Of a stretch of 39,767 bases of DNA, positions 1-39,767 are shown one piece after another. The notes beneath the pieces were generated by a model. The model saw only the letters and a program-made list of their open reading frames with translations, did no database searches and had not been told where the DNA came from. The stretch is from Candidatus Krumholzibacteriota bacterium (GTDB lineage Bacteria > Krumholzibacteriota > Krumholzibacteriia > LZORAL124-64-63): NCBI GenBank assembly GCA_039714075.1, contig JBDLKA010000024.1, forward strand, positions 1 through 39,767. The letters run 5' to 3'. The translations under genes were made by a program, and so were the position numbers. Numbering within the stretch: the first letter of the stretch is position 1; each line of letters starts with the position of its first letter.

Positions 1-141
1 AAGTTGTCATTTTTCAAGGGGTTTGACAACTCGCATTATTTCGATGGCACTTCCGGTTGTATGGTCCCACAGACAAACCGTCCGGGATCGGACACAACTC
101 CATCAACTCAGGTCCATCCCTAAAGGAAACTTCCTGTCCGA

Positions 142-170
142 TTGACTTGATTATCCACCTCGGGTAAAAA
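142..170 (+). promoter_or_regulatory. Putative sigma70 promoter for the patatin gene
   Basis: TTGACT (142-147), 17-nt spacer, TAAAAA (165-170), about 55 nt upstream of the GTG start at 224. Confidence 0.5.
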
Positions 171-223
171 TCGAGACCGAATCAGGATCCATTCCAGTCC
201 AGGCCATAACCAGTGGGGATGAA

Positions 224-2440
224 GTGATCAGAACAGGGATTATACTGGGCATCTTGTTGCTCGCTTTTCCGGCGCTCGCGGAAAATGAGACCGCCACCGA
301 GGAAACCCGCCCCGTCATCGGGCTGGCCCTGGGCGGCGGCGGCGCCCGCGGGCTGGCGCACATCGGCGTGCTCCAGCGCCTGGATGAACTGCGGATTCCC
401 GTGGACCGGGTGGCCGGCACCAGCATGGGCGCGGTGGTGGGAGTCCTCCTGTCCCTCGGCTTCAGCCCGGATGAGATCGAGGCCATGGTCCTGGAGGTCG
501 ACTGGCGCAGTTTCATGACCGACCGACCGGACCGCCGCCGGATGTCCTACCGCCGCAAGACGGACTACATGGAAAACATCTGGCCCATCGAGTTCGGGAT
601 CACCAGCGACGGCCTGGTCCTGCAGCGCGGCATGATGATGGGCCAGCGGTTCAACTTCGTTTTCCAGGCTCCCGGACTCTACACCGCGGGTTACGCCAGC
701 TTCGATTCGCTGCCCATCCCCTACCGGCCCGTAGCCACCGACCTGGTGACCGGGGATGTGGTGATCCCCGACCGCGGCAACCTGTTGCGGGCGGTGCGGG
801 CCAGCATGGCGGCTCCGGGGGCCTTCCCGCCGGTGCAGATCGGGGACCATCTTCTGGTGGACGGGTACCTCCGCACCATGATCCCGGTCGATACGGTGCG
901 GGACATGGGAGCGGACCGCGTGATCGCCGTGCACGTCGGCTGGTCCCCCGGGGAGACCCCGAAAGGAACCCACTGGGATCTGCCCGACATCCTCATGCAG
1001 TCCAACTTCATCCTGACCTATTCCAACGTTGTGCCGCAGCTCGAAGCGTCGGACGTGGGTCTTTCGGTGAGCCTGCCGGAGGTTCCCCTCTTCGACCTCA
1101 CCCAGGCCGAAAGCACCATCGCGGCGGGACGGGCCACCATGGATGAACATCTGGCGGAGCTTCTGCCCCTGGCCCTGTCCGAAGAGGAGTACGCGCGGTG
1201 GCGGGAAGAGATCCGTTCCTGGGACCTGGCGTCCCCGGTCATCGACCGGGTCAGCATCGACAACCGGACCATGGTCAGCGACCGGACCATCTCCACACGG
1301 GTCACCCAGGCGCCGGGCGACACCCTGGACCTCGACCTGTTGAAACGCGACCTGGGCCGGGTCTATCAGCTGGGGGTTTTCGAATCGGTTGATTTCAGCC
1401 TCGAAGGGTCGGAGCCGGCCAAGGAACTGGTCGTCAATCCCACGGGGAAACCCTACCTGCCCTGGATCATGCGGATCGGGGCGTCCTACCGCATGAACAT
1501 GCAGAACCGGGGAGAGATCCAGCTTCTGGCCCACCTCGTGCGCTACGAGTACAACCGGCTGGGCGGCGAACTGCGCACCGATCTTGCGCTCGGATCGCTG
1601 TTCGGGGCGGGCGCCGAATTCTACCAGCCCCTCGAATACTCCCGGACGCTGTTCGTCGCCCCGGCGGTCTCCTTCGCCTCGCAGAGCGACGCCGTATACG
1701 ATGGCTCCTACCGCCTGGGCGAGTACCGCACCGACGAATGGACGGGACGATTCGATCTGGGCCTGAACTTGGGCAGCGTCGCCGAAATCAGGGCCGGCTA
1801 CCAGCTTGGCGGGGCCGAAGCGGAAGTGAAATCGGGCAGCCTGGGTTTTCTTCCGCAGCATGATGATATCGGAGCCCTGAGGTTCGGGCTGGGGTTCGAC
1901 CTTCTCGACCGCCACTCCATCCCGAAACACGGCATCGCCGGCAGATTCCAGGCCTGGTTGGCGCGGCCGGATCTGGGTGACGACCTGGATTTCGGAAGAT
2001 ATTGGGGACATCTGGTCGGGGCTGCGACCCGGGGGAACTGGACCGTTCAATACCGCGCCCAGGGCGGAGGCAGTGAAGGGGATCTGCCCTATTACCGGCA
2101 GTACATGATGGGCGGGCTGCGCGACCTGACCGGCATCCCCGACGGCTCTTTGCGCGGGCGGGCGTTCGGCATGGCCGGGGTGGGTCTGCTGTATCACCTG
2201 TCAGGCATGAACCTGCCTTTCGCCACCCAGTGGTATCTGGGCGGCTGGGCCGACACCGGCAACACGTGGGACAGTCCCGAATCCGCACGCCTGGCCGACT
2301 TCAAACTGGGCGGGGCCTTGACCTTTCTCATGGATACGGCCTTCGGACCCCTGGAAGCCGGGTACGGCCGCAGCGACAACGGCCAGGGAACGTTCTACCT
2401 GCAGGCGGGCATCCATTTCGCCCAGCCGCTGAACCACTGA
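224..2440 (+). CDS. Patatin-like phospholipase with POTRA domain and Omp85/BamA-like beta-barrel (PlpD-like, type Vd architecture)
   Basis: Signal peptide; patatin motifs GGGGARG, GTSMG (nucleophile) and DGY; POTRA-like segment (IDRVSIDN...VYQLGVFESVDF); C-terminal alternating aromatic beta-strands ending FYLQAGIHF. GTG start with GGGGA upstream. Confidence 0.9.
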   Translation: MIRTGIILGILLLAFPALAENETATEETRPVIGLALGGGGARGLAHIGVLQRLDELRIPVDRVAGTSMGAVVGVLLSLGFSPDEIEAMVLEVDWRSFMTDRPDRRRMSYRRKTDYMENIWPIEFGITSDGLVLQRGMMMGQRFNFVFQAPGLYTAGYASFDSLPIPYRPVATDLVTGDVVIPDRGNLLRAVRASMAAPGAFPPVQIGDHLLVDGYLRTMIPVDTVRDMGADRVIAVHVGWSPGETPKGTHWDLPDILMQSNFILTYSNVVPQLEASDVGLSVSLPEVPLFDLTQAESTIAAGRATMDEHLAELLPLALSEEEYARWREEIRSWDLASPVIDRVSIDNRTMVSDRTISTRVTQAPGDTLDLDLLKRDLGRVYQLGVFESVDFSLEGSEPAKELVVNPTGKPYLPWIMRIGASYRMNMQNRGEIQLLAHLVRYEYNRLGGELRTDLALGSLFGAGAEFYQPLEYSRTLFVAPAVSFASQSDAVYDGSYRLGEYRTDEWTGRFDLGLNLGSVAEIRAGYQLGGAEAEVKSGSLGFLPQHDDIGALRFGLGFDLLDRHSIPKHGIAGRFQAWLARPDLGDDLDFGRYWGHLVGAATRGNWTVQYRAQGGGSEGDLPYYRQYMMGGLRDLTGIPDGSLRGRAFGMAGVGLLYHLSGMNLPFATQWYLGGWADTGNTWDSPESARLADFKLGGALTFLMDTAFGPLEAGYGRSDNGQGTFYLQAGIHFAQPLNH

Positions 2441-2603
2441 CCGGCCGCCCGCGTGCCGATGGCCGAAGCTTTGCAGTTCGTGCCTGGGAGCTGGAATTGC
2501 ACCCAGCTGTTGCCGTTGTGGTTGTCGTTGCGGAAAAGTATGTTCCCCATATTAATTCTTATGGTACTTTCCCGTTATTGGGCCCATAACGAAACGGAGT
2601 TTC

Positions 2604-3158
2604 ATGAGGTATCTAACTTTGACCGCCGCTGTATTGATGATCGCTCTGCCCTTTTTGGCCCTCGCCCAGGAAGAATCCGGATCAACCGAGGAAGTTTCCA
2701 TCCTGGAAAGGGTCCAGAAAGCAGCGGAACTGATCACAGCCAGCAAAGAGGCACGCGAGGCCGGCATTCCCGAAGAGGAAGTCGCCAAGGTACTCAAAGA
2801 CGCCCGTGAACGGGGACTTTCTCCCCGCGAAACCGAAGGAATCCTGTCAGAGTCCACCTCTGCGGTGGAAGAGTCCGGACCCGTGGACAATTTCGGCGGC
2901 TTCGTCCAGGCCAAACTGGATGAGGGTCTGCGGGGAAAAGAGTTGGCCGCCGCCATTCACGCGGAACACCGCCAGCATGGCAAAGGCAAGGGACACGGAA
3001 AGCAGAAGGACCATCCCCAGGGCAAGAAGGGCGGCCCGGGTGATGCGAGGCATGATGACGATGATGAACACGATCACGATCATGATCACGGCCACAATGG
3101 TGATGACGATGAAGACCAGGGCCGCGGCAAGGGTAAACAAAAAGACAAGGGGAAATAA
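2604..3158 (+). CDS. Secreted hypothetical protein with His/Asp/Gly/Lys-rich low-complexity C-terminus
   Basis: RBS GGAG; Sec signal peptide (MRYLTL...ALA-Q); helical core; tail HDDDDEHDHDHDHGH. Confidence 0.8.
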   Translation: MRYLTLTAAVLMIALPFLALAQEESGSTEEVSILERVQKAAELITASKEAREAGIPEEEVAKVLKDARERGLSPRETEGILSESTSAVEESGPVDNFGGFVQAKLDEGLRGKELAAAIHAEHRQHGKGKGHGKQKDHPQGKKGGPGDARHDDDDEHDHDHDHGHNGDDDEDQGRGKGKQKDKGK

Positions 3159-3159
3159 A

Positions 3160-3510
3160 ATGAACGTATTCCTCAAACACCGCAGCATCGGTCTATTGGT
3201 CGTCTTCCTGTCTGCTGTTCTGATTGCAGGTTGCGACGACAAACAGGAATCGGCCACCGACCAGACCGAGACCGACCAGGAAACCGTCCAGGAAACCGCG
3301 GTCGAAACCGTCAGGGCTCTGACGGAAGCGGAAGAAGCCCTGGTCGCCAAGATGGCCACCGTCGCCAAGGCTCTTGAAGAAGCCCCCGCGACAGCCGGCG
3401 CCGTTCTGGAAAGTTCTTCCATGACCATGGAAGAATACGAAAAGGAAATCTACCGGATCGCTGCGGATCCGGCTCTCTCCGAAGCCTTCGAGAAGGCTAA
3501 AAACAAATAG
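3160..3510 (+). CDS. Hypothetical lipoprotein
   Basis: ATG at 3160, 1 nt after the previous stop (C-terminal part of track ORF 2806..3510); lipobox LIAG-C; followed by a terminator. Confidence 0.8.
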   Translation: MNVFLKHRSIGLLVVFLSAVLIAGCDDKQESATDQTETDQETVQETAVETVRALTEAEEALVAKMATVAKALEEAPATAGAVLESSSMTMEEYEKEIYRIAADPALSEAFEKAKNK

Positions 3511-3523
3511 ATTCCCTTGCAGG

Positions 3524-3566
3524 CAAAAGGGCGGCACCCGACAGGGATGTCGCCCTTTTGTTTTTT
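3524..3566 (+). terminator. Intrinsic terminator (possibly bidirectional)
   Basis: CAAAAGGGCGGCACCC-GACA-GGGATGTCGCCCTTTTG hairpin followed by TTTTTT, between convergent genes. Confidence 0.85.
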
Positions 3567-3623
3567 AGGGAGAAAGGGTCGACGGACCGATCCGGATTCC
3601 CGATTTCAAACCTGCTTGCAAGC

Positions 3624-4046
3624 CTACCTGAAGGCCAGATTCTCTTTTTCCAGGATCTCCATGATCCTGGCGCGCAAGCTGCGCTCCAGGTCCCAGCGTC
3701 CCTCCAATCGCGCGTAACGGGTCTGGATTTTCAGGATGATCAGGGTGCGGTCCACCTCAAGACGCTCGATGCGTTTGATGATGCGTTCCGCTTCCTTGTC
3801 CTCCGTGGCGGCCGCCAGCTCCGCCAGCAGAAGCTGCTCCGTTTCCCCGGCCTGGTCGAGCACCTGCTGGATTTCCAGATACATGGGAGACAATTTCAGG
3901 GTCGTGACACCCGGACTGCCCATGATTCTGGTTTCATCCTGGAATATGGCAGGATTATTCGACTGCTGGGGAAGATCGGCGGCACCGGCCGCAGAGACGG
4001 CCAGGACCAGAACTGAGGCCAAGGCAAAGATGATCAGGATTCTCAT
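3624..4046 (-). CDS. Secreted helical hypothetical protein
   Basis: RBS AGGAGG; signal peptide MRILIIFALA...AGA-A; coiled-coil-like body. Confidence 0.75.
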   Translation of the reverse strand: MRILIIFALASVLVLAVSAAGAADLPQQSNNPAIFQDETRIMGSPGVTTLKLSPMYLEIQQVLDQAGETEQLLLAELAAATEDKEAERIIKRIERLEVDRTLIILKIQTRYARLEGRWDLERSLRARIMEILEKENLAFR

Positions 4047-4187
4047 GGGATGAACCTCCTGTCCTACTCAAGCCGCAAGGTTGATCCAGCCTGAGATTAT
4101 TTATATTTTATCGTATTTTTTGATTTTAAACAACTCTTTTTTTACATTTTTGTTGTTTTTCTCAAAAACACCGATTAAGTATCAAAA

Positions 4188-5081
4188 TTAGCCTTTATAT
4201 TGGTCCAAAACCCCGCGCAGGGCGGCGATATGCCCGGGTGTGGTCCCGCAGCAGCCCCCGATTATCCTCACACCCGCCTTCAGCAGATCAGGCAGCGCCT
4301 CCGCCATATCCCCCGGGGTTTCGGGATAGTGGACTTCGCCCCCCTGGAGGACGGGAAGCCCCGCGTTGGCCTGGATCAGCAGGGGCATGTCCGTCACCCG
4401 CCCGAATTCCCGGGCCACGGACAGCATTCCCTCCGTTCCCTGCCCGCAGTTGCTGCCCACGGCATCGACGCCGGCAGCCGCCAGGTCATGCGCCGCGGAC
4501 GCCGGATCGTTGCCCACGATCGTGAACCATCCCCGGGGCGTGGGTTCGAAGGTGAGGGATGCCAGGACGATTCCCTTGCCGATGGCCTCCCTGGCCGCCG
4601 TCACCGCAAGGACGGCTTCGCGCAGGTCGGTCATCGTTTCGACCGTCAACAGGTCCACGCCCCCGGCCGCCAGGGCGGCGGCCTGAATCCTGAAACCGTC
4701 CAGGACCTCGTCCGGATCGACATCGCCATAGGGCGTTAGAAGCCGGCCGCACGGTCCGATGGATCCGCTGACCAAACCTCCGCCGGCCGCTCCGGCGACA
4801 GCCGCGGCCGCGGCCGCCCGGTTGATTTCTTCACATTGATCCGCCAACCCGTGGGCGGCCAGCATGAGCGGGGAACCTCCGAAAGAATTGGTGTGGACCA
4901 GATCCGATCCCGCGGCGATATATTCCGCGGCGATGCCCGCGGGAACTTCCGGCCGGGTCAGGTTCAGGCTTTCCGGCGCCTGGCCGGGTTCGAGGCCCGC
5001 GTCCTGGAGCCGGGTTCCCATGGCTCCGTCCGCCAGGAGAACTTTCTTTGCGGCCAGCAGGTTTTCCAGGATGATGTTCAT
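4188..5081 (-). CDS. Homocysteine S-methyltransferase (stand-alone MetH Hcy-binding domain)
   Basis: DGAMGT, TNSFG, ETM, GSNCG and GGCCG (three Zn-ligand Cys), QANAGLP; start overlaps the upstream stop (ATGA). Confidence 0.92.
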   Translation of the reverse strand: MNIILENLLAAKKVLLADGAMGTRLQDAGLEPGQAPESLNLTRPEVPAGIAAEYIAAGSDLVHTNSFGGSPLMLAAHGLADQCEEINRAAAAAAVAGAAGGGLVSGSIGPCGRLLTPYGDVDPDEVLDGFRIQAAALAAGGVDLLTVETMTDLREAVLAVTAAREAIGKGIVLASLTFEPTPRGWFTIVGNDPASAAHDLAAAGVDAVGSNCGQGTEGMLSVAREFGRVTDMPLLIQANAGLPVLQGGEVHYPETPGDMAEALPDLLKAGVRIIGGCCGTTPGHIAALRGVLDQYKG

Positions 5082-5716
5082 GCTTCCTCCATCAACCGCC
5101 GGATACGGTCCACGGCGCTTACGCCGTCGAACGCGTAGGCGTCGGCCCCGATTTCGCGGACGTATTCCTCGGTCACCGGAGCACCCCCGGCCACCGTCTT
5201 CACCCGGCCCGCCAAGCCCTCCTTCGCCAGCAGTTCGACGACCTCCTTCATGACCGGCATGGTGGTGGTCAACAGGGCGGACATGCCGATCACCCGGGCA
5301 TCGTGCCGGCGGGCGGCGTCCAGGAATTCGGCGGGCGCCACGTCGGTTCCCAGGTCGATGACCTCGAATCCCGCCCCGGCCAGCATGATGCCCACCAGGT
5401 TCTTCCCGATGTCGTGCTGGTCGCCCCGCACGGTGCCCAGTACCGCCTTGCCCGCCGCCGGCACGTCCTGCTTGATCAGCAGGGGTTTCAAAAGATCCAT
5501 TCCCGCGTGCATCGCCCGGGCGGACAGCAGAACGTGCGGCAAAAAGATCCGGTGGGTGCGAAACTTTTCTCCCACCACGTCCATGCCCGCGATCAGTCCC
5601 TGGTTGAGAATGGTCTCGGCGGACAGGCCCTGCGCCATGGCTTCGGTGGTCAGGGCCGCCACTTCGTCAGCCTTGCCCAGGTCCAGTTGTTCGGCGATTC
5701 GTTCCAACAGCTCCAT
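5078..5716 (-). CDS. Corrinoid (cobalamin-binding) methyl-carrier protein, MttC/MtbC/MetH B12-domain type
   Basis: Cap domain (GLIAGMDVVGEKF...FLPHVL) plus DQHDIGKN (DxHxxG), SALLTTT and GGA motifs; start re-called to ATG 5716 with GAGGA RBS. Confidence 0.93.
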   Translation of the reverse strand: MELLERIAEQLDLGKADEVAALTTEAMAQGLSAETILNQGLIAGMDVVGEKFRTHRIFLPHVLLSARAMHAGMDLLKPLLIKQDVPAAGKAVLGTVRGDQHDIGKNLVGIMLAGAGFEVIDLGTDVAPAEFLDAARRHDARVIGMSALLTTTMPVMKEVVELLAKEGLAGRVKTVAGGAPVTEEYVREIGADAYAFDGVSAVDRIRRLMEEA

Positions 5717-5717
5717 G

Positions 5718-6428
5718 TCAGATTTCTTCCTCGAAGGGGGCCAGCACGGTCCGGATGCGCTCCCGGCATTCCTTGCCGGTGCAGGCCGCACAGAAAGGAT
5801 AATCAATGGCGAAGCGGTGGATCTCCGGCGGTCCGGCGACGATCACGCCGGACACCGATTTGAGCGGCCACATCAGGGAACTTTCCGACAGGGAGATCCC
5901 CGCATTCCGGGAGCCGAGACGGGCAAAGAGGTTCTGTTGACTGCTGACATGCCAACCGCAGTACCCGGGACTGTACCGCAGGACACCCGACCCCGCGGCC
6001 AGGGCCGTGGTGAATTTGTCCTGCGCCACCTGGGCGGCCCGATCCGCCGCCAGCGAAGCGCCCGCGTCGAGGGTCGCTCCCAAAGGGTAGTCGTTGGCCT
6101 GAAACAGGTCGCTGATCCGGTCGCACACCGCCTGCCCGCAGGTCACCGCGAACAGGGAAAGTTCTTCGGCCCGGGGAAATATTTTCTGCAGGGGCGTGTC
6201 GGGCTCATTGAAGCCCTGTCCGCGGTAGATATCCGCGAATTCCCCAGGGTCCACCTTTTCCAGGACCCCCGCAGGTGAAAGGGCGGCCGCCAACTCGGCA
6301 CGCGCGTCTTCGGCGACGGCCAGCAGTTTGGCCATGCCCGACGCATGATCGGGAACACCCTGCTGCGCCAGGATGGCCGCGGCAGAAGGCAGGATCTCCT
6401 CCACTTTGATTTCCAGGATCGTGCTCAC
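5718..6428 (-). CDS. B12-dependent methionine synthase activation (SAM-binding reactivation) domain protein
   Basis: FAVTCG, RYSPGYCGW and MWPLKSVSG motifs of the MetH activation domain; C-terminal CxxCxxxxC; GTG start overlaps the upstream stop. Confidence 0.85.
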   Translation of the reverse strand: MSTILEIKVEEILPSAAAILAQQGVPDHASGMAKLLAVAEDARAELAAALSPAGVLEKVDPGEFADIYRGQGFNEPDTPLQKIFPRAEELSLFAVTCGQAVCDRISDLFQANDYPLGATLDAGASLAADRAAQVAQDKFTTALAAGSGVLRYSPGYCGWHVSSQQNLFARLGSRNAGISLSESSLMWPLKSVSGVIVAGPPEIHRFAIDYPFCAACTGKECRERIRTVLAPFEEEI

Positions 6429-7885
6429 CGCGTCCCCTCCGGCAGGTGATCCATCCCCGCGGCCGCGGCGGCCGCCGACATTCTTTCCACCAGTCCGGCC
6501 TGCGCTTCGGCGCTCAAACCCGGCGGTTGCCAGGAAAACTCCAGGGTGTCCGCCGCCGCACGGGCCCTGGCGGCCAGCAAGCGGCCGCCTTCCTCCAGCC
6601 AGCGCGACTGGTTCGCCCTTTCGATGACCGGGCCGGGAAAATGATGTTCATCCGCCAGGTTTTTCAGGGAGTGATCGTTGATCAGCAGATGACCCTCGGC
6701 CAGCAGCTCTTCAACCCGCGGCCGGACCGGGAAATCATCACGCGGAGTCACACCCCTGCCCAAACGCAGCGCCAGGCCGGCGATCTCATGATCGACGACC
6801 AGCTTTTCCACGCTCTGGCAATTCTCGAAATCCAGCATGCCGGGACCGGACACGCTGTTGATGCCGGACAATACCGCCACCACCACGCCCATGCCCGTCT
6901 CGAGTCCGGCCTGGGCGTCCAGGCCCTTGGCGTCGCTCAGGGCGATGTAGGCCTGGGTGGGAAGCCCCAGCCGTTTGCCAACCTCGTTCAGGCCGGCATC
7001 CAGCAGCCAGGTTTCGGCCGCGCCCATGGGCGTGGTTTCGTAGCGGATGTCGAACGGTGCGGGCGACCCTCCGTAAAGAACCCGCGCCCCCGGGGAAACC
7101 AGTTGCGCCAGGATCACCCCGCTCAAGGTCTCGGCCGCGTGTTGCGCCAGGGTTCCGGCCACCGTCACCGGCGAGGTGAAGCCCGCCAGGGGCATGGTCG
7201 GGATCTCCACCGGAATGCCCGCGGCCGCACAGTCCATCAGGTTTTGGCTGGTGATGTCGCTCCATTGCAGCGGGGTGGTCGGGGCGCAGGAAAAAACCGC
7301 CAGGGGTTTGGCCCGCAGTTCGTCCGCGGAACCCCGCACGGCCAGGAGCAGGTCGCGCATCACGGCAAACCCCTCGACCGAAAACGCTCCGGTGACCACC
7401 GGTTTGGCGCAGTGCTTCAGACCCAGGAAAAGGCGGTAGCTGTCCTGCACCGGACCCGGAACGTCTGCGGGGATGAAAGCCGTGCTCTGGGCGGCGATAT
7501 CCGGTAGCCCGGCCACGACTTTCGCATACCGCACATAGTCCGCGGTGGTGGGTTGCCGCATCCGTCCGCTGTCGGGATCGAGATAGTGGATGGCCGAGGA
7601 TCCCGGCGTGAAATGGACCCGGTCGCCGCCCAGGTCGTGGGTCTGTTCGCCGTGCGCGTCGTAAAGCGTGAACGAGGCGGGGGCCGTTTCCAGGGACCGG
7701 TCGATCAGGTCGGCCGTGAACCAGGCGTGCCGCGAGGCGGCATCGATCCGGGCCCCGTGATCACCCAGCAGGACCAGGGCCTGGTCGTTGTGGATCTCCA
7801 TCCCCAGCCCGCACAGCAGGTCGCGGGCCTCGGCGATGATGCGGTCGGCCAGGTCATCGGTCAGGAATCGCAAAACGGGTCGCAT
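6425..7885 (-). CDS. mttB: Trimethylamine methyltransferase (MttB) superfamily protein, non-pyrrolysine
   Basis: Family motifs SPVTVAGTLAQHAAETLSG, YGG, MGAAET, LGLP, SDAK.LDAQAG.E, GPGMLD; no in-frame TAG; start ATG 7885 with AAAGGA RBS. Confidence 0.92.
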   Translation of the reverse strand: MRPVLRFLTDDLADRIIAEARDLLCGLGMEIHNDQALVLLGDHGARIDAASRHAWFTADLIDRSLETAPASFTLYDAHGEQTHDLGGDRVHFTPGSSAIHYLDPDSGRMRQPTTADYVRYAKVVAGLPDIAAQSTAFIPADVPGPVQDSYRLFLGLKHCAKPVVTGAFSVEGFAVMRDLLLAVRGSADELRAKPLAVFSCAPTTPLQWSDITSQNLMDCAAAGIPVEIPTMPLAGFTSPVTVAGTLAQHAAETLSGVILAQLVSPGARVLYGGSPAPFDIRYETTPMGAAETWLLDAGLNEVGKRLGLPTQAYIALSDAKGLDAQAGLETGMGVVVAVLSGINSVSGPGMLDFENCQSVEKLVVDHEIAGLALRLGRGVTPRDDFPVRPRVEELLAEGHLLINDHSLKNLADEHHFPGPVIERANQSRWLEEGGRLLAARARAAADTLEFSWQPPGLSAEAQAGLVERMSAAAAAAGMDHLPEGTR

Positions 7886-8109
7886 GGGTTTCCTTTGGCG
7901 TTGCTTCGGCAAGGTTCACCATGAAGGCCGGGGATTGGTCATCCCCGCGGGCAAATGCAAGCCTGGCAAGAAGAAACCGTCCTTTTCGGGCACGGGGTCC
8001 GCCCCTTCATGCAACAAAACCCCGTCTTATCAGTATATTAAAATTACCCCCTTCAATGTTGTATATATGAAATCAATCTCGCCAACAGATTTAATGGTTG
8101 GAGAGTGTT

Positions 8110-10260
8110 GTGATCAGCCAAATCATTTCCCGGTACAAGATTGTTTCCCGTATCGCCACCGGCGGCATGGGTTCGGTCTACCTGGCGCGGGACACCAAGC
8201 TGGAGCGCTCCATCGCCCTGAAGGTTCTGCCGCCGGAGGTGGCCTCGGACCCCAGCGCGCTGGCGCGATTTCGGCAGGAGGCGCGGGCCATCGCCGCGGT
8301 CAACCACCCCAACATCGTGGTCATCCATTCGGTGGAGGAAGTCGGTGATACGCACTTCATCACCATGGAACTGATCAAGGGCCGCACCCTGTCCGACATC
8401 ATGACCGGCCAGGGCATGGACCTGAATTTCTTCTTCGACGTCACCATTCCCTTGGCCGGGGCCCTGGAAGCCGCCCACGCCCAGGGCGTGACCCACCGGG
8501 ACCTGAAACCCGCCAACATCATGGTCACGGACGAGGGCCAGGTGAAGGTGCTGGATTTCGGACTGGCCAAGGTGGTGCGATCGGATTCCGAAAGCGACGT
8601 CGACAAGGCCCGCACCGAGACCCTGCTGGCCGACGAACTGATCATCGGCACACCCAACTACATGTCACCCGAACAGGTGCGCAGCCAGCCCGCGGACCAT
8701 CGTTCCGACATCTTCTCCCTGGGCGCGGTCATGTACCACATGATCTCGGGGCAGCGGCCCTTCCAGGGCGAAACCATCACCGAGATCATGGCGTCGGTCA
8801 TCCGGGACACTCCCAACCCCGCCTCCCTGGTGAACCCTGATTGCCCTCTCCAGCTCGGCCACCTGATCGCGCGCTGTCTGGACAAGGACCCCAGCAAGCG
8901 CTTCCAGGATGTTTCCGAGCTTCGCCTCCAGCTGGAGCAGATCCACGGGCAGGTGGAACAGGAGGCCGAAGGTCTCATCCATTCCATCGCCGTGCTGCCT
9001 TTTGCGGACATGAGCCCGCTGAAGGACCAGGAACATTTCTGCACCGGGATCGCCGAGGAAATCATCAACGCCCTGGCGGGGGTCGACCGGCTCAAGGTCG
9101 TTTCCCGGATGTCCTCGTTCCAGTACCAGGACCTGGGTGGCGACACCAGGGAGATCGGTCACAAGCTGGGGGTACAGACCCTGCTCGAGGGCAGTGTGCG
9201 CAAGGCCAGCGGCCAGCTGCGGATCATCGCCCAGTTGATCGACGTGTCCGACGGTTGCCACATCTGGTCGCAACGTTTCGACCGTGAACCGCGCGACATT
9301 TTCGAAGTCCAGGACGAGATCGCCCAAAGCGTGGTCAAGGCCCTGCGTCTGACCATCGACCCCGCGAGGGAACACAAGCTCGTCGGGATCCGGACCAACG
9401 ACCCCGCCGCCTATGACTTCTATCTCCGCGGCCGGGAATTCTTCCGCCGTTGGGGCAAACGCAACATCCAGATCGCCCAGCGCATGTTCTTCCAGGCCAG
9501 CGCCATCGATCCCGATTTCGCCTCGGCCCACGCGGGGTTGGCCGACACCTATTCGTACCTGTACATGTACATCAACAGCAGTCAGGAGAACCTGGAACAG
9601 GCCGACCGCAACAGTGCGCGCGCCCTGGAACTGGATCCCGCCCTGGCCGAAGGCCATGCCTCGCGCGGCCTGGCCCTGTCGCTGAGCAAAAACCACCAGG
9701 CCGCCATCCGGGCCTTCAACACGGCGATCGAACTGGACAGCAACCTTTTCGAAGCCTACTACTTCTGCGCCCGGGACCTGGTTGTCCAGGGCAAGTACAA
9801 GGAGGCCGTCTCCTACTACGACCAGGCCCACGAAGCCAGTCCGGACGATTACCAGATCCCCATTCTCAAGGCCCAGATCCATCACGCCCTGGGCCAGACC
9901 GATCAAGAGGAGGCGGCCAACCGCCAGGGCATGGAACTGGCCGAAAAGGCCATCCTGCTGAATCCCGAGGACGCCCGCGCCTGCTATATGGGCGCCGGGG
10001 CGATGATCCGGCTGGGGCAGGAAAAGCGGGGCCTCCAGTGGGCCAAAAGAGCGCTGGCCCTGGACCCGGACGATCCGGCCATCCTTTACAACGTGGCCTG
10101 CAACCTGGCGGGACTGGGGCAGATCGCCGAAGCCATCGACTGTCTGGAAAGAACGGTGAAGGTCGGCGCGGCCTACAAGGACTGGATGATGAACGACACC
10201 GACCTGGATCCGCTGCGTGAAAACGAGCGGTTCAGGAAGTTGGTCGCAAGTCTGGAATAA
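8110..10260 (+). CDS. Hanks-type Ser/Thr protein kinase with TolB-N-like domain and TPR repeats
   Basis: GGMGSVY, ALK, HRDLKPAN, DFG, GTPNYMSPEQ; SIAVLPF...LEGSVR domain; C-terminal TPRs; no transmembrane segment. Start probably GTG 8110 (GGAG RBS); the track gives 8098. Confidence 0.93.
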   Translation: MISQIISRYKIVSRIATGGMGSVYLARDTKLERSIALKVLPPEVASDPSALARFRQEARAIAAVNHPNIVVIHSVEEVGDTHFITMELIKGRTLSDIMTGQGMDLNFFFDVTIPLAGALEAAHAQGVTHRDLKPANIMVTDEGQVKVLDFGLAKVVRSDSESDVDKARTETLLADELIIGTPNYMSPEQVRSQPADHRSDIFSLGAVMYHMISGQRPFQGETITEIMASVIRDTPNPASLVNPDCPLQLGHLIARCLDKDPSKRFQDVSELRLQLEQIHGQVEQEAEGLIHSIAVLPFADMSPLKDQEHFCTGIAEEIINALAGVDRLKVVSRMSSFQYQDLGGDTREIGHKLGVQTLLEGSVRKASGQLRIIAQLIDVSDGCHIWSQRFDREPRDIFEVQDEIAQSVVKALRLTIDPAREHKLVGIRTNDPAAYDFYLRGREFFRRWGKRNIQIAQRMFFQASAIDPDFASAHAGLADTYSYLYMYINSSQENLEQADRNSARALELDPALAEGHASRGLALSLSKNHQAAIRAFNTAIELDSNLFEAYYFCARDLVVQGKYKEAVSYYDQAHEASPDDYQIPILKAQIHHALGQTDQEEAANRQGMELAEKAILLNPEDARACYMGAGAMIRLGQEKRGLQWAKRALALDPDDPAILYNVACNLAGLGQIAEAIDCLERTVKVGAAYKDWMMNDTDLDPLRENERFRKLVASLE

Positions 10261-10289
10261 CCCGCCGATTTGCTCCAGCGCCTTCGACG

Positions 10290-10318
10290 TTCCCAAAGTC
10301 CAACCAATCTGATATGAT
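10290..10318 (+). promoter_or_regulatory. Putative sigma70 promoter
   Basis: TTCCCA-17 nt-TATGAT upstream of the ATG at 10359. Confidence 0.45.
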
Positions 10319-10358
10319 ATCGGTCATCGACCATATCCTTTACTCTCCGGGGGTAGTT

Positions 10359-11240
10359 ATGAGAATCCGTGTTGTCATACTCGCTGTAATGTTATCCCTC
10401 ACATTCATGTCGACCAACGGAACCGCGTGGGCTCAAATCGAGCTGCGGAGCGGCCATTTCCAGACGAGCGACGGTGTCGAACTCCACTACCTGGAAGCGG
10501 GATCCGGTCCGACCATAGTGTTCGTTCCAGGGTGGACTGCACCCGCAGAGATCTGGGAACCGCAGCTGAACCACTTCGCCGCCTCCCATCGAGTCGTGGC
10601 CCTTGATCCACGCTCGCAGGGCCGGTCCGAGAAACCGACCGACGGCCATTACCTGTCCCGTCGCGGCCAGGACATCGGTGAATTGATCGAACATCTGGAT
10701 GCGGAGCCCGTCGTGGTTGTCGGTTGGTCGCTGGCTGTGCTGGAAGTTCTGACCTACGCCCAGGAGCTCGGGTCCGATGCGCTTCGCGCCGCCGTGCTCG
10801 TGGATATGTTCATTGGACGGGACCTGAATCCAGGTGACCCCCACCCTCTTGCTGCGCCGTGGCTTTCCCCGTTTCAGATGGACCGGAAGGCATTTACGAG
10901 CGCTTTTGTGCGTAGCATGTATCGAAGTGAACAGTCGGATGAGTATCTCGAGGGTATCGCGCAGGCCATGCTTTCGACACCGACAAACACCGCCGTTACC
11001 CTGGTGGCCAACGTCCACCCACTCGGTTCGGGCGATTGGCGCCCCGCCCTGGATTCATTGGACCGACCGGTGCTCTATGTGTCGGCGGCAGGCAACGCCG
11101 GACAAGCCGAAATGGTCCGTAAGCGACGGGTCGATGCGAGTGTCGAGGTCTTCGCGGACGCCGGACACGCGCTCTTCGTGGACGAACCCGAGCGGTTCAA
11201 CCGGGTACTCGAAGAGTTTCTTGCCGCGTTGCCTGAGTAG
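10359..11240 (+). CDS. Secreted alpha/beta-fold hydrolase (non-heme haloperoxidase/arylesterase-like)
   Basis: Signal peptide; VPGW oxyanion segment, DPRSQGRS, nucleophile elbow GWSLA, catalytic His in AGHALF. Confidence 0.88.
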   Translation: MRIRVVILAVMLSLTFMSTNGTAWAQIELRSGHFQTSDGVELHYLEAGSGPTIVFVPGWTAPAEIWEPQLNHFAASHRVVALDPRSQGRSEKPTDGHYLSRRGQDIGELIEHLDAEPVVVVGWSLAVLEVLTYAQELGSDALRAAVLVDMFIGRDLNPGDPHPLAAPWLSPFQMDRKAFTSAFVRSMYRSEQSDEYLEGIAQAMLSTPTNTAVTLVANVHPLGSGDWRPALDSLDRPVLYVSAAGNAGQAEMVRKRRVDASVEVFADAGHALFVDEPERFNRVLEEFLAALPE

Positions 11241-11251
11241 AGAGCTGAAGT

Positions 11252-11285
11252 TTCAAACAACCTTGTTGCCGCCGGGCAACGAGGT
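11252..11285 (-). terminator. Hairpin terminator between convergent genes
   Basis: ACCTTGTTGCC-GCCG-GGCAACGAGGT stem (11260-11285), followed on the - strand by TGTTTG. Confidence 0.6.
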
Positions 11286-11296
11286 GGGTTGCTGCC

Positions 11297-12061
11297 TCAG
11301 AACCGTAGGGAAAGGCAGGTCAACCCCCCGTCCATCTTCCGGAACTCGCCCGTATCCAGTTCGACGATCTCGACTCCCAGTCCGTCCAGTTCCTCCCTCG
11401 TCCGCGGGTACCCTTCCGGCATGATCAGGCGCTCGTTGACCAGCAGGACGTTGGCCGCGTATTCCTCATTCGGCGGAACGCGGATCAGCCGGAAGTCCGC
11501 CAGCTCCGTCCGGTCGGCGAAGTCGGCGGCCACCAGCAGCGTATCCGGCGCCACCAGGTTCACGCTCGACTTGAAGTGCAGGCCTGCGGCGACGGAGATC
11601 GTCTGCCAGGTGTTGCCGTGGGATTCCAGGACCGCCCCGAGCCGGCGGGCGCCCTCCTCGTTGGTGCGGGCCGACAGGCCAATCAAAAAGTGGGTGCCGA
11701 TCATCAGGACGTCCCCGCCGTCCAGGGTGCCCGGCGGTTCGATGGACTCCAGCGGTCGGTGGACAGCCAAGGCTTCGGCGATGGATTGCTGCTCGCCCTG
11801 GCGGGCAAGTGCGCCCGGACGGGTGACGACAGCCACGTCAGGGGTGACCACGGCGGTATCCTCGACGAAATGGGCGTCGGGATATCCCGGCAGGGCGTCC
11901 AGGACGGTCACATCCAGGCCGCAATCCCGCAGAGTGTCCACGTAGCGGTCGAACTGTCGGCAGGCTTGTTGGAAGTCGGGCGCGCCGAGGTCGGCGGTGG
12001 TGATTCCGCCGGCCAGGTCGGAGCCCGGCCGGCGGCAGAGAGCGTGGGTGAACTTGTTCAT
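11297..12061 (-). CDS. ddaH: N(G),N(G)-dimethylarginine dimethylaminohydrolase (amidinotransferase superfamily)
   Basis: FVEDTAV, LDGGD, RTN, LHFKS and C-terminal DGGLTCLS (catalytic Cys); start ATG 12061 with GGAGGA RBS. Confidence 0.9.
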   Translation of the reverse strand: MNKFTHALCRRPGSDLAGGITTADLGAPDFQQACRQFDRYVDTLRDCGLDVTVLDALPGYPDAHFVEDTAVVTPDVAVVTRPGALARQGEQQSIAEALAVHRPLESIEPPGTLDGGDVLMIGTHFLIGLSARTNEEGARRLGAVLESHGNTWQTISVAAGLHFKSSVNLVAPDTLLVAADFADRTELADFRLIRVPPNEEYAANVLLVNERLIMPEGYPRTREELDGLGVEIVELDTGEFRKMDGGLTCLSLRF

Positions 12062-12110
12062 CTGTGTGGCATCCTCCGGAAAACCGGAGCATGCCCGAAT
12101 CATCCGGCCA

Positions 12111-14828
12111 TCACAACGAAAAGTACTGCGACACCTTCACCATGAAGATGTTTTCCCCCTGGGCGTCCAGCAGGGACCGCGAATCGCGGCCGAGGTCGAA
12201 GCTGCCCGGGTCGTCGAAGTTCATCCGGTCCTGGGTCCACACGAAAAAGAAGGTGCTGCCGGCGACGTACTCCCAGCGCAGGACCATGTTCACCTTCAGC
12301 GACTTGAAGTTGAAGTCCTCGTCCCGCAGGCGGAAGGTGTTTCCGGGGTCCGACCCGTCGGGGGTCACCAGCCAGGGGTTGTCCGCATCTCCGGCAGAGT
12401 CGTACACGATGGTCGAACCGTTGTCCTGCCCGTAACGGTTGAAGTCGTAGGAACCGGGCCGGGCCAGTTCCTTCCGGTCGGAATAGGCGCCCACCGCGAA
12501 CAGCGGCTGAATGTACGCCTGCAGGGTGAGCTTCGGGGTGAAGGTCCAGTCGATGCGCGTCTCCATGCTGAACTGGCGGTACTCCAGATCGGCGAAGATG
12601 TACCGGTTGCCGTGGGTGTCCGTCATGGCCGGGTCGGGGACCTCGTCGTAGTACTGGGACTCGTCCTGGGTCCAGGAATACCGGGGACTCAAGGACAGCT
12701 TCAGGGCGCTGACCGGTTGCAGTTCAAGCGACAGGCGGCCGTAAGCGGTTTGCGACCCGCCGTCGTCCTTCGACCCGCCCACCGACAGGCGGACCTGCCA
12801 TTTCCGGCGGCTGTCCGTGCTGATGCCCAGGTCGAACTCACGGTAATTAGGAACCCTCATCACCGGACCGCCCCGAGTCCGCCGGCCGTCGTTCCGTTCG
12901 GGATTGAAGAACATCATGCCGTCGAGATTCCAGAAGTTGGCGAACTCCATCCAGTAGAAAATGCCGCCACCCCACTGGTCGGGACGACCTCCGGTGTCCC
13001 AGGTCTTGTAGCCCCCCAGATTGAGGCTGATATTCCGGTAGATCCCCTTCGGCTCGAGCCAGCGGTAGCCGCCCATCACCGAGGTGTTGATCATGTCCGT
13101 CCTGAAGATGAAACCGAGGTCGTTGATTTCATACCCCGGAGAGGAATATCCGGCCGCCGAATTGAAGCGCCAGTTGCCCGACTGCTTGTTCACCGCCGCC
13201 CGACCGACCCAGCCCTTGATTTCGGTGGCGTCAGGATCGTACGCCACGTGATCCACGTCGGGCCGCTGGTAGTAACGGCGCGACGAAAGCTGCAGGGCGC
13301 TGATCGCGTCCGTGCTGCCGGTCAGATGGCTGCCAGACAGGTAGGCTTTGGCCGCCCACACGCCTTCTTCATCCAGGTTCGTCCAACCGTCGATGCCGCC
13401 GGTGAAGGCGCGGCGGTCGAGAGCCGCCTGACTGACGGGATCATCCAGGTCGCGAATGGTGCTGGTGCCCATGATGCCCAACCCCTTCAAACCGTCCGAG
13501 CTCGAGACCTTGGCCCGGACCACCGAGTAGTTGGTCAACGGTTCGACCACCTGTTCGTACCGGTGGCCGTCCTTTTCCAGGTGGGCCTTCTCCCTGTCCG
13601 TGACGGCCGTCAGACCGCCCACCGAGGTGTTGCCGATCTTGCCGCTGACCTTGGCGGCGCCCAGGATGGTTGTGAACTGGGGCACGTCGGCATAGTCGGG
13701 CTGGGTGTCGAGCGATATTTGTGGGGCGCGACCGACCCGGCGACTGTAGAACAACATCGGATCCATCCAGTTGAAGCCCCAGTTGCTGTTGAGCCCCTCG
13801 CGCCCGAAACGGAAGATATTGGCGTCCTCCACGAAGAACGGCCGCCGTTCCTCGTAGAAGGTTTCGTAGGCGGACAGGTTGACCACGGCCGGATCCACCT
13901 CGACCTGCCCGAAATCAGGATTCACCGTCGCGTTCATGGTCAGGTTGTTGGACAGCGCGGTTTTCAGGTCCAGACCCGCGTTACCGGAAAAATCGGGATC
14001 GTCGTGGAAGGGATCGTCCGGATCGACTTCCCGGTATTCCCCCTTGCCCAGACCGTAGACAAGGAGTTCGCCCTTGCCGTCGGGTTCGATCCCCTTCAGG
14101 CCGACCAGGTCGGGAAAACGACTGCCGTAGCCCGACTCGCCGCGCGGCATGTGGAACAATTCGGCTCGTTCGTGGTGACGCAGGGTGCGGCGGGAGAAGT
14201 TCATGCCCCAGACCTGTTCCTCGGCTGCGGGGAACTTCAGCTGGGAAAAAGGAACCCGCATTTCCAGGGTCCAGCCCAAGTCGTCGATTTTTGTCGCCAC
14301 CTCCCAGACCCCGTCCCAGGAAGGGTCGTCCCAGCCGTCGTTGTACAGCACCGCGTCGCCGATCACGCCGGCGGGATTGATGGAAAACGAAAAAGCGTTC
14401 CGGTCGTCGTTGAAGGTGTCCAGGTTGATGAATACCCAGTCGGACGAGGGCCACGTGTCCCGGCGGCCCAGGCGGGCCTCGATGGAGTCCGGCGCCGAAT
14501 CGTACATTCTGGCCGCGATGTACAGAGCCTGGTCGTCGTAGGCCACCCAGAATTCGGTTTTGTTGCGCGGGGGGCATCCGTTATCGGGGTCGTTCTGTAT
14601 CAGGCGCGACTCGCCGGGCTGCCGCCAATCGGTTTCGTCCAGAATGCCGTCCAGTTCGACGGGACCGGATAGACGGAAGGCGCGGATCTCGTCGGCAACC
14701 GGCACTCCGGCGGGGTCACAGGAACCGTTGGTCTCCTGGGCCCCGGCCGCGGAGGCGGCAAGAAACAGGGCGGCGAACAGGAAATGATGAAAGGAGATGG
14801 TCCGAAGCGTCTGAGCGAAGGCGATCAT
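12111..14828 (-). CDS. Secreted/outer-membrane protein with CBM9-like sugar-binding N-domain and DUF5916-type domain
   Basis: Signal peptide; LDGILDE.DW, YDDQALY, W..EMRVPF, NPDFGQVEVD, E.RPFFVE, LFYSRRVG motifs; start re-called to ATG 14828 (GAGGA RBS). Confidence 0.85.
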   Translation of the reverse strand: MIAFAQTLRTISFHHFLFAALFLAASAAGAQETNGSCDPAGVPVADEIRAFRLSGPVELDGILDETDWRQPGESRLIQNDPDNGCPPRNKTEFWVAYDDQALYIAARMYDSAPDSIEARLGRRDTWPSSDWVFINLDTFNDDRNAFSFSINPAGVIGDAVLYNDGWDDPSWDGVWEVATKIDDLGWTLEMRVPFSQLKFPAAEEQVWGMNFSRRTLRHHERAELFHMPRGESGYGSRFPDLVGLKGIEPDGKGELLVYGLGKGEYREVDPDDPFHDDPDFSGNAGLDLKTALSNNLTMNATVNPDFGQVEVDPAVVNLSAYETFYEERRPFFVEDANIFRFGREGLNSNWGFNWMDPMLFYSRRVGRAPQISLDTQPDYADVPQFTTILGAAKVSGKIGNTSVGGLTAVTDREKAHLEKDGHRYEQVVEPLTNYSVVRAKVSSSDGLKGLGIMGTSTIRDLDDPVSQAALDRRAFTGGIDGWTNLDEEGVWAAKAYLSGSHLTGSTDAISALQLSSRRYYQRPDVDHVAYDPDATEIKGWVGRAAVNKQSGNWRFNSAAGYSSPGYEINDLGFIFRTDMINTSVMGGYRWLEPKGIYRNISLNLGGYKTWDTGGRPDQWGGGIFYWMEFANFWNLDGMMFFNPERNDGRRTRGGPVMRVPNYREFDLGISTDSRRKWQVRLSVGGSKDDGGSQTAYGRLSLELQPVSALKLSLSPRYSWTQDESQYYDEVPDPAMTDTHGNRYIFADLEYRQFSMETRIDWTFTPKLTLQAYIQPLFAVGAYSDRKELARPGSYDFNRYGQDNGSTIVYDSAGDADNPWLVTPDGSDPGNTFRLRDEDFNFKSLKVNMVLRWEYVAGSTFFFVWTQDRMNFDDPGSFDLGRDSRSLLDAQGENIFMVKVSQYFSL

Positions 14829-14998
14829 ATGGATCCTCACTGGACATTGGAGAGCTGTCTGGGAAAAACCGGACCGGGGGCGGTTTCCCGATGACGCGGC
14901 GAGTCTGCAGGCGGGGGTCCCGGACTCACCTGTCCATATGACGATCAAAACGGGCAAAAGGTTGTGGTAAATTTTGGAATTGATCCGGAATTCCTGGA

Positions 14999-15319
14999 TC
15001 AATCCTCGTCGTCCTCCTCCTCTTCCTCCTGGTCCTTCAGCCGCTCGCGGGCCGCCTGCTGCAGGTCGAGGAACGCCTGGGGAATTTCCACGCCCAGAGC
15101 CAACGATTCCCGCTCGGCCAGGGCCACCTGGTCGGGTTGGGGGCGCCATTCGCCACGGACCATGGAGCGCAACTGGTCGCGGTCGAACCGCCACTGCCCG
15201 CCGATCCGGGTGCCGGGAATCTCGCCTGCCTTCAACATGCGCTGAATGGTCCGCTCGCTGATCTGCAGCATTTCGGCGGCCTGTTGGAGGGTCAGTATTT
15301 CGGGACATTCGCGGGACAT
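14999..15319 (-). CDS. Excisionase/BldC-like helix-turn-helix (HTH_17) DNA-binding protein
   Basis: ILTLQQAAEMLQISERTIQRMLKAGEIPGTRIGGQWRF; acidic tail; ATG 15319 with AGGAGG RBS. Confidence 0.88.
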   Translation of the reverse strand: MSRECPEILTLQQAAEMLQISERTIQRMLKAGEIPGTRIGGQWRFDRDQLRSMVRGEWRPQPDQVALAERESLALGVEIPQAFLDLQQAARERLKDQEEEEEDDED

Positions 15320-15515
15320 GATGACCTCCTTGATAATGGTCTCTGGTATCAATATACGGAATAATTGGCGCTTTGTTACATAATTTTTCTTATTTTGGCG
15401 GTTTTTGTCGTCTTTTTGCAGGGGTGACGACTCCCGATCATGGCGCCTTGGCCCGCACCGCCGTATCATGATGGGCGTCAACAGCCTTAAATCTCCCCAG
15501 CCCGAGAGGTGCCTC

Positions 15516-16421
15516 ATGCCAGCCACCAGATTCATCGTCGCCAGCCTGTTTGTTCTTATCCTCGTTCCAGCCGCCGCCTTCGCCCAAGGTGATTTCGAAA
15601 AGGTGACCATCGAGACCACCAACCTGGGGAACGGCATCCACATGCTCAAGGGCGCCGGCGGCAACCTGGGCGTGTGCGTGGGCGAGGACGGGGTTTTCCT
15701 GATCGACGACCAGTACGCCCCCTTGACCGACAAGATCAGGGCCGCCATCGGCGAGCTGAGCGACGGGCCCATCAAGTTCGTGTTCAACACCCACTGGCAC
15801 GAGGATCATGTCGGCGGCAACGAAAACTTCGGCTCCACGGGCAGCCTGCTGGTTTCCCACGCCAACGTTCGGCAGCGGCTTTCGACCGAACAGTTTTCCA
15901 AATTCTTCGACACCACCGTCCCGCCCCTGCCCGACGGCGCCCTGCCGGTGGTCACCTTCACCGAATCGATCAGCTTCTTCTACAACGACGAGGAGATCGT
16001 GGTCTTCCACGTCCCGGCTGCCCACACCGACGGCGACGGAGTCATCCACTTCACCAAGGCCAACGTCATCCATTCGGGTGATGTCGTTTTCAACGGCCTG
16101 TATCCCTACATCGACGTGTCGGCCGGCGGCAACGTCGACGGGCTGATCGCCGGGGCGCGCACCATCATCTCCCTGTGCGACGCCGACACGAAAATCATTC
16201 CCGGCCACGGGCCCATGGCGCAAAAGAAGGATATCGAGAACTACCTGGCCATGCTCGAGGACGTGCGAGCCAAGGTTGCGCAGGAAATCGCCGCCGGCAA
16301 GGATCTGGAAGCCGTCCAGGCCGCCGGTCCGGCCGCCGCCTACGACGCCGACTGGGGGCAGGCCTGGCTGACCAGCGACCAGTTCGTCCAGATGGTCTTC
16401 GATTCCTTGAACGGGAAGTGA
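15516..16421 (+). CDS. Secreted MBL-fold metallo-hydrolase (cyclase-like subfamily)
   Basis: Signal peptide; NTHWHEDH, AHTDGD, HSGD and IIPGHG motifs; ATG 15516 with GAGG RBS. Confidence 0.9.
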   Translation: MPATRFIVASLFVLILVPAAAFAQGDFEKVTIETTNLGNGIHMLKGAGGNLGVCVGEDGVFLIDDQYAPLTDKIRAAIGELSDGPIKFVFNTHWHEDHVGGNENFGSTGSLLVSHANVRQRLSTEQFSKFFDTTVPPLPDGALPVVTFTESISFFYNDEEIVVFHVPAAHTDGDGVIHFTKANVIHSGDVVFNGLYPYIDVSAGGNVDGLIAGARTIISLCDADTKIIPGHGPMAQKKDIENYLAMLEDVRAKVAQEIAAGKDLEAVQAAGPAAAYDADWGQAWLTSDQFVQMVFDSLNGK

Positions 16422-16431
16422 CGCCTTCAGA

Positions 16432-16471
16432 TTGACATGGATCATAGGGGATCGCATTGTTCCGGTATCCT
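16432..16471 (+). promoter_or_regulatory. Candidate FNR/CRP-family site with class II promoter
   Basis: TTGAC-ATGG-ATCAT (16432-16445; FNR consensus TTGAT-N4-ATCAA) and -10-like TATCCT (16466-16471). Confidence 0.45.
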
Positions 16472-16490
16472 TCAGCCCGAGTGAGATGCA

Positions 16491-17786
16491 ATGCGCTACA
16501 TCCCCTTGATCCTCTCTTGCCTGATCATGGCCGCCCACCACTCCCGCGGGGGCGAGCCCGGTTTGATCGGCCTGTGGCTCACGCTGCCCTTCGCCCTGTT
16601 TTTCAAGCGCCGCTGGATCGACCGGGCCGTCCAATTGACGCTGCTGGCGGGCGCCTTCGAGTGGGGCTTGACCATCAAGACCATCGTGAGCGTGCGGCAG
16701 ATGGTGGGCCTGCCTTACGGCCGGATGGTTCTCATCCTGGGCGCGGTGACCCTGTTCACCGCGCTGTCGGGATTGTTGCTGGAAACCAAGGGACGCAAAA
16801 AACGCCTGCCTGAGGATGACCCCGTGGGGCCGGGCCTGGGCGCCTTCCTTCTTTCCATAATTATGCTTCTCATAGTGCAGTTCAACATGGAGCCGACCGG
16901 CCTGCTGGCCGAACGGTTTCTGCATTCCGCGGGTTGCTGGGAAGCTTTCTGGCTGGCCATCTACGCCGGCTGGCTTTCGGACCGGCTGCAGGATCCCCGG
17001 CGGATCCGCAAGCTTCGCCCCAAGGTGTGGCTGGTTTTCTCCGTGATTTTTTTCACCCAGCTGATCCTGGGCGTCGCCGGCCTGGAAAAACTGCTGATGA
17101 CCGGCAAGCTGCACCTGCCGGTTCCCGCCCTGATCATGGCGGGCCCCATCTTCCGCGGCGGCGGATTCTTCATGGCCATCCTGTTTACCTCGTCGGTCCT
17201 GCTGGTCGGCCCCGCGTGGTGCAGCTGGCTATGTTACATCGGCGCCTGGGACGACAAGCTGTCGCGCGCGGTCAAACGCCCCGAAAAACTGCCGAAGTGG
17301 CGCAACCTGATGCGGGTGGTCATCCTGGTGCTGATCGTGGGCACGGCCTACGGCCTGGGCCGGCTGGGCGTGAGCGCGGCCACCGCCGGCTGGCTGGCTG
17401 CGGGGTTCGGTCTATTCGGCGTGGGGTTGATGGTGTTCTGGTCGCGCCGCAACGGCAACATGACCCACTGCACCGCCTACTGTCCGATGGGCTGGGTGGC
17501 GACCCGGCTGGGCAAGGTGTCGCCCTGGCGTTTGAAGATCTCCCCGAGCTGCACCGACTGCGGGGCCTGCACCCCGGCGTGCCGCTTTGACGCTTTATAT
17601 CCGGAAGATGTCCTGAACCGCGTGCCCGGCGAGGCCTGCACCCTGTGCGGCGACTGCCTGAGCAACTGCCCCACCAACAGCATCGAATACCGGATGCCCG
17701 GGCTGTCCAGCCACCGGGCCCGCACGGTTTTCCTGGTCATGGTAACGGCCATGCACGCGGCTTGGATCGGGGTGGCGCGGTTGTAG
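16491..17786 (+). CDS. Membrane 4Fe-4S binding protein (NapH/MauN/YccM-like polyferredoxin)
   Basis: Multiple TM helices; WCSWLC and HCTAYCP motifs; two CxxCxxCxxxC ferredoxin motifs. Confidence 0.88.
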   Translation: MRYIPLILSCLIMAAHHSRGGEPGLIGLWLTLPFALFFKRRWIDRAVQLTLLAGAFEWGLTIKTIVSVRQMVGLPYGRMVLILGAVTLFTALSGLLLETKGRKKRLPEDDPVGPGLGAFLLSIIMLLIVQFNMEPTGLLAERFLHSAGCWEAFWLAIYAGWLSDRLQDPRRIRKLRPKVWLVFSVIFFTQLILGVAGLEKLLMTGKLHLPVPALIMAGPIFRGGGFFMAILFTSSVLLVGPAWCSWLCYIGAWDDKLSRAVKRPEKLPKWRNLMRVVILVLIVGTAYGLGRLGVSAATAGWLAAGFGLFGVGLMVFWSRRNGNMTHCTAYCPMGWVATRLGKVSPWRLKISPSCTDCGACTPACRFDALYPEDVLNRVPGEACTLCGDCLSNCPTNSIEYRMPGLSSHRARTVFLVMVTAMHAAWIGVARL

Positions 17787-17808
17787 CACCTCTGATTATC
17801 ACTTGAAC

Positions 17809-17847
17809 AAAAAAGGCCCCGGGTACAAAACCCGGGGCCTTTATTTC
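17809..17847. terminator. Bidirectional intrinsic terminator
   Basis: AAAGGCCCCGGGT-ACAAA-ACCCGGGGCCTTT with an A-tract on the left and TTTATTT on the right, between convergent genes. Confidence 0.9.
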
Positions 17848-17863
17848 GACTGTCAGACGCGGA

Positions 17864-20800
17864 CTACTTCACAAGCACCATCCGCCGGGTCTCGTTGTAC
17901 GACCCCGCGTTCAGATGATAGAAGTAAACCCCCGCGGCCACCTGCTGGCCGCTGTCATCCTTGCCGTTCCAGACGACATCCTGACGGCCGGCCCCCAGGG
18001 AACCGTTCAGCAGACTTCGCACCAGCCGGCCCGAGATGTCGTACACCTGCAGGCGGACGGACGTCGCTTCGGGCAGTTCGAAGAAGATGGTCGTCATGGG
18101 ATTGAACGGGTTGGGCACGTTCTGCTCCAGGGCGTACCGGACGGGGACCACGTCGCCCACACCGGAGAGGGCCTTAACCTTGATCGCGTCGACCACGGTC
18201 AGGGTGTCCTCGCTGCAGCCGTTGCCCACGATCAGGGTCACGGTGAAGGTGTCCACCGTGGTGTAGGTGTGGCTGGGATTCTGCACCGTGTCGGTGGTCG
18301 CGTCGCCGAAGTCCCACAGCCAGGTGGTCGGGTTGCCGGTCGACTGATCCGTGAAATCGATCGTCAACGGTCCCATGCCCGTGGTATCGGACGGGGCGAA
18401 AGCCGCCGTGACGGGATCTTCCACCTCGATGTAATCCGTCATCACCAAGGCGTCCCCGCCGCCGGGGCCGGTGACCGTCAGGGTGACGGAATACAGGCCC
18501 GCGGCCACATACACGTGGGCCGGGTTCTGTACGGTGTCCGTATTGCCGTCACCGAAGTCCCAGTCCCAACCGGTGATGTCCCCGGTCGATTCGTCGGTGA
18601 ACGCCACCTCCAGGGGTGCGCAACCGCTGAGCGGCGTTCCCGAGAAGGCCGCCACCGGGGCCGGGGGCGCATCGACCACGATCAGGTCGGTCTGGATCAG
18701 GGTGTCCGGACCGCACACGCCCGTGGCGATCAACATGACCGAGTAGGTGCCCCCGTCGTTGTAGGTGTGGCTGGGGTTCTGGACGGTGTCGGTGTTCGCG
18801 TCGCCGAAGTCCCAGTACCATTCCGTCGGCGAACCGGTGGACAGGTCGGTGAAATCCACGTCCAACGGAGCCGTGCCCGCGGTAACGGACGCGCTGAAGT
18901 TTGCCGCCACGTCTTCGGTCACGCTGATGTAGGCGACCGAGGTCAACGTATCGGCGCCGCCGGGGCCGGTGGCGATCAGGCGCACATCGTAGTCACCCGA
19001 GGCGGCATAGATATGGTTCGGGTTCTGATCCGTGCTGGACCCGCCGTCACCGAAATCCCAGTCCCAGGTTGTCACGTCGCCGGTGGATTCGTCGGTGAAG
19101 GCGACATCGAGGGGCGCACAGCCGCTTAGCGGCGTCCCCGAGAAGGCCGCCGTCGGAGGCGCCGAGGAAGTGACCGTCACATAGTCGATTCGGGTCAGGG
19201 TGTCGGGCTCGCAGCCGCCGGTGGCGATCATCGTCACCGTGTAGGTTCCCGGATCGGTGTAGATGTGGGCGGGATACTGCGCGGTGTCGGTGCCCCCGTC
19301 GCCGAAGTCCCAGGTCCGGCCCGTGGTGTTGGTGGACAGATCCAGGAAGCTGACGGTCAAGGGCGCCGGTCCCGTGGGACTGGATGAAGCCCAGTCGACG
19401 ACCGGCGCGGTTCCGACCGTAATGTAATTGAGGACGGTCTTGGAATCGGAGCCTTCGGGACCGCTGACCAGCAGGGTGACGTCATAGGTACCAGGGCTGG
19501 CGTAGACATTGGTCGGGTTCTGCAGGTTGCTGTTGTTGCCGTCACCGAAGGTCCAGGTCCAGCTCGTCGCGTCGCCGGTGGTCAGGTCGGTGAAATTGAC
19601 GGTCAGGGGTGCGCACCCTTCGGTGGGCACGCCTGCGAAATCGGCGGTCGGCGGAAGAACCACGGGAGCCCCCACGGCGGCCGCGGCATCCACCAATCCG
19701 TAACCGCTGTACTCGTCCCAGCCGGCGCCCGACTCGACATTGACGATATCGAAGGCCGTGCTGGTCAACTGGGCACGAATCTGGGCCGGGCCCCACCCGG
19801 GGTTGACGGACTTGATCAGGGCCGCGACACCGGCCGCGTAGGGCGTGGCGCAGGAAGTCCCGTTGAAGAATCCGCTGTAGTCGCTGGGATCATAGCCGCC
19901 CGCGCCCTGGATGTCGGTGGTGGGCAGGATGGTCGGCGCGATGACGTCCACCGCGAACCGCGAATCCTGCGAGTTGATACCGTAGTTGGAGCCCCACCAG
20001 CGCTCACCATCGCAGGTGAAGCCGTTGGGATCGGTGTTGACGCCGGGATTGACTTCACCGGCGTTGCTGCTGCTCCGCTTGCGGCCATCGCAGGGAGAGG
20101 CGGCGCCCACGCTGATCACATTGGCGTTCACCGAGGGGTAGCCGATGGTCGAATCGTTTGCGTTGCCGGTGGACCCGAAAAGGGTCACCCCGGCGTCGTA
20201 GGCGTATTGGATGGCGTTGTCCGTCGGGGCATATGCGGTGGTGGCCGCGCCGAAACTCATGCTGATGATGTCGGCGCCGTTGTCGGCCGCGTGGTAGATG
20301 GCATCGGTGATGGCCGAAAAATACAGCGAACCGGCGCTGTCGGAGACCTTCAGGGGCATGATGCTGCACCCGCCGGCGATGCCCGAGGCTCCCAGGGCGT
20401 TGTCGGCGATGGCCGCGGCCACCCCGGCGCAGGCGGTGCCGTGTCCGGGACTCGCGCTGTCGTCGTGGGGATTGCTGTCGCCGTCGCCGTAATCATAACC
20501 GGCCACCTGCAACAGGTCCGGGTGGGATGAATCCACACCCGAATCAATGATGGCGATCACGACCGAGGCGCTGCCGTAGGCCTGGGAACCGTTCCAGGCG
20601 CTGTGGGCGTTGGCATCGAACCCAACGGTCCCGACCGGAGGCCCGGTGTGGGAGTAGGTGCCGCCCCAATCGAAGCCCGGCAGCTGCGCGGTATTGTTGT
20701 GGCCCCAGTTGTTCGGATGCAGGGGATCGTCGGGCGTCGCCATCGGAAAGGCCCGCAAGTCGGGCACGGCGAATTCCACGTTGGGATCGGCGGCAAGATT

Positions 20801-21208
20801 GTCCACCGCACTTTCGATGTCCGTGCCCGTGACGACATCGATCCGGTACCAGCGGTCGATGCCCAGGCGCCTGACCTCGGCCTGGTTCTTCAGCGCGCCG
20901 TGCATCGGCGAGATGCGGGAGACATCCAGGGCGTTGAGAGCGGCGTCGAGCGAGGCCAGTCCCGTCCAGGAGGTATTGCCCCCGGCGCTCTTGTCCGCGA
21001 ATTCCTGGATGGTGGCCTGGTTCATGCCCTCGGGGGTGAACTTGACCAGCACACGATCCGGAGCGTAGGCGGCCACGGTTTCACCCGTGGTGACGAACCC
21101 GTCCTGCACCGGGACGAAGGTGCGGGATTGGGTTTCGGCGGCGAAGGAAAAGGTGGAGATGAGCAGAAATACGCATACCAAGGCGCAGGTCGGGGCGAGG
21201 CGTCTCAT
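17864..21208 (-). CDS. S8 (subtilisin-family) serine peptidase with propeptide, 6 PKD domains and C-terminal FlgD-Ig/T9SS-like domain
   Basis: Signal peptide; triad IIDSG / HGTACAG / GTSCATP; six W.WDFGD-type PKD repeats; NVPNPFNP...WNGKD...GVYFY...MVLVK. ATG 21208 with GGAGG RBS. Confidence 0.93.
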   Translation of the reverse strand: MRRLAPTCALVCVFLLISTFSFAAETQSRTFVPVQDGFVTTGETVAAYAPDRVLVKFTPEGMNQATIQEFADKSAGGNTSWTGLASLDAALNALDVSRISPMHGALKNQAEVRRLGIDRWYRIDVVTGTDIESAVDNLAADPNVEFAVPDLRAFPMATPDDPLHPNNWGHNNTAQLPGFDWGGTYSHTGPPVGTVGFDANAHSAWNGSQAYGSASVVIAIIDSGVDSSHPDLLQVAGYDYGDGDSNPHDDSASPGHGTACAGVAAAIADNALGASGIAGGCSIMPLKVSDSAGSLYFSAITDAIYHAADNGADIISMSFGAATTAYAPTDNAIQYAYDAGVTLFGSTGNANDSTIGYPSVNANVISVGAASPCDGRKRSSSNAGEVNPGVNTDPNGFTCDGERWWGSNYGINSQDSRFAVDVIAPTILPTTDIQGAGGYDPSDYSGFFNGTSCATPYAAGVAALIKSVNPGWGPAQIRAQLTSTAFDIVNVESGAGWDEYSGYGLVDAAAAVGAPVVLPPTADFAGVPTEGCAPLTVNFTDLTTGDATSWTWTFGDGNNSNLQNPTNVYASPGTYDVTLLVSGPEGSDSKTVLNYITVGTAPVVDWASSSPTGPAPLTVSFLDLSTNTTGRTWDFGDGGTDTAQYPAHIYTDPGTYTVTMIATGGCEPDTLTRIDYVTVTSSAPPTAAFSGTPLSGCAPLDVAFTDESTGDVTTWDWDFGDGGSSTDQNPNHIYAASGDYDVRLIATGPGGADTLTSVAYISVTEDVAANFSASVTAGTAPLDVDFTDLSTGSPTEWYWDFGDANTDTVQNPSHTYNDGGTYSVMLIATGVCGPDTLIQTDLIVVDAPPAPVAAFSGTPLSGCAPLEVAFTDESTGDITGWDWDFGDGNTDTVQNPAHVYVAAGLYSVTLTVTGPGGGDALVMTDYIEVEDPVTAAFAPSDTTGMGPLTIDFTDQSTGNPTTWLWDFGDATTDTVQNPSHTYTTVDTFTVTLIVGNGCSEDTLTVVDAIKVKALSGVGDVVPVRYALEQNVPNPFNPMTTIFFELPEATSVRLQVYDISGRLVRSLLNGSLGAGRQDVVWNGKDDSGQQVAAGVYFYHLNAGSYNETRRMVLVK
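18185..19652 (-). repeat. Six tandem PKD-domain repeats (three di-domain units)
   Basis: Repeats begin PTADF, PVVDW, PTAAF, VAANF, PVAAF, VTAAF; units 3 and 5 are visibly similar at DNA level. Boundaries approximate. Confidence 0.85.
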
Positions 21209-21342
21209 TAATTCCCTCCAATGGGATGTTTCGAATTTCACCCAAGAAGATGTCAACTGAACCCTACAATTATAACATATTCGCCTTTTTTTGGGAAATC
21301 ATAAGCATTATCCCCTGGTGCGCATGAACTTAGCTCCTGAAA

Positions 21343-22435
21343 TTGAAAAGGAATCTCACTCTTGGGCTGCCGGATTTCGGGGCCTGTCCGGTCGCGGCAA
21401 ACCCGGCCCGGATCCGTGTTCGTGCCACAGACGGTGGCAGGAGCCGCAGAGGGTCATCAGGTTTTCGGGATGGTTGGTTCCCCCCTGGCGGCGCGGTTTC
21501 AGGTGGTGGACCTCGAGGAACCTTGTTCGCCCGCAACCCGGCGCCCGGCAACGGTGTTTGTCCCTGGCCAGCACCTCCCGGCGCACTCTTGGGGGAATTG
21601 TCGTCGTGTTACGGCCTCCTTGTTCGCAAACCGCGGCGTCGCAGCGCACGCGTTCTGATTCGGCCCTGTTCAACTCGCGGTCGCCCGCGTCGGTTTGAAT
21701 CGTCATCCGACCGGTTTCTTCATTTTCGTGAACGTGAATCTGCACCGGCGGCCGGCCCGAGAGGTGTCCCCGGGGACACTTTTGGCCTTGTAACTCTTTT
21801 GTTTCCACCAGTGCCGCCAAAGCTTCCAAAACCAGCTCGGCCCGGTCGTTCGGGACTCCGCCCAACTTGTGGAGCCTTTCAACCAAGGCGGCCCGACGAG
21901 CTTCCTGCTCCGGCGTCAGGTCCATCTGGAAACGAACCGGCAGTTCACGAGGTGCAACCACTGGCGGCGAGGAAGGCAACAGAGATCCCTGACCCGGATC
22001 AACCTTGGCTGCCCGTTTGGCCTTCTTTACTTCACGAATCAATTCCTTGCGAGTTCCCTTGGCCGCCTTGAGCCAGCCGTCCTGGGTCTCGGGCGTGGCA
22101 ACCCCGGCGATCTCCCGCGCCTTCGTATACCCGAGCTCCCCATTAGCCACGGCATCGCGCACCGCGGGCAGGTTGTCCAGCTGACGCGCCAGCCGGATGA
22201 ATTGATCGGTGCGCGATTTGGAAAAACCCAGTTCGCAAATGGCGTACTGATTGATGGATGAATGCCCCAGGTCACGGAACAAACGGCGCCGCATGATCTC
22301 ACCGAACCACAACACCGCGCACTTGTGGGCATCATCCATGACGCTCAAGGAACGCTGGAGCGAGGCGTGGACTTTGGCGGCGGATTGATCGGGAATATAA
22401 GAAATGACAGACATGACTTTCCTCCTTGAAAAGGA
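21343..22435. repeat. 10-bp direct repeat TTGAAAAGGA bracketing the HNH ORF
   Basis: Exact copies at 21343-21352 (3 nt beyond the stop) and 22426-22435 (11 nt before the start). Confidence 0.6.
21356..22414 (-). CDS. HNH endonuclease with long helical N-terminal (DUF222-like) region
   Basis: C-terminal RD..RCRAPGC...LEVHH......GGTN...NL.TLCGSCHRLWH; AGGAGG RBS. Confidence 0.88.
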   Translation of the reverse strand: MSVISYIPDQSAAKVHASLQRSLSVMDDAHKCAVLWFGEIMRRRLFRDLGHSSINQYAICELGFSKSRTDQFIRLARQLDNLPAVRDAVANGELGYTKAREIAGVATPETQDGWLKAAKGTRKELIREVKKAKRAAKVDPGQGSLLPSSPPVVAPRELPVRFQMDLTPEQEARRAALVERLHKLGGVPNDRAELVLEALAALVETKELQGQKCPRGHLSGRPPVQIHVHENEETGRMTIQTDAGDRELNRAESERVRCDAAVCEQGGRNTTTIPPRVRREVLARDKHRCRAPGCGRTRFLEVHHLKPRRQGGTNHPENLMTLCGSCHRLWHEHGSGPGLPRPDRPRNPAAQE

Positions 22436-22453
22436 TGCATGGGAGGAAAACCC

Positions 22454-22482
22454 AATATAAGAACAAACAGCGAAAAGAGCAA
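22454..22482 (-). promoter_or_regulatory. Sigma70 promoter of the HNH gene with possible repressor site in the spacer
   Basis: - strand TTGCTC-17 nt-TATATT; the spacer contains TTTC-N7-GTTC. Confidence 0.55.
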
Positions 22483-22596
22483 GGGAAAAATCGTGTAATA
22501 GCTATTTATTTCAACAAGTTATGAAATTAAAAACTTATTTTCAACACCACCCCGGACACGAGTTCAGCAGACCCTCGAAGCCCCATAAAAACTTCA

Positions 22597-23511
22597 TCAA
22601 TCGAATTCAATCTCCCCCATCTTCTCCTTCACCGAAAACCGCAGGACCGGCAGGGGGACTTCTTCCTCATCCGCCTTCAAATCTCTTCCGGTGGATTCCG
22701 GCCCTATAACCCTGACATCGTCGGGGACCCTGACCGAAATTCCCCCCATGGCCACATCCAGCCGGATATCCGCATCCCGGGCCCAGGTGCCGCGCAAATC
22801 GAGGTCCGCCCCGCCCATCCGGCATTTCACATCCAGGGACCCGGGGCTGGCGTTGCCCAGACGATAGGCCTCGAAGCCGCCCATGGAACCGCGGATGGAC
22901 ATGCGGTCCATGGGCTCGCGCAGGGGTTCGTCAAAACTCAGGCTGAAGCCGCCCTTGTTGTAGCGGAAGTCGGCGCTGGTGATCCAGAGCCCGCCCAACT
23001 CGGCCTCGAAACCGCCTTCCTTGACCAGGACCTGGAGTTCGATGGGCGTGTCGGTGGGAAGGTAGACATCGATTTTGGGGCTGTGCCCTTCGCTCATCAT
23101 TTGGCGGAACAGGGCGTGCAGGCCCGAAATGGTTCGCCGGGACCTGACGCCGTACACCCAGCTGGAATCGGGCAGGCTCTCGTAGTAGTCCTCCAGCAGG
23201 TAGACCTCGCTGTCGTAACTGGCCTCCACCCGGACGCTCCGGCCCGGCTGGTCGGGATGGATTTCGAATTCGCCCTGGGCCAGGTCCAGAACCACCCGGC
23301 CGATGCCCGCGGGAACTTCGGTCACTTTTGTGCCCTTGACTTCGGTGGGGGCTCCGGCGGCATCGGAAGTGAGCACCGCATCCTCGATGTGCACATCGCC
23401 CGCACGGTTCCAGGCGACCAGGGCGGTCCCGCCCACGAGCACGATCAGGATCACCATGATCCCCAGGCAGCCGAACAACCCGGTTTTGAAGCATCCCCGT
23501 TTTTCACTCAT
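22597..23511 (-). CDS. Membrane-anchored hypothetical protein, LiaF/DUF2154 ('toast-rack')-like beta-solenoid
   Basis: N-terminal GC..TGLFGCLG plus a TM helix; repeated (M)GG turns (SMGG, RMGG, AMGG) typical of LiaF-C-like domains; GGAG RBS. Confidence 0.7.
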   Translation of the reverse strand: MSEKRGCFKTGLFGCLGIMVILIVLVGGTALVAWNRAGDVHIEDAVLTSDAAGAPTEVKGTKVTEVPAGIGRVVLDLAQGEFEIHPDQPGRSVRVEASYDSEVYLLEDYYESLPDSSWVYGVRSRRTISGLHALFRQMMSEGHSPKIDVYLPTDTPIELQVLVKEGGFEAELGGLWITSADFRYNKGGFSLSFDEPLREPMDRMSIRGSMGGFEAYRLGNASPGSLDVKCRMGGADLDLRGTWARDADIRLDVAMGGISVRVPDDVRVIGPESTGRDLKADEEEVPLPVLRFSVKEKMGEIEFD

Positions 23512-23560
23512 GATCGCTCCCCGCTTTTCGATGCCTGGAATCAGACTGGGATCAACCTGA

Positions 23561-23589
23561 TATTACGTCCGAGCGGGTAAAAGGATACA
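23561..23589 (-). promoter_or_regulatory. Candidate ECF-sigma (SigW-like) promoter
   Basis: - strand TGTATC-16 nt-CGTAATA, compared with the SigW-type TGAAAC-N16-CGTA. Confidence 0.45.
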
Positions 23590-23619
23590 GAGCAATTATG
23601 GGCGAGCGGCCGGCGGGCA

Positions 23620-23653
23620 TAAAAAAACCCCGCTTCCCTCCAGAAGCGGGGTT
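23620..23653 (-). terminator. Intrinsic terminator of the RRM gene
   Basis: - strand AACCCCGCTTC-TGGAGG-GAAGCGGGGTT running into a T-tract. Confidence 0.9.
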
Positions 23654-23677
23654 CGTCTCACAGTGTGGGCAGTCGGA

Positions 23678-23989
23678 CTACCAGCGGCCACCGCCGCCAC
23701 CGCCGCCGCCACCGTAGCCGCCACGGCCACCGCCGCCGCCGCCACGGGGACGATCCTGAGCCTCGTTCACGCGCAGGGCACGGCCGCCCATCTCGTAGCC
23801 GTCCAGGGCCTGGATGGCGTTCTGCAGCGCATCGTCGTCCACTTCGACAAAGCCGAAGCCGCGGGGACGACCGGTCTCACGATCGTTGATCAGGGCCACC
23901 GAGTGCACCGTTCCGTATTCGCTGAACAGGGCGGTAACTTCTTCCTCGGTCGCGCTGAAGGGCAGGTTGCCCACGTAGATCTTCTTCAT
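23678..23989 (-). CDS. Single-RRM RNA-binding protein with Gly-rich tail (Rbp family)
   Basis: RNP2 IYVGNL and RNP1 RGFGFVEV; C-terminal GGGGGRGGYGGG; start re-called to ATG 23989. Confidence 0.95.
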   Translation of the reverse strand: MKKIYVGNLPFSATEEEVTALFSEYGTVHSVALINDRETGRPRGFGFVEVDDDALQNAIQALDGYEMGGRALRVNEAQDRPRGGGGGGRGGYGGGGGGGGGRW

Positions 23990-24172
23990 TTTCTCTTCAT
24001 CTCCAAGTGCCGGATATCCGGCAAACAAAAGCGCCCCGGACAGCCGGCTATTTCCGACCGATCCTTCGCGCTCCCAAACAATCCGGCGCATAGGCCGGAC
24101 TCCATCCCCCGACTGTCGAGGGAAGCAGCCAGATCCACCTTCCCATAGGGGAACGGACGGATCTTCAGGCAA

Positions 24173-24201
24173 ATACTAACCGTTTTGGGGGAAATTACCA
24201 A
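24173..24201 (-). promoter_or_regulatory. Putative sigma70 promoter of the RRM gene
   Basis: - strand TTGGTA-17 nt-TAGTAT, implying a 5' UTR of about 175 nt. Confidence 0.5.
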
Positions 24202-24249
24202 ATGATTATTTGATTTCGACAAGGAATGTTTTTTCCCGTGCCGGATCCA

Positions 24250-25239
24250 TCACACATGGTTGCGCAGCAACAACTCCCGGGGATGGGGGTTGAGATAGGT
24301 CTGATGGGCGAGGCCGGGCACCTCATGCAGATCGATGTAATGCCCCAGAAGCGTCACCGGCACGGTCAGGGGCGCCCGCTGCCGCCGGTAATCCTCGATG
24401 GCCGCCAGCACGCGTTTTCTTTCCGCGGCGGAAAGGTGATCCCGGAGATATCCGGCCAGGCATTTCAGGACTTTGGCGTGTTTGGCGGAAGTTGCCTTCA
24501 GCGCCATAACTTCCATGAAGGCAATTATATAGGCGTCGCGGAACGCGGCCGGCCCATAGTCCCTGTTGCGGGCGATCAACTGGTCCAGCTTTGGCAAACC
24601 CGCGGGGCTGTGCGCCATCAACAGGAATTTTTCCCGGGACTGGAATTCGACCACGGCGCTCCGGCGCCAGCGGCCCCGGAACAGGTCCGTCAGGCGGCGG
24701 TAGGCAAAAATCCTTTCCAGGAAATTTTCCCGCAGGCCGGGATCGTGCAGACGTTCCTCATCTTCAATGGGCATCAGGGGATAGCGCTTGGAAAATTCAG
24801 CGACGAACAGCCCCCGACCCCGCCGGGCGGACCGGTTTCCCTTTCCCGTATAGACCTTGACCCGGAATACTCCGCAGCTGGGCGAGTTTTTCTTGAAGAC
24901 GTATCCGCACAGATCCTCGGCGCCCAGCTCCCGCGCGCGACGGGCCGACCAGCGGTTCATGCGTGCCGTCCAGTCGGTGGCCGAATGGCTGCCGAGCATT
25001 TTCGGTGCGGCGGGATCACCGACCAGGCGCACCGTTTCCCGGGGTGTCCCCATGCCCAGTTCGTCTTCGGGGCAGACGCCGATCAAGGTCAGATGACGGC
25101 CCAGGGTGTCGACCACGAAACGATCCCGCGCATGCTCTCCGTCGTAACGGACTTCGCGGCCCAGAAGACAGGCGCTCACGCCCAAGCGGATGCGGGGATC
25201 TGGGTCCTGGGTAGCTTTCAAGGGGATGCGCTCCTGCAA
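24250..25239 (-). CDS. DUF523 (2-thiouracil desulfidase-like) + DUF1722 (YbgA-like) protein
   Basis: GVSACLLG, CPE, PRE, KKNSPSCG; C-terminal K..LMAHS and YLNPHP.EL.LRN. The start may be TTG 25221, which has an AGGAG RBS. Confidence 0.9.
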   Translation of the reverse strand: MQERIPLKATQDPDPRIRLGVSACLLGREVRYDGEHARDRFVVDTLGRHLTLIGVCPEDELGMGTPRETVRLVGDPAAPKMLGSHSATDWTARMNRWSARRARELGAEDLCGYVFKKNSPSCGVFRVKVYTGKGNRSARRGRGLFVAEFSKRYPLMPIEDEERLHDPGLRENFLERIFAYRRLTDLFRGRWRRSAVVEFQSREKFLLMAHSPAGLPKLDQLIARNRDYGPAAFRDAYIIAFMEVMALKATSAKHAKVLKCLAGYLRDHLSAAERKRVLAAIEDYRRQRAPLTVPVTLLGHYIDLHEVPGLAHQTYLNPHPRELLLRNHV

Positions 25240-25305
25240 GGCACGGGGTGACGTCCAATTTCTTCTTTGACGGGAACACAGCTAAAGGTATCTCAAACCG
25301 GATCA

Positions 25306-26427
25306 CTATCGCCAGAGACTTTTCAGGGTCCCCCAGCCGGTTTTCCTTACCGGCACGATGGGTTCGTCCCACCAGCGGCCGTGGATCCGGCCCGTGGCCT
25401 GATCCTCCCAAACGAAAACGACCCGGCCCGCCTCGGACACCGCAACACCGGGGGGATTCCCCGACCCGATCACATTCTCCGCGATCGAAACAACCTCACC
25501 AGCCGGCTGACCCAGGCTGTCGCTGAAGCGGGCCCGCAACCGACCGGGCGCCCCGATGCCTCCCTCGTGCCAGGTCACGGCGGCCACTCCGGTCCGGTGC
25601 CTCGCCATTCCCACCGGGCCCGCTCCCGAACCTCCGAACATGACCGCGGCTTCGCCCGGCCGCCGGCCCCAGACCTCCTGCTTGCCCTGGTTCGCCGCCC
25701 ACGCCAGCAGAACCCCGCCGTCATCCGCGATGGCAATGGTGGGATAGGCGGCGTTTTCGGCCACCAGCCAGGAGTCGTTCCAGCTTCCGGCGGACCCTGG
25801 ATGCCGGCGCGCCCGGCTGGTCGAGATCTGGGGCGTGAAGGTTCCCCAGGCAACCGTAAAGCTTCCGTCGGGGGCGGCCGCCACCTTGGGATGGACATGG
25901 TGGGCATTTTCGTCTTCGCTGACCTGCAACTCCGCCGAAATCGGTTGGCCCGCGGCATCGAAGGCCCGAACAAAAACATTCTCCTGGCCGGGCGGCCAGA
26001 ACTTCGACCAGGTGACCACGAATCCCTGCGCCGGCCCGGCGGCCACCGAGATATCCGAGACGTTGCCGCTGCCCCCGATCTCCAGAAGACCTGTCACCGG
26101 CACTCCATCCCGGCCGAAGATCCTGGCCAGGGGACGCGAATGCACCCCGTCGTCGGCAAGCCATACCGCCACGAAACCGGATCCGGCCAGAGTGGCGACA
26201 TCAGGAGCGGTTTCGGTATCGGGCCCGGATGGAGCCAGCGGGGATTCCGGTCCGGTGAAGGGAATATTGAAAAAGACCTTGTCCCCCACACCATAGACGA
26301 CAACCGCCGAACTGTCGGACAAGGCGGCCACGGCAGGTTCGGTGCCGGGGTTTTCGCTGATGGGAAAAGGAACCCCGGCCGCCGCGGAAATTGGAAGGAA
26401 GAGAAAAAACGTCAGCACCGAACGCAT
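25306..26427 (-). CDS. Secreted beta-propeller-like hypothetical protein with C-terminal WGxxK motif
   Basis: Signal peptide; repeats of P.VA....G.F.V.W; ends VPVRKTGWGTLKSLWR. Confidence 0.8.
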   Translation of the reverse strand: MRSVLTFFLFLPISAAAGVPFPISENPGTEPAVAALSDSSAVVVYGVGDKVFFNIPFTGPESPLAPSGPDTETAPDVATLAGSGFVAVWLADDGVHSRPLARIFGRDGVPVTGLLEIGGSGNVSDISVAAGPAQGFVVTWSKFWPPGQENVFVRAFDAAGQPISAELQVSEDENAHHVHPKVAAAPDGSFTVAWGTFTPQISTSRARRHPGSAGSWNDSWLVAENAAYPTIAIADDGGVLLAWAANQGKQEVWGRRPGEAAVMFGGSGAGPVGMARHRTGVAAVTWHEGGIGAPGRLRARFSDSLGQPAGEVVSIAENVIGSGNPPGVAVSEAGRVVFVWEDQATGRIHGRWWDEPIVPVRKTGWGTLKSLWR

Positions 26428-26519
26428 GGGTCTGTTCCCCGAAGTGGGATGGAATTCAAAACGGTTTTCGTATCCACTGGGTTTAAGCTACCGGAAAGCG
26501 GGGTCGAGTCCAAACAATG

Positions 26520-26552
26520 AAAAACCGGGCGGCCCCTGGCGGAACCACCCGG
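26520..26552 (-). terminator. Intrinsic terminator of the PPIase gene
   Basis: - strand CCGGGTGGTTCC-GCCA-GGGGCCGCCCGG followed by TTTTT. Confidence 0.8.
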
Positions 26553-26570
26553 ATATCAAATACGCGACCA

Positions 26571-27008
26571 TCAACCCTCGATGATTTTTCCCTTCACGCC
26601 GACCAGGGTCAGCTCGAAGGTCAGGTCCTGCCCGGCCAACGGATGGTTGGCGTCCAGGGTCAGGTTTTCCTCATCCATGTCGACGATCCGGACGGGCATT
26701 TCCCCGTCGGGCGACTGCATGGTCAGGATCATGTCCACCTCGGGCTCGATGTCGTCGGGCAGGTTCGAGCGGGGGATCTGTCCCACCATGTCATCGTTTA
26801 CCTCTCCGTAGGCTTCGGCCGCGGGAATGGTCACGCTCTTGGTTTCATCGATTTCCATGGCGACGACGGCGGCTTCGAAACCCGGAATGACGGTGCCGGT
26901 CCCGATTTCGAATGCGATGGGGTCGCGGCCTTCGGAACTGTCGAACACCGTGCCGTCGTTCAGCGTGCCCTTGTAGTGGACCTGGACGGTCTTGCCTGCT
27001 TCAATCAT
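26571..27008 (-). CDS. slyD: FKBP-type peptidyl-prolyl cis-trans isomerase with insert-in-flap domain (SlyD/FkpB-like)
   Basis: VHYKGTLNDGTVFDSS, VIPGFE, EAYG, LDANHPLAG..LTF; lacks the His-rich tail; start ATG 27008. Confidence 0.88.
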   Translation of the reverse strand: MIEAGKTVQVHYKGTLNDGTVFDSSEGRDPIAFEIGTGTVIPGFEAAVVAMEIDETKSVTIPAAEAYGEVNDDMVGQIPRSNLPDDIEPEVDMILTMQSPDGEMPVRIVDMDEENLTLDANHPLAGQDLTFELTLVGVKGKIIEG

Positions 27009-27202
27009 GGCATACCTTTCTCGTGTGATTCGAATGCGCTTGCGCGGGTAACAGTAGGTCATCAGCCCCGGAAAGCAATGAAAATCGGGTTTCGTGGGCC
27101 TGAAGGGTTTTCCCAGGTCTGAATCCGAATGACTTCGACTCACACCTTCAAGAATCAAACCAGATGTGCATCGTAGGTCAAAAAAACAAACGCAAAGACA
27201 AG

Positions 27203-27231
27203 TTTACAATAGGCCTTGATTCTGATAGGAT
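27203..27231 (+). promoter_or_regulatory. Putative sigma70 promoter
   Basis: TTTACA-17 nt-TAGGAT, 40 nt upstream of the GTG at 27272. Confidence 0.55.
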
Positions 27232-27271
27232 TATGCATTGTCATTACCGGAATCCAACAAAGGGCCAGGCT

Positions 27272-28000
27272 GTGAAATTTATTCTGGGTTTGATGATGGT
27301 GGCCGCATTGGCGGGTAACGTATTGGGGGCCAATGGAGTTTCCTCTCCGGGGATCCTGGACGGCAGGGCTCCGGCCATCCAGGTGGTTTATCCCACCGGT
27401 ATGGAAATCATGCGGTCGTCCACCCCCGAGACCCTCCGTTTCACGATAGACGAGCAGAGTTGGGGATCGCCTCCCGGGGAAATCACCCTGCATTTCCTGG
27501 TCGAAGGGTCGCCGCCCGATCAAACCACCATCCCTCCGGAGTCCAACGGCAGCTATATGTACGTTTGGGACGTCCCCACCCTTCCGGGATACAATGATAT
27601 CGAGGCAAGAATCAGAGTGGACGCCACCGACGGTTTCGGATGGAGTTCATCCCAGTACAGCAACTGGTTCATGGTCATGGACGATGTCTCGGCCGTCCCC
27701 GCTCCCCGGATGGTGGACCGCCTGGGACCGGTCCACCCCAACCCCTTCAATCCCCAGACGACCATCTCCTTCAGTCTGGCCACGCCCGGGGACATCCACC
27801 TGGCGGTCTTCGATGTCCGTGGCCGGCAGATCGCCACTGTGGCCAGGGAACACCTCGAGGCCGGGGACCACCGGAACATCTGGGACGGACGGACCGACGA
27901 CGGCAGTTTCGCCGCCAGTGGATCCTATTTCGCCCTGTTGTCCATCAACGGCCCCTCACAAAAACGCACCCTGGTCACCCGGCTGACGCTGGTCAAATAA
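27272..28000 (+). CDS. Secreted Ig-like protein with C-terminal FlgD-Ig/T9SS-like domain
   Basis: GTG start giving MKFILGLMMVAALAGNVLG signal peptide; HPNPFNPQT...FDVRGR...WDGR...SGSYF...LTLVK. Confidence 0.85.
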   Translation: MKFILGLMMVAALAGNVLGANGVSSPGILDGRAPAIQVVYPTGMEIMRSSTPETLRFTIDEQSWGSPPGEITLHFLVEGSPPDQTTIPPESNGSYMYVWDVPTLPGYNDIEARIRVDATDGFGWSSSQYSNWFMVMDDVSAVPAPRMVDRLGPVHPNPFNPQTTISFSLATPGDIHLAVFDVRGRQIATVAREHLEAGDHRNIWDGRTDDGSFAASGSYFALLSINGPSQKRTLVTRLTLVK

Positions 28001-28012
28001 AGTAGGCTGTCC

Positions 28013-30088
28013 ATGTATTCATCCCGGATCGCGCGCTTTTTTATGTTCCTGCTGCCCATCGTTTTGATGACGGCCGTGCCTTCTCATTCCCAAAGACCCA
28101 CCGACCGGGCGCTGCCCACACCCGAGACCCGGGTTACTGCTCTTCAGGAATTGGCCGGACAGCTGGAGGCATCGGCCATGGCAAGCCGGACCGCCGGGTA
28201 TGACCGGTTGCTTCGCCAGACAAGCGGTCCCCAGGCCGTGCTCAACCGGTCGGATGATCTGCTTCTCAGGGGAATCCGCAACGGCCGGCCCCTCTATTAC
28301 CAGACAACGAATCTATTTGCCGCCCAGACAGTGGGCACGGACCATCTGTGGCCCGGCGGCATCACGGGGATGAATTTGTCGGGCGCCAACCTGCCCGGCG
28401 AACTGGCCTTGTGGGACGCCGGCCGGGTCATGGACACGCATCAGGAATTCGGCGGCCGGGTCTATCAGCAGGACGCGCCCACGTACATCGGGTACCATGC
28501 CACCCATGTGGCCGGCACTTTGATCGCCGCGGGGACGGTTCCCATCGCCAAGGGCATGTCTCCGTCCGCCTATCTCCACAGTTACGACTGGTCGCTGGAC
28601 GATTCGGAAATGGCTGCCGCGGCGGCGGGCGGCCTTCTGGTTTCCAATCACAGTTACTCCAATCTGACCGGTTGGCTCTACCGTTCGGGAGAGGCCATCC
28701 CCTGGTACTGGTACGGCGACCCGGCCATCAGCGAAACCGAAGATCCGGGCTTTGGCATGTATGATGTTCAGAGTCAGGGTTGGGACCAGATCGCCCATGA
28801 CGCACCGAACTACCTGATCGTCAAATCGGCCGGCAATGACCGTAACGACTTCGGCCCGGCCGCCGGTACGCAGCACTACGTCTGGGACACCGGCACCGCG
28901 GGCTGGGTCACGAGCACAACCACCCGCGCGGCCGACGGCGGCGTCCAGGGTTACGACTCGATTCCCTACAAGGGCAATGCCAAGAACATCCTGACCATCG
29001 GCGCGGTCTTCGACATTTCCGGGGGCTGGTCACAAGCCTCGGACGTGGTGAACAGCACCTTCGGCGGCTGGGGTCCGACCGACGACGGCCGCATCAAACC
29101 CGACCTCGTGGCCAACGGCCTCGGCCTGTACAGCTGCTACATCGACAGCAACAGCAGTTACATCGGCCTGAGCGGAACATCCATGTCCTCGCCCAACACC
29201 GCCGGGACCCTGAATCTTCTGGCCCAGCTGTGGCGCGACACCCATGCGGGCCAAACTCCCCGGTCGGCCACCCTCAAAGGGATCGCCCTGCACACCGCGA
29301 GTGAAGCCGGATCATCCCCCGGCCCGGATTACTCCTTCGGCTGGGGATTGTTGAACGCGTTGGGAGCCGCTTACCTGATCGCCGGCGACGTCTCTTTCGA
29401 CGGGCGGGCGGTGGAGTCGGTGCTGTCCTCCGGTACCGCCGACACGCTGGTCTACTGGAGTGATGGCATCAATCCCGTGGCCGCGACCATCTGCTGGACC
29501 GATCCCGCCGCCGCCCCATCGGTCTGGAGCCTGGATCCGCCCGACCCGAAACTGGTCAACGACCTGGACCTCAGGATCGAGCGGGTGGCCGACACGATTT
29601 CCTTCCTGCCCTGGACCCTGGATCCGGCAAACCCCACGGCCGCCGCGACACCGGGCTTCAACTTCCGGGACAACGTGGAAAAAGTGGAAATAGCTTCGCC
29701 GATCGCCGGCCTCCACCGGTTGATCATCGCCCACAAGGGAACCCTGGACGGCGGCAGCCAGGCCTACTCCCTGCTCACCAGCGGCCTGGGCGATCAACCC
29801 CAGACCCCGACCGTGACCAACGTCGTCTTCAGTCAAAGAACCGACGGTTCCGGTCTGGTGGACGTGACCTTCGACCTGTCCGATCCCAACAGCCCCACCG
29901 TGGCGGTGAGCATGGAGGTCTCGTCAGACGGAGGGAGCACCTGGAACCTGGCCGCGAACACGGTCAGCGGGGACATCGGTTCCGTCGTTGCGGTGGGTGC
30001 GGGCAGGGCTATCGTCTGGGATTTCGCCCAGGACCACCCAGGCGTTTTCCTGCCTGAGGTCGTGGTGAGGATCACGGCCCTGGATTAG
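28013..30088 (+). CDS. S8 serine peptidase with C-terminal beta-sandwich domains, no FlgD-type CTD
   Basis: Signal peptide; LWDAG / HATHVAGT / GTSMSSP triad; DDGRIKPD, NDLDLR, DNVE; final domain VTNV.FSQRTDGSGLVDV.FDL...IVWD...VRITALD. Confidence 0.92.
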   Translation: MYSSRIARFFMFLLPIVLMTAVPSHSQRPTDRALPTPETRVTALQELAGQLEASAMASRTAGYDRLLRQTSGPQAVLNRSDDLLLRGIRNGRPLYYQTTNLFAAQTVGTDHLWPGGITGMNLSGANLPGELALWDAGRVMDTHQEFGGRVYQQDAPTYIGYHATHVAGTLIAAGTVPIAKGMSPSAYLHSYDWSLDDSEMAAAAAGGLLVSNHSYSNLTGWLYRSGEAIPWYWYGDPAISETEDPGFGMYDVQSQGWDQIAHDAPNYLIVKSAGNDRNDFGPAAGTQHYVWDTGTAGWVTSTTTRAADGGVQGYDSIPYKGNAKNILTIGAVFDISGGWSQASDVVNSTFGGWGPTDDGRIKPDLVANGLGLYSCYIDSNSSYIGLSGTSMSSPNTAGTLNLLAQLWRDTHAGQTPRSATLKGIALHTASEAGSSPGPDYSFGWGLLNALGAAYLIAGDVSFDGRAVESVLSSGTADTLVYWSDGINPVAATICWTDPAAAPSVWSLDPPDPKLVNDLDLRIERVADTISFLPWTLDPANPTAAATPGFNFRDNVEKVEIASPIAGLHRLIIAHKGTLDGGSQAYSLLTSGLGDQPQTPTVTNVVFSQRTDGSGLVDVTFDLSDPNSPTVAVSMEVSSDGGSTWNLAANTVSGDIGSVVAVGAGRAIVWDFAQDHPGVFLPEVVVRITALD

Positions 30089-30738
30089 TCCAGGGGGATA
30101 TCGGCCCCCCGGCCCCTGGAAGCCTGATAGACTTCCGACAACTCGTCGTAGGTTTTCCGCAGGGCTGCGATACGCGCAGCGAAACCTGCGCGATCTTCCT
30201 CCCCTGTCCGCGCGACGAGCTCCTGGATTCCCCAGCTGCACCAGTAATCGTTTTTCCGGGCGTAGCTCCCGTCGGGGCAACCGAAGACCTCATCGAGGAT
30301 TTTCAAATCATGGGGAATGTTGAAGGCATCCCGGGTGTCCTCGTAGCTGAACAGGTAGAAGAAGTTGTCGAAACCGGTCCAGGTGATGGCCGAAAGGCAG
30401 AGCGAACACGGTTCGTGGGTGGAGATGAAGAGGCAGTCCTTCGTCGCGGGACGCCCCGCGCGCGGAAGTTCGTAAAAGGCGTTGAGCGTGCTGATCTCAC
30501 CATGGTGCAGGGGGTTGCCGGTCTCGGCATTGGTGACGGCCACGACGGTGGACAGATCCGCTTTCCTCAGGACCGCGCCCCCGAAAACCTTGTTGCCCTC
30601 TTGAACTCCCTGAACGGTCAGCGGGACGATTTCGGTTTCGATGACCGCCAGCAGACGATCGATGAACGCCACCTTGTCCCCGGTGATCCGGGCAAGGTCG
30701 GCATCCGTGGGCGCATTTTCCTGGGGGCGGATGTCCAT
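30085..30738 (-). CDS. Nucleoside/nucleobase deaminase (cytidine-deoxycytidylate deaminase family, guanine-deaminase-like)
   Basis: GNKVFGGA, HGE and EPCSLC zinc motifs; ATG 30738 with AAGGA RBS; its stop overlaps the convergent peptidase stop. Confidence 0.88.
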   Translation of the reverse strand: MDIRPQENAPTDADLARITGDKVAFIDRLLAVIETEIVPLTVQGVQEGNKVFGGAVLRKADLSTVVAVTNAETGNPLHHGEISTLNAFYELPRAGRPATKDCLFISTHEPCSLCLSAITWTGFDNFFYLFSYEDTRDAFNIPHDLKILDEVFGCPDGSYARKNDYWCSWGIQELVARTGEEDRAGFAARIAALRKTYDELSEVYQASRGRGADIPLD

Positions 30739-30805
30739 GGGGCAATCCTTGGTTACGGGTCCGTCACCAACGGTCATTCCCCGGAACAATGCCGCAACAA
30801 TCGCC

Positions 30806-31738
30806 CTATTTCAACAAGGTCATGCGCAGGGTCTTGTGAACGTCCCCGGCGTCAAGCCGGACAGAGTAGACACCGCCGGGAAGCATCCTGCCGGAATCAT
30901 CCCTGCCGCGCCACAAAACCTCGTGGCTGCCCGCGGGCAGGGAGCGCCCATCCACCAGGGTCCGCACCGCATGGCCGGCCAGGTCGAAGACCCGCACCGA
31001 AACGGTCGCCGGTTCGGCCAGCTCATACTGGATCGTGGTCGAGGGGTTGAAGGGATTGGGATAGTTTCGCACCAGCGCCGTCCCGGTGGGGACCGGGTTT
31101 TCCAGGTCGGTCGCCGCCGACACCACGTTCCACCAGGCCGGCGGATCGAAGGTGTCGCCCTCAGCCACGATGATCACCGAATAACGCATATCCACGTTCT
31201 GGCCATAATATGATAAACCGCTGGCGTTTTTGACCTTGCCGATGATCATGGGGTTCATCAAAAGCCGCGTCCAGTCGATCACCCCGTACTGGTACATATC
31301 GGGCAACGGCTGGCTCCCGTAATAGATTCCCGGTTGGTTGAACTGGATGGTCCCGCTGTAGAAACAGGCGTGTTTCGAGGGAATGTGGGCGTCCTGGAAC
31401 AGGCACAACTGGGGAGCAAAATACTCGGCCACGAAATCCGGGGGACTGTTCTGGTTCGAATTGGAGGTGTACCAGCCGTCGATGGGCCCGTCGAGGCCGC
31501 GCACTTCCACCCTGAAGTAGGCCGTCCCGGTGGCGTAGGCGACCGGAGAAACCCAGTCGTTCGGCTGCCACGGGAAACTTTCGTGGTAGTACCACTTGTT
31601 GTGGATGTAGTCCTGGTCGATGCAGGTGAACTGCTCGGCATTCGCCGGCGCGGCGGGCCACAGGGCGGCCGCCAGAACCACAAACAACAGCGAAATCGGC
31701 AACAGGGGATTTTTCAGAGAAGATTCATTGTGTCTCAT
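30806..31738 (-). CDS. Secreted protein with unknown aromatic-rich domain and C-terminal FlgD-Ig/T9SS-like domain
   Basis: Signal peptide ending ANA-E; NYPNPFNPST...FDLAG..VRTL...W.GRD..G...GVY...MTLLK; start ATG 31738 (uncertain). Confidence 0.82.
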   Translation of the reverse strand: MRHNESSLKNPLLPISLLFVVLAAALWPAAPANAEQFTCIDQDYIHNKWYYHESFPWQPNDWVSPVAYATGTAYFRVEVRGLDGPIDGWYTSNSNQNSPPDFVAEYFAPQLCLFQDAHIPSKHACFYSGTIQFNQPGIYYGSQPLPDMYQYGVIDWTRLLMNPMIIGKVKNASGLSYYGQNVDMRYSVIIVAEGDTFDPPAWWNVVSAATDLENPVPTGTALVRNYPNPFNPSTTIQYELAEPATVSVRVFDLAGHAVRTLVDGRSLPAGSHEVLWRGRDDSGRMLPGGVYSVRLDAGDVHKTLRMTLLK

Positions 31739-31776
31739 GAGTGGAATCCTTCCCACATACAAGATTTCTCCCGTCC

Positions 31777-32742
31777 TTATTCCAAAGATACGTCCCGGAA
31801 CACCCGCGTCCAATCCTTCTTGATGCTGACTTCGAAGGCTCCGGGGTGCCGGGCGCATAACTCCGCAATCCTCTTCGTGCTGCGGTCGTAGTCGTATTCA
31901 CGGGCGGAATCGTCGTGATGGATCCACAGGGCCATCCCGCGGCGCTCGCCGGTGACCGCGTACCGGCACATGGCCTGGTCGTTGTTGCTGTTTCCCGCGG
32001 CGAAAACCGGCCGGCGCCCGATGCGCTGCTCGATATGGGCGGGCTTGTTCTCGTGGCCGTTGTAGGTCTGCACCGCGCCCCGGACCAGCGTGGCCGTCCC
32101 GTCGGCGGCCTTTTCGTAGACCGGAGTGGTCCACGTGCCGATGACCCTTTCCGGGGGAATCCCGATCGCCTGTTCCGAGTAGCTGCGCACGAAATCCTGC
32201 GCCGCCCCGGTCACGATCCACACCTGGAATCCGTGGGCCACCAACAGGTCCTTCAGCTCCAGCATGGGTGCGAAATAAAGGTCGGTGAAGCGCACCCCAT
32301 AGCGGGAATGACGCTGCCGGTCCAACCAGGCGCGGGCCGAATCGCGGTAGGCCGACACGGGCATGCCCGCACAGGATGCGTTCAAATCGATGTACGCCTG
32401 GCGGAAGCCGTACTCGCGCAGGGCGTCCCGGTCGTCGGCGAACCAGGCCTTGAACGGCATGTCGTCGGGATCGACCTTGCCCTGGGCCGCCATGCTTCCG
32501 GCCAACGAAACCTGAAAGGAGGTGGCTGCGTAATCGGGCCTTTCGCACCAGCTGGTGCCGTCGTTGTCGAACACGGCCACCCGTTCGGCGACGGGAATGA
32601 AGTCCCCGCCATCGGGATCGGTGACGGCCGCCAGCCAGTTGGTGATCGCTTTCTTCACCGGACCGTCGTTCCATGAAGACAGGGGTTCCGCCGTCGCGGA
32701 TCCGGAAACCAGAAGCAGCAGGACTACCAGGGTGGTGCGCAC
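31777..32742 (-). CDS. Secreted HAD-superfamily hydrolase (acid phosphatase-like)
   Basis: Signal peptide; motif I VFDNDGT, IVTG, K, AGNSNND; HHDDSAREYDY. Confidence 0.88.
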   Translation of the reverse strand: MRTTLVVLLLLVSGSATAEPLSSWNDGPVKKAITNWLAAVTDPDGGDFIPVAERVAVFDNDGTSWCERPDYAATSFQVSLAGSMAAQGKVDPDDMPFKAWFADDRDALREYGFRQAYIDLNASCAGMPVSAYRDSARAWLDRQRHSRYGVRFTDLYFAPMLELKDLLVAHGFQVWIVTGAAQDFVRSYSEQAIGIPPERVIGTWTTPVYEKAADGTATLVRGAVQTYNGHENKPAHIEQRIGRRPVFAAGNSNNDQAMCRYAVTGERRGMALWIHHDDSAREYDYDRSTKRIAELCARHPGAFEVSIKKDWTRVFRDVSLE

Positions 32743-32798
32743 AATTTTCCTTTCGGGGGAATGCCGGTGACGGTTGGATTATCCGGACCGGGAACAAC

Positions 32799-33356
32799 TT
32801 ATACCACACATAATTCCCGTTGGGCGGATTCCCGCGTCAACTCGTCCCGCAACAGATGGCGGGCCGTATGGATTCTGGATCTCACCGTGGACACGGGCAG
32901 ATCGATGATCCCCGCGATCTCGGCATAGGACAAATCGAGGTAGTGCCGCAAAACCAGCACCACCCGGTACTTGAAATCGAGATGGGCGATGGCCCGGTTG
33001 ATGTTGTCGTCCCGTTCCTTGTCCAGCAGACAGTCTTCGGGCGTGGGATCGGAAGAGGGCAGTTCGTAGTGATCCAGCGGTTTGGAATTTTTTTTCTGGT
33101 TACAGCAATTGATGGCATCGTTCCAGGCGATCCTGTACAGCCAGCTGAAGAAGCGGTGATTGGGATCATAGGTGGCCAGGTGTTCATAGGCCGAGATGAA
33201 GGCCTGCTGGGTGATATCCGCCGCCTGGTCGTGATCCCCGACGATCCTTACCATCGAATTGAAGATGGGTGCTTCGTATTGCTTGAACAGTCGCGTGAAG
33301 GCTCCCTGTTCCCCTGCCATCACGCTGCGTATGAGATCCTCGTCGCTCAAGGCCAT
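32799..33356 (-). CDS. ECF-family RNA polymerase sigma factor
   Basis: Region 2 (AADITQQAF...FFSWLYRIA.N) and region 4 (LSYAEIA.IIDLPVSTVRSRI..AR); GAGG RBS. Confidence 0.92.
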   Translation of the reverse strand: MALSDEDLIRSVMAGEQGAFTRLFKQYEAPIFNSMVRIVGDHDQAADITQQAFISAYEHLATYDPNHRFFSWLYRIAWNDAINCCNQKKNSKPLDHYELPSSDPTPEDCLLDKERDDNINRAIAHLDFKYRVVLVLRHYLDLSYAEIAGIIDLPVSTVRSRIHTARHLLRDELTRESAQRELCVV

Positions 33357-33493
33357 GGTCGTCCCCTCAAGCGTCCCCCCCGGACAGGCTAATCATTTCG
33401 ACCACCGGCGGCAAACCCGCCTGAATACAAGATGAGCGACCCCGGAAAACCTTCTTTCCGAGGTCGCTGCCGCGTAATGAATTGGTTGGTCGA

Positions 33494-34438
33494 TCAACGA
33501 ATCAGGGTCATCCGGTTCGTGCTGACGTTGCGCCCCGCCTGAAGCCGGTAGATGTAGGTTCCCGAGGCCACGGGGCTGCCCCGGTCATCCTTTCCGTTCC
33601 AGACGACCGAACGCGTGCCCGCGTCCATGACCTCGCCGGCGACCAGGGTCCGGACCAATTTCCCCGATACGTCGTAGACCCGCAACTGCACCGGCAACCT
33701 GCTGCCCAGGTCGAAACTGATGTCGGTCTTGGGATTGAGCGGATTCGGACTGGCCTTCAGGCCCGACAGGCTGCTGGATCCATCGGCGTCTTCGTGGTAG
33801 TTGATATCCCCCCAGGTGCCCACCCCGGGGATGATGGCCTTCTGGAGTTCAAAAACCCGGGAGTTTTCCAGGGCGAACATCACCAGGCCGCAGTGGGGAT
33901 TGTACCAGTAGGTTTCGGTTTCCGTACTCCCGTCGGGGTAAACCACCGACATAAAAACACGGTGGCAGTCGAAAACCCCCGCGGGGCAGGTGATGGCCTT
34001 GGTGTCGAGCACGGCGAAAACGTAGTGGACCATGTTTTCGGGATCGCCGCAGCAGGGGACTTCAGGCCTGGAATCGGTCCAGGTATCTCCGACAGTCAAG
34101 GGTGATTTGACGTACCGGATGGGAGTATCAATGAAATACTCTTCCATGGTGCCGTAATAGAGGATATTGCCGTTGACGTCCTTGGTGAACAGGAGCTGTT
34201 CCGATTCAATAACAGTACCGTTGAGAATAATATCCCTTTCCAGGATGGTGGCGCCCATGAAGGCTCCCTGGACCAGGGTATGCATGCGCAAGGTCGCCAG
34301 TTTCCCGGCTCCCTCGGATTTGAACCATTTTTCCGTTTGCTGTGCAATGGCCAGATAGTTGGGCACCGTTGTGGCCCAGGCAGCCGATGCCAACAGGATA
34401 AGGGACAGGCCAATGAATGTGATTCGTGCGGCTTTCAT
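33494..34438 (-). CDS. Secreted protein with beta-sheet N-domain and C-terminal FlgD-Ig/T9SS-like domain
   Basis: Signal peptide; PLTVGDTW...ITCPAGVFDC...YWY...GLV (DUF3108-like pattern); SPNPLNP...YDVSG.LVRTL...WNGKD...SGTY...MTLIR; GGAGGA RBS. Confidence 0.85.
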   Translation of the reverse strand: MKAARITFIGLSLILLASAAWATTVPNYLAIAQQTEKWFKSEGAGKLATLRMHTLVQGAFMGATILERDIILNGTVIESEQLLFTKDVNGNILYYGTMEEYFIDTPIRYVKSPLTVGDTWTDSRPEVPCCGDPENMVHYVFAVLDTKAITCPAGVFDCHRVFMSVVYPDGSTETETYWYNPHCGLVMFALENSRVFELQKAIIPGVGTWGDINYHEDADGSSSLSGLKASPNPLNPKTDISFDLGSRLPVQLRVYDVSGKLVRTLVAGEVMDAGTRSVVWNGKDDRGSPVASGTYIYRLQAGRNVSTNRMTLIR

Positions 34439-34718
34439 GATTTTCCTCCTCGTTTTCCCCCATGGCGGACTGGTTTTTGGGCGGGGATCAAAGGCGAGAA
34501 ATAAATTCTGATATGCGGTGCAGGATGCGGGTCAATGGGGGGGGATCGACACACCAACTACAATCGAACCTCCGATTCGTTCGAAAGAAAATTGAGCCGT
34601 CGCCCATCGGGGACCCGGGGATTTTCCCGCTCCAAAGTGGTGCCGTTCAATCCTGTTTCATATACTGTTTCTTCTACTGATCATACGATTTCCCCTTCCC
34701 CAGGGAGCTCCCGGATCC

Positions 34719-36647
34719 ATGAATGAAAAACTCAGGCAGCTCGAAGCCCGCCTCCAGGAACTGGGCCCCGAGGACACCCCTTCCACCGAACGGGTGGACC
34801 TGCTGCTGGAACTGGCCGAGGAACATTTTTCCGGTGACGACCCCCGGCGCCTGATCGAATTGACCAACGAAGCCCTCGAGCTTTCCCGGCACCTGGACTA
34901 TTCCAAAGGACAGGCCTACGGGTTGTGGTATCAGAGCCTGGGCTGCTGTTTCACCGCCGATCATGAACAAGGGCTCCAGCATGTGGACGAATCCCGGTCC
35001 CAGCTCGAAGAGATGGGCGACGATTTCGGCATCGCCAAGGCCCTCATGCTGAAGGCCAACATCCTGCGCAGCATCGGTGATTTCGACCAGGCGCTGCCGC
35101 CCATGTACGAGTCCCTGGAATATTTCCGCCAGGCCGGCCGCCCCTTCTGGGAAGCCCATACCCTCTATTCGCTGGGCCTGCTGTACCAGGAGATCAAGGA
35201 TTTCGACCAGGCCCTGGAAAATCATCAAAAATGTATCGAGGTGATGGAAGGCCACCCCGAGAAGTGGCTGGTGGCGCGGGCCCTCAACGGGTTGGGACAG
35301 GCCCAGGACAGTAGGGGGGAAAACGAGGAAGCCCTCGACTCGCACCACGCCAGCCTGGCCCTGTTCCGTGATATTGGACACGCCATGGGCGAAGCGCGCG
35401 TCCTGGACAACATCGGGTCGATCTGCATGGAGATGGACGATGACGACCTGGCCCTGGCTTTCCACGTCAAGAGCCTGGAACTCCGGCGTGAGATCGGCCA
35501 GCGCCGCGCCCAGTGCACGAGCCTGCTGAATATCGCCCGGATCCAGGTGCGCAAACGGGACCACCGCGCCGCGATCACCACCCTGGACGAAGCCTTCGCC
35601 ATCGCCGAAGAGACCGGCTCCAAACAGCACGTCTACGACGCACACCTCCTCTATTCCGAAGCCTTCGAACAGCGTGGGGATTTTGCCAAGGCGCTGCACC
35701 ACTCCCGCGAATTCCAGCGGGCCCGCGAAGAGGTGTTCAACGAGAACACCGCCGACCGGATCCAGAAGCTGCAGATCGGCTTCAAGGTGCAGAAGGCCGA
35801 GCAGGATGCCGAAATGGCCCATTTCAAGAACGTCGAGCTGCGGGAAAAGAACGACCGTCTGGAAGCGCTGCTCCAGGAATTGCAGGACACCCAGTCGCAG
35901 CTGGTGCAGTCGGAAAAGATGGCGGCCCTCGGCAAGCTGGTCGCCGGCATGGTCCACGAGATGAACACGCCGATCGGGGCCAGCAACAGCGCCATCGACG
36001 TCACCGAGCGCTGCATCGGGAAAATCACCGACCTGCAGCGGGCGCCGGGTGCGGGCGACGGCCGGGGCGACGGGTCGCGCCTGGATTTCCTGCTCGAAAA
36101 CCTGAGGAAGAACCAGCAGATCAACCGTGACGCCAACGGGCGGATCACGTCCATCCTGGAAAACCTGAAAAAGTTTATCAGCCTGGACGGGGGCCAAAGG
36201 GAAAGCGTGGACATCCACGAGGGTCTGGACAGTGCGATCGCCCTGCTGGACAGGGAGCTCGACGGCCGGATCGAGATCGTCCGGGAGTACGGCGACCTCC
36301 AACCGGTCACCTGCTGCCCCGGCGAGATCAACCAGGTGTTCATGAGCCTGCTGACCAATGCGGTGGAGGCGATCGCAGGCGACGGCGTCATCACGATCAC
36401 CACCAGCTCCGGCGACGGGGAATTCCGGGTCGCCATTACCGACACGGGCACCGGCATGACCGCCGAAGTTCAAAAGCACCTTTTCGATCCCGCCTTCAGC
36501 ACCAAGGGGACGCGCGTCAAGGCGGGCCTGGGGCTGCTGGTCAGTTCGAACATCGTGCAGAAGCACGGGGGGCGGATCGAGGTAAAGAGCAAGGTGGGTG
36601 AAGGGTCGACTTTTACCGTGGTCGGGGCCTGTGCGGCGGCCAACTGA
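34719..36647 (+). CDS. Cytoplasmic sensor histidine kinase with N-terminal TPR repeats
   Basis: TPR array; QLVQSEKMAALG, H-box HEMNTP, N-box NQVF..LLTNA, DTGTG, FDPAFSTK, GLGL; no TM segment. Confidence 0.92.
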   Translation: MNEKLRQLEARLQELGPEDTPSTERVDLLLELAEEHFSGDDPRRLIELTNEALELSRHLDYSKGQAYGLWYQSLGCCFTADHEQGLQHVDESRSQLEEMGDDFGIAKALMLKANILRSIGDFDQALPPMYESLEYFRQAGRPFWEAHTLYSLGLLYQEIKDFDQALENHQKCIEVMEGHPEKWLVARALNGLGQAQDSRGENEEALDSHHASLALFRDIGHAMGEARVLDNIGSICMEMDDDDLALAFHVKSLELRREIGQRRAQCTSLLNIARIQVRKRDHRAAITTLDEAFAIAEETGSKQHVYDAHLLYSEAFEQRGDFAKALHHSREFQRAREEVFNENTADRIQKLQIGFKVQKAEQDAEMAHFKNVELREKNDRLEALLQELQDTQSQLVQSEKMAALGKLVAGMVHEMNTPIGASNSAIDVTERCIGKITDLQRAPGAGDGRGDGSRLDFLLENLRKNQQINRDANGRITSILENLKKFISLDGGQRESVDIHEGLDSAIALLDRELDGRIEIVREYGDLQPVTCCPGEINQVFMSLLTNAVEAIAGDGVITITTSSGDGEFRVAITDTGTGMTAEVQKHLFDPAFSTKGTRVKAGLGLLVSSNIVQKHGGRIEVKSKVGEGSTFTVVGACAAAN

Positions 36648-36676
36648 TTGCTTCGTCTTTCAGGAATTGGTATCAT
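36648..36676 (+). promoter_or_regulatory. Putative sigma70 promoter
   Basis: TTGCTT-17 nt-TATCAT with extended -10 TG. Confidence 0.55.
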
Positions 36677-36721
36677 AATTTCAATGCTGAAATTTTTCGT
36701 AATGACTGAAAGGGGGACGCC

Positions 36722-37369
36722 ATGTCTCCTGTAAAGCCCTTTGTCCGGCTATTGACCGTCTTTTCAATGTCCATCATGGTCGCCCAACCCGGTTTCGGAA
36801 TGCCCGGTATTCCGGACCCGGACCGATCGGAAGCCTTCATCGCCTTTCCCGGACCAGGGGAAGCCACCTTGATGGTTGTTCCGGACGGAAGCGGACCGCT
36901 CTTCACCGAAGCCCGTGACCCCGCGGGCAATGTCACCGACGCCACCATCACCCTCTACGTGCGGGATGACCTGGGTATCCCCCTGGCGAATATTCCTCCC
37001 GAGGACATCTGGCTCGAATCATCCGACTTGGGCATGGTACCCTGCATCGGCGGGAATACGCCCGACCACGACACGGACGCCGACGGCATGACCCGCTGGG
37101 TTAATGCCCCGTTCGCGACCGGGACCAGCGAGGCCCCGGCTATCGTGCGGATCAATGGGTATCGCCTGACCAGCAACGACGGGCTGCCGCTGAAATTCAA
37201 CAGCCCGGACATCAGCTCTGACGGAATCGTCAACCTGACGGACGTTGCGATCCTGACCCAGGACTATTTCGGCGGTTACTCCTTCAGATGCGATTTCAAC
37301 TTTGACGGAGACCTGGACCTTTCGGATGTCGCCGTATTCGCACGGCATTTCGGAGCCCGGTGCCCTTGA
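36722..37369 (+). CDS. Secreted hypothetical protein with C-terminal duplicated Ca-binding (dockerin-like) repeat
   Basis: Signal-like N-terminus; DISSDGIVNLTD and DFNFDGDLDLSD loops, each followed by a helix. Confidence 0.8.
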   Translation: MSPVKPFVRLLTVFSMSIMVAQPGFGMPGIPDPDRSEAFIAFPGPGEATLMVVPDGSGPLFTEARDPAGNVTDATITLYVRDDLGIPLANIPPEDIWLESSDLGMVPCIGGNTPDHDTDADGMTRWVNAPFATGTSEAPAIVRINGYRLTSNDGLPLKFNSPDISSDGIVNLTDVAILTQDYFGGYSFRCDFNFDGDLDLSDVAVFARHFGARCP

Positions 37370-37382
37370 CAGGCGGTTGACG

Positions 37383-38498
37383 ATGATTACAGGGAACCAT
37401 TGTTCCGTAGTGGTATGTGCCGCCATCCTGACTCTCTGTTTTTCATTCTCTTCGGCGGCAGAGGGTCCCGACGCCGGACTGCAGGTGGTCCTGGATGATT
37501 TCCACGCCGCGAATCCCGCCGCGCCGGGAATCGTGGTTCATGTGGAAAGCCCATCCCGAGGTCTGGACTGGACCGCCGCAGTGGGTACCGCAGCCAAAAA
37601 TCCCGGCGGCGACCTGACGGCCGCTCATACCTTCCGCATCGCCAGCAACACCAAGACCTACGTGGCCGCCGCGGTCCTGCGGCTGGCCGAAACCGGCCGG
37701 CTGTCCCTGGATGATTCCCTGGACCGGCATCTTTCCCCCGACCAGAGGGCACTACTGGACGGCGACGTTTACGACCTTGAAGCCATGACCATCGGTCAGG
37801 TCCTGTGCCACACCAGCGGCCTGTTCGATCATCCGGCCGATCCCCGTTATGAACAGGCCGTTCTGGCGGATCCTCATCACGGCTGGACCCGGCTCGAGCA
37901 GATCACCAGGTGCGTGGAGTGGGGTGATCCGGTGGGCGCTCCGGGGGAAAAATTCTCCTATTCGGATACCGGGTACATCATCCTGGGCGGAATCATCGAA
38001 CGGAAGACGGGTCGGAATCTCGGGGCGGCGGTGCGCGACCTGCTCGGCTTCGAGGAGCTGGGGTTGGACACAACCTGGTGGGAAATCCTGGAAGAACAGC
38101 CGGCCGCGGCCGGCCCGCGCGCGCATCAATTCTACGGCGATCTGGACACCTTCGACTGGAACCCCAGCCTGGATCTCTATGGCGGCGGGGGGTTGGTCTG
38201 CGATGTCCGTGACCTGGCGGTGTTCATGCGGCTGCTTCTTCAGGGGAAGGTCCTGCAGCAGGATTCATCACTGGCTGCCATGACCGGAGGCGGAACGGCC
38301 GAATACCGACTGGGACTTTCCGCCACGGATTTCGGGGATCACCTGGGTTGGGGACATACGGGTTTCTGGAACACTTTCGTTTTCCACGTGCCGGCGTTGG
38401 ACCTGACCGTGTCCGGGTGCATCCTCAACCATCATGCGGAAAAAGGGCGGGAGTTGGCGCGCAGGCTGGTCGAAGCCGTGGCGACCGGATCACAATAG
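37383..38498 (+). CDS. Secreted serine hydrolase, beta-lactamase/D-Ala-D-Ala peptidase (S12) family
   Basis: FRIASNTK (SxxK), HTSG, YSD (YxN variant), WGHTG; start ATG 37383. Confidence 0.9.
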   Translation: MITGNHCSVVVCAAILTLCFSFSSAAEGPDAGLQVVLDDFHAANPAAPGIVVHVESPSRGLDWTAAVGTAAKNPGGDLTAAHTFRIASNTKTYVAAAVLRLAETGRLSLDDSLDRHLSPDQRALLDGDVYDLEAMTIGQVLCHTSGLFDHPADPRYEQAVLADPHHGWTRLEQITRCVEWGDPVGAPGEKFSYSDTGYIILGGIIERKTGRNLGAAVRDLLGFEELGLDTTWWEILEEQPAAAGPRAHQFYGDLDTFDWNPSLDLYGGGGLVCDVRDLAVFMRLLLQGKVLQQDSSLAAMTGGGTAEYRLGLSATDFGDHLGWGHTGFWNTFVFHVPALDLTVSGCILNHHAEKGRELARRLVEAVATGSQ

Positions 38499-38541
38499 AA
38501 TTGCGTTACAGGCTCATGGAAAACTCCAACGGCCCGGTAAC

Positions 38542-38570
38542 TTTCCAAACAAACGAATTTTTGGTATCAT
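38542..38570 (+). promoter_or_regulatory. Putative sigma70 promoter
   Basis: TTTCCA-17 nt-TATCAT with extended -10 TG. Confidence 0.45.
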
Positions 38571-38603
38571 CAGGGCGGTGACGATAACTGGGGGTCTATA
38601 ATC

Positions 38604-39767
38604 ATGAATACAATGCTGCGTGTTTCAACAACCATCATCCTTTTCATTTCCTTGACCCAGAGCGTGCTGGCGGAAAGCTGCAGGGATTATCTGCCTCCCC
38701 CCGAGACTTCCTATGGGTATTCTCTGGGCGGCGGTCATTACCACGCCATCGCCTCCCGCGGCAGCTACGCCTATGCCTGCATCAAGGACTCCGACCCCAA
38801 TCCGAAAATCGTGTGTTACGGGTTGGGTCCCAACATCAGCCAGGCCCCAACCATACAGGATTGGCTCACCCTGCCGGCCACGGCCAGCCGGATCGTGCTG
38901 GTGAACGATCACGCCATCCTGGCCCTGGGGTACTCGGGACTGGGTGTGGTCGACATATCCACACCGAACCAATTGCCCAGCCTGTCACTGACCGCCACAA
39001 CCGATGTCTGCAAGGATGCGGCCCTCCTGGGAACCACCCATTTGGTGACCGCGGAATGGAGCGCGCTCCGGGTCTATGGCCTGCAGGATCCGACCGCTCC
39101 CGTGGAAATCGCTGCGGCCACCCTGTCGCAGGCCCGGTCCGTCGCCGTCGCCGGGGATCTTGCCTTCGTGGCGTGCGGCAGCCTGGGCCTGGCCATCGTG
39201 GACGTTTCCAACCCGGTCATGCCGTCACTGGTGATACAGTTCCCGGTCGGAGGATTCGTGGACCAGGTCGCGGTGGAGGGGGATCGGGTCTATCTGACCG
39301 GATACCTCGTCGGTCTGGTCACCGTGGATGTGACCACGCCCTCGTCGCCTTCGGTGGTGGGGACACTTCCCCTGACGGGCGAAGCCGAAGCCATTGTGAT
39401 CCGTGGCGGATACGCCTACCTCTCGGTCGGCGAAGCCATCGAGATGTCTCCAGGATCACCGTATTTTGACGGCATGGCCTTGGTCCGTCTGAACAATCCC
39501 GGCTCGCCGATGATGGTGGACTATTATTTCCCGACTCAAAACTATTCCGCCATCGGCCTGGGAGACGATCGGGTTTTGCTGGGTGAATTCGAGGCTGTTT
39601 CTCACTTGAACATGGCCCCACTGCAGTGTCCTGAAGTAAGCGACGTTCCGGGACCGATCCCCACGGATCTCTCCCTTTCCGACCCCTGGCCGAATCCCTT
39701 CAACCCCCGGGTCAGCGTCCGGTTCGACCTTCCCGAGGGTCGGCCCGGACGGCTTGTCGTCCATGAC
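38604..39767 (+). CDS. Secreted LVIVD-repeat beta-propeller protein with C-terminal FlgD-Ig/T9SS-like domain (runs off the window)
   Basis: Translated by hand (absent from the ORF track): MNTMLRVSTTIILFISLTQSVLA signal peptide; GLGVVDISTP, GLAIVDVSNP and GLVTVDVTTP repeats; PWPNPFNPRVSVRFDL at the end; open to the window edge. Confidence 0.87.
   Translation, partial: MNTMLRVSTTIILFISLTQSVLAESCRDYLPPPETSYGYSLGGGHYHAIASRGSYAYACIKDSDPNPKIVCYGLGPNISQAPTIQDWLTLPATASRIVLVNDHAILALGYSGLGVVDISTPNQLPSLSLTATTDVCKDAALLGTTHLVTAEWSALRVYGLQDPTAPVEIAAATLSQARSVAVAGDLAFVACGSLGLAIVDVSNPVMPSLVIQFPVGGFVDQVAVEGDRVYLTGYLVGLVTVDVTTPSSPSVVGTLPLTGEAEAIVIRGGYAYLSVGEAIEMSPGSPYFDGMALVRLNNPGSPMMVDYYFPTQNYSAIGLGDDRVLLGEFEAVSHLNMAPLQCPEVSDVPGPIPTDLSLSDPWPNPFNPRVSVRFDLPEGRPGRLVVHD

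What the first reader, a model, noticed from the sequence alone, without database searches (positions are those of the whole stretch)
4188..7885. Split B12 methionine synthase with the folate module replaced by a non-Pyl MttB amine demethylase
Seen: four co-oriented genes with coupled junctions (GTGA overlap 6425-6428, 1-nt gap 5716/5718, ATGA overlap 5078-5081) encode MttB, a SAM reactivation domain, a corrinoid protein and a Hcy methyltransferase. No pterin-binding gene is present in the operon or the window. Established: MetH has four modules (Hcy, methyl-THF/pterin, cobalamin, reactivation), and non-Pyl MttB proteins (MtgB, MtcB, MtpB) move methyl groups from quaternary amines to a corrinoid protein, normally for catabolism via THF with ATP-dependent RamA-type activators. 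Inference: this is a self-contained, folate-independent route from an N-methyl compound via Co-corrinoid to methionine, reactivated MetH-style by SAM. I recall a comparable betaine-to-methionine route in marine Roseobacter-group bacteria, so the novelty is probably the lineage, the complete single-operon layout and the unknown methyl donor.
Basis: partly seen in the sequence, partly recalled or inferred. Interest (0 to 1): 0.8.

Follow-up and report, generated by a model that had tools for sequence, protein, structure and literature searches.

The report
MttB-corrinoid-homocysteine methionine synthase cassette
Four tightly packed genes probably pass a methyl group from an unidentified methylated compound through a vitamin-B12 protein to homocysteine, making methionine without folate, but this gene set and idea were already published in 2022 and remain untested.

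Summary
Four co-oriented, translationally coupled minus-strand genes (4188-7885) encode a pyrrolysine-free MttB-family methyltransferase, a TM0269-type MetH activation protein, a His-on corrinoid protein and a zinc-type homocysteine S-methyltransferase. No pterin-binding gene lies in the window.

The novelty claim fails: Williams et al. 2022 (PMC9324843) described this cluster in several uncultured phyla and proposed the same function. This scan has also reported the cassette on other DNA at least seven times.

The genome (92% complete) also holds a full-length MetH. I found no stand-alone methyl-folate module and no RamA.

New here:
- The donor is unlikely to be glycine betaine, because 0 of 4 MtgB betaine-binding residues are kept.
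- RamA-bearing loci never carry the homocysteine or activation genes.
- The activation protein has a conserved CxxCxxxxC tail that TM0269 lacks.
- A dimethylargininase-like gene adjoins the MttB gene or the cassette in three separate lineages (one operonic, one without the partner genes), a weak lead to the donor.

Verdict: a real, ordinary member of a published but untested kind.

The parts
6425..7885 (-). Pyrrolysine-free MttB-family (PF06253) methyltransferase of 486 aa, the presumed methyl-donor:corrinoid methyltransferase.
   Evidence: PF06253 scores 1e-66. TIGR02369 scores 305.8 bits, below its 525-bit cut-off. The frame has no internal stop. PDB matches are MtgB at 194 bits and Pyl-MttB at 157 bits, with Leu325 at the pyrrolysine position. 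The pocket stretch GMLDFENCQS is invariant or nearly so in 59 close orthologues.
5718..6428 (-). Stand-alone MetH-type activation (reactivation) protein of 236 aa, TM0269-like, with a C-terminal C213-x2-C216-x4-C221 motif and C157 in SPGYCGW.
   Evidence: PF02965 scores 6.7e-9. The family profile hits 1J6R (TM0269) at 2.9e-16 over positions 5-201 of 239, then MetH activation domains. The AlphaFold2 model has pLDDT 90.4. Foldseek top hit is 1j6r with TMt 0.83, then MetH activation domains. The three tail Cys are invariant in 19 of 19. The tail is present in 149 of the 150 best representatives.
5078..5716 (-). Corrinoid (cobalamin-binding) protein of 212 aa with a cap domain and a Rossmann domain, base-off/His-on type.
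   Evidence: PF02607 scores 6.6e-21 and PF02310 scores 7e-28. The best NCBIfam model is MtgC_2 at 213 bits, with MetH at 153 bits. D99-x-H101-x-x-G104, S146-x-L148 and G177-G178 are invariant in 23 of 23.
4188..5081 (-). Homocysteine S-methyltransferase (PF02574) of 297 aa, the presumed methylcorrinoid:homocysteine methyltransferase.
   Evidence: PF02574 scores 5.4e-62. NCBIfam scores are YitJ N-domain 239 bits, Bmt-type 212, MetH 165 and MmuM only 87. The Cys triad C212, C277 and C278 is invariant in 23 of 23. A true MmuM lies elsewhere in the genome.
7886..8097 (.). Intergenic region between the operon and a divergent Ser/Thr kinase gene, presumed to hold the promoter and leader.
   Evidence: No Rfam family matched at the gathering threshold or at E<=1. 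No sigma-70-like promoter was found. The kinase is at 8098-10260.

Best explanation
The operon encodes a four-protein, corrinoid-dependent, folate-independent 'methyl donor:homocysteine' methyltransferase system, that is, an accessory methionine synthase.

Step 1 (inferred from family membership): the MttB-family TIM-barrel enzyme binds a positively charged methylated donor and transfers its methyl group to Co(I) on the corrinoid protein.

Step 2 (inferred): the methyl-Co(III) corrinoid protein docks on the homocysteine S-methyltransferase. The zinc-activated homocysteine thiolate takes the methyl group, giving methionine and Co(I).

Step 3 (inferred): when the cofactor oxidises to Co(II), the TM0269-type activation protein restores it by reductive methylation with S-adenosylmethionine, as in MetH. 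This replaces the ATP-driven RamA route.

The donor is unknown and is probably not glycine betaine. The system is accessory, because the genome also has a complete MetH. It would let the cell feed scavenged methyl groups straight into the methionine/SAM cycle.
For: - Domain identities and catalytic motifs are present: PF06253, PF02965, PF02607 plus PF02310, and PF02574. DxHxxG, SxL and GG are invariant in 23 of 23 corrinoid proteins. The Cys triad is invariant in 23 of 23 homocysteine methyltransferases.
- The activation protein matches TM0269 by profile at 2.9e-16 and by fold with TMt 0.83.
- The junctions indicate translational coupling.
- Gene order is conserved. Among close MttB orthologues (>=500 bits) with at least 2.9 kb on both sides, 19 of 31 loci show MttB-Act-Cor-Hcy: 10 of 20 genome loci and 9 of 11 metagenome loci. 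A second order, Cor-Hcy-Act-MttB, occurs in 4 further loci and in 5 of 6 loci fetched from the same phylum.
- Activator type tracks acceptor type. None of the 9 loci with a RamA/RACo neighbour carries the Hcy or Act gene.
- No pterin-binding ORF was found in 148 loci by phmmer with the own MetH pterin domain, a query of limited sensitivity.
- In the own genome (92.2% complete), the only PF00809 genes are FolP (TIGR01496, 303 bits) and full MetH. There is no MtrH and no RamA.
- Predicted binding of the homocysteine methyltransferase and the corrinoid protein got weak support. The score was 0.49 against a best control of 0.00. That mark was reached by 116 of 157 solved complexes and 2 of 215 mismatched pairs. 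At 0.60 or under, only 18 of those 157 solved complexes reached it, as did both mismatches that passed. Runs agreed in at least 74% of contacts and the partner pLDDT was at least 81. The result may reflect likeness to MetH structures.
- The same hypothesis was reached independently by Williams et al. 2022.
Against: - I found no biochemical or genetic test of this cassette in the papers listed (5 and 7 listed).
- The genome has a full MetH, an MmuM and a core-MetE-like gene, so nothing requires this route.
- 9 of the 31 informative close orthologues stand alone. Among 5 such genomes, 3 have no activation-protein match at all, and one keeps Act-Hcy at another locus. The MttB orthologue is therefore not obligately tied to homocysteine.
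- The Arg of the MetH RxxxGY SAM motif is present in only 8 of 19 family members, the window's protein included, so SAM use is inferred.
- All characterised non-Pyl family members use quaternary amines and pass the methyl group to THF (papers read).
- The complex prediction is only weak support.
Confidence: 0.6

Rival explanations
1. The cassette is a Roseobacter-style shared-corrinoid system. Cor, Hcy and Act form a split methyl-THF-dependent methionine synthase whose folate module is encoded elsewhere. The MttB homologue is a catabolic entry that normally sends methyl groups on to THF.
For: In Ruegeria and Phaeobacter the modules are dispersed and one corrinoid protein serves both roles (PMC12478193; PMC5764234). 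In one genome the MttB orthologue and Act-Hcy lie at separate loci.
Against: No stand-alone pterin-binding or MtrH-type gene was found in the own genome at 92.2% completeness. The only PF00809 hits are FolP and full MetH. No pterin ORF lies next to the cassette in 148 loci. Reactivation is by the MetH-type protein, not RamA.
Confidence: 0.12
2. This is a catabolic or detoxifying demethylase. The PF02574 protein methylates a thiol other than homocysteine, or homocysteine serves only as a catalytic methyl carrier, and the purpose is removal of the donor's methyl groups rather than methionine supply.
For: The genome already has MetH, MmuM and a MetE-like gene. Relatives of the MttB clade in Chloroflexota and Bathyarchaeia sit in typical catabolic MttB-Cor-MttB2-RamA layouts. 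A permease or a hydrolase adjoins the cassette in some genomes.
Against: PF02574 proteins with the Cys triad are known as (seleno)homocysteine methyltransferases; this is established family knowledge that I recalled. The pairing with a MetH-type activation protein is specific to the Hcy-linked loci. There is no THF or CoM-type exit module.
Confidence: 0.12
3. The homocysteine methyltransferase works alone with SAM or S-methylmethionine, like MmuM, and its adjacency to the corrinoid genes is incidental.
For: The PF02574 family includes corrinoid-independent enzymes. P0004 matches the MmuM model weakly, at 87 bits.
Against: A bona fide MmuM (NF007020, 377 bits against a 215-bit cut-off) is encoded elsewhere. 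The start and stop codons overlap with the corrinoid gene. The Cor-Hcy pair is kept in two different gene orders across phyla.
Confidence: 0.05

Closest known systems
Gene cluster of Williams et al. [quoted passage not shown] Electryoneota and other uncultured bacteria
   Same: The four gene families are the same and clustered in the same way. The proposed function is the same: corrinoid-dependent methionine synthesis from an unknown donor. A full MetH co-exists in the same genomes.
   Different: Nothing essential differs; this is a further member. That paper gives no biochemistry. In the parts I read, it has no active-site comparison, no note of the Cys tail of the activation protein and no contrast with RamA.
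MtgBCDE of Ruegeria pomeroyi / Phaeobacter inhibens (Mausz et al. 2025, PMC12478193; Price et al. 2018, PMC5764234)
   Same: An MttB-family methyltransferase, a separate corrinoid protein and a separate homocysteine module share one B12 carrier, linking demethylation to methionine synthesis.
   Different: That system has a pterin module (MtgD) essential for both roles. It is reactivated by RamA-like plus DUF1638 proteins with no PF02965 member, its genes are dispersed, and its donor is glycine betaine. Here there is no pterin module and no RamA. There is a MetH-type activation protein, one operon, and the betaine-binding residues are absent.
MetH, cobalamin-dependent methionine synthase, and the split Thermotoga pair TM0268/TM0269
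   Same: The homocysteine-Zn module, the His-on cobalamin module and the AdoMet-type activation module are shared. The activation protein is stand-alone, as is TM0269.
   Different: There is no methyl-THF (pterin) module. Every module is a separate protein. The corrinoid protein is nearer MtgC/MtbC than MetH. The activation protein carries a Cys-rich tail that is absent from TM0269.
MtgB-MtgC-MtgA glycine betaine:THF system of Desulfitobacterium hafniense with RamA
   Same: A non-Pyl MttB-family enzyme methylates a cognate corrinoid protein. The match to MtgB structures 9yce and 2qne is 194 bits.
   Different: The acceptor module is a homocysteine methyltransferase, not a THF methyltransferase. 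The activator is not RamA. Residues Y97, R312, H348 and F356 that bind betaine (PMC13080624, abstract) correspond to Ser, Gln, a gap and Glu here.
Core (folate-independent) methionine synthases MesA-D / core-MetE (Price et al. 2021, PMC7857596)
   Same: These are folate-independent methionine synthesis, thought to draw methyl groups from corrinoid proteins (abstract as shown in the listing).
   Different: Those enzymes are MetE-like (PF01717), not PF02574. That paper's main text has no occurrence of MttB or trimethylamine.

Membership tests
Williams-2022 MttB/Hcy/corrinoid/activation cluster | All four gene families lie in one cluster on one strand. | tested here: met
   The same order is found in 19 of 31 informative orthologous loci.
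Williams-2022 MttB/Hcy/corrinoid/activation cluster | The MttB homologue lacks pyrrolysine. | tested here: met
   The frame is open with no internal stop. Leu325 aligns with Pyl334 of M. barkeri MttB.
MetH (EC 2.1.1.13) | A pterin-binding (methyl-THF) module, PF00809. | tested here: not met
   It is absent from the operon and the window. In the genome it occurs only in FolP and in the full MetH.
MetH (EC 2.1.1.13) | A homocysteine module with Cys3 zinc ligands. | tested here: met
   PF02574 scores 5.4e-62. C212, C277 and C278 are invariant in 23 of 23. That these are the zinc ligands is recalled from MetH and BHMT.
MetH (EC 2.1.1.13) | A cobalamin module with DxHxxG...SxL...GG. | tested here: met
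   These motifs are invariant in 23 of 23. The motif definition is recalled.
MetH (EC 2.1.1.13) | An AdoMet-binding activation module with RxxxGY. | tested here: inconclusive
   Fold and profile match TM0269 and MetH. SPGY is invariant. The Arg is present in the window's protein but in only 8 of 19 family members.
MetH (EC 2.1.1.13) | All modules lie in one polypeptide. | tested here: not met
   There are four separate ORFs with their own start and stop codons.
MtgB-type glycine betaine:corrinoid methyltransferase | Betaine-binding residues Y97, R312, H348 and F356 (D. hafniense numbering). | tested here: not met
   The aligned positions are S105, Q320, an alignment gap and E363. S105, Q320 and E363 are invariant in 59 of 59 close orthologues. 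The residue list comes from the abstract of PMC13080624.
Pyl-dependent MttB (TIGR02369) | A score above the equivalog cut-off, and an in-frame UAG. | tested here: not met
   The score is 305.8 bits against a 525-bit cut-off. There is no internal stop.
Roseobacter MtgBCDE | An MtgD pterin module and RamA/DUF1638 reactivation. | tested here: not met
   No stand-alone methyl-THF module was found and no PF14574, in a genome that is 92.2% complete. DUF1638 was not searched.
TM0269-type split activation protein | A stand-alone protein of about 200-240 aa with the MetH activation-domain fold. | tested here: met
   The match to 1j6r is 2.9e-16 by profile, and Foldseek gives E 1.1e-10 with TMt 0.83. 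The Cys tail is additional.
Methionine synthase activity of the cassette | Methionine formation from homocysteine with a non-folate donor. | not testable with these tools
None was found in print by the searches.

The most novel reading that the evidence does not exclude
The donor may come from methylated arginine. A dimethylargininase-like hydrolase next to the MttB gene or the cassette would release dimethylamine or methylamine, or the methylarginine itself would be the substrate. The Pyl-free MttB homologue would then harvest those methyl groups for methionine. That would make it the first pyrrolysine-independent methyltransferase for non-quaternary methylamines or for guanidino N-methyl groups.

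In addition, the activation protein's four conserved cysteines (SPGYC plus CxxCxxxxC) may bind an Fe-S or other metal centre. Such a centre would deliver the electron for SAM-dependent reductive reactivation, making the activator self-contained.

Basis for the first idea:
- A DDAH-like gene lies 3.4 kb from the operon here. It lies 2 kb and 142 bp away in two relatives.
- It is a fifth co-directional gene within about 30 bp of a Cor-Hcy-Act-MttB cassette in another family of the phylum.
- It lies about 170 bp upstream of an MttB homologue in a Bathyarchaeia MAG; that locus carries no Act, Cor or Hcy gene.
- An APC amino-acid permease directly follows the cassette in 3 loci.

Against it:
- DDAH-like genes are common in this phylum, in 83 of 201 genomes.
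- Most cassettes have no such neighbour.
- The cysteines could equally bind structural zinc.
Probability: 0.1. Interest if true: 0.75.

Novelty: new member of a known kind. Interest (0 to 1): 0.38.

Why it matters
If the predicted chemistry holds, many uncultured sediment and marine bacteria can make methionine, and hence SAM, directly from an environmental methylated compound. In the loci fetched here the four-gene cassette is carried by records labelled Gemmatimonadota, Krumholzibacteriota, Aminicenantes and other Acidobacteriota, WOR-3 and Clostridia (Ignavibacteriales lacks the homocysteine gene), with Zixibacteria, Calditrichota and Lentisphaerota carrying it without the activation gene. 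They would bypass the folate cycle while still depending on vitamin B12. That bears on methyl-group budgets, on B12 demand and on the fate of methylated nitrogen compounds in anoxic and marine habitats.

The cassette is compact (four genes, 3.7 kb) and therefore easy to reconstitute. The open questions are the donor, and whether the activation protein carries a metal centre.

Tried and rejected
- Riboswitch or leader: Rfam found nothing at the gathering threshold over the window or at E<=1 over 7800-8200.
- Promoter and terminator scan of 3900-8200: 0 promoter-like sites and 3 terminator-like sites, against 3.9 expected from shuffles. This is uninformative.
- Expression: no RNA holder was listed.
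- Cys tail: no Pfam family matched it, even at E<=10.
- Apparent long open frames (644-1051 aa) at MttB matches in the phylum survey looked like possible fusions, including one with the DDAH-like gene. After fetching six loci they proved to be over-extended high-GC ORFs, not fusions.
No tool gave those sequences as usable ids. Only pairwise PDB scores and a tree of 83 fetched homologues were obtained. For placement relative to MtgB and MttB I rely on the text of Williams et al.; their Fig. S2 is an image and only its legend was seen.
- The TM0269 paper (PMC2203375) is not held. Its title was seen in a reference list.
- Saccharopine-dehydrogenase-like neighbours occur in 9 loci: L010, L017, L018, L024, L025, L093, L096 and two metagenome duplicates of that clade. 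I noted them but found no interpretation.
- Part 2 of the Williams supplementary PDF, which holds the rest of Table S4, was not read.

Full report
**Observation**

The window is the whole 39,767-bp contig C24 of a 4.06-Mb genome in 260 contigs, 92.2% complete. On the minus strand, four ORFs run head to tail:
- 6425-7912, with a start at ATG 7885 giving 486 aa
- 5718-6428, GTG start, 236 aa
- 5078-5806, with a start at ATG 5716 giving 212 aa
- 4188-5081, 297 aa

The chosen starts are supported by homologues. The database copy of the first protein and most of its 120 best relatives are 483-490 aa. The second and third proteins align with their relatives from residue 1.

Pfam assigns MTTB (1e-66); Met_synt_B12 (6.7e-9, C-terminal part of the profile only); B12-binding_2 plus B12-binding; and S-methyl_trans (5.4e-62).

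No pterin-binding gene is in the window. PF00809 matches in the genome lie only on C29 and C59. A Pfam scan of 45 further window ORFs found none.

The operon is flanked by a divergent Ser/Thr kinase with TPR repeats (8098-10260) and by ORFs without family matches.

**The four proteins**

MttB homologue. It has no internal stop. It scores 305.8 bits on the Pyl-MttB equivalog model, whose cut-off is 525. It aligns Leu325 with pyrrolysine-334 of the M. barkeri enzyme. Against solved structures it scores 194 bits with D. hafniense MtgB (9yce, 2qne) and 157 bits with Pyl-MttB (7xcl).

The four residues that bind glycine betaine in MtgB are Y97, R312, H348 and F356 (abstract of PMC13080624). They correspond here to Ser105, Gln320, an alignment gap and Glu363. 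Ser105, Gln320, Asp361, Phe362, Glu363 and Cys365 are invariant in 59 of 59 close orthologues, whether or not those are linked to a homocysteine gene. The clade therefore has its own conserved pocket, and glycine betaine is an unlikely substrate.

Corrinoid protein. It keeps DxHxxG, SxL and GG in 23 of 23 sequences. It scores higher on MtgC and MtbC models (213 and 186 bits) than on MetH (153 bits).

Homocysteine methyltransferase. It keeps three cysteines (C212, C277, C278) in 23 of 23 sequences. It is nearest the YitJ N-domain and Bmt models and far from MmuM (87 bits). A genuine MmuM (377 bits, cut-off 215) is encoded on another contig.

**The activation protein**

A profile of 19 family members hits T. 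maritima TM0269 (1J6R, 'Activation (AdoMet binding) domain of methionine synthase') at 2.9e-16 over nearly its whole length. It then hits the MetH activation domains of Thermus and E. coli.

An AlphaFold2 model (pLDDT 90.4) finds 1j6r first (TMt 0.83), followed by MetH activation domains.

SPGY is invariant. The Arg of the MetH RxxxGY motif is present in the window's protein but in only 8 of 19 members, so SAM binding is inferred rather than shown.

The family carries a C-terminal C-x2-C-x4-C motif, invariant in 19 of 19 and present in 149 of the 150 best cluster representatives. It also carries a cysteine directly after SPGY, in 138 of 150. TM0269 has neither.

No Pfam family covers the tail. 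A metal site is plausible but untested. From memory, the same C-x2-C-x4-C spacing binds the [4Fe-4S] cluster of the corrinoid iron-sulfur protein; no call supports this.

**Genome inventory**

The genome encodes:
- a complete five-domain MetH of 1224 aa on C59
- FolP as the only other pterin-binding protein (TIGR01496, 303 bits)
- no MtrH-family gene
- no RamA/RACo
- no second MttB-family gene among 15,250 ORFs of at least 80 aa

These absences hold for a genome that is 92.2% complete. The cassette is therefore accessory, and no stand-alone folate module was found that could serve it.

**Conservation**

The MttB protein has thousands of relatives: 6369 with E<=1e-20 among 8000 candidates scored.

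I fetched 68 loci from species-representative genomes and 80 from metagenomes (the best 80 of 120).

Among close orthologues (>=500 bits) with at least 2.9 kb on both sides:
- 19 of 31 show the order MttB-Act-Cor-Hcy (10 of 20 genome loci and 9 of 11 metagenome loci)
- 3 show partial sets
- 9 stand alone

A second order, Cor-Hcy-Act-MttB, occurs in 4 more distant loci and in 5 of 6 loci fetched from the window's own phylum.

In a sample of 201 genomes of that phylum, 77 have a match at E<=1e-100, including 3 of 7 other genomes of the same genus. The distribution is patchy.

In a tree of 83 homologues, the window's protein sits in a 5-row clade with Gemmatimonadales and Krumholzibacteriota MAGs. 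That clade lies inside a 30-row clade (SH-aLRT 96) that mixes phyla, which fits lateral spread.

Chloroflexota and Bathyarchaeia relatives have MttB-Cor-MttB2 layouts without a homocysteine gene. Nine such loci carry a RamA/RACo activator (PF14574, Raco_middle and Fer2 in the representative scanned). None of the nine has the Hcy or Act gene. Activator type thus follows acceptor type, which supports reading the cassette as MetH-like in its back half.

Against an obligate link: in five genomes whose orthologue stands alone, three (labelled Planctomycetota) have no activation-protein match at all, one has only MetH, and one has Act-Hcy at another locus.

**Mechanism**

The best reading has three steps.
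1. The MttB homologue methylates Co(I) on the corrinoid protein from a cationic methyl donor.
2. The homocysteine methyltransferase takes the methyl group from methyl-Co(III) to give methionine.
3. The activation protein repairs Co(II) by SAM-dependent reductive methylation.

All three steps are inferred from family membership, motifs and synteny. None is shown.

A complex prediction of the homocysteine methyltransferase with the corrinoid protein gave weak support. The score was 0.49 and the best of three controls was 0.00. That mark was reached by 116 of 157 solved complexes and 2 of 215 mismatches, but at 0.60 or under by only 18 of the 157 solved complexes and by both mismatches that passed. 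Runs agreed in at least 74% of contacts and the partner pLDDT was at least 81. It may reflect likeness to MetH structures.

**What is known**

Williams et al. [quoted passage not shown] Electryoneota MAGs. As far as I read Table S4, they also list it in MAGs of Marinimicrobia, an FCB-group bacterium, Zixibacteria, WOR-3, Armatimonadetes and Stahlbacteria.

They propose a novel corrinoid-dependent methionine synthesis with an unknown donor. They also note a typical MetH in the same MAGs (passages; supplementary file 1, part 1).

[quoted passage not shown] Price et al. 2018 give the genetics of the three-part synthase (passages). Price et al. 2021, on folate-independent synthases, do not mention MttB in the main text.

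Two full-text searches for a test of the cassette listed 5 and 7 papers. None of those titles or abstract openings reports biochemistry of this cluster.

This scan has reported the same cassette on other genomes at least seven times with the same conclusion. I had reached the Williams paper independently before that look-up.

**Leads to the donor (weak)**

A dimethylargininase-like gene (NF045658, 268 bits, below the 450-bit cut-off, full-length match) lies at 11297-12103 on the minus strand, 3.4 kb from the operon. Homologues lie:
- 2 kb and 142 bp from the MttB gene in two relatives
- 3.7 kb away in a metagenome contig of the same clade
- within about 30 bp, as a fifth co-directional gene, after a Cor-Hcy-Act-MttB cassette in another family of the phylum
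- about 170 bp upstream of an MttB homologue in a Bathyarchaeia MAG, a locus with no Act, Cor or Hcy gene

That makes roughly three independent juxtapositions. However, such genes are common in the phylum (83 of 201 genomes), and most cassettes have none nearby.

An APC-family amino-acid permease directly follows the homocysteine gene in 3 loci.

Only two papers in the library hold both 'MttB' and 'dimethylarginine', and both are cardiovascular by title.

**Verdict**

It is a further member of a gene set already published as a hypothesis, so its interest is moderate. The remaining value lies in the untested biochemistry, the unknown donor and the unexplained cysteine motif of the activator.

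Noticed in passing
Own genome contig C4:72119-73279 (L075:1492-2652, + strand): A core-MetE-like gene (PF01717, 111 bits) of 386 codons has one in-frame TGA at codon 216. A 57%-identical homologue in a related genome has Cys at that position. The genome has a tRNA-SeC(tca) and SelA (448 bits). This is a candidate selenocysteine-containing core methionine synthase. Only 2 of 21 related genomes have any PF01717 match. No SECIS element was sought.
   Followed up: partly
window 11297-12103 (-): A dimethylargininase (DDAH)-like gene: NF045658 at 268 bits, below the 450-bit cut-off, with a full-length match. Homologues adjoin MttB-family genes, some of them in the cassette, in three separate lineages. 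One forms a five-gene operon (L163), and one lies in a Bathyarchaeia MAG (L058) that lacks the partner genes. This is a possible clue to the methyl donor.
   Followed up: partly
window 5718-5870 (-), C-terminal 30 residues of the activation protein, plus C157: A C-x2-C-x4-C tail and an SPGYC cysteine are conserved in 149 and 138 of the 150 best family representatives. They are absent from TM0269 and are covered by no Pfam model. This may be a metal site.
   Followed up: partly
Own genome contig C77:21-3682 (L004): A second corrinoid protein (C77:1014-1697, MtgC/MtbC-like) is flanked by three URO-D/MtaA-CmuA-like ORFs. This looks like another corrinoid methyltransferase system with an unknown substrate.
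   Followed up: partly
L009:11649-13157, L010:6190-7659, L092:11687-13030: An APC-family amino-acid permease gene directly follows the homocysteine methyltransferase gene on the same strand in three loci. It is absent at that place in the window.
   Followed up: partly
L010:1161-2288; L017:11709-12845; also L018, L024, L025, L093, L096: A saccharopine-dehydrogenase-like gene (PF03435 plus PF16653) lies next to the cassette. It is convergent in the Aminicenantes-type loci and divergent in a Krumholzibacteriota MAG. Its meaning is unknown.
   Followed up: no
window 17864-21256 (-), 27164-30088 (+), 30806-31858 (-), 33494-34438 (-), 12111-15308 (-): There are several large secreted-type proteins: subtilases with PKD repeats, C-terminal FlgD_ig-type sorting domains and a DUF5916 protein. 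This suggests a protein-degrading lifestyle with a type-IX-like export signal.
   Followed up: no
window 2440-4187: This stretch has lower G+C (0.59) and only ORFs without any Pfam match. It ends in a very A+T-rich 90-bp spacer directly downstream of the operon.
   Followed up: no
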